From an uncultured Clostridia bacterium (lineage in GTDB: Bacteria; Bacillota; Clostridia; Oscillospirales; UMGS1783): a stretch of DNA of 64,000 nucleotides. Positions 1 to 64,000 of the stretch are shown in pieces (position 1 is the first letter of the stretch; each line of letters opens with the position of its first letter). The position numbers were made by a program, and so were the translations under genes. The stretch lies in assembly GCA_937991645.1 (NCBI GenBank), contig CALKPL010000037.1:9168-73167 (forward strand), in the 5' to 3' direction. The notes below the pieces were generated by a model, which saw nothing but the letters and a program-made list of their open reading frames with translations, searched no databases and had not been told where the DNA came from.

Positions 1-635
1 GCGATAAAACTTGCCACAAACAGCACCCCGAACGCCGTCAGGGACACAATCGCCGTATTGCGCAGCCGTCTTCTGCGCCGAGGCGGGATAGCCGGATGAA
101 AGCCGGGTCCGGGCCGGTGCGCGCCGCTGATGCAGTTTTTCTGGAAATGCAGAAACGCCTTTGCCCATTGTACCACATACAGGTGACTGTACACGGTCGC
201 AATGGCGGCGAGCACGCCGAGCGCAATGAGCGCCAGCCCAAGCGGGATGGCTGCGAACAGCGGCGCCGCTGGCAATCCGCCGGCCTGGAACATTAGCCCC
301 AGTCCGGCCGCGGCGCTCGCGGCGGCAAATGCGCCGAGCGCTATTACCCACCCATATAAAACGGTAAACAGAAGCGCCAGAACAAAATCCAGCAGCCCGA
401 ACCCGAATTTGAGTACGCCGCGCCCCATGCGTCGGCTCCCGGTCTGCGCCTGCAGATACTGCTCTGCGATCTGTTCCGGGCTGCCGAGTTTGTCGGCCAC
501 TTCTTCTTCTGTAAATCCGTCCGCGGTCTTGTAGGTGAAATGCGCGTCGTATTCCGCCACGATATCATCAATATCCGGCGTATTCTGCCTTTTCAGAAGC
601 TGTGTAAGTTCGTTTAAATATGCTTCTCTGGTCAT
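1..635 (-). CDS. DUF1700-type membrane protein (PadR-associated); 3' end cut by window edge
   Basis: Minus strand from ATG at 635 reads MTREAYLNELTQLLKRQNTPDIDDIVAEYDAHFTYKTADGFTEEEVADKLGSPEQIAEQYL, followed by hydrophobic helices. It stays open to position 1. ATGA overlap with the padR stop. Absent from the ORF track because no stop lies inside the window. Confidence 0.6.
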   Translation of the reverse strand, partial: MTREAYLNELTQLLKRQNTPDIDDIVAEYDAHFTYKTADGFTEEEVADKLGSPEQIAEQYLQAQTGSRRMGRGVLKFGFGLLDFVLALLFTVLYGWVIALGAFAAASAAAGLGLMFQAGGLPAAPLFAAIPLGLALIALGVLAAIATVYSHLYVVQWAKAFLHFQKNCISGAHRPGPGFHPAIPPRRRRRLRNTAIVSLTAFGVLFVASFI

Positions 636-949
636 GCCTGTTCCTCCTCCAATAATTCCCGAACCGTCCCGGCGAACGCGAGCCATTCGGCGCGCGCGCG
701 CCGGTATTCCGTTTCGCCCAGCTGTGTGAGCCTGTAATATTTGCGCGGCGGGCCGCCGCTGTCCTCGGACAGATAGGTCGTCACCAATCCCTCCGTCTTC
801 AGCTTGCGCAGGATGGGGTAGACCGTCCCGTCGGAAATGTCGATTTTGCGGGACAAAAGCTCCGAGATGTCGTAGCCATAACGGTCGCCCCTGCTGAGCA
901 ATGCCAGCACGCAGAGTTCCAGGACCCCTTTTTTGTACTGTACATTCAA
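632..949 (-). CDS. PadR family transcriptional regulator
   Basis: 105 aa: MNVQYKKGVLELCVLALLSRGDRYGYDISE...DGTVYPILRKLKTEGLV, a typical PadR winged helix. TTG start with an AAGAGG RBS. Confidence 0.9.
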   Translation of the reverse strand: MNVQYKKGVLELCVLALLSRGDRYGYDISELLSRKIDISDGTVYPILRKLKTEGLVTTYLSEDSGGPPRKYYRLTQLGETEYRRARAEWLAFAGTVRELLEEEQA

Positions 950-981
950 ATCGTATCGCCTCTTTCTCTATACTGGCTTAC

Positions 982-1017
982 ATCCACTACTATACAATAA
1001 ATAGTAGTGGATGTCAA
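982..1017 (-). promoter_or_regulatory. padR promoter (TTGACA-17-TATAGT) overlapped by a perfect 12-7-12 inverted repeat, a candidate PadR operator
   Basis: ATCCACTACTAT (982-993) and ATAGTAGTGGAT (1001-1012) are perfect inverted repeats. On the minus strand, TTGACA lies at 1017-1012 and TATAGT at 994-989 with a 17-nt spacer. Confidence 0.65.
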
Positions 1018-1030
1018 GAGGATAAGTATA

Positions 1031-1077
1031 TTTTTTTCAAAACACAGCGCGGGCGGACCTGTTTTCCAGGTCCGCCC
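1031..1077 (-). terminator. hairpin downstream of spoIVA
   Basis: GGGCGGACCTG/CAGGTCCGCCC 11-bp stem (1051-1077). On the minus strand it is followed by GCGCTGTGTTTTG. Confidence 0.5.
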
Positions 1078-1153
1078 GGCGTACTATTTGCAGGTTTGCC
1101 GTTTCAGATTCGCCAGAGTTTGCATAGCGCTTATGCCTTCGCCATATTTCTGT

Positions 1154-2632
1154 TTACAGGATAATACAGATCAGGCCGTCGCTGCCTTCGTTGATGACGC
1201 GCTGCAGCGTCTCCTGCATTTTTTCGCGCGCCTCGCCCGGCATTTTATAGAGCTTGTTGAGCATACCGTCGTTGACAAGGTCGTACAGGGACTTGCCGAA
1301 AATGTCGGATTCCCATATCTTGGTCGGATTATCCTCGTATTCGCGCAGAATGTCGGTGATCAGGTCTTCCGACTGTTTTTCGGTGCCGACGATGGGGGAG
1401 ACCTCGGTTTCAATGTCGGCGCGGATCATATGGATCGACGGCGCGGAGGCCTTAAGCCGGATGCCGTAGCGTCCGCCCTGCTTGATCAGTTCAGGCTCTT
1501 CCAGGGTCAGTTCCTCGGTCGCAGGCGTCACAATGCCGTAACCGACCGTCTGCGCCTGCATGATGGCGCTGGCGTACTTGTCGTACTCGGTCTTGGCGCG
1601 GGAGAGTTGGGTGAGGGTGAGCATCAGGTCTCCTTCGTTCTTGATGTCAAGCCCGGTGGTCTGGGCGAGCACTTCATAAAACAGCCCGGCCCGGACCTGG
1701 ACGTCGATGACTGCGCTGCCGCGGCCGAGGTCGACGGTTTTGACCTGCGCTTCGGTGATGTATTCGTTGTCGGTCAGGCAGGCGCTGTAATCGCGAATCT
1801 GCTTGACTTTCTGAATCTGCGCCGACTGTTCCATAATGGTGCTGTAGAAAGAGCGTTTGATTTCGCTGTCCTCGTCGAGCACTTCAATCCAGGTTGGAAT
1901 GTTTACGCCGATCTCCTTGACCGGGAATTCGAACAGGATCGTTTCAAGAATGTCCTTGATGTCGCTTTCCGTCAGCTCAAGGCAGTTGACAGGCAGGACG
2001 GGCACGCCGTATTTCTGCTCCATCGCGTCGGCAAGCCGTCTGGAATCGGACGCGGCGGGGTCGAAGCAGTTGAGGACGACGACGAAGGGCTTCCCGATCT
2101 CCGTGAGTTCCGCGACGACGCGCTGCTCCGCCTCCTCATACTCGCCGCGCGGCAGCTCGCCGAAACTGCCGTCGGTCGTAACGACCAGGCCGATGGTCGA
2201 GTGGTCGGTGATAACTTTTTTCGTGCCGATCTCAGCCGCCATGTTAAAGGGCACGGGCTTTTCAAACCAGGGGGTCATGACCATGCGCGGCATGTCGTTT
2301 TCAATATACCCGAGCGCGCTCGGCACGATATAGCCGACACAGTCGATCATCTTAACGCGGAAGGACGCGTTGTCGGAAAGATCGACGCGCACCGCCTCGT
2401 CCGGAATGAACTTGGGCTCTGCGGTCATAATGGTCCTGCCCGCCGCGCTCTGGGGCAGCTCATCCACGGCCCGTTCACGCTGGAATTCGTTTTGGATATT
2501 GGGAATCACCAGCGTCTCCATGAACTTTTTAATAAAGGTGGATTTTCCGGAGCGCACCGGGCCGACGACGCCGATGTAGATGTCGCCCTGGGTTCTTTTG
2601 CTTATATCGCTGTAAAGTCTGCTTGTATCCAT
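1154..2632 (-). CDS. spoIVA: stage IV sporulation protein A (spore-coat morphogenetic ATPase)
   Basis: ORF 1154..2758. Walker A GVVGPVRSGKST and full-length SpoIVA-like sequence. Start moved to MDTSRLYSD (ATG 2632) behind a GGGGGAG RBS, giving about 492 aa. Confidence 0.95.
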   Translation of the reverse strand: MDTSRLYSDISKRTQGDIYIGVVGPVRSGKSTFIKKFMETLVIPNIQNEFQRERAVDELPQSAAGRTIMTAEPKFIPDEAVRVDLSDNASFRVKMIDCVGYIVPSALGYIENDMPRMVMTPWFEKPVPFNMAAEIGTKKVITDHSTIGLVVTTDGSFGELPRGEYEEAEQRVVAELTEIGKPFVVVLNCFDPAASDSRRLADAMEQKYGVPVLPVNCLELTESDIKDILETILFEFPVKEIGVNIPTWIEVLDEDSEIKRSFYSTIMEQSAQIQKVKQIRDYSACLTDNEYITEAQVKTVDLGRGSAVIDVQVRAGLFYEVLAQTTGLDIKNEGDLMLTLTQLSRAKTEYDKYASAIMQAQTVGYGIVTPATEELTLEEPELIKQGGRYGIRLKASAPSIHMIRADIETEVSPIVGTEKQSEDLITDILREYEDNPTKIWESDIFGKSLYDLVNDGMLNKLYKMPGEAREKMQETLQRVINEGSDGLICIIL

Positions 2633-2659
2633 TGAAACTACTCCCCCAATCCTTTTGTC

Positions 2660-2695
2660 GGTAAATACTATTGCAGGCCCGGCGAAAATATGCAG
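2660..2695 (-). promoter_or_regulatory. possible sigma-E-type promoter of spoIVA
   Basis: Minus strand reads GCATATT-13 nt-CAATAGTA, resembling the B. subtilis sigma-E consensus (ATATT / CATACA-T). About 26 nt upstream of the start codon. Confidence 0.3.
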
Positions 2696-2787
2696 GGAAA
2701 CGAAAAATATGTGGACGGCGTTTTTTGCTTTCTCTGTTCTAAATGCGGCGCTGCGCAAATATCCTGTAACAAAGGGAGGACAACCCT

Positions 2788-3831
2788 ATGGATAACGCAA
2801 GCGCATTTTCACAGGTTTTACGGTTTCTGGAAGAGGGCCTGGCCGATCTCGTCTCCAATATTCCGGAGTTCCGCCGGCGGGAGATCACCGAGCTTCGGCT
2901 GCGGACGGGCCGGCCGCTGTCGGTGGTATTCGGCTGTGACAGCCTCTTTCTATCTGTACGCGGGGAGCTGACGGAACATGCCGGCGGCGCGTATATTTGT
3001 ACGGGCGCCGAATTGCAGGATACCTTTTATAAGCTGTGCCGCAATTCGGTCTACGCCTATGAACAGGAGCTCAAGGAGGGTTTTGTCACCATCCCCGGCG
3101 GCCACCGCTGCGGTTTTGCCGGCCGGACGGTGGTGCAGGACGGCGCGGTAACGGGCCTGCGCGAAATTTCCTCCATCAACATCCGTATCGCGCGTCAGAT
3201 CGTCGGCTGCGCGGATGGGATTCTGCCCTACATATACGACCGCAGCGGGCTCAGGTCAGGCCTGATCGTGTCCCCGCCCGGCGGCGGAAAGACGACGGTG
3301 CTCAAGGACCTGATTCGGTCCCTGTCCTACGCGGGCCGCAAGGTCGCCGTCGTGGACGAGCGGGGGGAGCTTGCCTCCATGTTTGGCGGCGTGCCGCAAA
3401 ACGATCTGGGCCCGCTTGTGGACGTGCTGGACGGCACGCCGAAAAAAGAGGGGATCCTGCAGGCGCTGCGCTGCCTGTCCCCGGACGTGATCGTGTTTGA
3501 CGAACTGGGCGACGAAGCCGAAGCTGAAGCCGTGCTGCAGGGCATGGGCGCGGGCGTGCCGGTCGTCCTTTCGCTGCACGCGCGCAGCGCGGAGGAGGCG
3601 GCCCGGCGGCCCCAGGCGGCAAAGCTGCTCGCGGCGGGCGCGATCGACGTGATCGCGGTCCTGGAGGGGGCCCGCCGTCCGGGCGTTGTACGGGAAGTGC
3701 TGCGCGTGCAGCGGACGCGTGGAGAAAAGGAAGGTGTGAGATATGAAAATTGCAGGGATACTGCTTCTGTTCGCAGCCGCAGGTTTGGCTGGGTTCCTGA
3801 AAGCTGCGGGTCTGCACCGCAGGACGCTTGA
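2788..3831 (+). CDS. spoIIIAA: stage III sporulation protein AA (ATPase)
   Basis: 347 aa with Walker A SPPGGGKTT. First gene of an eight-gene spoIIIA-ordered cluster. RBS AAAGGGAGG. Confidence 0.9.
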   Translation: MDNASAFSQVLRFLEEGLADLVSNIPEFRRREITELRLRTGRPLSVVFGCDSLFLSVRGELTEHAGGAYICTGAELQDTFYKLCRNSVYAYEQELKEGFVTIPGGHRCGFAGRTVVQDGAVTGLREISSINIRIARQIVGCADGILPYIYDRSGLRSGLIVSPPGGGKTTVLKDLIRSLSYAGRKVAVVDERGELASMFGGVPQNDLGPLVDVLDGTPKKEGILQALRCLSPDVIVFDELGDEAEAEAVLQGMGAGVPVVLSLHARSAEEAARRPQAAKLLAAGAIDVIAVLEGARRPGVVREVLRVQRTRGEKEGVRYENCRDTASVRSRRFGWVPESCGSAPQDA

Positions 3832-4237
3832 ACTGGACGGCCTGATCCAGCTTGTCGGCCGCATCCACAGCGAGATCCGCTATTTTCGCACGCCGGCGCT
3901 GGAGCTTGTGCAGCGGCTGACCGGCCTGCATGAGTTTGAAAAGTACAGGGTGATCGCGGCCTTCCACGAACGTCTGGCCCATGCGCCGGACCTGGCCGCC
4001 GCCTGGGCGGAAACGCCCGCGTCGCAGCTCACGGACGACGACAGGCTGGTCGTGGACGAGTTCGTCGCCGCGTTCGGGAAGACAGACCTTGCAGGTCAGT
4101 GCGACGTGTGCGCGGGCACGGCCGATCGCCTGCGCCGCCAGCGCGAGGAAGCAGCGGCGGCGTGCGGCGCCAAGGCGCGTCTGTATCGCTCCTTGGGCCT
4201 GCTCGGCGGCGCGCTGATCGCGGTCGTTCTGATCTGA
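3743..4237 (+). CDS. spoIIIAB: stage III sporulation protein AB
   Basis: 164 aa with an N-terminal TM helix (MKIAGILLLFAAAGLAGF). Position and size match SpoIIIAB. Overlaps the spoIIIAA 3' end by 89 nt. Confidence 0.85.
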   Translation: MKIAGILLLFAAAGLAGFLKAAGLHRRTLELDGLIQLVGRIHSEIRYFRTPALELVQRLTGLHEFEKYRVIAAFHERLAHAPDLAAAWAETPASQLTDDDRLVVDEFVAAFGKTDLAGQCDVCAGTADRLRRQREEAAAACGAKARLYRSLGLLGGALIAVVLI

Positions 4238-4264
4238 CACTATAGAGGGACGGAGAAAACGGAT

Positions 4265-4459
4265 ATGGATGTGGATTTAATCTTTAAAATCGCGGCTGTC
4301 GGCATCGTCGTGACAGTCTTAAACCAGATACTCATGCGTTCGGGCCGGGAGGACCAGGCCATGCTGACGGCCCTTGCCGGCGTGATCGTCGTGCTGCTCA
4401 TGCTTGTACAGGAGATCAAGGTATTGTTCGATACCGTGAAATCCGTGTTTGGGTTGTGA
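4265..4459 (+). CDS. spoIIIAC: stage III sporulation protein AC
   Basis: 64-aa two-TM protein: IFKIAAVGIVVTVLNQILMRSGREDQAMLTALAGVIVV. Confidence 0.9.
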   Translation: MDVDLIFKIAAVGIVVTVLNQILMRSGREDQAMLTALAGVIVVLLMLVQEIKVLFDTVKSVFGL

Positions 4460-4463
4460 TGGT

Positions 4464-4853
4464 ATGACGTTTTTACAGATTGCGGGGGTCGGCCTTGTCA
4501 TCTGCGCCTTTGCGGTTATGCTGCGCTCCTACCGTTCGGAGTACGCCCTGTTTGTCGCCATAGCGGGCGGCGTCGTCTTTCTCGCGGCCGTAGTGGCCGG
4601 AGTGGACCAGGTGCTCTCCTATGCGCAGGGACTGCTGGACAGCTACAATATTCCAGGCCAGGCCTTCGTTATCCTCATCAAATGCCTCGGCATTTCGTAT
4701 ATAGCGAAGATCGCGGGGGATATGTGCAACGACTGCGGGGAGACGGCCATCGGCTCCAAAATCGAGCTTGCGGCCAAGGTCGCGATCCTCATCACGGCCA
4801 TCCCGCTGTTCGACGGGCTGCTGTCGACGATCAACCTGTTCGCCGGCGGCTGA
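4464..4853 (+). CDS. spoIIIAD: stage III sporulation protein AD
   Basis: Polytopic membrane protein. ATG at 4464 (MTFLQIAGVG) chosen inside ORF 4449..4853. Confidence 0.85.
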   Translation: MTFLQIAGVGLVICAFAVMLRSYRSEYALFVAIAGGVVFLAAVVAGVDQVLSYAQGLLDSYNIPGQAFVILIKCLGISYIAKIAGDMCNDCGETAIGSKIELAAKVAILITAIPLFDGLLSTINLFAGG

Positions 4854-4868
4854 GCGTAAGGGGGAAGT

Positions 4869-6029
4869 GTGAAATACAAGATGAAGAAACGACTGCTGTG
4901 TATCGTAGCGTCGCTGCTGCTGCTCATTCTGCCCGCGCGCGCGGCCGAGCCCGTCTCGGCGGCCGGGCTGAACGCGGACGAACTGTATGCAGAAAAGGCC
5001 GAGCAGTTCGGGCTTTCAGACCTGTACGACGGCGCGCCGGATGAAGTCCAGGACCAGCTCGGGCAGGCCGATCTCACGTCGGAGGGCGTACAGAACCTTT
5101 TGAGCTGGGAGAAAGTCGTCAATTTTTTAACCGACAACCTGGTCGAAGCGCTCAAGGACAATATGGGCGTCATCTTCAGCCTGTTCGCCCTGCTGATCGT
5201 CATGGCGATCTACGAGATTCTGCGCGACTCGTTCAACGAACGGGGGAGCGGCCGGCTGCTCGACTTTGCCTGCGCGGGCGCGGCGGCGCTGATCGTGTGC
5301 CAACCCTTCTATTCCCGCGTAAACGAGCTGACGACGGCCGCGACGCAGATGTCGGATTACATGGAAATCTCAGTGCCGGTGCTCACCTCTCTGCTCGCAG
5401 CGTCGGGGAATGTGACGAGCGCGACGGTGCTGCATCTGTTCCTCTACAACGCAACAGTGTATGCGGGCGGGCTGTTCTCCAGCTTCCTTCTGCCTCTCGC
5501 CGGCACGTATATCTGCCTGGGTATCGCCTCCGCTGTGACGGAAAACGAGGGCCTGAAGACTATGACCCTGGGCCTGCGTACCTTTGTCAACCGCTGTATC
5601 ATGATCCTTACCGTCGCCTTCACCGGCCTGCTCTCGCTGCAGACGGCCATCACCGGCGCGGGCGATTCGCTTTCCAGGCGCGCGTTGAAAATGGCGGTTG
5701 GGTCCTTTCTGCCGGTGACGGGCAATATCATGTCCGACTCGGTCGACACCCTTATGAGCAGCCTCGGCATCATCAAGTCGGTCGCAGGCGTATTCAGCAT
5801 TATCGTAGTATTCTATCTGATCGTAGTGCCTGTAATCAAAATGGCGGTCAACTTTATCTCCCTCAAGCTCGCCTGTTTTGCGGGCGATATCCTGGGTTCC
5901 GGACGGGTGCGGTCCATGCTGTCGATCATTGCGGACGGCTACAGCCTGCTTATTGCCATTGCATGCGGGCTCATGGCGATGTTTATCGTCTGCATCGCGA
6001 TTCTACTGAAAGCGGGTGGTTCCGGATGA
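4869..6029 (+). CDS. spoIIIAE: stage III sporulation protein AE
   Basis: 386 aa with a signal peptide and multiple TM helices. Start is ambiguous (GTG 4869 or ATG 4881). Confidence 0.9.
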   Translation: MKYKMKKRLLCIVASLLLLILPARAAEPVSAAGLNADELYAEKAEQFGLSDLYDGAPDEVQDQLGQADLTSEGVQNLLSWEKVVNFLTDNLVEALKDNMGVIFSLFALLIVMAIYEILRDSFNERGSGRLLDFACAGAAALIVCQPFYSRVNELTTAATQMSDYMEISVPVLTSLLAASGNVTSATVLHLFLYNATVYAGGLFSSFLLPLAGTYICLGIASAVTENEGLKTMTLGLRTFVNRCIMILTVAFTGLLSLQTAITGAGDSLSRRALKMAVGSFLPVTGNIMSDSVDTLMSSLGIIKSVAGVFSIIVVFYLIVVPVIKMAVNFISLKLACFAGDILGSGRVRSMLSIIADGYSLLIAIACGLMAMFIVCIAILLKAGGSG

Positions 6030-6490
6030 GTCTGTTCAGCGAATACATAAGAGTCGTCATCGGCGCGGCGGTCATCTGCGGCATGGTCACGCTGCTCGTG
6101 CCCAAGGGCCATTATGAAAAGGCCTTCCGGCTCATCACGGGCGTGTTCCTGCTCTTCTGTATGGTGACGCCCGTATCCAGGGGCCTGGGCAGCCTGAAGG
6201 ACTTTGACTTTTCCGTGGACTTTGAAGACGTGCCCGCGCTGGAGGAAGGGGCGTGGGGGCAGTCGGCCATGGTGATGGAACAGCAGCTCAAGAACAGGAT
6301 AGGCGAGTGCGTGCGCACCATCATCGGCGAAGACGCGCTTGCAATCGAAGGCACGGTCTCGTTTATGAACGAACAGTTCTCCGTCGGCGAGGTGACGATC
6401 ACGGTCGGCCCCGAACACGCGGGGAAGTTCGCCGCCATACGCGATTACGTAAAAAAAGAGACGGGTATCGAACCCGAAGTTATATCATAG
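6026..6490 (+). CDS. spoIIIAF: stage III sporulation protein AF
   Basis: MSLFSEYIRVVIGAAVICGMVTLLVP... is the 3' third of ORF 5297..6490. ATGA overlap with the spoIIIAE stop. Confidence 0.8.
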   Translation: MSLFSEYIRVVIGAAVICGMVTLLVPKGHYEKAFRLITGVFLLFCMVTPVSRGLGSLKDFDFSVDFEDVPALEEGAWGQSAMVMEQQLKNRIGECVRTIIGEDALAIEGTVSFMNEQFSVGEVTITVGPEHAGKFAAIRDYVKKETGIEPEVIS

Positions 6491-6506
6491 GGACGAGGTG
6501 AATATA

Positions 6507-7079
6507 ATGAAAAACGGAAAGGCACAGACAGGCGGGCGCCTGGCCGGGTTTTTGAAGAAAAACAACATGGTGCTGCTGCTGGCCTGCGGCGGCGTCCTGC
6601 TGATCCTGTTCGCCTCAACGCTGTTCGGCGGCTCCGGACAGGAGGAGCAGCCGGCTGCTTTTGCATCGGAGACGCTCACAAACGAACAGTTCATAGCGCA
6701 GACGGAGCAAAAGCTGCAAAATATATTGAATGGTATTTCGGGGGTGGAGCGCTGTGAAGTTATGATCACGCTGGAAACCGGAATCGAATACAGGTACGCG
6801 ACCGACGAGACGGACAGCACCACGCAAAACGGCAATACGGCCGGCGACTCGGTCAAGTCGGAATCGAGCCGAGACACGGAAACCAAGATCGCGCGGGTCA
6901 ATGATAAGACGACTGGAGAGAGAGCGCTGATCGTCACCGAAATATATCCGGACATAAACGGGGTGGCGGTCATTTGCGAAGGGAGCAATACGCCCACGCT
7001 GAAGCTGTCCATCATCGAGACAGTGTCCACGGTATTGGGAATCAAAACAAGCCAAGTATGCGTCATTATGAAAGGATAG
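6507..7079 (+). CDS. spoIIIAG: stage III sporulation protein AG
   Basis: ATG 6507 after a GACGAGGTG RBS. One TM helix, then the ring-forming C-terminal domain (ERALIVTEIYPDINGVAVICEG). Confidence 0.85.
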   Translation: MKNGKAQTGGRLAGFLKKNNMVLLLACGGVLLILFASTLFGGSGQEEQPAAFASETLTNEQFIAQTEQKLQNILNGISGVERCEVMITLETGIEYRYATDETDSTTQNGNTAGDSVKSESSRDTETKIARVNDKTTGERALIVTEIYPDINGVAVICEGSNTPTLKLSIIETVSTVLGIKTSQVCVIMKG

Positions 7080-7088
7080 GTGTAACGA

Positions 7089-7628
7089 ATGAAAGCATTC
7101 AAGAAACAAATCATGCTCATAGCGGTCTGCGCCGTGATCTGCATCTCGGTGTTTGTGAGCTGGAAGCTCAATACGCCGGACAACGCCGATGATGCGATGG
7201 ATAAGCTCACGTCCACGCAGCAGCAGGGCGAGGAAGACGGCAGCAAAGTTCTCGGCGAGGCTGAATTTGTCAACAGCACAAGCGAATATTTCAGCAGCGC
7301 GCGCCTCAACCGCCAGGAGACCCGCGACGAGGCCGTCCGTATCCTCAATGAGATCATTGCCAATGAGAGCTCGACGGAGGAAGACCGCGCCGTCGCGCAG
7401 GAAAAACTGCTCGCACTGTCGGATGCGGCGGACGCCGAGGGCCGGATTGAAAATCTGGTCAAGGCCAAGGGTTTTGCCGAATGCGTCGCCATGATCGGCG
7501 AAGAGTCGGTCAACGTCGTCGTGCAGTCCGATGGCCTGGGCGCGGCGGATGTGATCGCCATTAAGGACATCGCCGTGGCTGAAACGGAGCAGACGGCCGA
7601 AAACGTCAAGATTATAGAGAGTAAATAG
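7089..7628 (+). CDS. spoIIIAH: stage III sporulation protein AH
   Basis: 179 aa. N-terminal TM helix and a YscJ/FliF-like C-terminus (IENLVKAKGFAECVAMIGEESVNVVV). Confidence 0.85.
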   Translation: MKAFKKQIMLIAVCAVICISVFVSWKLNTPDNADDAMDKLTSTQQQGEEDGSKVLGEAEFVNSTSEYFSSARLNRQETRDEAVRILNEIIANESSTEEDRAVAQEKLLALSDAADAEGRIENLVKAKGFAECVAMIGEESVNVVVQSDGLGAADVIAIKDIAVAETEQTAENVKIIESK

Positions 7629-7654
7629 TCCTTTCTCGGAGATTGTGTATCATA

Positions 7655-7687
7655 CCCCGGAGGCCCGGCAGGGCTTCCGGGGTTTTC
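7655..7687 (+). terminator. rho-independent terminator of the spoIIIA operon
   Basis: CCCCGGAGGCCC-GGCA-GGGCTTCCGGGG stem followed by TTTTCG. Confidence 0.8.
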
Positions 7688-7691
7688 GCGG

Positions 7692-7732
7692 CGCAAAAAA
7701 AGCGGGAAGGACGGATACTCCGTCCTTCCCGC
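7692..7732 (-). terminator. rho-independent terminator of the glycan operon
   Basis: Perfect 14-bp stem GCGGGAAGGACGGA/TCCGTCCTTCCCGC. On the minus strand it is followed by TTTTTTT. Confidence 0.85.
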
Positions 7733-7756
7733 AGCAGCCCGTTTCCCTGGCGGGAG

Positions 7757-10744
7757 TTACGCCCTGTTCCGCTTTCGCAGCAGCAGCGCCGCCGCGCCGG
7801 CCGCGCTGAGCGCGGCCGCGGCAAGCGTGGCCGTAAGCGGCGCGTCGCCCGTCGGCGGGTTCGGGCTCAGCTCAAAGACGAGGGCATTGTTCAGATGCGC
7901 CCAGTTCCCTGGCCCGCCGCAGGTGGCGGCGCCTGTGGTGAGGTTAAAGCGGTTGGTCGCTTCGCCTCCTGTGTAGTGTGAACCGACGCTCGCGCTCAGC
8001 GCGATCCGGTCGGTCAGAATATTCGTCTGTACCATCGGCAGCTTCACTTCATACGTGTATGTTTTTTGGATCGGATCGTAGCGGATCTCGTAGTTTGCGC
8101 CAGGCAGCTCCCATAAGTCTATGCCCTGCGTAAAGGCGTACGAGGTCTTCTGTCCGTTCACAAATCCGAACATAAATCCGGTGTACTGTTCGTAGGTCTG
8201 CCCCTGGAACACAATGCGCTCCACCGTCGTGTTCTCGTTGTAGTTGGAAACGCTGAAGTTGAAATGCGCGGCCTTGTACAGCATGCTCTTGTCCGTACAG
8301 GTGCCGTCGTATTCGCACTCGTCGATCACCGCGCCGACATAGAGATATTCATGGTCGGAGGTAAGGTAGAGCTTGACGGTCTGGGTCGGGGAAACCGAGG
8401 CGGGGTCAAACTCCCAGTAGTTGCCCCAGGTGTCCTGGCAGTGTCCCGGCGCGGTCACGACGACCGGCTCGCCCCACTCGGCGTCGCTGATGTATCCGTC
8501 CAGGATGACGACGCTCTCCAGCGGCGGCGCGACGTTCCGCACATAGGGGTTCACAACTTTTGAAATGTTGCTGAGCGTCACTTTGATCGCATTGTGCAGG
8601 TGCTGGAAATTGTCCGGCCCGCCGCTGAACGCAAAGCCCGTTGTGAGATTGTATCGGTTCGTGCCCGCGCCGCCGGTGTACTGCTGCCCGGCCGAGACGC
8701 TGATCGCAATGTCCCTGTTCTCGCTGTAGTTTATATTCGTCCGCGAAAAGGGGATTTTGACTTCGTAGGTATAGGTACCCGCCTCTGCGTCGAACGCGAC
8801 GGCATAGTGGTCGGCGGGCAGGGCCCAGGCGTCAAGCCCCTGTGTGGAGCAGGTCGCCGTCTTCGTCCCGTTCACAAGCCCGATCATGAAACTCGTATAC
8901 TGTTCAAAGTTCTGGCCGTTGTATGCAATGCGCTGTACGGTCGTGTTCTCGCTGTACTGGGATACGGAAAAGCCGAAGTGCGCCGCTTTCCACAGCTGCC
9001 CCGGATCGGTGCAGGACGTGTCGAGCGTGCAATTGTCGAGCACGAAGGCAAGGTAGAGGTTTTCCGTGTCGTTCATTATGTACAGCTTTGCGCTTTGCGC
9101 GGGATTGACGGACTCGGGGTCAAATGCCCAGTAGTTTCCCCACGTCTGCTGACAGTGCGCGGGCGATGTCACGATCGTGGGCTCGCCCCATTCCGCAGCG
9201 GTGACCGTGCCGTCCAGAATCACGGCCGGCGGCGCGGCGGAAGCCGCGTAGTCGCCGTTGTCCCGAAGCGCGTCGTTGAGCGTCACCTTGAGCGCATTGT
9301 TCTGGTGGGCAAAGTTTGCCGGGCCGCCGCTGTTTGCATAGCCGGTGGTGATGTTGTAGCGGTTTGTGCCCGCGCCGCCGGTATAATTCTGCCCGGCCGA
9401 AACGCTGAGCGCAATGTCCCGGGATACGGCAAGGTCGATATTTGTCCTGCCGTAGGGGATCTTAACCTCATACGTGTAGGTGCCTGTCTGCGCGTCGAAC
9501 GCGACGGCGTAATAGTCGTCGGGCAGGTCCCAGGCGACGATCCCCTGCGTGTCGTTCCGGGCGGCCTTCGTCCCGTTTACAAACCCCATGATGAAACTGT
9601 TATACTGTTCGTAGGCCTGTCCCTGGTACGTGATGCGCGGCATGGTCGTGTTCGCGTCGTATTTTGACAGGGTGAAACCGAAGTGCGCCGCCTTCCACAG
9701 CTGGCCCGCGTCGGTGCAGGATGTGTCAAGCGTGCACTTGTCGAGCACAAATGCAAGATAGATGTAGTCCGCATCGTTGGTCACGTACAGCTTTGCGCTC
9801 TGTCCGGCGGGCGCGGCCGCTGGATCGAACTCCCAGTAATTGCCCCAGGTCTGCTGGCAGTGCTCGGGCGAGGTCACAATCATGGGCTCGCCCCACTCCG
9901 TATCGGTAACCGTACCGTCCAGCGTGATTTCGGCGGGTACGGGAGACGCCGTATTTCCCACTTTGGTATCCACCAGGCTGATGACAAGCGGGTCGGAGGC
10001 GGCGTGCCTGAAGTTGTTCGGGCCGAGGTAGTTTCCCGCCTGTTGCGCGGCCGGGCAGATCAGATAGCGGTTGCCGCTGGTCGTAGTATAAGCGTCGGCG
10101 AGGTCAACGCTGAGCACGACGGCGCTGTGTTCGTCCGGGTCGATATTGGTCGCCGACCAGGGGACTGCCACCTCATAGACATAGGTGCTTGTCGCGGCGT
10201 GGTAGGCGACGGCGTATTCGGAACTCTGCAGGTTGTAGGTGTCCATGCCCTGCGACTTGGACTCCATCGCCTTTGTCGTACCGCCTAGCAGCCCGATCAT
10301 CCAGTAGCCGTACTGTTCGTAGGTCTGGCCCTGGAAGGTAATGCGCGGCACGGTCGTCGCCGCGTCGTAAGCGGACAGCGTAAAGGCCATATGCGCGTGC
10401 GCCCAAAGGTCGCCGACGGTAGCGGCGCCGCTGTCCGGCCCTGCCGCGCCGATCAGCTCCACGCCGATATAGGCGTAGTTTTCGTCCTTGGTAAAGTAGA
10501 TGTTAAAGTACTGTCCCGCAACAGCGGTTGTGTTCTGCCAGAAATCCCAGCCATAGGTCGCGTTTTTTGCCCAGCAGGTCTCCTTGTCGCCGTAAAACGC
10601 GGGCGCGCCCCACTCGTCCGCCGAGATGGAGCCGTCTACGCCGATCGTCCGGCTGGGGGAGGACTGCAGGCTCTTGGCCGATATGCCCGCCGTCACGGCG
10701 AGGACCACTGCGGCCGCCAGAATCAGGGATAGGATCTTTTTCAT
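7757..10744 (-). CDS. cell-surface protein with four tandem CBM9/DOMON-like repeats and a sortase-type C-terminal anchor
   Basis: Start at ATG 10744 (MKKILSL) with an AAGGAG RBS, then a signal peptide. There are four repeats of about 235 aa, each opening with (I/L)DG..(S/T)..EWGEP. The C-terminus reads NPPTGD, then a hydrophobic stretch, then RKRNRA. Confidence 0.7.
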   Translation of the reverse strand: MKKILSLILAAAVVLAVTAGISAKSLQSSPSRTIGVDGSISADEWGAPAFYGDKETCWAKNATYGWDFWQNTTAVAGQYFNIYFTKDENYAYIGVELIGAAGPDSGAATVGDLWAHAHMAFTLSAYDAATTVPRITFQGQTYEQYGYWMIGLLGGTTKAMESKSQGMDTYNLQSSEYAVAYHAATSTYVYEVAVPWSATNIDPDEHSAVVLSVDLADAYTTTSGNRYLICPAAQQAGNYLGPNNFRHAASDPLVISLVDTKVGNTASPVPAEITLDGTVTDTEWGEPMIVTSPEHCQQTWGNYWEFDPAAAPAGQSAKLYVTNDADYIYLAFVLDKCTLDTSCTDAGQLWKAAHFGFTLSKYDANTTMPRITYQGQAYEQYNSFIMGFVNGTKAARNDTQGIVAWDLPDDYYAVAFDAQTGTYTYEVKIPYGRTNIDLAVSRDIALSVSAGQNYTGGAGTNRYNITTGYANSGGPANFAHQNNALKVTLNDALRDNGDYAASAAPPAVILDGTVTAAEWGEPTIVTSPAHCQQTWGNYWAFDPESVNPAQSAKLYIMNDTENLYLAFVLDNCTLDTSCTDPGQLWKAAHFGFSVSQYSENTTVQRIAYNGQNFEQYTSFMIGLVNGTKTATCSTQGLDAWALPADHYAVAFDAEAGTYTYEVKIPFSRTNINYSENRDIAISVSAGQQYTGGAGTNRYNLTTGFAFSGGPDNFQHLHNAIKVTLSNISKVVNPYVRNVAPPLESVVILDGYISDAEWGEPVVVTAPGHCQDTWGNYWEFDPASVSPTQTVKLYLTSDHEYLYVGAVIDECEYDGTCTDKSMLYKAAHFNFSVSNYNENTTVERIVFQGQTYEQYTGFMFGFVNGQKTSYAFTQGIDLWELPGANYEIRYDPIQKTYTYEVKLPMVQTNILTDRIALSASVGSHYTGGEATNRFNLTTGAATCGGPGNWAHLNNALVFELSPNPPTGDAPLTATLAAAALSAAGAAALLLRKRNRA
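7847..7861 (-). other. candidate sortase recognition motif NPPTG
   Basis: NPPTG is followed by an Ala/Leu-rich helix and a basic tail, which is the layout of a cell-wall sorting signal. Confidence 0.5.
7868..10645 (-). repeat. four tandem intragenic repeats of about 705-717 nt (aa 40, 279, 514 and 752 in ORF numbering)
   Basis: Repeat openings are IGVDGSISADEWG, ITLDGTVTDTEWG, VILDGTVTAAEWG and VILDGYISDAEWG. Repeats 2 and 3 are near-identical over long stretches (CQQTWGNYW, QSAKLY, LYLAFVLD, CTLDTSCTD, GQLWKAAHFGF). Confidence 0.85.
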
Positions 10745-10807
10745 AATAGACTCCTTTTGCATGCTTGCATGTTTCGTAGCATTCCGTCGTCCTTTTTCCG
10801 TTTCATG

Positions 10808-13738
10808 TTACGCCGCCTGTTTTGTGCCCAGATAGGCCGCCATATTCAAAAGCAGCCTGTCCGCGACCGGCGTTCCCGCGCCGCCGGGGATATCGAAGGT
10901 ATTGACCGTAATGTAGCCTTCGCCGTAGTAGTAGGTCCCGCAGGCCACGCCGTAGTACAGGTCCTGTTCGGTGACGCCGCCGTCGTTTCCCATGAAGAAC
11001 ATGAACGCGTGCAGCTCGTCCGGCTTGTTGATGGCGCCGTAGCAGTGCGAGTCGTATACGGCCTCGTAGTATGTCGGGTCGACAAGGCATTCCGTCTGCA
11101 GCCCCGCCGTGACGGGCGTGTCAAAAATGACTGCGTCGGAGTGGTAGAGCCAGTTGCTCAAAACAGAGGCCGTGCCGGGCTGGTCAAAGGGCAGCCCGGT
11201 CTGTCCGGAATCGCCGAACACGCCGTAGCTCGTCCCCACGAGGTGGGAGCCGGTCAGCCGCACGTTTTCGAACAGTTTGTTGAGGACTGCGGCGCTGGTG
11301 TTGTTCTGGCCAAGAAGGATGGTGCAGCCGGCCGGGATATTGTCGGGATCGAGCGCCGCTACCGTCGCGCCCCTTGCTGTGAGCGTAGCGATCTCCGCCG
11401 CGCTCAGCCCGTATTGATAGACGGTGCCGGAGAGCTGGGGCAAACTGCTCCGCTGCGTCACCCAGAACGTCTTGGACCCGCTGGTCGCCTCAGCCCCGTA
11501 GAGCGTTGCGCTGATGGTGTATTCGCCTGTTGTAAAGCTCGTCAGAGCAATGGATTCGCTGAGCACCGGGATGGAGAAGTCGGCGTTCCCGCTCTCATCA
11601 AAAGCAGGATGTACGGTTACGGTCTTCTTGTAGAGCGTACCCGACTCGCCGGTAATGCGGATGACGGCGGTGTAGTCCTTGTCCTCCAGAACGCCGAAAT
11701 TGGAAAGGCGGATATCCACGTCGAGCGCCCCGTCGGAATACACGTTGTACTCGTCGAGGTTCACACACCAGCGCAGGTCGCTCCAGCAGTCCCGGATCGT
11801 GTCGTACATGGCGGTCTTGTGGGTCATTTGCCCCTCCAGTATCCCCTCGCCGCGGTAGCCGATGTCTGCGCCCTGCGTCATGCTGTATCCGCTGATTTTG
11901 GGGTTGCTGCGAATGTAGTCCACCAGCAGCGAACGCTGCCGCGCCTGCAAAATCTGCGACTGTGTGACGATATCCTCCTGCGTGGCGAAAACCGTATTCA
12001 GCCCATATTGGGTGTAGATATAGTCGAGCGCCTCGAGCTGCTGCGCAATGGACTGGTTCATCAGGTTGCCAAGCGAGGAGTTGTTCTCCTGCTGCAGAGT
12101 GCGGTAGTCGCTGATGATATTCGGCTGCGAACCCGCGCCTGCCTCTGAGACAAAGGCGGCGCGCACATCGCCAATGGCGGCGAAAGCGTCCCGCACCGAC
12201 GCGTCATACGGCATATTCGGGTAATAGTGGATGTCGCCCATGCCTGAAAACAGGGTCATATATGTAGTGTTTGTGGGCGTGACGTTTCCTTCGTTGCCCA
12301 TCCACCCGTCCCACGTACGGCTGCCGGGATTGCAGGCGGACGCGGTCTCGCGCTTGTTGTCCCATCTGCCGGAGGAGAGGAGCACAAGCACGTTTTCGTC
12401 AATGTCGCGGATGGTGTTCAGCGATCCGACCGCCGCGCCGTAACGCGCCTGCGTTCCGCTGTTGCCGTAGGTTTCGTTGAGCAGGCCTAAAATGGAAAAG
12501 CTCACATGGTTCCTGTCGCGGTACAGCAGCTGTGAAATCTCGCTTGTCACAAGCTCGCCGGTAATGGAGCAGTCGGTCGGGAACCAGGCCATGGCCGTCT
12601 CCTCATATACCATCAGCCCGATCCGGTCGCAGTAGTCGAGCATTTCAGGAAGCGCCGGCCCGCTGATAAAGCGCACCATGTTAAAGCCCGCGCTTTTGAG
12701 ATAATCCAGCTGATGCAGCTGCCGCTCCGTATCCGCGCCGACGTCCACCGACCCAAGCACATACGGCGCTGTGTGCGCGCTCTTGAGGAACAGCCGTTCG
12801 CCGTTGAGCACAAAGTAGCCCTCGCCGTCCACGCGCAGGTCCTTGAATCCCGTCGTAACGCAGGAGGAATCGATAAACGCCGCTCCCTTTGCCTGCGCAG
12901 TCGCGTTTACGTCGTAGAGAAATGGGTTGTCGGGCGACCAGGCTGTGAATTCGTCAAGCTGCATGGACAGGGTGTGCGTGCTGGTCCCCGGCCAGACCTT
13001 CACCGTTTCCGCGTCGCTGTCGAGCACGCCGCCGCCCCCCGACACGGTGATTTCGGAGGCGATATCCACACGGACGATCTCACCGGTCGGGTTGTTAATG
13101 GTCAGCGCAACGTCGACGTTTCCGGTCTGGTAGTCGGCGTCGACGTATGTGTCGTCGATCGATACGTCGGGCACGGCGCGCAGGTAAACCGGCGTCTGGA
13201 TATGCTGAAACGCGCCCAGCCACAGCGGCAGGTTGGCCTCAGTCGCGCCCCGGTGCGTACTGCTCCCGCGCGGAACATAGAGCCGCAGCGCAAGCAGGTT
13301 CTGCTCGCCGTGGCGGAGCTGATCCGTCACATCGAACTGGAATTTGCCGTAAGAGCCCTCGTGATCGCCGATGTAGGCGCCGTTGAGCCAAACCTTTGTG
13401 TAGTATTGCACGCCCTCAAAATCCAGTACGGCGCGCTGGCCGTCCTGCAGGTCGAGGTCGGCGAAGAACTGGTTGCCGAACCAGACGACGTCAGTATAGG
13501 CCACGTCGGAACTCTCATAGGGCAGCGACACGGTCGTCCCGCCGTCGGGAAAGCCGGCGAACCATCTGTTCTGCTCTCCGATATTGCTGATGTCCGGGTA
13601 CACTTTCCAGTCGTCTTTCAGGCAAACCGCCGCCCTGTCGGCGGATATCGTAGAAGCGCCCGCGCCGCCGGTGAGCAGGAACGACAGCGCCAGCAGCAGG
13701 CAGAGTATAAGCGATATTCTGACAGCATAACGTTTCAT
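10808..13738 (-). CDS. glycoside hydrolase family 2 protein, secreted
   Basis: GH2 sugar-binding signature VLDFEGVQYYTKVWLNGAYIGDHEGSYGKFQFDVT. TIM-barrel motifs YRDRNHVSFSILGLLNETYG (acid/base NE) and FVSEAGAG (putative nucleophile). Signal peptide present. ATG 13738 lies 6 nt after GGAGGA. Confidence 0.85.
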   Translation of the reverse strand: MKRYAVRISLILCLLLALSFLLTGGAGASTISADRAAVCLKDDWKVYPDISNIGEQNRWFAGFPDGGTTVSLPYESSDVAYTDVVWFGNQFFADLDLQDGQRAVLDFEGVQYYTKVWLNGAYIGDHEGSYGKFQFDVTDQLRHGEQNLLALRLYVPRGSSTHRGATEANLPLWLGAFQHIQTPVYLRAVPDVSIDDTYVDADYQTGNVDVALTINNPTGEIVRVDIASEITVSGGGGVLDSDAETVKVWPGTSTHTLSMQLDEFTAWSPDNPFLYDVNATAQAKGAAFIDSSCVTTGFKDLRVDGEGYFVLNGERLFLKSAHTAPYVLGSVDVGADTERQLHQLDYLKSAGFNMVRFISGPALPEMLDYCDRIGLMVYEETAMAWFPTDCSITGELVTSEISQLLYRDRNHVSFSILGLLNETYGNSGTQARYGAAVGSLNTIRDIDENVLVLLSSGRWDNKRETASACNPGSRTWDGWMGNEGNVTPTNTTYMTLFSGMGDIHYYPNMPYDASVRDAFAAIGDVRAAFVSEAGAGSQPNIISDYRTLQQENNSSLGNLMNQSIAQQLEALDYIYTQYGLNTVFATQEDIVTQSQILQARQRSLLVDYIRSNPKISGYSMTQGADIGYRGEGILEGQMTHKTAMYDTIRDCWSDLRWCVNLDEYNVYSDGALDVDIRLSNFGVLEDKDYTAVIRITGESGTLYKKTVTVHPAFDESGNADFSIPVLSESIALTSFTTGEYTISATLYGAEATSGSKTFWVTQRSSLPQLSGTVYQYGLSAAEIATLTARGATVAALDPDNIPAGCTILLGQNNTSAAVLNKLFENVRLTGSHLVGTSYGVFGDSGQTGLPFDQPGTASVLSNWLYHSDAVIFDTPVTAGLQTECLVDPTYYEAVYDSHCYGAINKPDELHAFMFFMGNDGGVTEQDLYYGVACGTYYYGEGYITVNTFDIPGGAGTPVADRLLLNMAAYLGTKQAA

Positions 13739-13740
13739 CT

Positions 13741-16260
13741 TCATTCCTCCAATGTCGCCTGCGAAAGGTGCGAATTGACCAGGTTGAGCAGCAGGCCGTC
13801 GGCTGCCGGGGAACCGGACGCGGCTTCCAGCCGCAGCGTGTTCACCGTGACAAAGCCGCTGCCGCTTTGCGCGGTCCCGCAGAGAACGCCGGTCGTCACG
13901 CCGCCGTCGTCCGCCGCGGCCACTGAGCTGACCGCGGGCTCAAACGAAAGCGTGGAGACGAACGTTTCACCGCCGGCCAGATCGCGGCCCATGCTCCCGT
14001 CGTGGAAACAGCCCGTGCGGGCAAGTCCTCCGGTCAGTCCGTTTTTATGTATGAGCGCAGCGTAATAACTCTGCATTTCTCCCTGTACCGGAAGGCTGTC
14101 AAAGCCCGCCGCGTCGAGAAGAATCAGGTGCGCCCCGGCTTGGGCGCGCTGGTACGCCGCCGTCAGCAGCGCGCTGTCGCTGCAGCCGCTGCCGAGCAGA
14201 ATCACCGCGCCCGCTGGCACGTCGCCGCCGATATATGCGGAAACCTGCGCGCCCTGCGTCTGCAGTAGGGACTGGACGGACTCGGCAACGCCGGCGCAGT
14301 AAACGGCGGCGCCGGTCTGCGGCAGCGCGCCGCGGCTGGCGACAAACAGCGCTTTCTCGCCGCAGGTCGGATGCCCGCCGTCGATCAGTTCCGCGGTAAT
14401 CCTGTACCGCCCGGCAGGGAAGTTGGCAAGGGATATGCTTGTTTGCAGGACGGGGATTTGCATGTCATAGCCGTCCGCATCCGCCGCAATGGCGAAGGAT
14501 ACGTCGTTGCTGTACTTCACACCGCCCTCGCCGCTGATTTTGATGCGCGCGGTATATGTTCCCTCCGTCAGAACGCCGATATTCGACAGGGAGACGTTCA
14601 GCGAGAGCGTATCGGTGTCATACGCCTCGGTCCTGTCTGTCAGGATACACCAGCGCAGGTCGTTGAACGCGTCGTGCGCCGCGTCCGTAAGCGCCGTTTT
14701 GTACGCGCTGAAATCCGCCGTCAGGCATATGCCGTTTATACGTTCGTTCGCCCGCGCGTAATCGAGCAGCAGCGCGTCCTCATTGACGTGAACCGCGCTG
14801 ATCCTGTCGGCGATCTGCGCGTCGGATAGCAGCGCGTCGATTCCGTCGTCCTCATACCATTCGTCGATCGCCTGCGCGTCAAAAACGGGATCCGTCATTC
14901 CGGACACGCCGCAGGAGTAGACGAAACGGGCCGTGTTATCGCCTGCGGTAAGAGCCGTGATCTCATCCAGGCCGGATACGGAAACCGCGGTGAACGCAGA
15001 ATGGAACGCCGCCGTACCTGGATTGGACGCGCCGCCGGCTGAAAGAACAAGCGTGTCCGGATCCTGCTGCCGAAAGGCCGCCAGCAGGCTGGCCGCACGC
15101 CCGGCCGTGTCCGTGAAATCGGGGAACAGCGCCGTCATGGCAAGGCTGGCGTGGCCTCTGTCGCGCCGGGCCAGCGCGGCATATTGCTCCGTTGTTGCGG
15201 CCTGGTCCGCATATCCGGTCTCGCACACGAGCAGGCCGAGCTTATCGCAGTAGTCCAGCATGGCGGCGGACGCCGGTCCGTCGGCGGTGCGGACGGCGTT
15301 GAAACCGCAGGTTTTGATATAGTTCAGTATTTCAAACAGCTTGTCCCCATAGCTCTGCTGGACCGTGATGTTGGCGCACTTGAGCAGAATACGCCGCCCG
15401 TTGAGCGTAAAGTACCCGCCGCCGTCGATCGCAACGCGCTGAAAGCCCGTGTAGAAATCCGCCGTATCCGCGCGGTCCGCGTCCTGAGCTTTTGCGCGCA
15501 CATTGACTTTATATAAATAGGGGTTGGCGTTCGACCATGCGATAAAGTCCGGGATCGACACCTCAATTTCATGGGTCGATACGCCCGGCGCCGCCGTCAC
15601 GTCCAGCACCTGCCGGGTCATGACGCTGTCGGTGTCGTGGGCCGATACGACGGCGTTTAACGAGACCGTCTTGGTCTCGGCCGCGCCGTTGTCGAGCGTG
15701 ACGGATATGGTCATGTCGCCGGTAGCGTAATCGGCGTGCGCATATGCATCCGTTACCATGACCTGCGGATGGACCGTGACGTTTACGCCGGTTCCAATGG
15801 CGGCGGTCGCGTCCGTATCCGCTTCGGCGCGTACGACGAGCTGGTTTGCGCCGCGGGCCTCAATCAGCCCGGTTACGTCAAGCGCCAGGCTGCCCGCGCC
15901 TGTCTGTACGCCCGCCTCCTTGCCGTTGAGCCATACCTTCATGTCCGCCGCCGCATCGTTGAACCTGAGTACTACGCGGTCTTTTTTGGAGACGGAGAGG
16001 TCGCTTGTAAAGGCGTTGCTGTACCAGAGCGTGTCCGCTCCGTCTGCGTCCGCAGACAGCGGCGCTGCATCGCTATCCGTTTGAAAACCCTCGTTCCAGC
16101 CGAGACGTTCGCCCTCTCCCGCGGGGTCGGCGCGTACTTGCCAGCCGTCGTCCAGCGAAAGCGATGTCCGGCCCGGCCGTCCGCCGCATCCGGCTGCGGA
16201 AAAACAGAGGACAGATGCGCACAGAATCGACAGTAGAGTGGCCAATGCGTTCCTTTTCAT
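13741..16260 (-). CDS. GH2-like lipoprotein, paralogue of the downstream GH2; catalytic glutamates apparently missing
   Basis: MKRNALATLLSILCASVLCFSAAGC is a lipoprotein-type signal. GH2 N-domain VVLRFNDAAADMKVWLNGKEAG. Collinear with the 978-aa GH2 including the C-terminal domains. ATG 16260 follows an AAGGAGG RBS. Confidence 0.75.
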   Translation of the reverse strand: MKRNALATLLSILCASVLCFSAAGCGGRPGRTSLSLDDGWQVRADPAGEGERLGWNEGFQTDSDAAPLSADADGADTLWYSNAFTSDLSVSKKDRVVLRFNDAAADMKVWLNGKEAGVQTGAGSLALDVTGLIEARGANQLVVRAEADTDATAAIGTGVNVTVHPQVMVTDAYAHADYATGDMTISVTLDNGAAETKTVSLNAVVSAHDTDSVMTRQVLDVTAAPGVSTHEIEVSIPDFIAWSNANPYLYKVNVRAKAQDADRADTADFYTGFQRVAIDGGGYFTLNGRRILLKCANITVQQSYGDKLFEILNYIKTCGFNAVRTADGPASAAMLDYCDKLGLLVCETGYADQAATTEQYAALARRDRGHASLAMTALFPDFTDTAGRAASLLAAFRQQDPDTLVLSAGGASNPGTAAFHSAFTAVSVSGLDEITALTAGDNTARFVYSCGVSGMTDPVFDAQAIDEWYEDDGIDALLSDAQIADRISAVHVNEDALLLDYARANERINGICLTADFSAYKTALTDAAHDAFNDLRWCILTDRTEAYDTDTLSLNVSLSNIGVLTEGTYTARIKISGEGGVKYSNDVSFAIAADADGYDMQIPVLQTSISLANFPAGRYRITAELIDGGHPTCGEKALFVASRGALPQTGAAVYCAGVAESVQSLLQTQGAQVSAYIGGDVPAGAVILLGSGCSDSALLTAAYQRAQAGAHLILLDAAGFDSLPVQGEMQSYYAALIHKNGLTGGLARTGCFHDGSMGRDLAGGETFVSTLSFEPAVSSVAAADDGGVTTGVLCGTAQSGSGFVTVNTLRLEAASGSPAADGLLLNLVNSHLSQATLEE

Positions 16261-16299
16261 CCCAAACCTCCTTAAAAAAATTAACAAAAATACATAACG

Positions 16300-16400
16300 G
16301 TATTTGCATTATAACATTTGATAATTATTATTTATATAATTCAAGCAACCAAATGTATAAATTTTTAGTTGAAAAACATAAATTTTAGGATTATAATATT
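16300..16400. promoter_or_regulatory. AT-rich divergent promoter region (GH2 operon / araC)
   Basis: Plus strand: TTGAAA (16369-16374), 17-nt spacer, TATAAT (16392-16397), upstream of araC. Minus strand: extended -10 TGTTATAAT (16316-16308), upstream of the GH2 operon. Confidence 0.55.
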
Positions 16401-16427
16401 AAAAAACAGAGATTGGAGGGGGTTGGA

Positions 16428-17291
16428 ATGTATATTCCAGAAAAATTTGGAAGCTCCAGGCAGTGCAGGGTTGGGGTTAAGATGGCAGTGACACATGAAA
16501 AAATTTCTCCCATGAGTCCTATGCTGAACGAACCGAAAATGCAGATGGACAGCTGGTCGTCGCTGATCATCCACCTCTCCGGAGACGTCACCTATACGAC
16601 GGCGTACCACTATTACAAAGCGGACGTGCTGGATATTTTCACGGTGGATGCAAACGAAGTTTACTGTATCGACTGGGGACACAGCCAGCCCTATGAGCGC
16701 TATGTCGTCTATTTCGACAACGACATTTTCGATCAGGTGTTCACGGGCGAGGAAGAGAGCCGGAAAGCGATCATGGGGTTTCTCGACCACAAGCGCTATC
16801 CCAACCTGCTGCGCCTGACCGACCCGTTCAAGGACGCTCTCACCACGCTGATCAACGCGGTCGATCCGCTCCTGGGTTCGGGAGAGTCGGACAATATCAT
16901 CTCTGTATTTTCAAACGTTACGAAACTCTTTGAGCTGGTGCACCACATTGTCAACGCTGAAATCCAGCCCAGTGCCAGCGGCAAGGCGAACGATATCACG
17001 GTCAAGGCCATACAGTACATCAACCAGAAGTTTAAGAGCGTATCCTCTTTAACGGAGGTTTCAGAGCAGCTGCATGTGAGTCCGGAGCACCTTTCGCGCA
17101 AGTTCAAGCAGGATATGGGCGTGCCGCTGAAAGCGTACTTAATCGACAAAAAACTGCAGCACAGCCGCCATCTGCTGCGTCTGGGCAGCAACGTGACCGA
17201 AGCCGCTCTCGAGTCCGGTTTCCAGAACGTGTCCTATTTCATTCAGCTCTATAAGAACAAATACGGCGTCACGCCGCATAAATCGAAATAG
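16428..17291 (+). CDS. AraC family transcriptional regulator
   Basis: C-terminal double HTH: LTEVSEQLHVSPEHLSRKFKQDMGVPLKAYLIDKKLQHSRHLL...ESGFQNVSYFIQLYKNKYGVTP. ATG 16428 follows GGAGGGGG. Confidence 0.9.
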   Translation: MYIPEKFGSSRQCRVGVKMAVTHEKISPMSPMLNEPKMQMDSWSSLIIHLSGDVTYTTAYHYYKADVLDIFTVDANEVYCIDWGHSQPYERYVVYFDNDIFDQVFTGEEESRKAIMGFLDHKRYPNLLRLTDPFKDALTTLINAVDPLLGSGESDNIISVFSNVTKLFELVHHIVNAEIQPSASGKANDITVKAIQYINQKFKSVSSLTEVSEQLHVSPEHLSRKFKQDMGVPLKAYLIDKKLQHSRHLLRLGSNVTEAALESGFQNVSYFIQLYKNKYGVTPHKSK

Positions 17292-17334
17292 CGGCCGGAT
17301 CGAACAAATCTGCGCGGCGCCGCCGCCGGATGGG

Positions 17335-17363
17335 TTGATAAATGAACGCCTGTGTGATATAAT
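17335..17363 (+). promoter_or_regulatory. sigma-A promoter upstream of asp23
   Basis: TTGATA (17335-17340), 17-nt spacer, TATAAT (17358-17363). Confidence 0.6.
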
Positions 17364-17460
17364 AACAACGCAGACCAAACGAACGGTTTTGAAGAAGAAG
17401 CGGATGCGGCCGTCGCGCGTTTTATGCGCCGTCCGCGCCATTGAAAGGAGTATATGCACT

Positions 17461-17832
17461 ATGGCCAAATATCTCAGCAGCGAAGATGCCTGCAACGTCC
17501 AGATATCCGAAGAGGTTATCACCGCCATCGTCGCCATTGCGGCGGGCGATGTGGAAGGCGTCGTGCCCGCCGGCGCAAAGAACTCGAATATTGACTGGAA
17601 GGACCTCTTGCCCAAAAAAGGCTTCGGCAAAAACGTCCGGGTCGAGTCGCCGGAAGGCAAGCTGGTGATCGACGTGGACATCTCGGTGGAATACGGCAGA
17701 CCCATCCAGCAGATTTCGGAGAACGTGCAGAAAGCGGTGTTCGACGCGGTCACGAGCCAGACGGGGCTCAAAGTCGGCAGTGTCAATGTGCACGTGAGCG
17801 GGATTCTGTTCCCGAAAAAGAAGCCGGAATAA
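17461..17832 (+). CDS. Asp23/Gls24 family envelope-stress protein
   Basis: MAKYLSSEDACNVQISEEVITAIVAIAAGDVEGVV...LKVGSVNVHVSGI. Sits upstream of nusB, as yqhY does in Bacillus. Confidence 0.85.
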   Translation: MAKYLSSEDACNVQISEEVITAIVAIAAGDVEGVVPAGAKNSNIDWKDLLPKKGFGKNVRVESPEGKLVIDVDISVEYGRPIQQISENVQKAVFDAVTSQTGLKVGSVNVHVSGILFPKKKPE

Positions 17833-17904
17833 CCCTGGCCGAACGCAATTGTCCGCGCTTTTGCATGGCCGGTTTCAGCATGAATGTAAACAGAATAAAA
17901 ATAT

Positions 17905-17938
17905 CCCCTTCGCGCAGGCGCGAGGGGTTTATTTTTTT
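17905..17938 (+). terminator. rho-independent terminator after asp23
   Basis: CCCCTTCGCGC-AG-GCGCGAGGGG stem followed by TTTATTTTTTT. Confidence 0.7.
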
Positions 17939-18016
17939 GCTAGTTTATAGTATAATGTTTAAAATATAGAACAAATATGCGGCCCGCTCTGCTGCGCGGC
18001 CGCGGCGGAGGAAGCG

Positions 18017-18463
18017 ATGGATAGAAGATCAGCGCGCAGGGAGGCGTTCTGCCTTGCGTTTGAATACGGGTTTGACAGCGCGCGAACGGCGGACGAACTG
18101 TTGTCACTGGCGGCCGATGCGCGCGATCTGGCGGCCGACGAGTACGTAACGGAGCTTTTGCGCCTGCTGACGGCGCACGCCGACCAGATCGACGATGCGA
18201 TCCGTCCCTGGCTGAAGGGCTGGAAGCTGGAACGCATTTCCCGGGTCGCCCGCGCGGTGCTGCGCGTGGCCGTCTGTGAAATATTATACATGCCCGAAAT
18301 CCCCGGCAGCGTGTCCATTAACGAAGCGGTGGAGCTCGCAAAGGAATACGGGGACGAGCAGGACGCAAGCTTTGTCAACGGCGTGCTCGGCTCGCTCGTG
18401 CGCGCGGAAGCCGCGCCGGAACCCGCCGCGCCGTCCGGGCTCGGGCAGGCGGAGCCTAAGTGA
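18017..18463 (+). CDS. nusB: transcription antitermination factor NusB
   Basis: 148 aa: RRSARREAFCLAFEY...ERISRVARAVLRVAVCEILYMPEIPGSVSINEAVELAKEYG. Confidence 0.9.
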   Translation: MDRRSARREAFCLAFEYGFDSARTADELLSLAADARDLAADEYVTELLRLLTAHADQIDDAIRPWLKGWKLERISRVARAVLRVAVCEILYMPEIPGSVSINEAVELAKEYGDEQDASFVNGVLGSLVRAEAAPEPAAPSGLGQAEPK

Positions 18464-18471
18464 GGAGCGCA

Positions 18472-19683
18472 ATGGATATCATAACCGTAAAACAGCTCAA
18501 TACGTATATTAAATCCGTCATCGAAGGGGACGCCCTGCTCTACAACGTCACCGTCAAGGGCGAGATCTCGAATTTTACAAACCACTACAAGTCGGGACAC
18601 TTCTATTTCAGTCTCAAGTACGAGGGCGCGCTGATCCGCGCCGTCATGTTCCGTTCGAGCGCGCAGAAGGTCCGCTTCGAACCGCGCGACGGCATGCTTG
18701 TGCTCGCCCGCGGCCGCGTCTCGGTTTTTGAGCGGGACGGGCAGTACCAGCTTTACGTCGATCAGATGACGCTCGACGGCGCAGGCGACCTGTACATGCA
18801 GTTTGAGCTGCTCAAGCAGAAGCTGAGCGCCAAGGGCCTGTTCGATCCCGCGCGCAAAAAGCCCATTCCCAAGATACCGCTGCGCATCGGGGTCGTCACC
18901 TCGCCCACTGGCGCCGCGGTGCGGGACATTATCAACGTGCTCGGCCGCCGTTTTCCCGCCGCGAAGGTAATCCTGTATCCCGTCCTGGTCCAGGGCGAAG
19001 GCGCGGCGGCGCAGATCTGCGAGGCCATCGAGTATTTCAACCGCGAACGCGCGGCGGACGTGCTGATCGTGGGCCGCGGCGGCGGCTCGATCGAAGACCT
19101 CTGGGCCTTCAACGAAGAACGGGTCGCCTATGCCATCGCCGCTTCCGAGCTGCCCGTTATCTCCGCCGTCGGCCATGAGATCGACTTTACCATCGCCGAC
19201 TTTGTCGCCGACCTGCGCGCGCCCACGCCGTCGGCCGCGGCGGAGCTGGCCGCGCCTGAGGTGGGCGTGCTCATGAACCGTTTTGTCAACCTCATGGCCC
19301 GCCTGCAGCTGCTGCTGATCAACAGCGTCAAGGCCAAGCGCCAGCGGCTAGATTATGTCTGTTCCATGCCGGCGCTGCGCGATCCGATGAAACTCATCAA
19401 TGAACGGCGTATGCTCACCGATCATCTCACCGCGCAGATGACCGCGCAGATGCGCCTTGTGACGTCAGCGGCCAAACAGCGTTCCGGCGGCCTTACTGCA
19501 AAGCTCGAGTCTCTCAGTCCGCTCGCGGTGCTGGGCCGGGGCTATACCTACATGCGCGGCCCGGACGGGCGCATTATCAAAAGCATTGGCGAACTGAACA
19601 GGGGCGATACGGTCTCGGCCGTGTTTGCCGACGGCAGCGCTATGCTCACAGTCGATTCCACCACTCCGAAGGAGGATATATAA
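18472..19683 (+). CDS. xseA: exodeoxyribonuclease VII large subunit
   Basis: MDIITVKQLNTYIKSVIEGDALLYNVTVKGEISNF (OB fold), then the catalytic core GRGGGSIEDLWAFNEE. ATG 18472 follows GAGGAG. Confidence 0.9.
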   Translation: MDIITVKQLNTYIKSVIEGDALLYNVTVKGEISNFTNHYKSGHFYFSLKYEGALIRAVMFRSSAQKVRFEPRDGMLVLARGRVSVFERDGQYQLYVDQMTLDGAGDLYMQFELLKQKLSAKGLFDPARKKPIPKIPLRIGVVTSPTGAAVRDIINVLGRRFPAAKVILYPVLVQGEGAAAQICEAIEYFNRERAADVLIVGRGGGSIEDLWAFNEERVAYAIAASELPVISAVGHEIDFTIADFVADLRAPTPSAAAELAAPEVGVLMNRFVNLMARLQLLLINSVKAKRQRLDYVCSMPALRDPMKLINERRMLTDHLTAQMTAQMRLVTSAAKQRSGGLTAKLESLSPLAVLGRGYTYMRGPDGRIIKSIGELNRGDTVSAVFADGSAMLTVDSTTPKEDI

Positions 19684-19916
19684 TGGCACAGAAAAAGAGT
19701 TTTGAGGAGGCGATCAAGCGTCTGGAGGAAATTGTGAAGGCGCTTGAGAGCGGGGACACCCCTCTGGAACAGTCCATCGCGTTGTTCGAGGAGGGCACCG
19801 AACTTGCCGGATACTGCAACAAACTGCTGGAAACGGCGCAACAGAAAGTCGTCATGTTGACGTCTGACGAAGCGGGCGGAATGGAAGAACGTCCCTTTGT
19901 CAGTGAGGCGGGATAA
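19683..19916 (+). CDS. xseB: exodeoxyribonuclease VII small subunit
   Basis: 77 aa: SFEEAIKRLEEIVKALESGDTPLEQSIALFEEGTELAGYC. Confidence 0.9.
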   Translation: MAQKKSFEEAIKRLEEIVKALESGDTPLEQSIALFEEGTELAGYCNKLLETAQQKVVMLTSDEAGGMEERPFVSEAG

Positions 19917-20794
19917 TGGGATACGAGGAACAATACAAACAGTACGTCTCGGATATAGAGACCGCGCTGCAGACGGCGTTTCCCCTGAAGAAAATTACGG
20001 AGCGGTGTATCTACGAATCCGCGCGCTACAGCCTGCTGGCAGGCGGCAAGCGCGTCAGACCGGTGCTGCTGCTGGAGTTTGCGACCCGGTTTGGCTGCGA
20101 TAAAGAGCGGGCCATGCCCTATGCGCTCGCACTGGAGATGATCCACACCTATTCCCTGATCCACGACGACCTTCCCTGCATGGACAACGACACCCTGCGC
20201 CGCGGCCGGCCCACCAACCACATGGTTTACGGTGAGGCCGTCGCGCTGCTCGCGGGCGACGCGCTGCTCAACCGCGCCTATGAACTGATGCTCAACGCCG
20301 CCATCAAGGACGGGCTCAACGGCGTAAAGGCCGCTGCTTATATCTCCCGCAGCGCCGGGATTGCCGGTATGATCGGCGGGCAGGGAATCGATCTTGTGTC
20401 GGAGAGCCAGCCGGTCGACGCCTTTATTCTTACGGATATGTACCTGAAAAAGACCTGCGCGCTGATCGACGCCGCCTGCGTGGGCGGCGCGCTGTTGGGC
20501 GGCGCGGGGCGGGACGTGCTGACCACGGTTTCGGAGTACGCGGACCAGCTGGGCCTCGCCTTCCAGGTGGTGGACGATATCCTCGATGTGGAAGGGGACG
20601 CGTCCGAGCTCGGCAAAAACGTCGGGAGCGACGTGGACAACGGGAAATCCACCTCTGTGTCCGTGTTCGGGCTGGAGGAGGCGAAGGAGCGCGCCAAGGC
20701 GTACTCGCTGCGCGCGGAAGCGCGTCTGCGCACCCTGCCGGGCAGTGGATTTCTGCTGTGGTTTACGCGCAAGCTCCTGCAGCGCCGGCATTGA
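19916..20794 (+). CDS. ispA: (2E,6E)-farnesyl diphosphate synthase / polyprenyl synthetase
   Basis: First Asp-rich motif LIHDDLPCMDNDTLRRGRPT and second Asp-rich motif FQVVDDILD. Confidence 0.85.
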   Translation: MGYEEQYKQYVSDIETALQTAFPLKKITERCIYESARYSLLAGGKRVRPVLLLEFATRFGCDKERAMPYALALEMIHTYSLIHDDLPCMDNDTLRRGRPTNHMVYGEAVALLAGDALLNRAYELMLNAAIKDGLNGVKAAAYISRSAGIAGMIGGQGIDLVSESQPVDAFILTDMYLKKTCALIDAACVGGALLGGAGRDVLTTVSEYADQLGLAFQVVDDILDVEGDASELGKNVGSDVDNGKSTSVSVFGLEEAKERAKAYSLRAEARLRTLPGSGFLLWFTRKLLQRRH

Positions 20795-20828
20795 CGGGCA
20801 AAAAACGCAGAAAGCGTGAAGCGAACGA

Positions 20829-22673
20829 ATGAGCATACTGGACTTTATCGAAAGTCCGCGGGATATCAAAAACCTGAGCGTGGACGAACTCGATCAGCTC
20901 GCCGGCGAGATACGCGCGTTTCTGATCGAATCGGTCTCGCATACGGGCGGCCATCTCGCCTCCAACCTGGGCGTGGTGGAACTGACCATCGCCCTGCACA
21001 GGGTCTTTGACGTGCCGCGGGATAAGCTGATATTCGACGTCGGCCATCAGTGCTATGTGCACAAGATCCTGACCGGCCGCCGCGGCCGGATGGATACCCT
21101 GCGCAGCATCGACGGCCTGAGCGGGTTTCCCAAACCCTATGAGAGCACATACGACTGTTTTGGCACGGGCCACAGCAGCACCTCGGTTTCTCTCGCGCTC
21201 GGGTTTGCGACGGCGGACAAACTCGCCGGCCGGGACAACAGCAGCGTCGCCGTCATCGGCGACGGGGCGCTGACCGGCGGCATGGCCTTTGAAGCGCTCA
21301 ACAACGCCGGCCGCAGCAAAACCAATACCATAGTGGTACTCAATGACAACGGGATGGCCATTTCGCGCAACGTGGGCGGCATTGCCCGCGGCATGACGCG
21401 TATCCGCATTTCAAGAAAATACTTCCATGCCAAAGACCGCGTCCACCGCTTTCTCAGCCGGACACGGCTGGGCATGAAACTGGACCGGGGCATTTCGCGC
21501 ACAGTGCGCGCCGTCAAGGACGTCATATACGACACCACCTGGTTTGAGGATTTCAACTTTGTGTACCTCGGCCCCGTAGACGGGCACGACATCGGCGCGC
21601 TGACCGTACTTCTCGATCGCGCCAAACAGCTGAAAAAGCCCTGCGTCGTCCACGTTGTGACAAAAAAGGGGCGCGGTTTTTCCGCCGCCGAACACGACCC
21701 GGTCACCTTCCATGGCGCGCCGCATTTCAACGCCGAGACCGGCGTGTGCGAGACGCCGGGCGAGCCGGACTTCTCGGCCGTGTTCGGGCAGTCGCTCGTG
21801 GAGCTCGCGTCGAAGGACGAGCGCATCTGCGCCGTAACGGCCGCTATGACGGACGGCTGCGGCCTCACCGGCTTCAAACGCGCCTGTCCCGCCCGGTTCT
21901 TTGACGTAGGCATTGCCGAACAGCACGCCGTCACCTTCTCCGCGGCCCTGAGCGCAGGCGGCTACCTGCCCGTGTTCGCCGTATATTCGACCTTTTTGCA
22001 GCGCGCCTACGACCAGGTTCTGCACGACGCGGCGCTATCAGGGGTCAAGCTCGTGCTGGGCGTGGACCGCGCCGGGATCGTCGGCAGCGACGGGGAGACC
22101 CACCAGGGCCTGTTCGACGTACCGCTGCTCAGCGGCATTCCGGGCGTAACGGTCCTTTGCCCCGCAAGCTTTGCCGAACTTCGCACCGGCCTGGAACAGG
22201 CGCTGTACCAGTATGAGGGCGTCGTTGCCGTGCGCTATCCGCGCGGCGGCGAACCGGCCTGCTTCCGGGGTATGGACACAATGCACGAGCCTGTGTCCGT
22301 AATACGGGAATCGGCGGCTAAAAACCTTGCCATTGTAAGTTACGGCCGTGAGACGGCGGACGCGCTGGACGCGTGCGCGCTGCTTGCGGAATACGATCCG
22401 GCGCTGATCAAACTCAACCGCGTCTCTCCGCTTCCGGACGGCCTGTACGGCCTGCTGCAGGAGTACCGCTATGTCGTGGCGGTCGAGGAGTCCATGCGCG
22501 CAGGCGGCGTGGGTGAACGCCTGGCCGCCCTGCTTTCGGATACGCCGGCCATCGTGAAGACATTGGCCGTGGACGGATTTGTTGAACACGGCGCGCCCGC
22601 GCTCCTGCGCGCGCGGCTTGGCCTGGACGGACCGGGAATCGCGGATTTCTGCATGAGGGAGTGTGTTCTGTGA
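20829..22673 (+). CDS. dxs: 1-deoxy-D-xylulose-5-phosphate synthase
   Basis: 614 aa: GGHLASNLGVVELTIALH, GHSSTSVS, IGDGALTGGMAFEALN. Full-length Dxs-like. Confidence 0.95.
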   Translation: MSILDFIESPRDIKNLSVDELDQLAGEIRAFLIESVSHTGGHLASNLGVVELTIALHRVFDVPRDKLIFDVGHQCYVHKILTGRRGRMDTLRSIDGLSGFPKPYESTYDCFGTGHSSTSVSLALGFATADKLAGRDNSSVAVIGDGALTGGMAFEALNNAGRSKTNTIVVLNDNGMAISRNVGGIARGMTRIRISRKYFHAKDRVHRFLSRTRLGMKLDRGISRTVRAVKDVIYDTTWFEDFNFVYLGPVDGHDIGALTVLLDRAKQLKKPCVVHVVTKKGRGFSAAEHDPVTFHGAPHFNAETGVCETPGEPDFSAVFGQSLVELASKDERICAVTAAMTDGCGLTGFKRACPARFFDVGIAEQHAVTFSAALSAGGYLPVFAVYSTFLQRAYDQVLHDAALSGVKLVLGVDRAGIVGSDGETHQGLFDVPLLSGIPGVTVLCPASFAELRTGLEQALYQYEGVVAVRYPRGGEPACFRGMDTMHEPVSVIRESAAKNLAIVSYGRETADALDACALLAEYDPALIKLNRVSPLPDGLYGLLQEYRYVVAVEESMRAGGVGERLAALLSDTPAIVKTLAVDGFVEHGAPALLRARLGLDGPGIADFCMRECVL

Positions 22674-23479
22674 GTGAAAAACGGCGTATCGATCAGCTGC
22701 TTGTGGAGCGCGGCCTCGCGCAGAGCAGGCAGCGCGCCCAGAGCGCGCTGATGGCGGGGCTTGTGTACGTGTCCGGCCAGAGGGTGGACAAGGCGGGCGC
22801 ACTCGTTGCCGCCGATGCGGAAATCGAGCTGCGCGGTGAAGCCTGCCCCTATGTGAGCCGCGGCGGCCTCAAGCTCGCCCGCGCCGTCGAGGCGTTTGGG
22901 CTGGATCTGCGCGGCCGGGTGTGCCTGGACGTCGGCGCTTCAACCGGCGGGTTTACCGACTGTATGCTGCAGCAGGGCGCGAAAAAGGTGTACTGTGTGG
23001 ACGTGGGCTACGGCCAGCTGGCCTGGTCTTTGCGCAGCGATCCGCGGGTGGTCAACCTCGAGCGCACCAATGTGCGCGGCCTCACCGAAAACGAGGTTGG
23101 CGAGCCCATAGACTTTGCGAGTATCGACGTCTCTTTTATATCATTAAAGCTCGTGCTCCCCGTCGTGCAGCGCTTTCTGCGCCCGGGCGCGGAACTGGTC
23201 GCCCTCGTCAAGCCGCAGTTTGAAGCGGGCCGGGCGGAAGTGGGCAAAAACGGCGTGGTGCGGGACGCGTCCGTGCATGCGTCCGTGCTGCGCGAGGTCG
23301 CCGGATTCTGCGCGGAAATCGGCCTTCCCCCCTCCGGCCTGACCTGGTCTCCCATCAAAGGTCCCAAGGGCAATATCGAGTTTCTGCTCTGGCTCTGCGG
23401 GCGCGCGGAGGAGATATGCATAGACAAAGTCGTTGAGCAGGCCCATGCGGCGCTGCGTGGAGGCGATCAGAATGAATAA
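22661..23479 (+). CDS. tlyA: TlyA family rRNA 2'-O-methyltransferase
   Basis: S4-like N-terminus RIDQLLVERGLAQSRQRAQSALMAGLVYVSGQRVDKAG and SAM motif LDVGASTGGFTD. Start is uncertain (GTG 22661 or 22670). Confidence 0.85.
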   Translation: MCSVSEKRRIDQLLVERGLAQSRQRAQSALMAGLVYVSGQRVDKAGALVAADAEIELRGEACPYVSRGGLKLARAVEAFGLDLRGRVCLDVGASTGGFTDCMLQQGAKKVYCVDVGYGQLAWSLRSDPRVVNLERTNVRGLTENEVGEPIDFASIDVSFISLKLVLPVVQRFLRPGAELVALVKPQFEAGRAEVGKNGVVRDASVHASVLREVAGFCAEIGLPPSGLTWSPIKGPKGNIEFLLWLCGRAEEICIDKVVEQAHAALRGGDQNE

Positions 23480-24338
23480 GATAGGACTTCTGCCCAACCC
23501 GGAAAAAGACCCCGATCTCTTTTACAGCGGCCGTATCTGCGAGTTTCTCATCCAGAGCGGCGCGCAAGTCTATACAAGCCCCGAATTCGCGATTTCCATG
23601 CCCGACGGGGTCGTATCCGTGCCGCGCGCCGAAATCTTCAGCTGCGCCGACTGTGTCGTCACACTGGGCGGCGACGGCACGCTGCTTCGGATCGCGCATG
23701 AGGCGGCGCGCCACAGCAAGCCCATCATGGGCGTCAATTTCGGCAAAATCGGCTATATGGCCGAGCTGGAATACAATGAGATTGAAAAGCTGTCCCGTTT
23801 GCTGTCCGGCCAGTTCGCCATTGAAAAGCGGCTCATGCTCGACGTGCGCGTACACCGCGGCGGCCGTACCGTATTCAAATCCATCGCGCTCAACGACGCG
23901 GTGATTTCCAAGGGCGTCATTGCCCGCCTGATCGAGCTGCACGTCGCCGCCGGCGGCGACCGCGTGTCCGACTACCGTGCCGACGGGATCATACTGTCCA
24001 CGCCCACCGGCTCCACCGGCTATTCCATGTCCGCCGGCGGCCCGATTCTGGAGCCGAGCATGGAGGCGATCATCATGACCCCGGTCTGTCCGCATTCGCT
24101 TGTGGCGCGCCCCATCGTCTTTTCCAAAGACGCCGTAATCGAGGTTACGACGCATAACATGGCCGACAAAGACACCTACCTCACCATAGACGGGTTTGAA
24201 ACGCTCAAGCTGCGCGAAGGCGATACGGTCGCCGTGCGCCGTTCACGGAGCGTCACCCGGCTGGTCAAGCTGAAAAACATGAATTTTTATAAAATACTCA
24301 ACCAGAAGCTGGCAACCGATGGGGAGGGATTCATTTGA
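23472..24338 (+). CDS. nadK: NAD kinase
   Basis: GGDGTLL motif (VVTLGGDGTLLRIA) and DGIILSTPTGSTGYSMSAGGPI. ATG 23472 (MNKIGLL). Confidence 0.9.
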   Translation: MNKIGLLPNPEKDPDLFYSGRICEFLIQSGAQVYTSPEFAISMPDGVVSVPRAEIFSCADCVVTLGGDGTLLRIAHEAARHSKPIMGVNFGKIGYMAELEYNEIEKLSRLLSGQFAIEKRLMLDVRVHRGGRTVFKSIALNDAVISKGVIARLIELHVAAGGDRVSDYRADGIILSTPTGSTGYSMSAGGPILEPSMEAIIMTPVCPHSLVARPIVFSKDAVIEVTTHNMADKDTYLTIDGFETLKLREGDTVAVRRSRSVTRLVKLKNMNFYKILNQKLATDGEGFI

Positions 24339-24793
24339 AACAACACCGGCACCTGAAGATTCTGGAACTCGTCCAGACCGAGCCGATCGAGACGCAGGAA
24401 CAGCTGCTCGCGCGTCTCAACGAGAATGGGTTTGACGTGACGCAGGCGACGATTTCGCGGGACATCAAAGAACTGCGCCTGTACAAGCGCGTTGACAGGA
24501 CAGGGAAGACGCGGTACGCAGTCAGCGGCGCGGCGGACGAAGGGGCGATGCAGCCGGAGCGCTATCACGGCCTGATGAAAGAGAGCGTGCGCATGATCGA
24601 CTATGCGGGCAACACCGTAGTCATCAAATGTATCGCGGGCATGGCGCAGGCGGTCTGCGCCGCGATTGACGCAATGGATATGGAGTCCGTGGTCGGCACG
24701 GTCGCGGGCGAGGACACCATATTCCTGCTCGTACGCCAGCAGTCGCAGGTCGAGAAACTCATTTCCGACCTGAATAAAATGCTCCAGCCGTAA
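24335..24793 (+). CDS. argR: arginine repressor
   Basis: 152 aa: HLKILELVQTEPIETQEQLLARLNENGFDVTQATISRDIKELRL. C-terminus GTVAGEDTIFLL. Confidence 0.9.
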   Translation: MKQHRHLKILELVQTEPIETQEQLLARLNENGFDVTQATISRDIKELRLYKRVDRTGKTRYAVSGAADEGAMQPERYHGLMKESVRMIDYAGNTVVIKCIAGMAQAVCAAIDAMDMESVVGTVAGEDTIFLLVRQQSQVEKLISDLNKMLQP

Positions 24794-24826
24794 ACGGCGG
24801 TCTGTGGGAAAGGGCGTTGCAGGGAG

Positions 24827-26509
24827 ATGCTTGAACGGCTCTATATTGAAAACGTAGCGGTCATTGAACGGGCCGAAATAGAATTTTTCAGCGGGTTCAA
24901 TATCCTCACGGGCGAGACGGGCGCCGGCAAGTCGATTATCATCGATTCGCTCGGCCTGCTGCTCGGCCAGCGCGCGTCGAAGGACCTGGTCCGCACCGGC
25001 TGCCCCTATGCGTATGTGGCGGGCAGGTTCGCGCTCAGCGGCGCGGCGGTGCACCATAAGCTTGACGAGCTGGACATCTGTCCGGAGGACGATGGGACCC
25101 TGTTTATCGAGCGCAAATTCACGGCGGAAGGGAAGAGCACTGCAAAAATAGGCGGTCGTCCTGTCCCGCTCGCGTCGCTGAAGGAGCTGTCGCCCTATCT
25201 GGTCGTCATCCACGGCCAGCACCTGAACCAGCGTATTTTGGATCCCGCCACCCACATCGGGTACCTGGACGGGTATCTTGGCTCGAACGCCGCAATGTCG
25301 GAATACGTATCGCAGTACAAGCTTACGCAGGCGGCGCGCAGGGAGCTGCTGCGGCTGCAGCGTCTGGACGCGGACAAGCAGGAGCGTCTGGACATGCTCC
25401 AGTACCGGATCGATGAGCTGACCCGCGCGCACCTGTCCGCAGGCGAGGAAGAGGCGCTCATGGCCCGCCGCGACGCGGCGGCGAACGCCGAGAAGCTCAA
25501 GACCGCCATCCACGCCGCGCGCGCCCTGCTCTACGACATGGACGGCAGCGCATGCGAACGCCTCACCGCCGCCGCCGCCGCTCTCGACCCGGCGTCGGCG
25601 CATTCGGCAAAGCTGCGTGAACTCGGCGACCGCCTTCGTACGCTGGCGGTCGAAGCCGAATCGGTAAGCGACGATCTGCGCGCCGCGGGCGGCGAGGTGG
25701 ACGACGCCGGCAGCCTGGACGAAATCGAGCAGCGTCTGGCCGAACTCAGGCGTATCCGCAAAAAATACGGCGGCAGCATTTCAGCCGCGATGGAGCTGCT
25801 TGAAAGCTCGGTGCGCGAACGCGATGAATTTGAGGGCATGTCCCAGCGCGTCGCCGCACAGGCGGCGGAGTTTGAACGGCTGGCCCTGTGCCTGGCCGAG
25901 CGGGCCGAGGCGCTGACAAACGCGCGGCGCGCCGCGGCCGACCGTCTAGCTGCGGCCGTGATGGAAAAGCTCGCCTTTCTCGATATGGAAAAATGCGTGT
26001 TTGAGATCCGGATCGAAAAGAGCGAGAAATTCACCGCGAACGGCCGTGATACAGTCGAGTTTTTTCTCTCGGCCAACCCTGGCGAGTCGCCCAAACCCCT
26101 TGCCAAAATCGCGTCGGGCGGCGAGCTTTCGCGGATCATGCTCGCAATCATCAGCGTGCTGTCGGAGGGCGACCCGGCCGACACCGTCATTTTCGACGAA
26201 GTCGACTCGGGCGTAAGCGGCAAGACTGCGCAGAAGATCGGCGTGCTGCTCAAGGCGGCGGCGCGTCGTCCACAGGTCCTGTGCGTGACCCACCTGGCGC
26301 AGATCGCGGCCATGGCGGATTCGCACCTGCTCATCACGAAACAGGCCGACGCGGACCGCACGACCACCACGGTCCGTATCCTGGACGAGCAGGGCCGGCG
26401 CGAGGAACTGGCGCGGATCCTCGGCGGGATGCAGATTACCGACGCGGCGCTGCAGGCGGCGGACGCGTTGATTGCAGAGGGCAGAAAACAGACTGAAAGA
26501 TTCAGATAG
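24827..26509 (+). CDS. recN: DNA repair protein RecN
   Basis: 560 aa. Walker A GETGAGKS, coiled-coil middle region, and C-terminal SGGELSRIMLA...FDEVDSG. Confidence 0.95.
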   Translation: MLERLYIENVAVIERAEIEFFSGFNILTGETGAGKSIIIDSLGLLLGQRASKDLVRTGCPYAYVAGRFALSGAAVHHKLDELDICPEDDGTLFIERKFTAEGKSTAKIGGRPVPLASLKELSPYLVVIHGQHLNQRILDPATHIGYLDGYLGSNAAMSEYVSQYKLTQAARRELLRLQRLDADKQERLDMLQYRIDELTRAHLSAGEEEALMARRDAAANAEKLKTAIHAARALLYDMDGSACERLTAAAAALDPASAHSAKLRELGDRLRTLAVEAESVSDDLRAAGGEVDDAGSLDEIEQRLAELRRIRKKYGGSISAAMELLESSVRERDEFEGMSQRVAAQAAEFERLALCLAERAEALTNARRAAADRLAAAVMEKLAFLDMEKCVFEIRIEKSEKFTANGRDTVEFFLSANPGESPKPLAKIASGGELSRIMLAIISVLSEGDPADTVIFDEVDSGVSGKTAQKIGVLLKAAARRPQVLCVTHLAQIAAMADSHLLITKQADADRTTTTVRILDEQGRREELARILGGMQITDAALQAADALIAEGRKQTERFR

Positions 26510-26521
26510 GAGAAAGATAAA

Positions 26522-27748
26522 ATGGGCGTATTTGACGAGTTAAAGCGGCGCGGCATGATCGCGCAGATGACAAATGAGGAGAAGATCCGGGATCTGCTCA
26601 ACAACGAAAAAATCAGCTTCTATATCGGTTTCGACCCCACGGCGGACTCCCTGCACGTCGGCCATTTTGTGCAGATCATGGTAATGGCGCACATGCAGCG
26701 CGCCGGGCACAGGCCCATCGTCATCCTGGGCAACGGCACCGGCATGGTCGGCGACCCATCCGGCAAAAGCGATATGCGTAAAATGCTCACGCCCGAACAG
26801 GTCGACCACAACGCAAACTGTTTCAAGGCGCAGATGAGCGGGCTGATCGACTTTTCCGAGGACAGGGCGCTTGTGCTGAAAAACGGCGACTGGCTGCTTC
26901 CGCTCAATTATATCGACTTTCTGCGCGAGGTCGGCGTGCATTTTTCCGTCAACCGTATGCTGACGGCCGAGTGTTTCAAAAGCCGTATGGAAAAGGGCCT
27001 CACCTTCCTGGAGTTCAACTATATGATCATGCAGAGCTACGATTTCTATGTTCTCTACAGCAAGTACGGCTGCGTTCTGGAGATGGGCGGGGACGACCAG
27101 TGGTCGAATATCCTGGGCGGCGTCGAGCTCATTCGCCGCAAGCTGCGCAAGGAGGCGTACGGCATCACCTTTACCCTGCTGACGACAAGCGAGGGCAAAA
27201 AGATGGGCAAGACGGAAAAAGGCGCGGTCTGGCTCGACCCGGAGAAAACCTCTCCCTATGAATTCTATCAGTACTGGCGCAATGTGGACGATGCGGACGT
27301 TGTCAAATGCCTTAAGCTGCTCACCTTCGTCCCCGTCGAGCAGATCGAGACGTACGAGGGCGTGCGCGACAGCCGCATCAACGAGGCAAAAGAGCTGCTC
27401 GCCTATGAAATTACGAAAGAGGTGCATGGCGAAGCGGAAGCGTCCAAAGCGCGGGACACGGCGCGCGCGCTGTTCTCGCAGAACGCGGACGCGAAGGACA
27501 TGCCCACGGCCACGGTTCCCGCCTCGGCATTTGCCGATGGGAAGATCGGCGTGCTCGATCTTCTGCTCGCGGCGGGTATTATCCCCTCCAAAGGCGAGGG
27601 CCGTCGCCTGATCGCACAGCGCGGCGTCACGGCCGCCGGCGCGGTCGTGGAGGACCCCATGCAGACCTATGCGCTGGAGGAGTTCAGCTCCGGCGAATTC
27701 ATTGTTAAAAAGGGCAAGAAGGTCTTTGTCCGTATTCTGGTGGACTGA
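26522..27748 (+). CDS. tyrS: tyrosine--tRNA ligase
   Basis: 408 aa. HIGH-type motif SLHVGH, KMSKS-type motif KKMGKT, and a C-terminal S4 domain. Confidence 0.95.
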
Positions 27749-27990
27749 CCGGTTTGCGGCGCGGGTGTTTTCTGCCGGAAAACGTGCCGGCTGTCTGACA
27801 GTGCGGGCCCCGCGCCGGACCGGGATTCGGGCGCGTCGCCCCAGCCGCCCGCGCCAACCTGCCTTTTGTTTGAACGGCTGCGCCGCAGTGCGCAGTCTGC
27901 CGCCGGCCCGGCTCCCCTTTGCCGCGGCCGGCCCTCTTTTCAAAAAAACACGCGACTGGCTACAAATAGAACACAGAGGAGGATGCGCTT

Positions 27991-28980
27991 GTGATCGCGC
28001 TGGATGAGAGCAATACCCGCTGGCTTGGCAGAACGTTTGTCAGGGAAGATGGAAAAACGCAGATTTCGTGGACGGATTCCGGCTTTGAACTTCGTTTTGA
28101 CGGAACGGGTCTGGAGGCGGAGCTCGGCTCGGTCTGTGCCGGCGAACCTCCGCGCGTTCAGGTCTATGTGGACGGCTTGCCGCAGGGCGGGCGAATCCCT
28201 GTGCCGGCGTCCTCCTGGGTCCCGCTCGCGGCCGGCCTTGCGCCGGGGGAACATACGGTCAGAGTCGTCAAGCTGACAGAGGCGCTTCAGTCCAGTCTGC
28301 TTGTCGGCCGCGTCCGGTTCCCCGGCGGCGGTGCGCTGCTTTGCCCGCCCCCGGCAAAGGCGCGCAAAATCGAGTTTATCGGCGATTCCATCACCTGCGG
28401 GCATACCATCGAGCGCGGCCCGCAGGACCCGGACGAGTGGGATATCGACACCCAAAACGGGATGCTGACGTACGCCGCCGTCTGCGCGCAAAATCTGGAC
28501 GCGGATTTCAATTGTTTTTCCCTGTCCGGCTGGACGGTGTACCGCCGCGTCGATATCGAAAACGGCGGCGACTGCGCGGTCCCGCCGGTTTACGGCCAGA
28601 TCGCGCCGCTCAACGGGAACGCGGCGCCGTGGGACTTTTCGCGGTTCCAGCCCGGCGTGGTCGTCGTCGCCCTGGGCACCAACGATTCATCCTACATCGC
28701 CCTGGGCCAGGCGGAGGCGGATACGTTCTCCCGCAAATACAGGGAATTTCTGCAGCAGCTGCGCGGCTGTTATCCGGCCGCCGCAATCGTCTGCACCGTC
28801 GGTATGATGAACCCCACTTCGTTTGCGCATATCGAGCGAGCGGTCAGAGCGTTTGGCGATGAGAACGTCTATACGCATAAGGAGCGCTTTTGCCGCGGCA
28901 CGCATCCCATCGCGGCCGACCACAAGCAGGCCGGGGATGCGCTGAGCGCCTTGATCGCGCGGATCAAGGGCTGGAATTGA
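27991..28980 (+). CDS. SGNH/GDSL hydrolase with an N-terminal beta-sandwich (CE2-like carbohydrate esterase)
   Basis: 329 aa with GDS block IEFIGDSITCGH and later LGTNDS. GTG start after AGAGGAGGA. Confidence 0.7.
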   Translation: MIALDESNTRWLGRTFVREDGKTQISWTDSGFELRFDGTGLEAELGSVCAGEPPRVQVYVDGLPQGGRIPVPASSWVPLAAGLAPGEHTVRVVKLTEALQSSLLVGRVRFPGGGALLCPPPAKARKIEFIGDSITCGHTIERGPQDPDEWDIDTQNGMLTYAAVCAQNLDADFNCFSLSGWTVYRRVDIENGGDCAVPPVYGQIAPLNGNAAPWDFSRFQPGVVVVALGTNDSSYIALGQAEADTFSRKYREFLQQLRGCYPAAAIVCTVGMMNPTSFAHIERAVRAFGDENVYTHKERFCRGTHPIAADHKQAGDALSALIARIKGWN

Positions 28981-29009
28981 CAAACACGTTACAGGCAAGA
29001 GGGACCCGT

Positions 29010-29717
29010 ATGCCGTTTCAGGGCTTTTCGGAGGAGACGAACCGCTATTTTTTCGGCGCGGAGCTGGAAAACACCCGCGCCTATTTCGAGCGCAACCGGG
29101 AAGTCTACCAAACCTATGTAAAAAAGCCGCTTCTGGCCCTGCACGAAGAGCTGGTCGCCGTCGCAAAGGAGATAGACGAGGACATTGTCGTCGCGCCGAA
29201 CCGGTGCATGTCTAAGGCTTTTAACGACTTCCGCTATACCGGCAAGGTTACGCCGGTGAAAACGTATATGTATCTGCACTTTTTCTCTCCCGCAGAGAAC
29301 AAGGCCTATGACACGCCCGGCGTCTTCTTTGACGCGGGCAGCACCGGCTACCGGATCGGCTTCGGCAGTTACGACATGACCCCGCCCGCCATGGAGGCGG
29401 TGCGCCGGGCCATTTTAAGCCGCCGGCGGGCGTTTCTGAACCTGGAGGAACAGCGCGTGGCGGACGGATTCGAGCTGCGCGGCGCCGATTATAAGCGCGA
29501 TCATTTCCCGGACGAGCCGGAACCGTTGAAAACATGGCTTAACAAGCGCAGCTTTTATCTTGTCCGCGAGTGCGCGCACGACGAAGCGTATTACAGCCAT
29601 GCCCTGGTCGACGTGCTGCGCGACGCGTTTCTGCGCTGCAAGCCCATATACTGGTTCATGAAACGGGCTATGCAAGAGCAGGCTGCCGAAAGGCCGCGCG
29701 GGTACACGCCGGTATGA
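29010..29717 (+). CDS. DUF2461 family protein
   Basis: MPFQGFSEETNRYFFGAELENTRAYFERNREVYQTYVKKPL... is typical of the DUF2461/TIGR02453 family. ATG 29010 lies inside ORF 28890..29717. Confidence 0.7.
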   Translation: MPFQGFSEETNRYFFGAELENTRAYFERNREVYQTYVKKPLLALHEELVAVAKEIDEDIVVAPNRCMSKAFNDFRYTGKVTPVKTYMYLHFFSPAENKAYDTPGVFFDAGSTGYRIGFGSYDMTPPAMEAVRRAILSRRRAFLNLEEQRVADGFELRGADYKRDHFPDEPEPLKTWLNKRSFYLVRECAHDEAYYSHALVDVLRDAFLRCKPIYWFMKRAMQEQAAERPRGYTPV

Positions 29718-30296
29718 CGGTCCGCAAGGGTTTTGACAGCGTGCCTGTATAATGTGCGGTACCGACCTGGCCCCGCGTATCGGCCGCAGCCCTGCTGTTA
29801 GCGCCGGCTTTCCCTCCCGCGGCGGCAGGCGCGGCCTTTCCGCCTCAGCGGTACGGCCGGCATGAACGCGGTGAAGCCGGCCGCAGGAAACGTCGTCGTG
29901 TGAAACATCCGTCCCTTTGCCGCGGGAAACGCCGTCCACTACGGCGTTTGGGAAACCGTAGCGGCTGCGCCGGGTCGACTGCGGGACGCGCCTTCGCCTG
30001 TTTTCTGTCCAACTCGTCTTGCCGTTTCGCCCAGTTCGGTTTCACGGCGGGCGGCCGCGCGGTCTGTACGATGCGGCGGAATGCTTGATGGCGGCAAGCG
30101 CGGCGCGGCCGCGCAGCAAACTGCGGTCCGTATTCAGCGGCGCGCGTTGAACCGGGCAGGATTGGCATCCTGTTTTCGCTCTGAAAAACTTGCCGCCGCG
30201 CCGTGTCCGGTAAAGGTAACCAGCCTTTCCTTCAAAAACTGTATAAGCGCCATGCCGCGCGGTGTGCGCGCGGCAAAAGGCCGAAATGTATAACAA

Positions 30297-30336
30297 ATCG
30301 CCTGGAAACGCAAAGCGTCCCAGGCGATTGTTTTTG
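30297..30336 (+). terminator. orphan terminator-like hairpin inside a 1-kb gene-free stretch
   Basis: ATCGCCTGG-14 nt-CCAGGCGAT followed by TGTTTTT. A second perfect 9-bp hairpin TGCCGCGCG/CGCGCGGCA lies at 30253-30275. No upstream ORF is convincing. Confidence 0.45.
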
Positions 30337-30750
30337 AGGGGAGGGGGGAGAGTTGTGGAAACCGCCGGCTCTGCCGGGCGGAGGTGTCCCGCGAAAAAGC
30401 TTTTGCTTCAAATACCGGGCATACCGGGCGAATCGGGCCGCGAACAAGAAGCGTGCAATGATGGCGTGCTTCCGTTTGCACGGCAATCTCCCGTTTGCGG
30501 ACGGCAGGGCGGGGATACAAATGCCAGTACGTTGGGACGCCCGCCAGAACAGGCCTCTTACAGAGCCAACGCAGGCCGCCGGCTGAGCCGGCGGCGCTGG
30601 CAACGGCGCTTGCATATTTTCTCGACAAGGCGGGCCGCCATGGCCGGCAATACGGTCCGCCGCATTGGGCGCTTTCGTATTCGTCCGGTGACTTTGTCAC
30701 GGAACTCCGACATCTCCTTCTGTATACTGATTACAACGAAAGGGGATTTT

Positions 30751-30945
30751 ATGCTGCGAAGAAAAGCGATCATCAATACGAAAGAGTGCGTTGCATGCGG
30801 CTGCTGTATCGGGGTTTGTCCGAGAAATGCCATAACGGTCCCTTATGGGATCTTCGCCGAGGTGAACTTCGATTTGTGCGTCGGCTGCGGCAAGTGCGTC
30901 AGGGAATGCCCGGCAGGCGTGATCACATTGGAGGCAGCGCAATGA
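30751..30945 (+). CDS. 2x[4Fe-4S] ferredoxin
   Basis: 64 aa with CVACGCCIGVCP and CVGCGKCVRECP. RBS AAAGGGGA. 3' part of ORF 30262..30945. Confidence 0.85.
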   Translation: MLRRKAIINTKECVACGCCIGVCPRNAITVPYGIFAEVNFDLCVGCGKCVRECPAGVITLEAAQ

Positions 30946-31580
30946 AACGGAAAAGGCCATGGTACGATTACCTCTGGGCGTTGTCGCTGGCGTATCTCAT
31001 TCTCGGATTTTTCAATATTCTGTTCGCGTGGCTGGGGCTGCTTTGTTTTTTTATCCCGCTGGGTGTAGCGGCTGTAAAAGGGAATAAAGCCTACTGCAAC
31101 AGGTATTGCGGCAGAGGCCGTCTGTTCGCGCTTGCAGGGGGCAGTCTGGGGCTTTCCCGCAAAAGAGATATTCCCAAATGGATGCGTTCCAGGTATTTCC
31201 GGTACGGGTTCTTAATTTTCTTTCTTATCATGTTTGCCCTTATGCTCTGGAATACATATCTGGTGTTCGCAGGCGCAAAGGATCTGAGCCGGACGGTAAC
31301 GCTGCTATGGACTTTTCAGGTCCCATGGCATTGGGCCTATCACGGCGCCATGTTTTCCGAAGGCGTCGCGCAGTTTACCTTCGGCTTTTACAGCATAATG
31401 CTTACGTCAACGATTCTCGGCTTTATAACCATGATTCTGTATAAGCCCCGCTCATGGTGCGTGTACTGTCCCATGGGGACGATGACGCAGCTGATATGCA
31501 AGGCGAAAAACGTGACCTTGTCACAGAAACGCGCGCAGTCTTCGTCTATACTGAAAACACAAACAGAAGAAAGGGAGTAA
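30942..31580 (+). CDS. polytopic membrane protein with Cys motifs (4Fe-4S-binding-like)
   Basis: MKRKRPWYDYLWALSLAYLILGFFNILFAWLGLLCFFIP, with motifs CNRYCGRG and WCVYCPMG. ATGA overlap with the ferredoxin stop. Confidence 0.5.
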   Translation: MKRKRPWYDYLWALSLAYLILGFFNILFAWLGLLCFFIPLGVAAVKGNKAYCNRYCGRGRLFALAGGSLGLSRKRDIPKWMRSRYFRYGFLIFFLIMFALMLWNTYLVFAGAKDLSRTVTLLWTFQVPWHWAYHGAMFSEGVAQFTFGFYSIMLTSTILGFITMILYKPRSWCVYCPMGTMTQLICKAKNVTLSQKRAQSSSILKTQTEERE

Positions 31581-31585
31581 TCAAT

Positions 31586-31894
31586 ATGTCAGTTCTTCGT
31601 GTAAGTAAAAACAATTTTGCACAGGTGCAAAACAGTGAAAAGCCCGTTTTGCTCGACTTTTACGCCGACTGGTGCGGACCCTGCCGTATGGTTTCGCCCC
31701 TGGTCGATCAAATCGCAAAGGAGAATCCGCAGTACCTCGTCGGAAAAGTCAACGTGGACAGCGAGCCGGAACTGGCGCAGGCGTTCGGCGTGGCGAGCAT
31801 TCCCATGCTGGTTGTCATGAAGGGCGGGAAAACGGTCAGCCGCTCGGTAGGCGCCCGGCCGAAGCCGCAGATTCTGGCCATGTTAGAGGGTTAA
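31586..31894 (+). CDS. trxA: thioredoxin
   Basis: 102 aa with active site WCGPC (LLDFYADWCGPCRMVSP). Confidence 0.9.
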   Translation: MSVLRVSKNNFAQVQNSEKPVLLDFYADWCGPCRMVSPLVDQIAKENPQYLVGKVNVDSEPELAQAFGVASIPMLVVMKGGKTVSRSVGARPKPQILAMLEG

Positions 31895-32557
31895 TGCGCG
31901 CAACCGTTTTTTGTCTAGAACCTTCACGCCTTTGCGGGAAACTTCAACAATGCCTTCGTTTGCAAAATACTTCAGCATGCGGGAAACGACTTCACGGGCG
32001 GAGCCGATATATCTTGCGATCTGCTCGTGTGTCAGTGCGATCGTATCCGAACCGGTTCGCGCTGTCTCATCGGCCAGAAAAACGGCGAGGCGCTTGTCCA
32101 TACTCATAAACAGGATTTGCTGCATAACCCACATAACGTCTGAAAAGCGCCCGACAGCCGTTTCCAGCGAGAATATACGGATGCACGGATTGCGGTCGGA
32201 AACCGCCGCAAAGGCCGGTCCGCTGATGACAAAACATTCGCTGTCCTCCTCCGCGTCTATAAACACATCGAAAGTAATCGCCTGAAGTACGCAGGAGGCG
32301 GAGAGCATGCACATGTCCCCCTTGTGCAGGCGATAGAGTGTAATGTCCTTTCCCTCTTCCGACATCATATAAAGTCTGAGACTGCCAGAACGGACGAGGA
32401 TTACGCCGGAACATTCGTTTCCGTCGTGGATATTGGTTCCTTTTGGATAGTGCAGAGCCTGAGAATTCTGGCAGATATAGTCCCGGTCCGCGTCCGTGAT
32501 CCTGTCCCAAAACGGAAATATCTCCCTATATACAGGTTCAAACAATTCCCGTGCCAT
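31883..32557 (-). CDS. Crp/Fnr family transcriptional regulator
   Basis: 224 aa. cNMP-binding-type N-domain and C-terminal HTH: HEQIARYIGSAREVVSRMLKYFANEGIV. Confidence 0.85.
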   Translation of the reverse strand: MARELFEPVYREIFPFWDRITDADRDYICQNSQALHYPKGTNIHDGNECSGVILVRSGSLRLYMMSEEGKDITLYRLHKGDMCMLSASCVLQAITFDVFIDAEEDSECFVISGPAFAAVSDRNPCIRIFSLETAVGRFSDVMWVMQQILFMSMDKRLAVFLADETARTGSDTIALTHEQIARYIGSAREVVSRMLKYFANEGIVEVSRKGVKVLDKKRLRALTL

Positions 32558-32595
32558 TCGTTTACATGTCTCCTTTCCGAAAAAGAGGTGTATTT

Positions 32596-34266
32596 ATGAA
32601 AACAGTCATTATAGGCGGCGTAGCCGGCGGCGCGTCCGCGGCTGCCAGGCTCCGCAGGCTGGATGAAAAAGCTGAGATCATTCTGCTGGAGCGGGGCGAA
32701 TACGTCAGCTTTGCCAACTGCGGTCTTCCATATTATATCGGCGGCGTTATTCAGGAGAGAGGCAACCTGACCCTGCAAACGCCCGAAAGCTTTAAATCGA
32801 GGTTCCATATAGACGTCCGCACCCTGCATGAGGCAGTATCGATCGACCCGGAAAAGAAGTCGGTCGCCGTCAAGGACCTGCGGCGCGGAACCGTATATGA
32901 AGAATCCTATGACAACCTCATCCTTTCGCCCGGCGCGGAACCGATACGCCCGATGATCGAAGGCGCCGGCGGCCCCGCCGTATTCACGCTCCGCAATATT
33001 CCCGATACGCTGAAAATCAAGTCGTATATAGCGTCTGAAAAGCCGAAATCGGCCGTTGTCGTCGGCGGCGGCTATATCGGTGTGGAAATGGCTGAAAACT
33101 TGAAAGGAGCGGGGCTCGACGTCGCCATTGTAGAGCTTGCCGACCATCTGATCGCCCCGCTGGACTTTGATATGGCGGCCGACGTCCACCGCTATCTGCG
33201 GGAAAAAGGCGTCAGATTATACCTGAACAACAGTGTAAAGGCAATGGACGGCGGCACGGTTGTCCTACAGGACGGAAAGGTATACGCCGATATGGTCGTT
33301 CTGGCGGTCGGCGTCCGGCCGGAAACGGCGCTCGCCGTACAGTGCGGCATTCCATGCAACAGTCGCGGCGCAATCGTCGTAAACCGGCGTATGCAGACCG
33401 GCGTACCCGGCATTTACGCTGTGGGCGACGCGGCCGAAGTGCGCGACTTTATTACAAATGCCCCCGCGTTTATCCCGCTTGCCGGACCGGCGAACAAACA
33501 GGGCCGCATAGCGGCGGACAATATCGCAGGTATTGCTTCAGAGTATACCGGAACGCAGGGCTCCGCCGTACTGAAAATCTTTGATATGACGGTCGCCACG
33601 ACTGGCCTGAATGAAAAAAACGCCGCCGCTGCGGGAATCGATTACGATAAGGCGTACACCTATTCCGCATCCCACGCAAGCTATTATCCCGGCGGTTCGA
33701 ACATGTCGATCAAAGCGCTGTGGGATAAAAAAACGAAAAGACTGATCGGCGCGCAGATCGTGGGTTTTGACGGTGTGGACAAGCGAATGGACGTCCTCGC
33801 CGCCGCCATTCGCTTCGGCGCGAAAATCACAGACCTGACCGAGCTTGAGCTCTGCTACGCTCCGCCCTTTGGCAGCGCGAAAGACCCGGTAAATATGCTC
33901 GGCTACGTAGGCGAAAACATAGTCACCGGCAAAGTCCGGCAGTTTTTCTGGCACGATGTGGAGTTTTTGCCGCGCGACGGGAGCGTGACCCTGCTCGACG
34001 TCCGCACCCTGACCGAGACCGCCCGCGGCGGCATCGACGGGTTTGTCAATATACCGCTGGACTCTTTGCGGGAGCGGCTCCATGAGCTGCCAAAGGATAA
34101 ACCGGTCTATGTGCACTGCCACAGCGGGCTTCGCAGCTATATCGCCTGCCGCATCCTTGCCGGCCACGGCTATACGTGCTATAACCTTGCCGGCGGCTGG
34201 CGGCTGTACGAATCCGTCGTCCATGAACGCGCCGTCCCCGAATACGTCTGTACGGAGTGCGTATAA
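32596..34266 (+). CDS. CoA-disulfide reductase-type FAD oxidoreductase fused to a C-terminal rhodanese domain
   Basis: MKTVIIGGVAGGASAAARLRRL, redox Cys in SFANCGLPYY, second Rossmann motif VVVGGGYIGVE, and rhodanese loop VHCHSGLRS. Confidence 0.85.
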   Translation: MKTVIIGGVAGGASAAARLRRLDEKAEIILLERGEYVSFANCGLPYYIGGVIQERGNLTLQTPESFKSRFHIDVRTLHEAVSIDPEKKSVAVKDLRRGTVYEESYDNLILSPGAEPIRPMIEGAGGPAVFTLRNIPDTLKIKSYIASEKPKSAVVVGGGYIGVEMAENLKGAGLDVAIVELADHLIAPLDFDMAADVHRYLREKGVRLYLNNSVKAMDGGTVVLQDGKVYADMVVLAVGVRPETALAVQCGIPCNSRGAIVVNRRMQTGVPGIYAVGDAAEVRDFITNAPAFIPLAGPANKQGRIAADNIAGIASEYTGTQGSAVLKIFDMTVATTGLNEKNAAAAGIDYDKAYTYSASHASYYPGGSNMSIKALWDKKTKRLIGAQIVGFDGVDKRMDVLAAAIRFGAKITDLTELELCYAPPFGSAKDPVNMLGYVGENIVTGKVRQFFWHDVEFLPRDGSVTLLDVRTLTETARGGIDGFVNIPLDSLRERLHELPKDKPVYVHCHSGLRSYIACRILAGHGYTCYNLAGGWRLYESVVHERAVPEYVCTECV

Positions 34267-34270
34267 ATGC

Positions 34271-34316
34271 AAAACCACACCTGTGTCTTTAGCGGTACAG
34301 GTGCGGTTTGTTTTTC
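34271..34316. terminator. bidirectional terminator between convergent genes
   Basis: AAACCACACCTGT / ACAGGTGCGGTTT stem with one mismatch. Flanked by an A-run upstream and GTTTTT downstream. Confidence 0.7.
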
Positions 34317-34728
34317 AATGGCAGCCGTGCCCGCCGCAGCCATGGCTTGCGCAGCCGTGTTCGCCGCAGGAACGGCCTTCGCCGTGGTGATGTTCATGAT
34401 GGTCGCATTCCACGTTGGGGTCATAGTCGAGCATTCCGCCGGCAAAGCGCTCTGCCGCCTTGTCCGCGTCTCCCTGAACGCCGCCGTAAAGCCGGATGCC
34501 CGCCTGCGCCAGCGCCGTTTTTGCGCCGCCGCCGATGCCGCCGCAGATAAGCGCGTCGACATTCAGCGCCGCAAGAAGTCCCGCAAGCGCGCCGTGTCCG
34601 CTGCCGTTGGTGTCTATTATCTCAGCGCCGGCGATTTTTCCGTCCTCAATACTGTAGATCTTGAACCGCTCGGTATGTCCGAAGTGCTGGAAGATTTGTC
34701 CGTTTTCATAGGGTACTGCGATTTTCAT
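34315..34728 (-). CDS. NifB/NifX-type (dinitrogenase Fe-Mo cofactor biosynthesis domain) protein with a His/Cys-rich tail
   Basis: MKIAVPYENGQIFQHFGHTERFKIY...ICGGIGGGA. C-terminal tail CDHHEHHHGEGRSCGEHGCASHGCGGHGCH. Confidence 0.8.
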   Translation of the reverse strand: MKIAVPYENGQIFQHFGHTERFKIYSIEDGKIAGAEIIDTNGSGHGALAGLLAALNVDALICGGIGGGAKTALAQAGIRLYGGVQGDADKAAERFAGGMLDYDPNVECDHHEHHHGEGRSCGEHGCASHGCGGHGCH

Positions 34729-34743
34729 AGCTGTGTTCTCCTT

Positions 34744-35520
34744 TTAAATATGGATAGTCTGTCCTGTAGACAGATAAAATAAACGATGCATGGACTCTTT
34801 CATAAACGCAAACTGCGCCGCGCCTGTGCAGTGGCAGGTGTAGAAGTCCGTATGAAACCGATCCAGGTATGCGGCGTATGCGCGAAGCGTTTCATCCAGC
34901 GGAAGCGTTGAAAAATGGAACCCGCCGACCAAAACGTCCGGCTTCAGCCACTGTACAATATCCAATATGCCCTTGTGCGAGCAGCCGCTGAACAGCGTTT
35001 TTTTTCCGTTTTCTTCAATCAGCAGATACTGCTCATGGCGAAAATCATCCGGCGCGCGTACTCCGTTCCGCTCCGTCTCCATGCCGAAGCTGCCCAGATC
35101 GTGGTTTCGCGCGCGTCCGTTGCAGGCGCAGAGCGTCAGCCCCTCTCCGATTACGGCATGGTCGTCCGTAAATCTGAATCTTTCATTGTCCCTGAGCGAA
35201 GCATCCAGTCCGTTGTACCTTCCCGTTGCGTTGTAATGGGGTTCAAACGCGTGCCGGCTCATATAGACGGGCGCGCTTTGGTTGATCTCCAGAAACCGTT
35301 TCAGCCCGCCGCCGTGGTCGTAGTGGCCGTGCGAGAGAACGGCAATGTCCACATCCCGGAGATCGACGCCGAGTTTCGCGGCGTTTTCCGCAAACAACCC
35401 GGTCTGGCCCATATCGAACAGGAGGATATGCGCGCCGGTCTCAATATACAGCGACAAACCGTGCTCCGCGCCGAAACGGCGGTCTGCCGCAGTGTTTTCC
35501 ACCAAAGCCGTTATTCGCAT
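34744..35520 (-). CDS. MBL-fold metallo-hydrolase
   Basis: 258 aa with the HxHxDH motif (LSHGHYDHGGG). Confidence 0.8.
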   Translation of the reverse strand: MRITALVENTAADRRFGAEHGLSLYIETGAHILLFDMGQTGLFAENAAKLGVDLRDVDIAVLSHGHYDHGGGLKRFLEINQSAPVYMSRHAFEPHYNATGRYNGLDASLRDNERFRFTDDHAVIGEGLTLCACNGRARNHDLGSFGMETERNGVRAPDDFRHEQYLLIEENGKKTLFSGCSHKGILDIVQWLKPDVLVGGFHFSTLPLDETLRAYAAYLDRFHTDFYTCHCTGAAQFAFMKESMHRLFYLSTGQTIHI

Positions 35521-35867
35521 ATTTCACCGCCGCATCCTGACCGGCGCCGGCAGCCGCAGCCGACGCAGCGCTTTTCCGCACCGTCGCACAGCGTGTAGTC
35601 GCCGCCTTCAATGCGTATGCCCGCGCCGCTGACCAGCGCCTTTGCAATTTTGCTCCTGGCGGCGTTGTAAATCTGCTGTACTGTCGTACGGGCCACCTGC
35701 ATATACCCCGCGCACTCCTCCTGTGAAAGCCCTTCGTTGTCGATCAGTCGGATCGTCTCATATTCGTCGATGGTCAGAATAACGCGTTCACAGGCGCCGT
35801 CCGCCGGCTGAAATTCATTGATTTTTGGCAGCCGGCAGACTTTTCTGCATTTTTTCGGTCTCGGCAT
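35511..35867 (-). CDS. DUF134 family putative DNA-binding protein
   Basis: MPRPKKCRKVCRLP...DEYETIRLIDNEGLSQEECAGYMQVARTTVQQIYNAARSKIA. ATG 35867 follows AGGAAAGGGGA. The longer ORF start at 35903 would overlap the promoter. Confidence 0.75.
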   Translation of the reverse strand: MPRPKKCRKVCRLPKINEFQPADGACERVILTIDEYETIRLIDNEGLSQEECAGYMQVARTTVQQIYNAARSKIAKALVSGAGIRIEGGDYTLCDGAEKRCVGCGCRRRSGCGGEICE

Positions 35868-35886
35868 AGATTTCCCCTTTCCTGCA

Positions 35887-35951
35887 TTATTGACATATGC
35901 CATTTATATGGCTATTATACCCCCGTTATTGACATATGTCAATAACGGGGG
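35887..35951. promoter_or_regulatory. interlocked divergent near-consensus promoters carrying TTATTGACATATG repeats and a 32-nt perfect palindrome
   Basis: Minus strand: TTGACA (35942-35937), 17-nt spacer, TATAAT (35919-35914), driving the DUF134 operon. Plus strand: TTGACA (35890-35895), 17-nt spacer, TATTAT (35913-35918), towards the rhodanese gene. Perfect palindrome CCCCCGTTATTGACATATGTCAATAACGGGGG at 35920-35951. Confidence 0.6.
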
Positions 35952-36140
35952 TCTTTTTTGTCGCATTTTTTTCGCGCCGCAAATAAATTCGTCGGCATAC
36001 GTGTATGCGGCCTGGATTTATGTTATAATCATTCCACACGGAATACGGCGGTTTTCGCCGCCTTATGTGACTAAGTTACGGTTGTCCGCCGAAAGAGAGG
36101 ATATAATAAAAGCAAATTTAGCCAAAGGAAGTGCAGGAAT

Positions 36141-36455
36141 ATGTTGTCTGGCCTGTTTTCCCGCAGGAATATCAATCAAGGCGTCGCCGCCTGGGCGGCG
36201 ACGGCAGGCGCCGTACTGCTCGACGTCCGAACGGAAGAGGAGTATGCGGCCGGCCATATAGACGGCAGTCTGAATATACCGCTTCATTCCATGGATGCCA
36301 TTGAGAATTGGGTGTCGGATAAAAACGCAGCTATTTTTGTCTACTGCCAAAGCGGCGCGAGAAGCGCGGGCGCCGCGGGCCTATTAAAATCGAAAGGGTA
36401 TCGGCGCGTAACCGATATAGGCGGGATCCGCGGCTATCGGGGGCGGACGGTGTGA
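36141..36455 (+). CDS. single-domain rhodanese sulfurtransferase
   Basis: 104 aa: LLDVRTEEEYAAGHIDGSLNIP, active-site loop VYCQSGARS. Confidence 0.85.
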   Translation: MLSGLFSRRNINQGVAAWAATAGAVLLDVRTEEEYAAGHIDGSLNIPLHSMDAIENWVSDKNAAIFVYCQSGARSAGAAGLLKSKGYRRVTDIGGIRGYRGRTV

Positions 36456-36465
36456 GGGTAGGTAT

Positions 36466-37128
36466 ATGCAGTATTTCATCGCTTTTTTAGAGGGAATCAT
36501 CACGTTTATTTCGCCGTGCCTTTTGCCCATGCTGCCCGTTTATATCTCCTATTTTGCCGGCGGCGGCGAACGTACGGTCGGCAAAACGTTGAAGAACGCG
36601 TTCGGCTTTGCGGCGGGCTTTACCGTTGTTTTTGTCGCAATGGGCGCGCTGGCCGGAACGCTCGGCGGGTTCTTTACAGAGCATCAGACCGCCGTCAATA
36701 TCGTCACAGGGCTTGTCGTCGTCTTTTTTGGGCTGCACTATCTCGGCGTGTTCCGGCTCGGCGTGTTGAATGGGACGAACCGGCCTGTGCAAACGCAGAA
36801 TCTCGGCTTCTTTTCCTCACTGCTGTTCGGGGTTGTGTTTTCCGTCGGCTGGACCCCCTGCGTCGGCGCGTTTCTCGGCTCGGCGCTCATGCTGGCCTCC
36901 CAGCAGGGGCAGGCGCTCGCCGGGGTGTTTATGCTGCTGGCATACTCTCTGGGCTTAAGCATACCGTTTATCATTAGCGCCGTGCTGATCGGCAAACTGA
37001 AAACCGCCTTTCAGTTTATAAAAAGAAATTATAAAGTCATCAACATTATCAGCGGTTCTCTGCTTGTACTGCTGGGCGTTTTGATGATGACGGGATTACT
37101 CGGCAGGTTCCTTGCCGCAATTTCCTGA
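36466..37128 (+). CDS. ccdA: cytochrome c biogenesis / thiol-disulfide electron transporter CcdA
   Basis: 220 aa. FISPCLLPMLPVYISYF and GWTPCVG, the two conserved Cys-containing TM helices. Confidence 0.9.
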   Translation: MQYFIAFLEGIITFISPCLLPMLPVYISYFAGGGERTVGKTLKNAFGFAAGFTVVFVAMGALAGTLGGFFTEHQTAVNIVTGLVVVFFGLHYLGVFRLGVLNGTNRPVQTQNLGFFSSLLFGVVFSVGWTPCVGAFLGSALMLASQQGQALAGVFMLLAYSLGLSIPFIISAVLIGKLKTAFQFIKRNYKVINIISGSLLVLLGVLMMTGLLGRFLAAIS

Positions 37129-37140
37129 GGTGAATGGACT

Positions 37141-37707
37141 ATGAAAAAGAAAATACTATGGGCAGTCGTCGTCATGGGCGCGGTTGCGCTTTTTGTGGGC
37201 GCGTTTTTTCTGTATGACTATCTGCGCGATGCGTATGAGCCCGGCGGGCTTGCCGTCCAAACTGAGAGCAGCCAGTCTGCGCCGGCAGAAACTGTCGCGG
37301 CCCCTGATTTTTCCGCGGTGGACAGCGATGGCAATGAAGTCCGCCTTTCCGATTATTTTGGAAAGCCCATCGTGCTGAACTTTTGGGCGAGCTGGTGTCC
37401 GCCCTGTAAAGCGGAGATGCCGCATTTTGAAAATGCCTTTCAAGAAAGGACGGACATACAGTTTTTAATGGTGAACATGACTACGAGCAGCCGTGAATCG
37501 CTCAAAGCGGCGAAAGCGTTTATCGCGGAGGAGGGCTATACGTTTCCGGTTTTGTTCGACACTGAGGGCGCCGCGGCCGCCGCATACGGCGCATCCTCTT
37601 TGCCCATAACTTTTTTTATAGATAAAAACGGAAATCTCGTAACGTATGGCGTCGGCATGCTAAGCGCTGAAATCCTCGAAAAAGGAATGGGAATGATCGC
37701 GGAATGA
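37141..37707 (+). CDS. TlpA/ResA-family membrane-anchored thiol-disulfide oxidoreductase
   Basis: 188 aa. N-terminal TM helix and WASWCPPCKAEMP active site. Confidence 0.85.
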   Translation: MKKKILWAVVVMGAVALFVGAFFLYDYLRDAYEPGGLAVQTESSQSAPAETVAAPDFSAVDSDGNEVRLSDYFGKPIVLNFWASWCPPCKAEMPHFENAFQERTDIQFLMVNMTTSSRESLKAAKAFIAEEGYTFPVLFDTEGAAAAAYGASSLPITFFIDKNGNLVTYGVGMLSAEILEKGMGMIAE

Positions 37708-37720
37708 AGGAAAGGAAACA

Positions 37721-38123
37721 ATGCTGGAAACAGGCATAAAGGCGCCGCGGTTCACTTTGTATGATCAAACCGGCAACCCGGTATTATCGTCCCATTATCT
37801 CGGGCAGAAGTCGTGTTATGCTCTAATCAAAGGACTATACGCCGGTCTGCACCCATTGGGCTGCGCGTTTGACGGACTGTACCGGGAGTTTCAGCATCGG
37901 AGCGCCGCGGTGACCGGCGTAAGCCGCGACAGTTCTGCTTCCCGTCTCCGGTTCGCTGCAAAGCACGGCCCCTGCCATTCGTTTTGCTGTCCCACCCCGC
38001 GCTTGACGCCATGCAAATGTACGGGGTGTGGCAGGAGAAAAGACTGTACTTAAAGTCGGAATGGGCGTCGTACGCGCCACGTTTATCATGGATGAACGCG
38101 AATATATAAAAAATCATGCGTAA
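37721..38123 (+). pseudogene. bcp: Bcp-type peroxiredoxin, multiply frameshifted
   Basis: Bcp-like segments sit in different frames. They read MLETGIKAPRFTLYDQTGNPV, then KDYTPVCT (+1 frame, 37830-37853), then CAFDGLYREFQ..VTGVSRDS..FAAKHG, then LPFVLLSHPALDAMQMYGVWQEKRLY, then KVGMGVVRATFIMDEREYIKNHA* ending at 38123. Confidence 0.7.
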
Positions 38124-38177
38124 AGTCAAGGCCCGATACATTCGCGGCGGAAGTTTGCGCAGCGATAAAACCGTACA

Positions 38178-38214
38178 AAAAAAGGCGGGAGGTCACCCTT
38201 CCGCCTTTTTCCTG
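38178..38214. terminator. bidirectional terminator
   Basis: AAAAAAA-GGCGGGAGG-TCAC-CCTTCCGCC-TTTTTCC. Confidence 0.6.
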
Positions 38215-38229
38215 TCAGTATACCGCCGG

Positions 38230-39279
38230 TCAGATCGTCACGACTACTTTGAATGCCTCGCGGCTGAGCGTTTTGTCAATCGCCTGCTGGAAGTCGTCGA
38301 TCGGCACGGTGTGGCTGTAAAAGTTTTTGGGATCCACCTTTCCCGAAACAATCAGATCGCACAGTTCGTCGTTTACGTCCAAGTCCCCGTCGGGGAAGAA
38401 GTGCTTGTGCAGCACAACATTGTTTTTGAACTGGTGCAGGTCGAGCATATGCTGCTTTGGCCCCACGCTCGCGTACAGAACAACCTTGCCGCCTCTGCGC
38501 ACGAGGTTGGAAGCTTCGATCATAATCTCGTGCCTGCCCACGCCGTCCACCGCTATATCGGGTGTGACGCCGGCCTTGCGCATTTCTTCCGTCACATTCT
38601 GCGTATGGGAGTTGATATACAGATCCACCGCGGTATGCTTTCTGAAATGATCCATGCGTTTCTCATTATGGCCCACAAGGCCGATCCACTCCGCGCCCAG
38701 ATATTTGGCGAACGTGGCGAAACCGAATCCGTTCGGACCGTCTCCGTATAAAAGCACTTTAGAACCCTTTGTAATCCCGACATTGCGCGCGGCGCTCAGG
38801 GTTTCCCGCATAGGTACGATCACGCCGCCGTCCGCAAAGGGAATCGACGCCGGTATTTTCCGTGCGAACCCTTCCAGATCCTTTTCCATATCGCGCACGT
38901 CTATCCCGTCTTCGCGCATGGACATAAGGTCTTTCACCACGCCATACTCGGCGTAATGGCCGGAGTTTATGTAAAATCCGGAGTCTGCGGGGTTTCCGTT
39001 GCCGGTTTTGCCCAGCGGGAATACGATATGTTCGCCCACCGCAAAATTTTTCACCTTCGCGCCGCACTCTACAATTTCACCCACGCCTTCGTGGCCCAGA
39101 ACAAACGGGTATTTAAATACGACGTTCACATGTCTGTCCTGAATCATCTCCATGTCGGAGCAGTTGCAAAAGCCGCAGGCCCGGATCCGGACGAGCGCTT
39201 CATATTCCGTAAGCTGCGGGTCGGGAACGTCGCTCCGGATTTCAAATTAATCGGGTGCAGTTACAACAACAGCTTTCAT
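38230..39279 (-). pseudogene. zinc-type (MDR) alcohol/polyol dehydrogenase with an in-frame TAA at codon 11
   Basis: From ATG 39279 the frame reads MKAVVVTAPD*FEIRSDVPDPQLTEYEALVRIRACGFCNCSDMEMIQD, which continues in frame into ORF 38230..39153 (GHEGVGEIVECG...). The stop lies at 39247-39249. Confidence 0.7.
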
Positions 39280-39306
39280 GGCATTTAATCCTCCGTTTTC
39301 ACCGGC

Positions 39307-39960
39307 TTAATAAGTCCAGTAGTCATAGTTATAATAAAAATCTTCAAACAGATCGCCCGCGGTTCCAATATCCGCAACGAAAATGATCCCGATGACAATG
39401 CTCAGCACAAAGCCGACGATTCCGATCACAAGCCCGGAAACGGCAAGCGCCTTATTGGCAGGGTTCTTCATCGCGACCGCACCGAAGATCACGCCGAGAA
39501 TGCAGCAAAGCGTGCCGACAAAGGCTAGGCAGCAGGAGAAGGCGAACAGCACGCCGACAAGCGAGAGGATCAGAGACGCGATAGCGAATCCTTTTCTGCT
39601 GGTGTCCTGCGCGGGTGACGCGGCATAGGGGGGTACGGGCTGCTGGTTCTGCGACGCGCCCGTGGAATAGGGCGGCACAGGCGTGGAAGCCTGCGGCTTT
39701 CCGGTGTAGTAGGGCGGTACGGGCGGCTGATAAGCCGACGTCTGCGGCTGGCTTTCTTCCACGACCGTATACGCTGCCGCGGCGGCGTTTTCCGCGTCGG
39801 CGGGCTGGCCTTCCACGGCGGGCGGCGTATAGACCGCCGCGGCTTCCGCAGCAGGCTGTTGTGTATCCGCCGTCTGCGCCGCGGCGGATACGGCCGTGCC
39901 GCAGTATTGGCAGAATTTGCTTTCATCCTTAATGGTATTTCCGCAATTTGAACAGATCAT
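39307..39960 (-). CDS. zinc-ribbon / Pro-rich / DUF4190-type membrane protein
   Basis: MICSNCGNTIKDESKFCQYCG, a proline-rich linker, then two TM helices. ATG 39960 follows AAGGGAG. Confidence 0.65.
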   Translation of the reverse strand: MICSNCGNTIKDESKFCQYCGTAVSAAAQTADTQQPAAEAAAVYTPPAVEGQPADAENAAAAAYTVVEESQPQTSAYQPPVPPYYTGKPQASTPVPPYSTGASQNQQPVPPYAASPAQDTSRKGFAIASLILSLVGVLFAFSCCLAFVGTLCCILGVIFGAVAMKNPANKALAVSGLVIGIVGFVLSIVIGIIFVADIGTAGDLFEDFYYNYDYWTY

Positions 39961-40069
39961 GCTGTTCAGCTCCCTTCGCATGCAGATTTTTTACTATTAA
40001 AGTATAATCAAGTATAGCATAGAAAACGCTTTATTTCAATAAGTATTCCGCAAAACAGGCATATAGAAT

Positions 40070-40098
40070 TTGCATTTTCATGAAATTTCATGTATACT
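40070..40098 (+). promoter_or_regulatory. sigma-A promoter of the ComEC-like gene
   Basis: TTGCAT (40070-40075), 17-nt spacer, TATACT (40093-40098). The spacer contains the TTCATGAA palindrome. Confidence 0.5.
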
Positions 40099-40129
40099 GA
40101 GAACAACAGAAGAAAGGGCCGGATAATCC

Positions 40130-41026
40130 ATGAAAAAAACGCAGAAAAAAACACCGTTGTTTGTACAGATCCTCGTCATCGCGGTGATCTTTGCAGTTGG
40201 CTTTGCGCTTTTGGCGCAGTCGCTGAAAAAGGAGAAGAACAGCCTGGGCGTCGTGATTGAGGACAGCACCTATCCTCTGGTTACCATACACTATATCGAT
40301 GTCGGGCAGGGCGACGCAGTTTTTGTGGAACTGCCCAAGCACCGTGCTATGCTCATAGACGCGGGCCCGGCGAACCGGGGCGGGGATGTGGTCGATTATA
40401 TACGCGAGCTCGGCTATACCCAGATCGATTATCTGATCGGCACCCACCCGCACGAAGACCATATCGGCGGTCTGCCCGCGGTGCTGCAAGCGTTTGACGT
40501 GGTGAATTTTTATATGCCGAAAGTCGTTCACACCACAAAAACGTTTGAGAACGTGCTGGACGCGGCGGAGCAAAACGGCCTTAAAATCCAAACGGCAAAG
40601 GCCGGGGTCGTGCTCCTGGAGGAGGAGCTGCTCAAGGCGGAGCTGCTCGCGCCCGTTCGGGATGATTATGAGGACCTCAATAATTGGTCGGCTGTGTGCC
40701 GGCTCACATATGACGAGACGCACTTTCTGTTTATGGGCGATGCGGAAGCGCTGTCCGAGTCGGACATACAGGGCGATGTTTCGGCCGATGTGCTGAAGGT
40801 CGGCCATCATGGGAGCAATACCTCCACTTCGGAGGCGTTCCTGGAGCGTGTGGACCCGACCTATGCGGTCATCAGTGTGGGCGAAGGCAATTCGTATGGG
40901 CATCCGCATGCCGAAACGCTGGAAAAATTGGAGGCGCAGGGCTGTAAGGTCTGCCGAACTGATACGGACGGCACAGTCGTCGTCACGTCGAACGGACAGC
41001 GGTTCATGGTGGAAACGGAGAAGTAG
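40130..41026 (+). CDS. ComEC/Rec2-related MBL-fold hydrolase, membrane-anchored
   Basis: 298 aa: IHYIDVGQGDAVFVELP...LIGTHPHEDHIGGL...KVGHHGSNTS. Confidence 0.8.
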   Translation: MKKTQKKTPLFVQILVIAVIFAVGFALLAQSLKKEKNSLGVVIEDSTYPLVTIHYIDVGQGDAVFVELPKHRAMLIDAGPANRGGDVVDYIRELGYTQIDYLIGTHPHEDHIGGLPAVLQAFDVVNFYMPKVVHTTKTFENVLDAAEQNGLKIQTAKAGVVLLEEELLKAELLAPVRDDYEDLNNWSAVCRLTYDETHFLFMGDAEALSESDIQGDVSADVLKVGHHGSNTSTSEAFLERVDPTYAVISVGEGNSYGHPHAETLEKLEAQGCKVCRTDTDGTVVVTSNGQRFMVETEK

Positions 41027-41027
41027 T

Positions 41028-41228
41028 ATGCAGGTAACGATAGATCGTTTTGAAGAAGGGATCGCCGTTGTGCAGACGCCGGACGGCGGGGTGTACCGGC
41101 TGGACCGCGCCCTCGTCCCTCCGGAGGCGCGCGAGGGCGATGTGCTTGTGATCGGGCTGGATCCGGACGCGACGCAGGCGCGACGCAGGTTTATGGAGCG
41201 GCGGATGAAGGACGTTTGGGCGGACTGA
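41028..41228 (+). CDS. DUF3006 family protein
   Basis: 66 aa: MQVTIDRFEEGIAVVQTPDGGVYRLDRALVPPEAREGDVL. Usual partner of ComEC-like MBL genes. Confidence 0.7.
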   Translation: MQVTIDRFEEGIAVVQTPDGGVYRLDRALVPPEAREGDVLVIGLDPDATQARRRFMERRMKDVWAD

Positions 41229-41351
41229 GCCTTGCGGTCGCGGTTTTACGCCGGCGCGCTGCCGAATAAAATCGGTAAGGTCCTGCAAAAGGCTTGACAG
41301 AATTGTAAATCATGCGTATAATATAATGCGTGCCTTCAATATGGCGCGTTT

Positions 41352-41429
41352 CGGGGTGTAGCTCAGTTTGGTATGAGTGCTTGGTTCGGGACCAAGAGGC
41401 CGTGAGTTCGAGTCTCACCACTCCGACCA
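41352..41429 (+). tRNA. tRNA-Pro (anticodon CGG)
   Basis: The cloverleaf folds by hand. Acceptor CGGGGTG/CACTCCG, D stem GCTC/GAGT, and anticodon stem CTTGG/CCAAG with loop TTCGGGA. T arm GTGAG-TTCGAGT-CTCAC, discriminator A, and an encoded CCA. Confidence 0.9.
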
Positions 41430-41434
41430 CGAAA

Positions 41435-41475
41435 TGCGGTAGTCCATGATACAATGGGCTACCGCACTTTTTTAT
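41435..41475 (+). terminator. rho-independent terminator after tRNA-Pro
   Basis: TGCGGTAG..CCAT / ATGG..CTACCGCA stem followed by CTTTTTTATTT. Confidence 0.7.
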
Positions 41476-41773
41476 TTATCTGCCGAGAAAGTCCTTATAT
41501 CAAGCGATTTTCCGAGTGTGGGGGTGCAAAAGTCCTCAATGCTCGGATTTTTCTATTTTACCGGAAGCGAGCTGCTGATTTTTGCTTTGCACCCCCTTAT
41601 GGGAAAAATCAAAAAGTAGATAGGTTTATCAAAAGGTTGCAGAGAAAAATCAAATTGTTCCTTGACATTTATTTGCTACGCTTTTCCTCTTCCCCAGGGA
41701 GAGTCAATGTTCCTGCTGACTTTGATACAATAGAAAAAGCCTTCTCCGGGGTCAAAACCGCCGAAAAGGCATA

Positions 41774-41820
41774 AAACAAGGGCTTTCGAGGTCAAATACT
41801 GACTTCGAAAGCCCTTGTTT
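41774..41820. terminator. long bidirectional hairpin terminating the defence operon
   Basis: 21-bp stem AAACAAGGGCTTTCGAGGTCA / TGACTTCGAAAGCCCTTGTTT with one G-U pair and loop AATAC. T-rich on both sides. Confidence 0.7.
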
Positions 41821-41950
41821 GCTTTATTCAGTTGTGGATTTCTGCCATTCCAAAGCCTGACGGCACCGTAGGGTGTAAGTCTTGCGGTGTATGGATTTTG
41901 GAATAATTAAAAGGTATGGCATAATTAAAAGGTTTAGCGCCTTTTTTCGT

Positions 41951-42136
41951 TTATTCCTTATTGTCGGTGCCCTCTACATAATCGGCCAGGCAAGCCTCCA
42001 GAAGCATTCTTGTGACGTCTGTGTAAGCAAGGATTTTTCCCTGGGCATACATATCATCGTCTTTTGCGTCCTTCAGCTTCGTCATTTCGGTATCGATTTG
42101 AGCCTTGATAAACTTAATAACATCAATTTTTTCCAT
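41951..42136 (-). CDS. 61-aa acidic hypothetical protein, last gene of the defence operon
   Basis: ATG 42136 lies 5 nt after the stop of the 511-aa gene. The GGAGGA RBS sits inside that gene's last codons. No recognisable motif. Confidence 0.5.
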   Translation of the reverse strand: MEKIDVIKFIKAQIDTEMTKLKDAKDDDMYAQGKILAYTDVTRMLLEACLADYVEGTDNKE

Positions 42137-42141
42137 TGCAA

Positions 42142-43677
42142 TTATTCCTCCGGCGGGTCAAAATCTTCATCCGTGCATTTGCGGATAATATGCTTAGTGC
42201 GGTCAAGCGGCAGAGGCACGTCCTCCTCTGCGAAATACTCCACCTTCACTACCGCTGCTGCGGAGTGGTGGTTATCCTTGCCCACGGGTACAATCACATA
42301 ATCGCCAACGGAAATATCGTCCTCATCGGCAATGTAATAATAACTTTTGTAGCCTTCGTCAAATTCCACGCTACAGTAGATATAATCGGTTCTGCGGCGC
42401 TTGACCTTCTCATAGACCGCAGGATTGAGTATTTCCCCCATTCCGTAGAAACGCATAAACTGCCATACGGATTCAGCAAAATCGCTCCAGAGCTCCGGAA
42501 GAGCCTTCTTGTCATATGTTCCTTGGATGACACGCTGCGGTCCTTTCTTGAAGTCCACTGTGATCGTGTAATCTATGGTTTCAAGCGGATTGTCTACCGC
42601 ATCATCCGGGTTGCCCTCAATCTCGCCAAACAGGTCATCGGCATCAATATCATTGAGCAGGCCTTCAACGCCACCCTGGACATAGTATTTTCTGGACACA
42701 GCACAACCGCTGCCGATGTTCTGAATATGCTCCAAGGTCTCACTTTTACGGTCAAGCACCAATCTCTCGGTGTAGTCCCAAGTCACATATTCAACGGTTT
42801 CGGAGATCGGCTGCTTCGGCTTCATTTTGGTAATGCGGTGATAATCGATGGTGACGCGGTCAACTCTGTCTGGCTTGTTATTGCCGTCAAACACATAAAG
42901 GTCATCCATTTCGACTGCTTCTCGCACCATATCCGACAGGTCAACGCCATCCACTTCAAAATCAGCAATCAACGAGCCACGGTACTTATAAATATCTCCC
43001 TCGGTGTTGGTGATCTCCATCTCCCATTCACCGATATCGGTAGCAAAAACCTCAATGTACTCAGTGCTGAAATATCGTGCTATGCTGTTCAGCACTTTTG
43101 TGGCGCTTTCCTTTTCAATTTTATAAATTTTGCTCCTGGACTTTTCATGTCCATCAAAGCCAGAGCCAAAGTTGTATGCTGAGAACCATATGCGCCCATC
43201 GGCGTTGATGGTGATATGCTGTTCAACCTCGTCATCTGGTTCAGGCGGTGGGCCATAGCAGATATTATTGGAAACGATGCGCACCTTCTGCGGAGTGCCT
43301 TTAAACCGCTTCATGTGACATTCTGCTAATTCGCCCAGGCGGGATAGAGCCATCGTAAACCACGCACGGTTCTTCAGCTCCAAAATTTCCTCACCAGAAT
43401 ATGCCCAATGATTGAAATACCGCCATCGGGAGTAAATAGCCGATCCGAGCAAAGGAATATCAGTTATCTCCCCGATGATGCGTTCCAGTGCCTCAAAATC
43501 GTTTGCAGCTTTGCCGTACTTCTCAGAAAAGGCATGACCGCAGTCCATTACGAACCCAAGTGCCTCACAGTCATCAGCCATATAATGGTCTACCAGTTCA
43601 ATGTAGGTGGTTTTCTTATTTCTGAATTTGTCATACCACTTGACTGCAAATTCGTGGATTTGCTTCATGTCCGCCAC
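42142..43677 (-). CDS. 511-aa hypothetical protein, no recognisable domain
   Basis: Long ORF whose codon usage matches its neighbours. GTG start 7 nt after GGGAGGTG. No Walker, HEXXH or nuclease motifs and no TM helices were seen by eye. Confidence 0.7.
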   Translation of the reverse strand: MADMKQIHEFAVKWYDKFRNKKTTYIELVDHYMADDCEALGFVMDCGHAFSEKYGKAANDFEALERIIGEITDIPLLGSAIYSRWRYFNHWAYSGEEILELKNRAWFTMALSRLGELAECHMKRFKGTPQKVRIVSNNICYGPPPEPDDEVEQHITINADGRIWFSAYNFGSGFDGHEKSRSKIYKIEKESATKVLNSIARYFSTEYIEVFATDIGEWEMEITNTEGDIYKYRGSLIADFEVDGVDLSDMVREAVEMDDLYVFDGNNKPDRVDRVTIDYHRITKMKPKQPISETVEYVTWDYTERLVLDRKSETLEHIQNIGSGCAVSRKYYVQGGVEGLLNDIDADDLFGEIEGNPDDAVDNPLETIDYTITVDFKKGPQRVIQGTYDKKALPELWSDFAESVWQFMRFYGMGEILNPAVYEKVKRRRTDYIYCSVEFDEGYKSYYYIADEDDISVGDYVIVPVGKDNHHSAAAVVKVEYFAEEDVPLPLDRTKHIIRKCTDEDFDPPEE

Positions 43678-43720
43678 TGCAGTACACCTCCCATCATTTT
43701 ATAAAGTTGACCGTTCTTTT

Positions 43721-45034
43721 TTAACAGAATGCGCTCATAAACTCTTGTTCCGAAACTTTCATCATTGAGACAAATCCAGCATAATCAGTAGCGTCCATGG
43801 GTATTTTCAATCCGTGCTTGGTTATGCTGATATCTTCCCGTGGGATAACATTCGCCTCATAGGTAGAGCCGCGATTCATTCGCAATCTCAGACCCTCGGA
43901 GTTTTCTGCTTCGGGATAGAGATAATAACCCGTTTGAGCATCGAAGCGGAACATATAGGCAAGTACCTGCAGATAGTCCCGGTTGCCGATATTATCGATT
44001 GGTTTATATTTTGCATCAGCAATCACTCGCTTTTCGCTGTTACGGCTGATGAAATCAGGGTAAATAAGACCCACATTTCCTTCGAAGAGTCTCTGTGCGC
44101 CTTTTCCGCCTTTATTCATTGGGTGGTAGAACACGTCATCAATGAGAGAATTGATGTACTCCTCCCAAAGCCATGCACCGTCAAACAGGATGCCGTATAT
44201 TTGTCTTGTTCCTGTACCGATTTGGTGCTTTTGGTGCCGCAGAATAAGCAGGCACAGTCTCTGCAATGCATGGTACTCTCGGTAATACGCATGGCGGACG
44301 GTATTCTTTTTGTTCTGTTCAATGATTTTCTGCCTGTTATACGGCTCATATCCCGGAGTCGCATCTATAACGAGTTTTACCTCGTCTTTCACTTTGGTAA
44401 GAAGTTTATTTCCGTAAGGCTTTCTTTTGATAAACTCTATGGTATGCCGCACCAGCTCCATCAGACTATTATCGTAGGAAAACTCTCTCTGGCTGTATGC
44501 AACATTTCCTACAAATGGGGTATTCTCCTCGATATGTCTTGCGACATCAATCGTGCCTTTTACATTTCCATCATTGTACCTACGGCGGATATATTTTTTG
44601 AACAACCCCTTCCGCATAGCTGCCTTGAGGTAATACGGAAACAGAAACAGCAGAAAATTGAACAGCCGATTGTCTTGATTGGCATCGGAGTTCAAATCTA
44701 CGATGTTTGGAAAGTCCAGGACTTTATCTAAAAGATACTGGAAAAAGTAATCCTCACCCTCTCCGCAAAAACGGGACGCGATCACAAGCCGCTCATCACC
44801 ATAGCCGAGAAAACCCATCACATTGCCAGAACGAAAGGTGTCATTGATGCTTTGGAGGATCATCTGATCTTGGGTAATATCCTCTGCATCTTTTACGGTT
44901 TCTGGAAATACGAATACACCTTCACGCTCAAGCTGTTCCAACGTTTTATCTGCAATTTTACCTGCCAGCTTCGCTACTTGAGAAAAGGCATCTTTTTTCT
45001 GTTGGGAGTTATCCTTGATCCTGAGTAGCTTCAT
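43721..45034 (-). CDS. mcrC: McrC-like type IV restriction endonuclease subunit
   Basis: PD-(D/E)xK signature LIYPDFISRNSEKRVIADAKYK. Immediately downstream of mcrB and overlapping it. Start is ambiguous (45034, 45040 or 45079). Confidence 0.85.
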   Translation of the reverse strand: MKLLRIKDNSQQKKDAFSQVAKLAGKIADKTLEQLEREGVFVFPETVKDAEDITQDQMILQSINDTFRSGNVMGFLGYGDERLVIASRFCGEGEDYFFQYLLDKVLDFPNIVDLNSDANQDNRLFNFLLFLFPYYLKAAMRKGLFKKYIRRRYNDGNVKGTIDVARHIEENTPFVGNVAYSQREFSYDNSLMELVRHTIEFIKRKPYGNKLLTKVKDEVKLVIDATPGYEPYNRQKIIEQNKKNTVRHAYYREYHALQRLCLLILRHQKHQIGTGTRQIYGILFDGAWLWEEYINSLIDDVFYHPMNKGGKGAQRLFEGNVGLIYPDFISRNSEKRVIADAKYKPIDNIGNRDYLQVLAYMFRFDAQTGYYLYPEAENSEGLRLRMNRGSTYEANVIPREDISITKHGLKIPMDATDYAGFVSMMKVSEQEFMSAFC

Positions 45035-47105
45035 GTACATCACCTCTGGACTGTCGCTGATAGCCATATGCCTTTGCAAACCGTTTCATAATCCCTTCCT
45101 CATCGTACATACCCTGAATGTATTCCTGGAGGAGCGGTTGCAGATAATCCGTCCAAAGCTGGTCAAAGTCCAGTGTTTTCAGCTTCAGGAAGTAAGAAGC
45201 ACCGATTTGATAATTCTCATTCAAATCCTCAACGGCAGCAATTTCCTTGTTAAGGGCAGCCATTCTTCTGATTGCTTCAGCCTCCAACTCCTCGTTTTCC
45301 AGCAAGGCCAGCATCTCAAGGCGTTCGTCTGCCCGAAGCTCCACAAAGCGGAAACGACGGCGCATAGCAAAATCGAAGCTATCCACAGAACGGTCAATAT
45401 CATTCATCGTGCCGATGATATAGACGTTTTCGGGAATGTAGAACTTTTCATCCGGGTTGGGGTGCAGATTGGAATACTGCGTAGATATCTCACCGGATCT
45501 TCCACGATAACCAGGGTCGATGGCAAAGAACAGTTCACCGAAGATTTTAGATATTTCACCACGGTTAATCTCATCGATGATGAAAATGAATTTTTTCAAT
45601 TCGGTCTGTTTTGCATGAATCTTGGAACCGGTAGCTTTTCTCGCCTTGATGGCTTTGTAGATAGCGAAGTCGTAGGAGTATGCCTGCGTTGCGAAGGACT
45701 TTCCGAAGAAGGACGTGATGTCCTTGATTTTCTCGAACCGAAGACCGGACTCCAACATTCTCCGAACCTCATCAAGATTTAGTGCGAGTTTGTTAACCGT
45801 TGCATTGCCAGGGATAGAGATATTAATGTGGCTGTCATCTACGCTTACGATGGTAAATTCATTGCCATTGATGGTTTTGAAGGAATCAACGCCCAATTCC
45901 AGGCTGGCGAAAAATTCTGCCATTGCTTCCTGAACTGAGAGTTCCTTTTCGACCGTTTCTTTGGATTTCTGTGAATCCTCGTAGTTCTTTCTGGCGCGAG
46001 TAACAAACTTTTTGAAAATGCCGTCCTGCAGTTCAAAACCCATAGTACCGTCATCGTTGACCCTCGGTCTCAAACCTTCAACAAAATCAGAGTAATCGTA
46101 GCTCGGATGGAACTGGACGAATTCCACCTGTCTCTTCTGCTCATCTGTCAGCAGGGTGTAATCGTCAAAATATCCGTTGCTGATAATATCCGCAGCGATT
46201 TCCTTTGCAAGGTAAGACTTGCCAGTACCCGGAGCGCCTCTGAAGATCAGATTTTTAGATTCAATCAGCATAGAGGAGAACGGATTCCTGTATCCTTTGA
46301 ACTGCTGAACCAATTCCTCTTGGGCAGCGGCTTCTGCCTCCTCGACAACAGTTTCTTTTTCATCTTTTTCTCGGTATGTCAGTACAAACTGGTCTCCCGG
46401 TTCACCGAACCGCTTCAAGCATTCCTGAACGAAACTAATTGTGGAGAAGATATTCCAACAGTAAATGACGAACTGACGGCCGTTGTCATAACCGTAGGTC
46501 ATGTATTCTATGGTCTTGCGGTGCTTTTTGTATTCATCGACACTTGCAAAGATGCCGCAAATCATCTCACTGTCCGGGTTGTATTTGCATACAGGAAAAC
46601 TCTCCTTATCCTCAACAGACAAAGATGCAATCTGCTTTTCAAAAACCTGGCAGGCGATGCGAGGCAGGGTCTGATTGGAATTTCTTCTCTCACCCTTGCT
46701 GTAGGCGCGCTTGATCACCTCGCCAGTTGCCTTTTTGAAGGAGACATCAAGGGGCTTATAGTTGTCACCTAGGCTGATATTATCCATCGTGAACCGCTCG
46801 TCTGTAGATACCACACTTTCGGCGGTGATGGACAGTTCGAACTTTTCCTGCTGCTTTGTCTCAATAGTAAAGCCCTGGCCTTCCAGAAAGCTTTTTGCTT
46901 CTACGGCATTAAAGCCGTCCGTAGAAATATTTGTTCCGTTTGCCAAATAGTCAGCAACAGCCACTACATATTTCGGTGGATACCGCTTTCCGTCATCGGT
47001 TACAAGTTCGTATTTTGTGCTTTGATTATGAAAAGGGACACCATTCTCATCGATGTATTTTAAGGCATCCATGACGTATTCCTTTTTGAATTTTGGTATA
47101 GCCAT
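45009..47105 (-). CDS. mcrB: McrB-like AAA+ GTPase with about 290 aa of N-terminal putative DNA-recognition region
   Basis: Walker A FRGAPGTGKSYLAKEIA, Walker B FIFIIDEINRGEISKIFGELF, and the McrB signature IIGTMNDIDRS. The N-terminus contains GKRYPPKYVVAVA. Confidence 0.9.
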   Translation of the reverse strand: MAIPKFKKEYVMDALKYIDENGVPFHNQSTKYELVTDDGKRYPPKYVVAVADYLANGTNISTDGFNAVEAKSFLEGQGFTIETKQQEKFELSITAESVVSTDERFTMDNISLGDNYKPLDVSFKKATGEVIKRAYSKGERRNSNQTLPRIACQVFEKQIASLSVEDKESFPVCKYNPDSEMICGIFASVDEYKKHRKTIEYMTYGYDNGRQFVIYCWNIFSTISFVQECLKRFGEPGDQFVLTYREKDEKETVVEEAEAAAQEELVQQFKGYRNPFSSMLIESKNLIFRGAPGTGKSYLAKEIAADIISNGYFDDYTLLTDEQKRQVEFVQFHPSYDYSDFVEGLRPRVNDDGTMGFELQDGIFKKFVTRARKNYEDSQKSKETVEKELSVQEAMAEFFASLELGVDSFKTINGNEFTIVSVDDSHINISIPGNATVNKLALNLDEVRRMLESGLRFEKIKDITSFFGKSFATQAYSYDFAIYKAIKARKATGSKIHAKQTELKKFIFIIDEINRGEISKIFGELFFAIDPGYRGRSGEISTQYSNLHPNPDEKFYIPENVYIIGTMNDIDRSVDSFDFAMRRRFRFVELRADERLEMLALLENEELEAEAIRRMAALNKEIAAVEDLNENYQIGASYFLKLKTLDFDQLWTDYLQPLLQEYIQGMYDEEGIMKRFAKAYGYQRQSRGDVHEATQDQG

Positions 47106-47132
47106 ACTGATCCTCCAATATTATTTTCATTT

Positions 47133-48635
47133 TTACAGCCTTTGCTTTGTGCCGAGAGGGGGAACGCCAATCTCGGTTAAAAACGCATTGCAGGTTTCAA
47201 TGTCCTGCTGATAAAAACCTGTGAACAGGTACTTATAAGCCTCTTGTTCTTTGTCGCCATCAACAAAGGTCATTCCACCGAGCCTCAACACCTCTTGCAT
47301 CTCTTGTAGATCCAATCCCAAACCAACTCCCATTGCTATCAGCGGGCGCATCGTAAATTTGTGCGTTTCGCCCTGTACGCGGGAGAAGTTCATTTTGTCC
47401 AACCCCGTTTTGCTTTCAAATGTATACTCGTACCAGTTCTCTTCGGCCATGCGTTTTTTCATCCATGCTGCGGGAGTAGTAGCAGTGGCCTGTGCGCGCT
47501 TTAGTTTTTTCTCAAAATCCTTCGCCTTATTGAATAGTTCCGTATTCTGCGTATTCGCATCATAGGCGGATTCTGTGTTAAAAACACTATCAGATCGGAA
47601 CATCATTTGAGAGGCTCCGTGCATCAAGCTGTCAGGAATCAGCTTGATAGAGAAATCAAGTGTACATTCAGCAAGATGCTCTTTTGCATAAGGCGTCATT
47701 GATTTGACGCCATTTCCAGCATCAAACAAATAACGGTCATCATTCAGAACGAAATATCCCTCGGAAAAGCAGAATACGCCTGTATCTAATGTCGCACGTA
47801 ACAAATCATTTTCACGATACAGCTTAAACGCATCGAGCGGTGAAATGGGGCGTTGATGCCGTTTCGCTTGCGTCGCCTTACGATGCTGAATTTGACTCGC
47901 AGGAGCGTTGGATTCACCCGCACAATATGCCTCAGCTTCACCATATCCCAATTCATACATTCGTATGGCAGCTGACTGTCGGGACACTTCAAAAAAATCT
48001 GCTACATTGTCGATTACATATTCAGTTACGATGCTACGGTCTGCGTTTGGATTATCTGCAAGAAGCACCTGGTAAATATGGTCGACCTTTTTCTTGAATG
48101 CGGTTCGTGGCATGAGTATTTTGGGTGCAATTGTTTTTGCCTGCCACTCCATTTTATCAATATCAGACCACTGTCCACCGATCAAGCTCCCGGTAGTTGA
48201 AATTCCTCTGTTACAGCGGAATGCAAACTCTGTCCCATTTTCATGGTTTCGCTTGTAATTAAAGTAATTCCGATGCCGCCACCAATGGAAGCATTCATGA
48301 GCCAAAGTATTATTGAACCGTCCGATATTCATGATATCTGCATCAACGAAAATCGAAGGTTGTGACACCTCATATCCGATGGTTTCTTCGGCAGACCAGT
48401 CATACACTTCAATGATGCCCTTCGTAAATGCGATGGCACCTTGAACACTACCATCGAATGACAAATACTCCGTATCAATGATTTCCAGAGACATAAGCCT
48501 TGTGGCAATATCCCGGATCGGTATGGGTCTGGGATTGTCTATGGCATCAGCGCATTCGTATTTTGTCAGAAATGCCTCGGCTTCTTTTTCATAATCAGCC
48601 ACATAATGCATAAATGGGTTTGCAGCCTTTGCCAT
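47133..48635 (-). CDS. ImmA/IrrE-type (Peptidase_M78/DUF955) zinc metallopeptidase with a long uncharacterised C-terminal region
   Basis: HEXXH motif in NNTLAHECFHWWRH. About 350 further residues end in an Xre-HTH-like segment (RPLIAMGVGLGLDLQEMQEVLRLGGMTF). ATG 48635 follows AGGAGG, 18 nt after the hsdR stop. Confidence 0.75.
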   Translation of the reverse strand: MAKAANPFMHYVADYEKEAEAFLTKYECADAIDNPRPIPIRDIATRLMSLEIIDTEYLSFDGSVQGAIAFTKGIIEVYDWSAEETIGYEVSQPSIFVDADIMNIGRFNNTLAHECFHWWRHRNYFNYKRNHENGTEFAFRCNRGISTTGSLIGGQWSDIDKMEWQAKTIAPKILMPRTAFKKKVDHIYQVLLADNPNADRSIVTEYVIDNVADFFEVSRQSAAIRMYELGYGEAEAYCAGESNAPASQIQHRKATQAKRHQRPISPLDAFKLYRENDLLRATLDTGVFCFSEGYFVLNDDRYLFDAGNGVKSMTPYAKEHLAECTLDFSIKLIPDSLMHGASQMMFRSDSVFNTESAYDANTQNTELFNKAKDFEKKLKRAQATATTPAAWMKKRMAEENWYEYTFESKTGLDKMNFSRVQGETHKFTMRPLIAMGVGLGLDLQEMQEVLRLGGMTFVDGDKEQEAYKYLFTGFYQQDIETCNAFLTEIGVPPLGTKQRL

Positions 48636-48653
48636 AGACAGCCTCCTAACCAA

Positions 48654-51650
48654 TTAGTCTGTTTGCGTTCCTTCGCGCAGGATTCGATAGATTTCTGTCA
48701 TAAAGACATTTGCAAATTTCGCACGAATTTCCTCGTTATTGAGGAGTAGCGTATAGAAATCCGCATTCTGGTCATAACCTTCAACCAATGCGTCCTGGAC
48801 ACAGTCGTCATAGGTGAACTTGAACTCGTTGAGGGTGTTGTTTTTTGCACTCTTTTCAAGACGCTCTTTGAGTGCAGCGTTCTTCAAAAGTAGGTCACGA
48901 ATCTGCATGGCGGCTTTCGTAGTGAAATCCGGCTCGTAGTCCTTATCGTACAGGGCGTTAACCTCATCGATAATCTGGGAGAGGAGCTTTTTCTGTTCCT
49001 CCTCAAGACTTGCAGGCTTCGGTTTCTTGATTTTCACTTCAGGCTTGGCTTCGATTTCCTCGCCCTGGTGCTTTTCCAGCTGCTTCTGTCTGAAATCGCT
49101 GACGGTAATTTTATCAGCAATATCAAAGTTGTTTCCACCACCACCGGGGTTCAATTCCTTAATCAAATAAGAAAGGAAATTGTATCGCTTATGGAATTCG
49201 AGGTTTTCATAGGCGGTAGCCTGGATAAGGAAACAATAGCCTTTCAGGAATCGGCGGATGGTAATCTTGATCTCCATCTGCTCCAATTCGGGGCGTTTGG
49301 TAATTTTCTTCAAAGCCCCATCCAATAACGACCACATACGCTGCTTGTCCCGTGCTGTGCGGTTATCCTTGTAGAGGTATGTATTGAATTCATCAACATC
49401 GTCCGCATCAAGGAAGTCATACGCATCAATTTCACGATCCATGTCACGAATATCGGACGGAGAAATTGTTTCAAAAAGGATGGTGTCTTTGTAATACGGC
49501 TCAAATGCCGCTTTGATATCATCGTAGCTGTTTTTAAAGTCCAACACAAAGGTAGTCTTATCGTAAGGCGGACAAATTCTGTTCAGTCGAGAGAGGGTCT
49601 GGACGGCCTGAACTCCACGCAGGCGCTTGTCCACATACATTGCCACCAGTCTCGGCTGGTCAAAGCCAGTCTGATACTTATCTGCAACGATAAGCACTTG
49701 ATAACAACTGCGGTCAAACTCGTAACGCAGGTCTTCCTCTTTGAAACCGTTCATGCCGGTTTCAGTGTATTCCTTGTCGTCCAGTTTGACCTTGCCAGAG
49801 AATGCCACCAGAGCCTGAATGCCCGTATAGCCACGCGCCTGAATATACCGTTCAAATTCCTGGCGGTATTTTACAGCAGCCGGGCGAGAAGAAGTGATAA
49901 CCATAGCCTTTGCCTTACCACCAAGGCACCCGGCCACATTTGCTCTGAAATGCTCAATGATGATTTCGACCTTCTGTGCGATGTTGGTATCATGCAGGTC
50001 GATAAAGCGAGCCATCTTACGCTTTGCGGCGATAGACTGGAGTTCCGGGTCATCCTGGATTGCCTTATTGATATGGCAGTAAGTTTTCCAGGTCACATAG
50101 TTGTCCAAAACATTAAGGATATAGCCCTCCTCAATGGCTTGCTTCATAGAATACAGATCGAAGGATTCCTTCTTACCTTCAGCGTTCAGAGTGCCGAAAA
50201 GCTGAAGGGTATCCGGCTTCGGTGTAGCAGTAAAGGCAATCATAGAAACATTGCTCTGCTTGCCACTCTTCTGGATTTCCTCAAGCATCTTGTCTTCTTC
50301 AGTCTTTTCCTCCTCGTCCTCCTCATTGGCGAGGACATTGGTTACGGACTGCATATAGACACCCTCAGTAGAAGAATGTGCCTCGTCAATCAGTACAGCA
50401 AACTTCTTGCCCTTAAGGTTTCCGAGCAGATTGTTGTTGAGAATGTAATAGAATTTATGAATGGTGGTAACAACGATCTTAGTGTTGCCGCCGAGTGCGA
50501 TAGCCAGGTCCTCGGAATCGCACCTATCATCCATAACCTTGACCTGTCCGCTTTTGTGCTCGATGCCGAGAATGGCCTCTTGCAGCTGACGGTCAACAAT
50601 GATACGGTCAGTGATAATCAGCACCGTATCAAAAATATTTTCATTGGCGGCATCGTGAACCGTCGCGAGAATGTGAGCAAGCCAGGAAATGGTTTCGGTC
50701 TTGCCGCTGCCCGCAGAATGTTCAATAAGGTAATTGCAGGAGGTGTGGTTCTCGATAACATCGTTCATAACCCGCTCAACAGCACGAAGCTGATGGAAAC
50801 GTGGGAAAATGAGCACCTTGGACTTTTTGATTTTGCCGGTATCAGCATCCTTGCGCTCTTTCTTTTTGATATAGATGAAACGCTCGATGAGGAACAGGAT
50901 TTTATCCTTCGTCCAGATGTTCTCCCACATATAGGAGACGTTCACGCCGTTCTGATTGTGGGGATTTCCCTTGCCGAAGTTTTCACCAATGTTGAACGGA
51001 TTGAAGAAGGTATCGGGGCCCTTCAGTTCCGTGGTGAAATACACTTCATTCAGGTCCATGGCAAACGCAGCAAATACGCCAACCCTGCTCTTGAAAAGGC
51101 GGGTGGAAGGATCGCGCTCATTCTTGTACTGCTTAATGGCGTCCTCGTAGCTTTGACCGGAGGTGTTGCATTTCAGTTCAACTGTGAAGATAGCCAAGCC
51201 ATTCAGAAAAATAACGAGGTCAATGCGTTCGTCAGCCTTGTGATATACCTCTTCCATTACGGAGAAGATATTTTTTCGGTAGTTCGCAACAGCCTGGGTG
51301 TTGATGGTGCTGTCCGGCTTGCGATACATCAGCCGAAGGGTAACACCATTATCGAACTCTACGCCGTGCTTGATAACATCGATCAGGCCACGGCTTTCCT
51401 TGTTGATTTCCGAGTTGATGTAATTAATGACCGTATCGTTGGTGCGGTCTTTATACATACGGCGCAGACGCTCCATTTCATCGTGCTGCGTATCCTCCAG
51501 AAACTCAAGCAGGACTTCGGTATCCATTGCCAACCCAGGCTTATAGGCTGTGTTGGGACGGATACGGAATTTGTTATCCTCTTCCAAACGCTCCAGAATC
51601 AACTTTTGGAAATCTTCTTTTTCTCTCAGCTGGTCTGCTCTGATAGGCAT
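48654..51650 (-). CDS. hsdR: type I restriction enzyme R subunit
   Basis: 998 aa. Helicase motif I HSAGSGKTETISW, motif II VLIDEAHSS, and later motifs VAFSGK and QTGFDQP. Confidence 0.95.
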   Translation of the reverse strand: MPIRADQLREKEDFQKLILERLEEDNKFRIRPNTAYKPGLAMDTEVLLEFLEDTQHDEMERLRRMYKDRTNDTVINYINSEINKESRGLIDVIKHGVEFDNGVTLRLMYRKPDSTINTQAVANYRKNIFSVMEEVYHKADERIDLVIFLNGLAIFTVELKCNTSGQSYEDAIKQYKNERDPSTRLFKSRVGVFAAFAMDLNEVYFTTELKGPDTFFNPFNIGENFGKGNPHNQNGVNVSYMWENIWTKDKILFLIERFIYIKKKERKDADTGKIKKSKVLIFPRFHQLRAVERVMNDVIENHTSCNYLIEHSAGSGKTETISWLAHILATVHDAANENIFDTVLIITDRIIVDRQLQEAILGIEHKSGQVKVMDDRCDSEDLAIALGGNTKIVVTTIHKFYYILNNNLLGNLKGKKFAVLIDEAHSSTEGVYMQSVTNVLANEEDEEEKTEEDKMLEEIQKSGKQSNVSMIAFTATPKPDTLQLFGTLNAEGKKESFDLYSMKQAIEEGYILNVLDNYVTWKTYCHINKAIQDDPELQSIAAKRKMARFIDLHDTNIAQKVEIIIEHFRANVAGCLGGKAKAMVITSSRPAAVKYRQEFERYIQARGYTGIQALVAFSGKVKLDDKEYTETGMNGFKEEDLRYEFDRSCYQVLIVADKYQTGFDQPRLVAMYVDKRLRGVQAVQTLSRLNRICPPYDKTTFVLDFKNSYDDIKAAFEPYYKDTILFETISPSDIRDMDREIDAYDFLDADDVDEFNTYLYKDNRTARDKQRMWSLLDGALKKITKRPELEQMEIKITIRRFLKGYCFLIQATAYENLEFHKRYNFLSYLIKELNPGGGGNNFDIADKITVSDFRQKQLEKHQGEEIEAKPEVKIKKPKPASLEEEQKKLLSQIIDEVNALYDKDYEPDFTTKAAMQIRDLLLKNAALKERLEKSAKNNTLNEFKFTYDDCVQDALVEGYDQNADFYTLLLNNEEIRAKFANVFMTEIYRILREGTQTD

Positions 51651-51651
51651 A

Positions 51652-52983
51652 TTACCGAACCTCCTTTACTCGTTTTTTGCCTGTGACATACTCAAATATT
51701 ACGGCAGCCATATGATTTTGCATGGTAAGCAGCTGACGCTCCTTTTCCGCAATAGTTGCATCAATAAGTGCCGTTTTATAGTCCAGCTCTGCTACTATAG
51801 CATCTTGCTCTTCTAACGGAGGAACAGAGATATTCTGTTTCTTCAAAATGCTGAACGGAGGGATATTTTTTATAGCACTACCGTTGCTATATTTTTCATT
51901 CATATATTCCAGTGCAACATCGAATAAGTAAATAAAATAAGATTTATTGAACCCATCTTTTATTCTTACCCTCATCAATGCCTGATTGATAATACCCGGC
52001 TCAATGTTGTCTGGTAGAACATAACACTTACCAATAGTGCCTGCGCAACTCACTATTATGTCGCCAGGAGCAACAGAAAAGTCCTTAAGTCCTCTATAAT
52101 CTTCGTAGGATAGATAATACCACCCCAGCGAAGCATCGCCCTGAATTGCATTCTTTTGCTCATAGACCTTAAAGGTGTTTTCACCCTTTTCTATAAACAT
52201 ATCGACAGTTACAGCACTTCCAAAGGGACCTTTTTTGTAAGTTGCGATATCCTGCATACGAAGGATTTCCCAATGTTCGGGAGTCGCTCCGCACCACTCT
52301 ATATGGCTATTCTTTTTCTGCACATCGGGGTTCAAACCGTGTGTAACAACTTCTGAAATATAAGTTTTTTTATATTTTTTCAGCAATGCAAGTTGTGCTT
52401 CCAGTTCAGTGATGATAGCCTGCAACTTTCCGCAATGAACATCCAAATAGTCTGCAATGGCTTCCTGTTCGGCATAATCTGGAAACGCATACAAAAATTC
52501 CGCAAAATCTCCTTGGTACAGATGCACAATTGTACTGTTGCCAGCATTTTTGTAGTTAAACCAGTTCCAAAACTCATCGGATTTAATCACCCAATAGAGA
52601 AACCGCTGGCTATATCCTTCGATAGGTACAATACGAAGAACGCCGCTATTAAGTGATGTTTCACCCGGCATATTCGTTACAATAGCAACCTTACCAATAG
52701 TACCGTCTTTGGTAATCAACAGATCGCCTTCCTGAATTTGAATATCCGTAGCTTCTTCCCAACGCTTCATAGGAACATGAACACAATTTTCCCAATCAAT
52801 ACCACCGTCAGCAAAATCAACTCCGGTGATAAGATATGCGCCCTCGTCCTGGTACTCTTCGGATGTCAATCCTTGCCATCCAATGCGTCCCTTCAACGTT
52901 GCCATATATTTAATTCGCTTGGTGTTCCAGGCAGTTGGAATTTCTCCAATCCACTGGATGCCAGTCTGTCTCATCTCTTCCAT
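51652..52983 (-). CDS. hsdS: type I R-M specificity subunit
   Basis: 443 aa with two target-recognition domains separated by coiled-coil conserved regions (LEAQLALLKKYKKTYISEV ... EKERQLLTMQNHMAAVIFEYVTG). Confidence 0.9.
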   Translation of the reverse strand: MEEMRQTGIQWIGEIPTAWNTKRIKYMATLKGRIGWQGLTSEEYQDEGAYLITGVDFADGGIDWENCVHVPMKRWEEATDIQIQEGDLLITKDGTIGKVAIVTNMPGETSLNSGVLRIVPIEGYSQRFLYWVIKSDEFWNWFNYKNAGNSTIVHLYQGDFAEFLYAFPDYAEQEAIADYLDVHCGKLQAIITELEAQLALLKKYKKTYISEVVTHGLNPDVQKKNSHIEWCGATPEHWEILRMQDIATYKKGPFGSAVTVDMFIEKGENTFKVYEQKNAIQGDASLGWYYLSYEDYRGLKDFSVAPGDIIVSCAGTIGKCYVLPDNIEPGIINQALMRVRIKDGFNKSYFIYLFDVALEYMNEKYSNGSAIKNIPPFSILKKQNISVPPLEEQDAIVAELDYKTALIDATIAEKERQLLTMQNHMAAVIFEYVTGKKRVKEVR

Positions 52984-55145
52984 TATTCTGCCCCTTTCTG
53001 CAAGGCAGCAATTTTTGCAGTAAGCGAAGACTCCAATTCCATGAATTGCGCCAGCAGATCATCAGCCTTTTCGGGCTCATGGTACACATAGAAATACCTG
53101 GTGAACGGGAATTCCGCACCCAATTTCTCTTTATTGGTAGCACTCTCCGCTTTGCTTTCGTCAAAGTCATAGAAGTAAATCGCATCCGGAATATGCGGAT
53201 ACACTTCAGCATCCATATAAGCCTTCTCGTCCTGATTGAGGCGAATAATTTCCGTGTCTTTTGTTGTCGGGTCGATAATCACACGGCCTTTTCTGTCCTT
53301 CTGGACAACAGCGGTCTTGTCAATAAACGACAGTTCCATGGCAATGCCGTTGAGACGAGAATCCGACATACCCTCAATACCTGCGAGAGCCTTTTTCAGT
53401 ACTGCTACGAATTTGGAAAAATCATCGTATTCCTTGTCAGACTCCTGCGCCTTCAACGCCTCAATTACAGCAGCAGTAAAGGTGCGACCCTTAATCTGCT
53501 TCTGATATGCCTTTTCGTCAGTAGCGTCACGAGGATCGGTCTGCTCCAATTCCTCAAATTTAGCTTCATTGAAAATGTTGGTATTGGCGGTGAAATAAGC
53601 GCTGGTACGAAGTGCCTCAATAGAAGCCGCATTGATAACACCACGGCGCTGTAAGGGCTGGTACACAGACCACTCCTTATACAGGAATTCCTCTCGGTCA
53701 AAAATCTTGCTCTCAATAACGCATTCGTGCTTGCGCTTTTCGCACCACTGAGTCTTTCTACCAGGTGCAAAATCCGCATAGATCTCAGTGATAAGGGTAA
53801 TCTGCTCCTTGGAGATTTCTCTACGCTTTTTGCCAAGAGAACGCTTCAGAGGAGTCCACATATCGGTTGCATCGATAAGCTGAACCTTGCCCTTGCGTTC
53901 TTTACGCTTGCCCTTGGACAAAATGAACGCATAGATTGCAATATCGGTATTGTAGAACAACTGAGAAGGCAGACCGATAATGGCTTCTATAAGATCATTC
54001 TCAAGCAGGTATCTTCTAATCTGGCTTTCACCACTTGTGGTATTGCCGGAAAACAGAGGAGAACCATTTGTGATAATAGCAGCTCTACCAACGCCTTTCT
54101 GCATTTTTGCAACGGCGTGCTGCATAAACAGCAATTGCATATCACCGGTTGTAGGCAATCCCGCCGGGAACCTGCCATTATTGCCTTTCTTGTATTCTTT
54201 GCGCACCGCTTTTTCAACACCATCGCCGGCATCTTTGCCGCCCCAAGCCTCACCAAAAGGTGGGTTGGCAATGACAAAACGCATGGAGGTATCTTCAAAG
54301 CAGTCCTCCTTCATGGTGTCAGCAAAGCGGATGTTTTCTGCAGTCTGGTTCTTAATCAGCATATCCGCAAGGCAGATAGCATGGGATTCAGGGCTGTTCT
54401 CCTGTCCGAACAGGCGCACATTGGCGTCCGGGTTCATACGCACGATGAAATCGTGTGCGGTAGAAAGCATACCGCCAGTACCGCAGGCCATGTCCAATAC
54501 GGTGATTTCTCTGCCTTCGGAGAAAATATCACTGCAACCTTCAGCAAGCAGAATGCTGGTGAGGAGGCGGATAACTTCACGAGGGGTGTAGTGATCGCCC
54601 GCAGACGCATTTTCAGAAAAGCGGCGGATGATTTCCTCGAACATATAGCCCATCTTGACATTATCGACTTTTTCGGGGTCGAGTTCGAGTTCAGAGAACT
54701 TTTTGACAACACCCAACAGTCGGTTATTTTTGTCGAGATTTTTGATTTCTTCCTTAAACTTCAGTTCTTCAAAAATTGCTTGGACATTCGGAGAGAAGGA
54801 CTCAATGTAAAAAGTCAGATTCTCTACGATGGCAGGTGCTTCGGTAAGCAGTTTCTTCAAATCAAATTCACAGGTATTGTAGAACTGATAGCCAGATTTT
54901 TTGCACAGCAACTGTGCAGGAGCCGCGGGGTTCTTCTTGAATGCGTCAACCACAGCCTTCTTTTTAGGCGCAAGAGCACACTCCAACCGGCGCAGGATAA
55001 TCATGGGAATGATGACATCCTTGTACTTGTCCGGCTTATAAGGACCACGCAGCGTATTTGCAATGGAGAATACCATGGCGATTTCTTTGGACGCATCTAT
55101 CGTTTTGTCGTCCATCATTACTTCGGTGATTTTTGTCTGTGCCAT
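52983..55145 (-). CDS. hsdM: type I R-M N6-adenine DNA methyltransferase subunit (long form, 720 aa)
   Basis: HsdM N-domain, SAM motif LDMACGTGGML and catalytic motif FVIANPPFG. About 230 aa of C-terminal extension. Confidence 0.95.
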   Translation of the reverse strand: MAQTKITEVMMDDKTIDASKEIAMVFSIANTLRGPYKPDKYKDVIIPMIILRRLECALAPKKKAVVDAFKKNPAAPAQLLCKKSGYQFYNTCEFDLKKLLTEAPAIVENLTFYIESFSPNVQAIFEELKFKEEIKNLDKNNRLLGVVKKFSELELDPEKVDNVKMGYMFEEIIRRFSENASAGDHYTPREVIRLLTSILLAEGCSDIFSEGREITVLDMACGTGGMLSTAHDFIVRMNPDANVRLFGQENSPESHAICLADMLIKNQTAENIRFADTMKEDCFEDTSMRFVIANPPFGEAWGGKDAGDGVEKAVRKEYKKGNNGRFPAGLPTTGDMQLLFMQHAVAKMQKGVGRAAIITNGSPLFSGNTTSGESQIRRYLLENDLIEAIIGLPSQLFYNTDIAIYAFILSKGKRKERKGKVQLIDATDMWTPLKRSLGKKRREISKEQITLITEIYADFAPGRKTQWCEKRKHECVIESKIFDREEFLYKEWSVYQPLQRRGVINAASIEALRTSAYFTANTNIFNEAKFEELEQTDPRDATDEKAYQKQIKGRTFTAAVIEALKAQESDKEYDDFSKFVAVLKKALAGIEGMSDSRLNGIAMELSFIDKTAVVQKDRKGRVIIDPTTKDTEIIRLNQDEKAYMDAEVYPHIPDAIYFYDFDESKAESATNKEKLGAEFPFTRYFYVYHEPEKADDLLAQFMELESSLTAKIAALQKGAE

Positions 55146-55162
55146 TACATCGTTCCTCCAAA

Positions 55163-55372
55163 TTAATATTCATTCAGGTCGATACCGGCCTTCAGCAAAC
55201 GCTCATAGCGGTCATTGGAAATGATAACCGCCATAGGCTTACCGTTTTTCAAGACAAAACCAGCCTTATCTTCGGTAGATATTGTCGTTATAATCTTTGA
55301 TGCCTGCCCACGCAGGAAGTCTGACATATTATAATGCTCCATCGGAGTGATACTTTTCTTTACCTCAGCCAT
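55163..55372 (-). CDS. Phd/YefM-like antitoxin-fold protein, first gene of the operon, no toxin partner
   Basis: 69 aa: MSDFLRGQASKIITTIS...GFVLKNGKPMAVIISNDRYERL, matching the Phd/YefM N-terminal pattern. hsdM starts 17 nt downstream. Confidence 0.6.
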   Translation of the reverse strand: MAEVKKSITPMEHYNMSDFLRGQASKIITTISTEDKAGFVLKNGKPMAVIISNDRYERLLKAGIDLNEY

Positions 55373-55404
55373 GATTTGCCTCCTTGTAATTCATGCTATT
55401 TTAC

Positions 55405-55433
55405 ATCATAGCACAAAGTAATTACTTTTTCAA
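55405..55433 (-). promoter_or_regulatory. near-consensus sigma-A promoter of the defence operon
   Basis: Minus strand: TTGAAA (55433-55428), 17-nt spacer, extended -10 TGCTATGAT (-10 hexamer at 55410-55405). Confidence 0.6.
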
Positions 55434-55495
55434 TGACTTTTGTGTAACTTTTTGTTTGTACAATTCAGGCTACCTCAACAAACACAAAAAAGTTA

Positions 55496-55512
55496 GTAAC
55501 TCACCGAGTTAC
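55496..55512. promoter_or_regulatory. perfect 7-3-7 palindrome GTAACTC-ACC-GAGTTAC
   Basis: Read directly from the sequence. Other GTAAC(T) copies lie at about 55445, 55604 and 55662. Confidence 0.4.
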
Positions 55513-55538
55513 GATTAGAGGCACATATTAACCTTCAT

Positions 55539-55594
55539 CCCTGTCCACAGCCTTTCCAAAACATCGGAAAGGTACTGTTGGCAGGGATTTTTTG
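55539..55594 (+). terminator. compound hairpin with T-tract, no upstream plus-strand gene
   Basis: CCCTG...CCTTTCC-AAAACATC-GGAAAGG...CAGGG followed by ATTTTTTG. Confidence 0.5.
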
Positions 55595-55802
55595 CTTATT
55601 CACTGTAACTCGCCAAGATTCGGGTTTTCAGACATTGTTAGATATAATTTTGGTATCGAAGGTAACTCCTTCGAAATAAATTTTACTCCGCTTTGTGAGT
55701 GGCCATTAACGAAGCGGTGGATACATACGGAACCCGGGACGGATTCTCCGTCAGCCATCCGATGTACCACCGTTGATTCGTCATGCCTTCTCACGAGCGT
55801 CG

Positions 55803-55838
55803 AAGCCGGTGTGTCATCTGATGCACCGGCTTTTGTTG
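55803..55838 (+). terminator. terminator/attenuator 40 nt upstream of the sigma-like gene
   Basis: AAGCCGGTG-12 nt-CACCGGCTT followed by TTGTTG. The 150 nt before it contain several further hairpins. Confidence 0.6.
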
Positions 55839-55878
55839 TATCTGCCGCCTCCCTTCCCAAAGCGGGAAAGGACAAGCA

Positions 55879-56388
55879 ATGCAAAAGAATGACAATCAGC
55901 ACTACATCTATCTGCGTTCCACCCGTGAGCGCATCCCCTGCACAGAGCAGGAGTTCCACGATTATTACCGCGACATTGATGCCTTCCGCAAAAAGCAACA
56001 GCGCCACGGGCGCTGCGTGTGTCCCGTCGCCAAGCGACTGGACTGTGACATGGACTGCGTGACTTGCCCCTTCAGCAGAGCCGGAGACTCCCTCTCCTTG
56101 GATTACACCGCTACAAACGACGAGGGTGAAGAAAGACCCTGGCTTGACGATATACCAGATGCATTCGCAGAGGTCGATGTGAAAGTTGAGGAAGCTGAGA
56201 TGCTCGATGCGCTGCATCTTCTTCTATCAACCCTCGCACCGGAGGAACTGGAAATTTGTAAAACCATCATGGTCGATCTTTCCGAGCGTGCTGCTGCCGC
56301 ATCACTAAACATCTCCCGAAAGGCCTTTACGTGCCGCAGAGATAAGGTTTTGAATCATTTGAAAAATTCTCTAAAAAATTATCTCTGA
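55879..56388 (+). CDS. sigma-70 region-4-like HTH protein with an N-terminal Cys cluster (phage/ICE early regulator type)
   Basis: 169 aa. CVCPVAKRLDCDMDCVTCPF, then LLLSTLAPEELEICKTIMVDLSERAAAASLNISRKAFTCRRDKVLNHLK. Confidence 0.6.
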   Translation: MQKNDNQHYIYLRSTRERIPCTEQEFHDYYRDIDAFRKKQQRHGRCVCPVAKRLDCDMDCVTCPFSRAGDSLSLDYTATNDEGEERPWLDDIPDAFAEVDVKVEEAEMLDALHLLLSTLAPEELEICKTIMVDLSERAAAASLNISRKAFTCRRDKVLNHLKNSLKNYL

Positions 56389-56471
56389 TTTGGGGGCCAA
56401 ACGGCAATCCCGTGTCCGGTGGCAAGTGTAAGAGGCAAAACGATACCGCCGATTATGGGAGGTGACAAAGA

Positions 56472-56681
56472 ATGTACGAGTCCGAAAACAAGGCGATGAA
56501 CCCTGACGAGGAACTGGTTGATATCCTTCTGGAGTTTATCATCGTCGCAGCAAACCTGGCAAAAAGCATCAACCGCTCACTCAAGCAGAAGCAAATCAAG
56601 GAAGGAGGCAACGTCAATGGGCAGAATCAGCGAATTGGATATGGCGATCAAAGACCTGCGCAGCGCCGCAGCCACTATTAA
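56472..56681 (+). CDS. 69-aa hypothetical protein
   Basis: ATG follows a GGGAGGTG RBS. Overlaps the next gene by 65 nt, so the call is uncertain. Confidence 0.35.
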   Translation: MYESENKAMNPDEELVDILLEFIIVAANLAKSINRSLKQKQIKEGGNVNGQNQRIGYGDQRPAQRRSHY

Positions 56682-56934
56682 TGAAGTGGCAAACACCCTG
56701 GCAGAGATGTTCAGCACCACGGCTGATGAAGCCCCTGACACTGCCGCCCCTGCCGATCCTGCGCTGACGCTGGAACAGGTCAGAGCCGTTCTTGCGGACA
56801 AGTCCCGCAAGGGGTACACCGCTGAGATCCGCACGCTGCTCCAGAAGTACGGTGCGGCAAAGCTGTCCGGCATCGACCCCGTCCACTACAAGGCGCTGCT
56901 TGCCGATGCGGAGGTGCTGACCGATGCCACCTAA
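56617..56934 (+). CDS. 105-aa hypothetical phage protein
   Basis: ATG 56617 follows GAAGGAGG. MGRISELDMAIKDLRSAAATINEV...TLEQVRAVLADKSRKGYTAEIRTLLQKYG. Confidence 0.6.
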   Translation: MGRISELDMAIKDLRSAAATINEVANTLAEMFSTTADEAPDTAAPADPALTLEQVRAVLADKSRKGYTAEIRTLLQKYGAAKLSGIDPVHYKALLADAEVLTDAT

Positions 56935-58054
56935 AGGACACGCTATTCTCTCGGCATCGTCTTCCGAGCGGTGGCTCAACTGCCCGCCCTCCGCAAGGCT
57001 GTGTGAAGCCTACGAGGATAAAGGCAGCGACTACGCCGCCGAGGGCAGCGATTGCCATGCTCTATGCGAGTTCCGGCTCAAGCAGGCACTTGGTATTCCG
57101 GCTGAAAGCCCCATCGAAAATCTCTCTTGGTACAACGAGGAGATGGAGGAATGTGCCGCCGGATACGCTACCTATGTGACGGAGCTTCTGACAGCCGCAA
57201 AGCAAACCTGCTCCGACCCTGTGGTCATGATCGAACAGCGGGTGGATTTCTCTCACTGGGTGCAGGACGGTTTCGGAACAGCCGACTGCATTCTCATTGC
57301 CGACGGTACGCTCAATATCTGCGATTACAAGCATGGCAAAGGGGTCGAGGTCAGCGCAGAGTGGAACCCGCAAATGATGCTCTATGCCCTGGGTGCCTTG
57401 GAGATTTTCGACGGCATCTACGATATTGACACCGTCCGCATGACCATCTATCAGCCCCGGAAGTCGAATATCAGCATCTTCGAGATGTCCAAGGACGCTC
57501 TGCTCGAATGGGCAGACACGGAACTGACGCAGAAAGCACAGCTTGCCTACGAGGGACAGGGCAACTTCTCCTGCGGCGAGTGGTGCCGCTTCTGCAAGGC
57601 GAAAGCCGAGTGCAGAGAACGCGCAGAAACCAATCTCGCTCTTGCACGGTACGACTTTGAGAAACCAGCGCTCCTTGACGACGATGAGATTGCCGACATT
57701 CTCGGAAAGGTCGATGCATTGACCGCTTGGGCAGCCGATGTGAAGGAATATGCCCTTCAGCAGGCTGTCAGCGGCAAGGAATGGAGCGGGTGGAAACTGG
57801 TCGAAGGCCGTTCCAACCGCAAGTACACCAGTGAAGCCTTTGTTGCCGCCGCTGTTGAAAGCGCAGGCTTTGACCCCTATGAGCGCAAGGTGCTCGGCAT
57901 CACCGCCATGCAGAAACTGCTCGGCAAATCCCGCTTTGATGAGCTTCTCGCTCCCTACATTAAAAAGCCGCAAGGCAAACCCACGCTCGTGCCGGAGAGC
58001 GATAAACGTCCGGCAATGAACACCGCAAAATCAGATTTTATGGAGGAATTTTAA
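56924..58054 (+). CDS. DUF2800-type PD-(D/E)XK (Cas4/RecB-like) nuclease
   Basis: 376 aa. HAILSASSSERWLNCPPSARL, ICDYKHGKG, and a C-terminal Cys cluster CGEWCRFCKAKAEC. Confidence 0.8.
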   Translation: MPPKGHAILSASSSERWLNCPPSARLCEAYEDKGSDYAAEGSDCHALCEFRLKQALGIPAESPIENLSWYNEEMEECAAGYATYVTELLTAAKQTCSDPVVMIEQRVDFSHWVQDGFGTADCILIADGTLNICDYKHGKGVEVSAEWNPQMMLYALGALEIFDGIYDIDTVRMTIYQPRKSNISIFEMSKDALLEWADTELTQKAQLAYEGQGNFSCGEWCRFCKAKAECRERAETNLALARYDFEKPALLDDDEIADILGKVDALTAWAADVKEYALQQAVSGKEWSGWKLVEGRSNRKYTSEAFVAAAVESAGFDPYERKVLGITAMQKLLGKSRFDELLAPYIKKPQGKPTLVPESDKRPAMNTAKSDFMEEF

Positions 58055-58055
58055 T

Positions 58056-58631
58056 ATGTCTACCAACACAAACAGAGTCAACAATCCCATGAAGGTCATC
58101 ACCGGTCCCGACACCCGTTGGTCTTACGCCAATGTCTGGGAGCCTAAGAGCATCAACGGCGGCACTCCCAAGTACAGTGTCAGCCTCATCATCCCCAAGT
58201 CCGATACTAAGACGGTCGCAAAGATCAAGGCGGCAATCGAAGCTGCCTATCAGGAAGGACAGGCTAAGCTGAAGGGCAATGGAAAGATCGTACCGCCCCT
58301 CGCAGCCATCAAGACCCCGCTCCGCGACGGCGACATTGAGCGCCCTGACGATCCGGCTTATGCCAATGCCTACTTCATCAATGCCAACTCCGCTACCGCG
58401 CCCGGTATCGTGGACGCTGACCGCAACCCTGTGCTGACTCGCTCTGAGGTTTACTCCGGCGTGTACGGCCGTGCAAGCATCAACCTGTATGCTTTCAACA
58501 GCAACGGCAACAAGGGTATCGCCTGTGGTCTGAACAATCTGCAGCTTATCCGTGCCGGTGAACCCCTGGGCGGCAAGGCAAGTGCCGAGTCCGACTTTGC
58601 AACCGATGACGATGATGACTTTCTGGCTTAA
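58056..58631 (+). CDS. DUF2815-type phage ssDNA-binding protein
   Basis: 191 aa: VITGPDTRWSYANVWEPKSINGGTPKYSVSLIIPKSD. Acidic tail DDDDDFLA. Confidence 0.8.
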   Translation: MSTNTNRVNNPMKVITGPDTRWSYANVWEPKSINGGTPKYSVSLIIPKSDTKTVAKIKAAIEAAYQEGQAKLKGNGKIVPPLAAIKTPLRDGDIERPDDPAYANAYFINANSATAPGIVDADRNPVLTRSEVYSGVYGRASINLYAFNSNGNKGIACGLNNLQLIRAGEPLGGKASAESDFATDDDDDFLA

Positions 58632-58645
58632 GGAGGTAACCGAAT

Positions 58646-58861
58646 ATGGAACTGACTACGATTCTTTGCATCCTGCTTCTCAGCCTGTATCTGTTGCTGG
58701 CGGTCTTTTGGATTGTCCGCTCGGTCATTGATGCCATCGATGACCATGAGCGCAAGAAAAGGGACGATGCCTGGGAAGCCGAAAAGCAGCAGCTTGAGAA
58801 AGAGCGTGCTATTCGTGAAGTGGAATACCACGAAGCCCGCATGAAAAATATGCACGAGTAA
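58646..58861 (+). CDS. 71-aa small membrane protein
   Basis: One TM helix (ILCILLLSLYLLLAVFWIV) followed by a charged helix. Confidence 0.5.
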   Translation: MELTTILCILLLSLYLLLAVFWIVRSVIDAIDDHERKKRDDAWEAEKQQLEKERAIREVEYHEARMKNMHE

Positions 58862-58929
58862 AACGCAATACCCCGTGGGCGGCGGAGCGATCTGCCGCCC
58901 TATTGGGGTAAGCGAAAGGACCGGTGAAT

Positions 58930-60870
58930 ATGAAAACTCTCTCAATCGACATTGAGACTTACAGCGATCAGAACCTTGCGAAAACCGGTGTCTATCGCTA
59001 TGTGGAGTCTCCCATATTTGAAATCCTGCTCTTTGCCTACAGTGTGGACGGTGGCAGCGTGCAGCAGGTAGACCTTGCCTGCGGAGAGCAGATTCCCGCC
59101 AAGGTCCTGTCGGCGCTGACAGATGGTTCCGTAACCAAGTGGGCCTTCAACGCAAACTTTGAACGCATCTGCCTGTCCCGCTTTCTTGGTTTTCCGACCG
59201 GGGATTACCTTGCGCCGGACTCGTGGAAATGCTCTATGGTCTGGGCAGCCACGATGGGACTACCGCTTTCCTTGGAAGGTGTCGGCGCGGTTCTTGGGCT
59301 TGAAAAGCAGAAGCTGACCGAAGGCAAAGACCTCATCAAATATTTCTGTCAGCCCTGTGCACCGACCAAATCCAACGGACAGCGCACCCGCAACCTTCCG
59401 GCACACTCCCCGGACAAGTGGCTGGCTTTCAAAAAATACAACATCCGCGATGTGGAGACCGAAATGTCCATTCAGACGCGGCTTGCCAAATATCCCGTGC
59501 CGGACAGCGTGTGGGACGAATACCACATCGACCAGGAGATCAATGACCGTGGTGTTGCCCTGGATATGGAGCTTGTGCGGCAGGCCATTCAAATGGACGG
59601 CAGATCCCGCTCCGAACTGACGCAGGCAATGAAGGAACTGACCGCACTTGAGAATCCCAACTCCGTGCAGCAGATGAAGCAGTGGCTTTCGGACAACGGT
59701 ATGGAAACCGATACTCTCGGCAAAAAGGCTGTATCAGAAATGCTGAAAACCGCACCACCGGAACTGCAAACGGTATTGACTCTCCGGCAGCAGCTTGCAA
59801 AGTCCTCGGTAAAGAAATACCAGACAATGGGGACTGCGGTCTGCGCCGATGGTCGTGCCAGAGGTATGTTCCAGTTTTACGGTGCCAACCGCACAGGCCG
59901 ATGGGCAGGACGCATCATTCAGATGCAGAACCTGCCGCAGAACCACCTCTCCGACCTTGCTGAAGCCCGTGGCCTTGTCCGCTGCGGCGACTTTGAAGGC
60001 GTGAAAATGCTCTACGAAGATGTGCCGGATACACTGTCACAGCTGATCCGCACAGCGTTTGTGCCGCAAGGTGACCGCAAATTCATCGTTGCCGACTTCT
60101 CGGCCATTGAAGCCCGTGTCATTGCGTGGCTTGCCGGAGAGGAATGGCGGCAGAAGGTCTTTTCCGATGGAAAGGATATCTACTGTGCGTCTGCGTCGCA
60201 GATGTTTGGTGTCCCTGTCGAAAAGCACGGCGTCAACGGACACCTTCGGCAGAAAGGCAAAATCGCAGAATTGGCTCTCGGCTACGGTGGCTCCGTCGGC
60301 GCGCTAAGGGCAATGGGTGCGCTTGACATGGGACTGACCGAAGATGAACTGCCGCCCCTTGTAGGCGCATGGCGGCAGGCCAATCCGAAAATCGTACAGT
60401 TCTGGTGGGCGGTCGACCGTGCCGTTATGGAAGCTGTTCGATTCAAGCACACCAACGAGACCCACGGCATTACCTTTTCCTGCAGAAGCGGGATGCTGTT
60501 CATTATGCTCCCGTCCGGCAGACATCTTGCCTATGTAAAGCCCAAGATCGGCACGAACAAGTTCGGCGGTGACTGTATCACTTATGAAGGTGTCGGTGGC
60601 ACAAAAAAGTGGGAACGGCTCGACAGCTATGGTCCCAAGTTCGTGGAGAACATTGTGCAGGCAACGGCTCGTGACATTCTCTGCTATGCAATGAAAACGC
60701 TCCGCTGCTGTTCCATCGTGATGCACATCCACGATGAAGTGGTCATCGAAGCCGACCACCGGATGTCTTTGCAGGCAATATGCGATCAGATGGGCAGAAC
60801 CCCTCCCTGGGCGAAAGGATTACAGCTTCGTGCCGATGGCTATGAAACGGAATTTTATAAGAAAGACTGA
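58930..60870 (+). CDS. family A DNA polymerase with 3'-5' exonuclease (phage type)
   Basis: Exo I motif LSIDIETYS and polymerase motifs ADFSAIEARVIAWLAGE, RQKGKIAELALGYGG and HIHDEVVIE. Confidence 0.9.
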   Translation: MKTLSIDIETYSDQNLAKTGVYRYVESPIFEILLFAYSVDGGSVQQVDLACGEQIPAKVLSALTDGSVTKWAFNANFERICLSRFLGFPTGDYLAPDSWKCSMVWAATMGLPLSLEGVGAVLGLEKQKLTEGKDLIKYFCQPCAPTKSNGQRTRNLPAHSPDKWLAFKKYNIRDVETEMSIQTRLAKYPVPDSVWDEYHIDQEINDRGVALDMELVRQAIQMDGRSRSELTQAMKELTALENPNSVQQMKQWLSDNGMETDTLGKKAVSEMLKTAPPELQTVLTLRQQLAKSSVKKYQTMGTAVCADGRARGMFQFYGANRTGRWAGRIIQMQNLPQNHLSDLAEARGLVRCGDFEGVKMLYEDVPDTLSQLIRTAFVPQGDRKFIVADFSAIEARVIAWLAGEEWRQKVFSDGKDIYCASASQMFGVPVEKHGVNGHLRQKGKIAELALGYGGSVGALRAMGALDMGLTEDELPPLVGAWRQANPKIVQFWWAVDRAVMEAVRFKHTNETHGITFSCRSGMLFIMLPSGRHLAYVKPKIGTNKFGGDCITYEGVGGTKKWERLDSYGPKFVENIVQATARDILCYAMKTLRCCSIVMHIHDEVVIEADHRMSLQAICDQMGRTPPWAKGLQLRADGYETEFYKKD

Positions 60871-60883
60871 CGAGGTATAACCC

Positions 60884-61303
60884 ATGAGTATCAACAAATT
60901 CAACAGCGAGGGGTATTACGACCCCACCGCTTATGAGGCTATGACAGCCGTAGAAAAAGAGGAAAAGGCTCTCCGAGCCTTTCGCCCCATCGTGTATATC
61001 TGCTCTCCTTATGCAGGGGCGGTATCGGAGAATATCGAAAATGCCCGAAAGTACAGCCGCTTCGCCGTGGACAAGGGGTACATCCCTGTAGCACCCCACT
61101 TGCTGTTTCCGCAGTTTCTGAATGACAACAATCCGAAAGAGCGTCAGTTAGGACTGTTCTTCGGAAATGCCCTGATGAGCAAGTGCAGCGAGGTGTGGGT
61201 CTTTGGCGACCGCATCTCCGCCGGCATGGAAGCAGAAATTCGCAGAGCCAAATGGAAGAACTACCGCTTGCGCTACTTCACCAATACTTGCGAGGAGGTA
61301 TAA
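60884..61303 (+). CDS. DUF4406 / nucleoside 2-deoxyribosyltransferase-like protein
   Basis: 139 aa: PIVYICSPYAG...GYIPVAPHLLFPQFL...CSEVWVFGDRISAGMEAEI. Confidence 0.5.
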   Translation: MSINKFNSEGYYDPTAYEAMTAVEKEEKALRAFRPIVYICSPYAGAVSENIENARKYSRFAVDKGYIPVAPHLLFPQFLNDNNPKERQLGLFFGNALMSKCSEVWVFGDRISAGMEAEIRRAKWKNYRLRYFTNTCEEV

Positions 61304-61306
61304 ACC

Positions 61307-63583
61307 ATGTTCACCCTTTACAGTGCTGACTATATCAACGCACCCAGCAACTGCTCCTATCCGCACAGATTTGAGGTGACCGACTCCGCTAACTTTGCGG
61401 ATGCGGTCAGCCGCGACTATGTGTGTGCCGAGTACATGAACCATTACCGCAACGGGGATAACTTCCTCGGTTCGGATTGCCTGCCTGTGGACTGTGACAA
61501 TGACCACTCAGAGAATCCTGCCGATTGGGTCACTCCGGCAGATGTCCAGGCGGCATTTCCCAGCATTACCTTTGCCGTTCACTACAGTCGCTTTCATATG
61601 CGCGAGAAAAACGGCAAACCTGCCCGTCCCAAGTTCCATGTGCTGTTTCCCATTGACTACATGACAGACGCTGCCGCCTACAGCGAAATGAAGAAACTTG
61701 TCAACACCATTTTCCCGTATTTTGACACCAAGGCTCTGGATGCTGCCCGTTTCTTTTTCGGAACAGCAAACCCAGAGGTTGAACTGTACCCTGGCGAGAT
61801 GACCTTAAGCGAGTATCTGTCCGCAGAAGATTTTGATGCGGAAATGCCTGGTGGTTCCCACGGCGGCACACAGGTCATTCCCGAAGGCAGCCGTAATGCA
61901 ACCATGTCCCGCTTTGCCGGTCGCGTCATCAAAAAGTACGGTGACAATGACACCGCTTTCCAGTGCTTTATGGAAGAAGCAGAAAAATGCACTCCTCCTC
62001 TGGAACAGCAGGAACTGATGACCATCTGGCACAGCGCACAGAAGTTCTATGCCAAAGTTCAACAGCAGGACGGATATGTTCCTCCCGAACTGTATAACGA
62101 TGATACCTCCTATAAGCCGGACGATTTCTCCGATGTCGGACAGGCAGAGGTGCTGGCAAAGCACTTCTCCGGGGAACTGCGTTATTCTCCAGCGACCCAC
62201 TACATCCGTTACAACGGCCGATACTGGCAGGAAACCGAACCCGGGGCGCAGGCTGTTGCCCACGAACTGACCCGCCGTCAGCTGAAAGAAGCGTCTGCGG
62301 ATATGATTGCTGCTCTTGCTGCTCTTAAGGCTTGCGGCGCACAGGACATTCTGGACAACAACAGCAAGGCCAAGGCCGAGGGCATGATGAACGATGAGCA
62401 GATGGAAGCCTATAAAGCCTTCCTCGCTGCAAAGGCATATCAGTCCTATGTCATTCAGCGCCGCGCTTCCAAAAACATCACCGCCACACTGAAAGAGTCC
62501 CGTCCGATGCTTGAGATCACTCCGCAGGACTTGGACGCCAACCCTTACTTGCTCTGCACCCCAGATGCCACCTATGACCTGCGTCTCGGTATGGCGGGTG
62601 CAAGGGAGCATTCGCCGGAGGACTTCATCACCAAAACGACCACCGTTTCTCCCAGCGACCGTGGCAAACAGATCTGGCTCGACTGCCTGGACACCATTTT
62701 TTGCGGCGACCGGGAGCTCATTGACTATGTGCAGATGATCTGCGGTCTTGCCGCTGTTGGCAAGGTCGAGGTCGAAGCCCTCATTATCGCATACGGCTGC
62801 GGTCGCAACGGTAAGTCCACCTTCTGGAACTCCGTATCCCGTGTTCTCGGCCTTTATAGCGGCAACATTTCTGCCGACACACTGACCTTCGGATGTCGCC
62901 GCAATGTGAAGCCGGAAATGGCTGAGGTCAAGGGCAAGCGTCTGCTCATTGCAGCCGAAATGCAGGAAGGCGCACGGCTGAACGATTCCACTGTGAAGCA
63001 GCTCTGCTCCGTGGACGATATCTTTGCGGAGAAAAAGTACAAAGACCCCTTCAGTTTTTCTCCCAGTCACAGCCTGGTGCTGTACACCAACCATCTGCCC
63101 AAGGTCAGTGCATCCGATGACGGCACCTGGCGCCGCCTAATCGTGATCCCGTTCGATGCCAAGATTGAGGGAAAGAGCGACATCAAGAACTACGGCGACT
63201 ACCTGTATCAGAATGCCGGAGAAAGCATTCTCGAATGGGTCATAGAAGGAGCCAAAAAGGTCATTGACCTGGACTACAAATTCCCGGTTCCGGCTACCGT
63301 GCAGAAAGCCATTGACGATTACCGCGCGCAAAACGACTGGTTCGGCAACTTTCTCGATGAGAGGTGCGAGGTCGGCAACAGCTACAGAGAGAGTTCCAAT
63401 GCGCTGTACCAGGCATACCGCAACTATTGTGTAGATACCAACGAGTATGTCCGCAGCACCGCCGACTTCTATACTGCTCTTGAGGGTGTAGGCTTTGACC
63501 GTATCAAGGTTAAAAATAAGCGTTTTATCAAGGGTGTGCGGCTGAAACCGGACGATGCGGGCAGTGAGGATTTCCTTAACTGA
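61307..63583 (+). CDS. phage/plasmid primase-helicase (P4/D5 family)
   Basis: 758 aa. N-terminal primase-like domain and a C-terminal SF3-type NTPase with Walker A GCGRNGKST and Walker B LLIAAEM. Confidence 0.85.
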   Translation: MFTLYSADYINAPSNCSYPHRFEVTDSANFADAVSRDYVCAEYMNHYRNGDNFLGSDCLPVDCDNDHSENPADWVTPADVQAAFPSITFAVHYSRFHMREKNGKPARPKFHVLFPIDYMTDAAAYSEMKKLVNTIFPYFDTKALDAARFFFGTANPEVELYPGEMTLSEYLSAEDFDAEMPGGSHGGTQVIPEGSRNATMSRFAGRVIKKYGDNDTAFQCFMEEAEKCTPPLEQQELMTIWHSAQKFYAKVQQQDGYVPPELYNDDTSYKPDDFSDVGQAEVLAKHFSGELRYSPATHYIRYNGRYWQETEPGAQAVAHELTRRQLKEASADMIAALAALKACGAQDILDNNSKAKAEGMMNDEQMEAYKAFLAAKAYQSYVIQRRASKNITATLKESRPMLEITPQDLDANPYLLCTPDATYDLRLGMAGAREHSPEDFITKTTTVSPSDRGKQIWLDCLDTIFCGDRELIDYVQMICGLAAVGKVEVEALIIAYGCGRNGKSTFWNSVSRVLGLYSGNISADTLTFGCRRNVKPEMAEVKGKRLLIAAEMQEGARLNDSTVKQLCSVDDIFAEKKYKDPFSFSPSHSLVLYTNHLPKVSASDDGTWRRLIVIPFDAKIEGKSDIKNYGDYLYQNAGESILEWVIEGAKKVIDLDYKFPVPATVQKAIDDYRAQNDWFGNFLDERCEVGNSYRESSNALYQAYRNYCVDTNEYVRSTADFYTALEGVGFDRIKVKNKRFIKGVRLKPDDAGSEDFLN

Positions 63584-63724
63584 CAGACCATTGGGTTAAC
63601 CTCGATTAAGATCAAATACAAAAAGTCTCTTAGGGAGATTTTTCATAAAACCCATAAGAAGAAGTCTTGTAAATGACCTTCAACGAGGTTAACCCAGGCC
63701 TTAAATCTCAACAGGAGAAAGCAT

Positions 63725-64000
63725 TATGAGAGAAAAAACAATCGAGCGAAAATTAACGCTGATGGTTAAGAAGCGGGGCGGCATCTGTCCGAAGTTCGTG
63801 TCTCCCGGATTTGACGGGATGCCCGACCGAATCGTTCTTCTGCCAGGTTGCCATTTTGCCTTTGTGGAAGTAAAGGCTCCCGGCGAAAAGCCCCGCCCAC
63901 TTCAGCTTTCGCGGCACAAATTACTGCGCAGACTTGGTTTTCCGGTATATGTCCTGGATGCCGAGGAGCAAATCGGAGGTATCCTTGATGAAATACAGTC
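63725..64000 (+). CDS. VRR-NUC domain nuclease; 3' end outside the window
   Basis: MREKTIERKLTLMVKKRGGICPKFVSPGFDGMPDRIVLLPGCHFAFVEVKAPGEKPRPLQLSRHKLLRRLGF, giving the D...E-V-K catalytic pattern. Confidence 0.8.

Follow-up and report, generated by a model that had tools for sequence, protein, structure and literature searches.

The 506 bp at positions 55373-55878 of the window, by which we mean the whole 64-kb stretch of DNA analysed, belong to a prophage of the Ca. Heliusvirales type and are built from two adjoining modules, one operating at the level of DNA and the other at the level of RNA (Table 1). The RNA module is a structured 5' leader of a new, unannotated class unlike any Rfam family, and comparison of relatives makes it most likely that this leader, without being homologous, corresponds in function to the DUF2800 RNA (RF02960) and its terminator, which close relatives have in the same slot. 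We consider it probable, at roughly 60%, that the leader, placed behind the DNA control block, acts as a default-off attenuator and translation lock on an early gene whose product resembles sigma region 4. A sequence-only reading of this DNA had described the region as a non-coding control hub, which our analysis supports: every feature it listed is found at the position it gave, and most are kept in relatives. That an exchangeable cassette occupies the slot of the DUF2800 RNA lies beyond what could be seen in that reading. Host genes run to tRNA-Pro (41352), and the prophage lies beyond. Ca. Heliusvirales (Heliusviridae) are temperate phages reported in >90% of people (PMC9226167), and some of their sublineages are notably active as prophages (bioRxiv 10.64898/2026.05.11.724261); in the literature searched we found no description of how Heliusvirales control entry into replication. 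The region gave no blastn match among annotated phages and plasmids. The slot upstream of the early operon is a variable hotspot of defence genes.

Table 1. Features of the control region and its flanking genes, in window coordinates
Feature	Position	Strand	Remarks
69-aa Phd/YefM-like gene	55163..55372	-	first in type I R-M operon (hsdM/S/R)
Module 1, DNA control block	55373-55654		divergent promoter, OP, O1, O2, T1, TATAAT promoter
Sigma-A-type promoter of Phd-like/hsdMSR operon	55405..55433	-	TTGAAA-17-TATGAT, TG upstream of -10
OP, perfect 14-bp palindrome AAAGTAATTACTTT	55415..55428	.	within minus-strand promoter spacer
Three phased ACTTTTT/G repeats	55424..55453	+	copies at 55424, 55436, 55447; spacing 12 and 11 bp
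-10-like hexamer TACAAT	55459..55464	+	conserved; TATAAT in L118, TAAAAT in L004
O1, perfect 7-3-7 palindrome GTAACTC-N3-GAGTTAC (GTAACTCACCGAGTTAC)	55496..55512	.	exact match
T1, predicted intrinsic terminator (compound hairpin + U6)	55537..55594	+	lies between O1 and O2
O2, degenerate O1 copy (GTAACTCGCCAAGATTCG)	55605..55622	.	78% direct repeat of O1
Leader promoter -10 box TATAAT	55643..55648	+	weak -35
Module 2, structured 5' leader RNA cassette (whole element)	55655-55885	+	predicted fold, cassette boundaries
P0, 5'-terminal hairpin UCGAAGG/CCUUCGA	55656..55674	+	compensatory series across variants
Irregular rod, 111 nt	55689..55799	+	invariant helix and variable apical hairpin
T2, predicted 14-bp terminator hairpin (55802-55833) and U-rich tail UUUUGUUGUAU	55802..55845	+	
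Compound SD/AUG hairpin	55836..55885	+	SD GGGAAAGGA 55864-55872 with CCUUCCC; AUG (55879) with UUGUAU of T2 tail
Controlled gene, 169-aa protein	55879..56388	+	Cys-rich N-terminal domain and sigma-70 region-4-like HTH

The way in which similarity among relatives starts and stops indicates that the leader is a self-contained cassette that is exchanged horizontally. In L002, L108 and L116 similarity to the window begins exactly at 55655, with none before it, and six other relatives (L124, L098, L008, L095, L127 and L009) are 77-89.5% identical to the window from 55883-55891 on, are unrelated before that point, and carry RF02960 there instead, at 126-150 bits. In the latter six, RF02960 ends ~45 nt before the ATG and an SD-containing terminator hairpin comes next. 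In L118-L120, the window-type leader together with 8 codons stands before a different sigma-region-4-like gene. The 77 loci compared, the window included, fall into six unrelated upstream classes, all of them with a non-coding leader of >240 nt; a strong hairpin with a U-tail is found in four of the six leader classes and the SD is paired in nearly all, and no 7-9-mer is common to three or more of them. Our covariance model of the window leader (R1) matches this leader type alone and finds no match on DUF2800-type loci, and the RF02960 model yields no match at 55100-56100 even at E<=10, staying below its gathering threshold of 60.2 bits in the window. The Rfam scan that the sequence-only reading had recommended returned nothing relevant on the whole window at gathering score, nor at 55100-56100 at E<=10; the leader matches no Rfam family. 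Protein look-ups for more leader variants returned relatives most of which carry the DUF2800 RNA, with one new variant (L129), and a DNA-pattern search of viral contigs recovered the known relatives again plus one chance match (L012).

The context of the window leader is that of RF02960, with the same 169-aa gene following and DUF2800 ~1 kb further on. The DUF2800 RNA, an orphan Rfam motif reportedly from the 2017 survey of Weinberg et al., is said to be a candidate cis-regulatory RNA of Firmicutes. Both RNAs occupy the slot just upstream of the sigma-region-4-like gene heading the DUF2800/Enc34-SSB/PolA module, and in both a structured domain of ~150-200 nt is followed by a terminator hairpin involving the SD. 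They differ in that no sequence or structure match was obtained in either direction, and also in architecture: in the window leader a single long rod is followed by a terminator and an SD/AUG hairpin as distinct elements, whereas in RF02960 there are two domains, their large internal loops conserved, and the SD is part of the terminator itself. The DUF2800 RNA is the leader of the sigma-region-4-like early gene and not of the DUF2800 gene itself; it is not named in the main text of Weinberg et al. 2017 (NAR 45:10811, PMC5737381).

The window leader (~225 nt) is predicted to fold at -102.6 kcal/mol (z = -8.95), with none of 200 shuffles as good, and its homologue in L004 folds with z = -7.4. 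Over six distinct leaders, 95.7% of the cells are paired, against 38-45% when the partners are slid, and six pairs are changed on both sides, which only one of 500 shuffles reaches. Conservation of the hairpins in related elements, on which the sequence-only reading had made its interpretation depend, is present, and the accompanying covariation lends the fold modest support: because the six leader sequences available fall in two clades and most pairs never vary, it is thin and below an R-scape-grade test. In P0, stepwise changes across the window, L002, L004 and L129 lead from A-U through G.U to G-C and from A-U through A.C to G-C. Within the rod, a 16-bp helix bearing two bulged A residues (55714-55731 with 55758-55773) does not vary at all; the apical hairpin of the rod (55738-55752) does vary, GACGGA/UCCGUC becoming ACAACC/GGUUGU in L004, where the lower U/UU internal loop also becomes a paired AU/AU. 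The apical helix covaries, as does P0, and the upper helix is invariant. The leader hairpins named in the sequence-only reading were recovered, except that the CCGCTT/AAGCGG pairing, a 9-bp hairpin that is the first to form in prefix folds, is supplanted by the 111-nt rod in the full fold. Nor can the GTAACT in the loop of the first leader hairpin (55662) be taken as an operator copy, because the relatives all read GTAGCT.

The minus strand of the leader folds almost equally (-99.8 kcal/mol), a replication module containing a D5-type primase-helicase comes after the element, and strictly invariant 16-bp arms fit recognition of DNA by a protein. One could assume from this that the inverted repeats act as DNA, be it as an origin, a cruciform, a single-strand initiation site or protein-binding sites. 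We regard this as extremely unlikely. The boundaries of the element are a promoter -10 box and a start codon; nine or more columns of G.U pairs on the plus strand would turn into A.C mismatches on the opposite strand; only the plus strand has U-rich tails after T1 and T2; both the SD and the AUG are drawn into the pairing; and in relatives a curated RNA family takes up the corresponding slot.

That a structured leader with a terminator lies between the promoter and the sigma-like gene, as had been proposed from the sequence, is borne out. T2 (-23 kcal/mol, z = -5.9) supplies a GC-rich hairpin and a U-tract between promoter and start codon, the tract being interrupted (UUUUGUUGU in the window and UCUUGUUGU in L109), and the substitutions in its stem (U.G to C-G, G.U to A-U and U-A to U.G) preserve pairing. 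The SD/AUG hairpin is near-invariant in all variants and is modest when folded alone (-14.3 kcal/mol, z = -1.95). No competing antiterminator was found: T2 survives in all constrained folds, whether hairpin A is imposed or the 5' arm of the rod is kept from pairing. Between the rod 3' arm and the T2 5' arm the best duplex reaches no more than -16.6 kcal/mol, and the sole competitor of the rod is the transient early hairpin. Two candidate leader peptides were rejected, MYHR* (55762), which is without an SD and not conserved, and a 12-codon ORF (55783), likewise without an SD and shifted in length or frame in L004 and L118. The leader shares with the terminator attenuators and riboswitch platforms of Firmicutes the series of a putative promoter, a structured leader, a predicted intrinsic terminator and an occluded RBS before the gene; it differs from them in having no competing antiterminator fold, no leader peptide, and no T-box or other Rfam signature.

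A structured domain followed by a terminator and an SD-sequestering platform could also be read as a metabolite riboswitch, in which case the cassettes, the DUF2800 RNA among them, would be aptamer classes for one signal of host physiology. Several riboswitch ligands are known that have unrelated RNA classes before one gene, a pattern that the unrelated RNA classes found here before the same gene match, and in the DUF2800-type leaders an invariant CGAAACGGAG perfectly complements the terminator 5' arm CUCCGUUUCG. Against this, what is best conserved in the window leader is a regular helix of 16 bp carrying two bulged A residues rather than a multi-helix junction with conserved unpaired nucleotides, a competing alternative fold was not found, six classes for one gene family in one phage order would be unusual, and no ligand can be proposed; a riboswitch appears to us quite unlikely. 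Less likely still is a put-like, HK022-type processive antitermination RNA, by which only transcripts from the leader's own promoter would pass T2 and later terminators. The sequence-only reading had suggested processive antitermination, for which no positive evidence emerged. A structured RNA does lie just after the early promoter and before a terminator, and T1 would stop foreign read-through. Put RNA, however, consists of two short stem-loops, which the rod does not resemble, the leader is like no Rfam family, and both the SD/AUG sequestration and the fact that four of the six classes have a terminator within the cassette would be left unexplained.

The gene that the leader would control encodes a protein of PHROG 13787 with invariant residues C46, C48, C56, C60 and C63. 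Its best Foldseek matches are sigma factors (E from 6e-3), and it resembles SigB/F/G weakly, over their C-terminal part; it has no match in Pfam and stays below the thresholds for sigma-70 region 2 plus region 4. It opens the replication module, which comprises DUF2800, an Enc34-type SSB, PolA and a primase-helicase. No partner factor for the leader is encoded within 3.5 kb downstream, a stretch that is common to relatives bearing the other leader.

If T2 terminates, a stand-alone small RNA of ~185-190 nt would be made, running from 55655 to ~55840, and it could be that this product is itself the active species, a stable trans-acting RNA from a constitutive promoter, for instance an immunity factor, the six unrelated cassettes then being different immunity types. 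There is a precedent in the satellite phage P4, whose immunity depends on a CI RNA made from the replication-operon leader; P4 CI RNA and the HK022 put RNAs are both early or replication-operon leader elements governing termination. The replication module of the window includes a D5/P4-alpha-type primase-helicase as in P4, and the leader has no sequence relation to the RNAs of P4 or HK022. No CI/Cro-type gene lies by the early operon, here or in relatives, and upstream there is only variable defence cargo; the RNA would have a hairpin protecting its 5' end and a terminator hairpin at its 3' end, like stable small RNAs; the sharply bounded diversification of the cassettes resembles immunity-region mosaicism; and the arms of the rod and T2 look alike on inspection. 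Nevertheless, complementary target copies of the seqA/seqC kind known from P4 were not found in the window, nor does the rod or T2 have another copy there that could serve as a target, and the paired SD/AUG together with a boundary that reaches the first codons favours a role in cis. We judge a trans-acting immunity RNA unlikely. A broader proposal, that the early operon of Ca. Heliusvirales is silenced mainly by RNA instead of a CI-type repressor, through a constitutively transcribed, self-terminated cassette that is at once cis lock and trans immunity RNA and whose versions are hetero-immune types recombining exactly between transcription start and start codon, seems to us rather doubtful.

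Turning to the DNA module, the minus-strand promoter of the defence operon, already named in the sequence-only reading, was confirmed (55433->55405); it is 32 nt from the ATG (55372) of the 69-aa gene and is kept in all relatives having this upstream module. The product of that gene shows weak but concordant signals of a Phd/YefM fold in four libraries (Pfam PF02604, E=1.8e-4 and 21.6 bits, below the 29.8 cutoff; a PHROG antitoxin match at 9.4e-5; TIGR01552, 0.009 and 15.3 bits, below the curated cutoff of 20.8; YefM/Phd-like chains in the PDB, E=0.16-0.56), and the assignment stays under the curated thresholds. No cognate toxin gene of the Doc/YoeB type lies directly downstream of it, where hsdM is next. 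OP is unique in the window at <=2 mismatches (0.06 expected) and conserved among relatives, one arm being mutated in L129; it is likely to be an autoregulatory operator. The ACTTTTT(G) repeats, described in the sequence-only reading as overlapping the promoter, do so in part: the first covers the -35 and the spacer, the remaining two being upstream of the -35. The repeats are present in L109 and L118 (87-89% relatives) and not in the L004 clade, and could be phased T-tracts, a UP-like element or extra half-sites.

The exact palindrome O1 and the imperfect inverted repeat reported in the sequence-only reading are both present. The arms of O1 are invariant in five of six variants, with a variable centre (ACC/GGC/GCC/GAC). 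O1 and O2 are related GTAACTC operators of 17 bp. The latter overlaps the leader promoter in its -35 region, with the operator centre ~42 bp before the presumed transcription start, and in six of six variants O1 and O2 are 108-110 bp apart and O2 is 38 bp from the -10. All four plus-strand copies of GTAACT in the window fall within the 506 bp, as does one of the eight minus-strand copies; no further credible copies of O1, OP, the rod arms or T2 occur elsewhere in the window. L002, L108 and L116 have a different upstream module with the same leader, and in them the GTAACTC operators are absent. Because it is inherited together with these operators among the relatives compared, the adjacent 69-aa protein is most likely the operator-binding protein. 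In the form given, the earlier proposal of a lysis/lysogeny-type switch that lacks its repressor gene is not supported. The divergent promoters and the operator repeats are indeed there, and the operators are not flanked by divergent genes for an HTH repressor and a Cro-like protein, the left-hand gene being Phd/YefM-like and the right-hand one sigma-region-4-like; nonetheless, a candidate operator binder is at hand. Like a lambdoid-type switch, the region combines divergent promoters, palindromic operator repeats with conserved phasing, and an operator over the early -35; unlike it, there is no CI/Cro HTH pair, the adjacent small gene being Phd/YefM-like and at the head of a restriction-modification operon, an intrinsic terminator lies between the operators, and a second lock is placed at the RNA level.

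T1 (-29.7 kcal/mol, z = -6.2, followed by U6) retains its fold on different sequence in L118 and L004 (-29.9 kcal/mol in the latter), and its minus-strand side is without a T-run. Seven terminator-like sites were found, against 1.3 +/- 1.3 expected by chance. T1 had been noted earlier as a compound hairpin with a T-tract and no upstream plus-strand gene, and so it is: the sole upstream plus-strand ORF (55393-55518) was rejected as a gene ended by T1 because L118 has lost its ATG. T1 probably insulates the early promoter from read-through. The TACAAT hexamer is without a good -35 and was not called by the promoter scan; that it is a plus-strand promoter with a transcript ending at T1 is speculative. 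The TATAAT box of the leader promoter was confirmed; its -35 is poor and the promoter scan missed it, and a -10 box (TATAAT, TAAAAT or TATTAT) stands 6 nt ahead of the point where the conserved leader begins, in each of three upstream contexts that are unrelated to one another, which would place the transcription start near 55655.

From these elements the default-off lock that we favour could operate as follows. The operator binder, most likely the adjacent 69-aa protein, would act at O2, which overlaps the -35 of the early promoter near -42, and T1 would insulate that promoter against read-through. Leader RNA transcribed from the TATAAT promoter would by default halt at T2, and any read-through message would be poorly translated, with RBS and start codon both paired. 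The sigma-region-4-like early regulator would be kept off because transcription stops at T2 and the read-through mRNA is poorly translated, and the replication genes behind it would be off by polarity. Release would come from a trans-acting input, for which a protein or RNA reading the invariant 16-bp bulged helix is favoured over a small ligand.

A structured RNA that is unannotated and unrelated to the DUF2800 RNA can thus take its place, with cassette boundaries that match to the base, and the same slot holds at least four further unannotated leader classes. These leader cassettes could reveal what the DUF2800 RNA does and how induction is governed in a very common group of gut phages.

The first part of the window (1-41 kb) carries host Clostridia genes (SpoIIIAA, DXP synthase, RecN, TyrRS), and the prophage runs from the tRNA-Pro gene onward. 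It begins with a minus-strand defence island encoding McrBC, an AAA_5 (McrB-like) ATPase, an IrrE-domain protein and type I hsdR/S/M, the latter headed by a 69-aa gene. The 506-bp intergenic region studied here (55373-55878) comes next, and then a plus-strand early module encoding the 169-aa HTH protein, DUF2800, an Enc34-type SSB, PolA and a D5-type primase-helicase. A stretch identical to that of the window is also present in one Lachnospiraceae MAG and one IMG/VR contig, and the 169-aa protein shares 64% identity with a protein of phage NatCom_9287, which is classified within Ca. Heliusvirales, a widespread lineage of temperate gut phages with DUF2800, DUF2815 and PolA among its core genes (PMC9226167).

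From comparison of the loci, the leader of the 169-aa gene is an exchangeable cassette. Relatives that are 77-89.5% DNA-identical to the window from 55883-55891 onward have nothing in common with it upstream of the start codon, and hold in the leader slot the Rfam family RF02960 (DUF2800 RNA; 126-150 bits). Behind this RNA comes a terminator hairpin that includes the Shine-Dalgarno (SD) sequence, its U5-6 end abutting the AUG. The window leader occupies the same slot but is not a member of that family: it had no match in Rfam, RF02960 included, and its own covariance model gave zero matches in DUF2800-type loci or in other leader classes. In three relatives (L002, L108 and L116) the upstream module is wholly different, with other defence genes, and the leader is nevertheless the same as in the window from 55655 on. 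In three others (L118, L119 and L120, e.g. L120 11237-11794) a window-type leader with the first eight codons runs into the gene of a different protein, 185 aa long, whose C-terminus is also sigma-region-4-like; recombination has joined the two parts at window position 55902.

Among 77 loci of the gene family (76 fetched plus the window) we found six unrelated upstream sequence classes, all with a long non-coding leader; a strong hairpin with a U-tail is present in four of the six, nearly all show a paired SD, and only one class is represented in Rfam. Four further unrelated long leaders preceding homologues of the 169-aa gene, c1 (e.g. L038), c2 (e.g. L018, L021, L030), c3 (e.g. L043) and c5 (e.g. 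L055), had no Rfam match at E<=0.1 and are candidate new structured RNAs; strong terminators occur in c2 and c5, that of c5 including the SD. One relative, L030, carries an Rfam gut-2 RNA (RF02990, 50.8 bits) at 1310-1357, about 1.1 kb upstream of the gene.

Features of the control region and its borders (window coordinates)
Feature	Position	Strand	Remark
tRNA-Pro	41352-41429		host/prophage border
69-aa gene	55163-55372	minus	head of type I hsdM/S/R operon
O1, putative operator	55496-55512
T1, predicted terminator	55537-55588 + U6	plus	-29.7 kcal/mol, z = -6.2
O2, putative operator	55605-55622
-10 box TATAAT	55643-55648	plus
Leader	55655-55885	plus	predicted fold -102.6 kcal/mol, z = -8.95
P0, 5' hairpin	55656-55674	plus	predicted fold
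111-nt rod	55689-55799	plus	predicted fold
T2 + U-rich tail	hairpin 55802-55833	plus	predicted fold
SD/AUG hairpin	leader 3' end	plus	SD paired with CCUUCCC, AUG with T2 tail
169-aa gene	55879-56388	plus

The sequence features listed by the sequence-only reading were all recovered at their coordinates, and its leader hairpins are present, except that CCGCTT/AAGCGG forms in prefix folds only and is replaced by the long rod in the full fold. Pairing was counted in a model-guided alignment of six variants from two clades, where 95.7% of cells are paired versus 38-45% with slid partners; six pairs have changed on both sides, and as many were seen in 1/500 shuffles. P0 shows compensatory changes in a stepwise series across variants, T2 pairing survives one-sided changes, and in the L004 clade the apical hairpin has been wholly swapped for another hairpin. 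An action of this region at the DNA level, the alternative to a structured RNA, is unlikely. Since only two clades are available, the comparative support for the structure is real but shallow. Fold energy alone did not tell the two strands of the leader apart; the plus-strand reading rests on a -10 box that recurs in three independent upstream contexts, on U-tails confined to one side and on the large number of G.U pairs. The 16-bp upper helix of the rod, with two bulged A residues, does not vary among the six variants, which suggests sequence-specific recognition in addition to pairing.

Upstream of the leader, six distinct versions of the region were compared (window, L002, L109, L118, L004 and L129, from protein-guided and DNA-pattern searches). 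The defence-operon promoter is indeed on the minus strand (TTGAAA-17-TATGAT with an upstream TG), with the perfect palindrome AAAGTAATTACTTT inside its spacer. The TATAAT box and the 7-3-7 palindrome were likewise confirmed, as were the imperfect inverted repeat and all three ACTTTTT/G repeats. GTAACT clusters strikingly: all four plus-strand copies of the 64-kb window fall inside the 506 bp. The copy in the first leader loop is unconserved in the alignment. The arms of O1 (GTAACTC-N3-GAGTTAC) are conserved and its centre varies; O2 (GTAACTnnnCnAGATTCG) follows 108-110 bp further downstream, at a constant distance of 38 bp ahead of the -10 box. The O2 centre thus falls near -42 of the leader promoter, where it may either repress or activate. 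O1/O2-type operators are missing in L002, L108 and L116, and hence move together with the 69-aa gene and its R-M operon. The 69-aa protein, with weak but concordant Phd/YefM signals, is likely the operator-binding protein. The compound hairpin with its T-tract corresponds to the strong terminator T1, located between O1 and O2, whose fold is kept in relatives despite different sequence. Its most plausible role is that of an insulator that stops read-through on the plus strand. A tRNA gene lies immediately upstream of the prophage, and terminators of a similar kind stand before the leader promoter in other upstream contexts as well.

The slot between the tRNA-Pro prophage end and the leader (41352-55372) is a variable defence-gene hotspot (window, L095, L098, L124, L127 and L002). 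The window cargo is McrBC, AAA_5 ATPase, IrrE-domain protein and type I R-M; relatives carry HamA plus helicase (Hachiman-like), Dcm methylase plus AAA_5, AAA_23 with MC2 and CTD6, a plus-strand type I R-M remnant, or LlaJI. In three contexts (window, L098, L095) the first gene of the cargo encodes a small DNA-binding protein of Phd-like, HTH_26 or HTH_17 type. Two large, mostly unassigned minus-strand ORFs of the window island are a 511-aa ORF (42142-43677) without Pfam or NCBIfam match and a 506-aa ORF (47133-48653) with an IrrE/M78 peptidase domain only. In L123 (~9922-9925) a deletion joins window ~48913 to ~54037, with loss of hsdR, hsdS and part of hsdM; the control region is kept.

In the 169-aa protein, five cysteines of the N-terminal half (C46, C48, C56, C60, C63) are invariant; this half has no family assignment, and the C-terminal part forms a four-helix HTH. 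Because the best structural matches of its model (mean pLDDT 71.5) are sigma factors at weak significance (E from 6e-3), NCBIfam matches to SigB/F/G are weak, and one database source lists a homologue with 62% identity (P0046) as a sigma-70 family factor, the 'sigma-like' label is fair for region 4 only; the protein may join a zinc-binding domain to a sigma region-4-like HTH. The minus strand also carries a terminator-like hairpin with T-run (55998-56016), antisense to the stretch near the 5' end of the gene that encodes the conserved KKQQRHGRC; it probably just reflects the coding sequence there.

The common denominator of the cassettes can be read as a two-level lock, termination plus SD occlusion, before the first early gene, and on this basis the window leader is most likely a default-off attenuator, a functional analogue of DUF2800 RNA. 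In RF02960 the invariant CGAAACGGAG is a perfect 10-nt complement of CUCCGUUUCG, the 5' arm of the downstream terminator/SD hairpin (L098 2799-3000 and other DUF2800-RNA loci), which hints at a switching sequence; as the two segments hardly vary, they offer no covariation evidence for it. For T2 of the window leader, constrained folds revealed no thermodynamically competitive antiterminator, so a trans factor should be required to release the lock; the 3.5 kb downstream, shared with relatives that have the other leader, hold no gene for a candidate. Given its invariant bulged helix, the leader more plausibly responds to a protein or RNA partner than to a small ligand. Less probable alternatives are a riboswitch, a P4-like immunity RNA and a put-like element. 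The earlier interpretation was partly right; the new element is an orphan structured leader in the DUF2800 RNA slot. It offers a concrete route to the function of the orphan DUF2800 RNA family, and to induction control in a very common order of gut phages.
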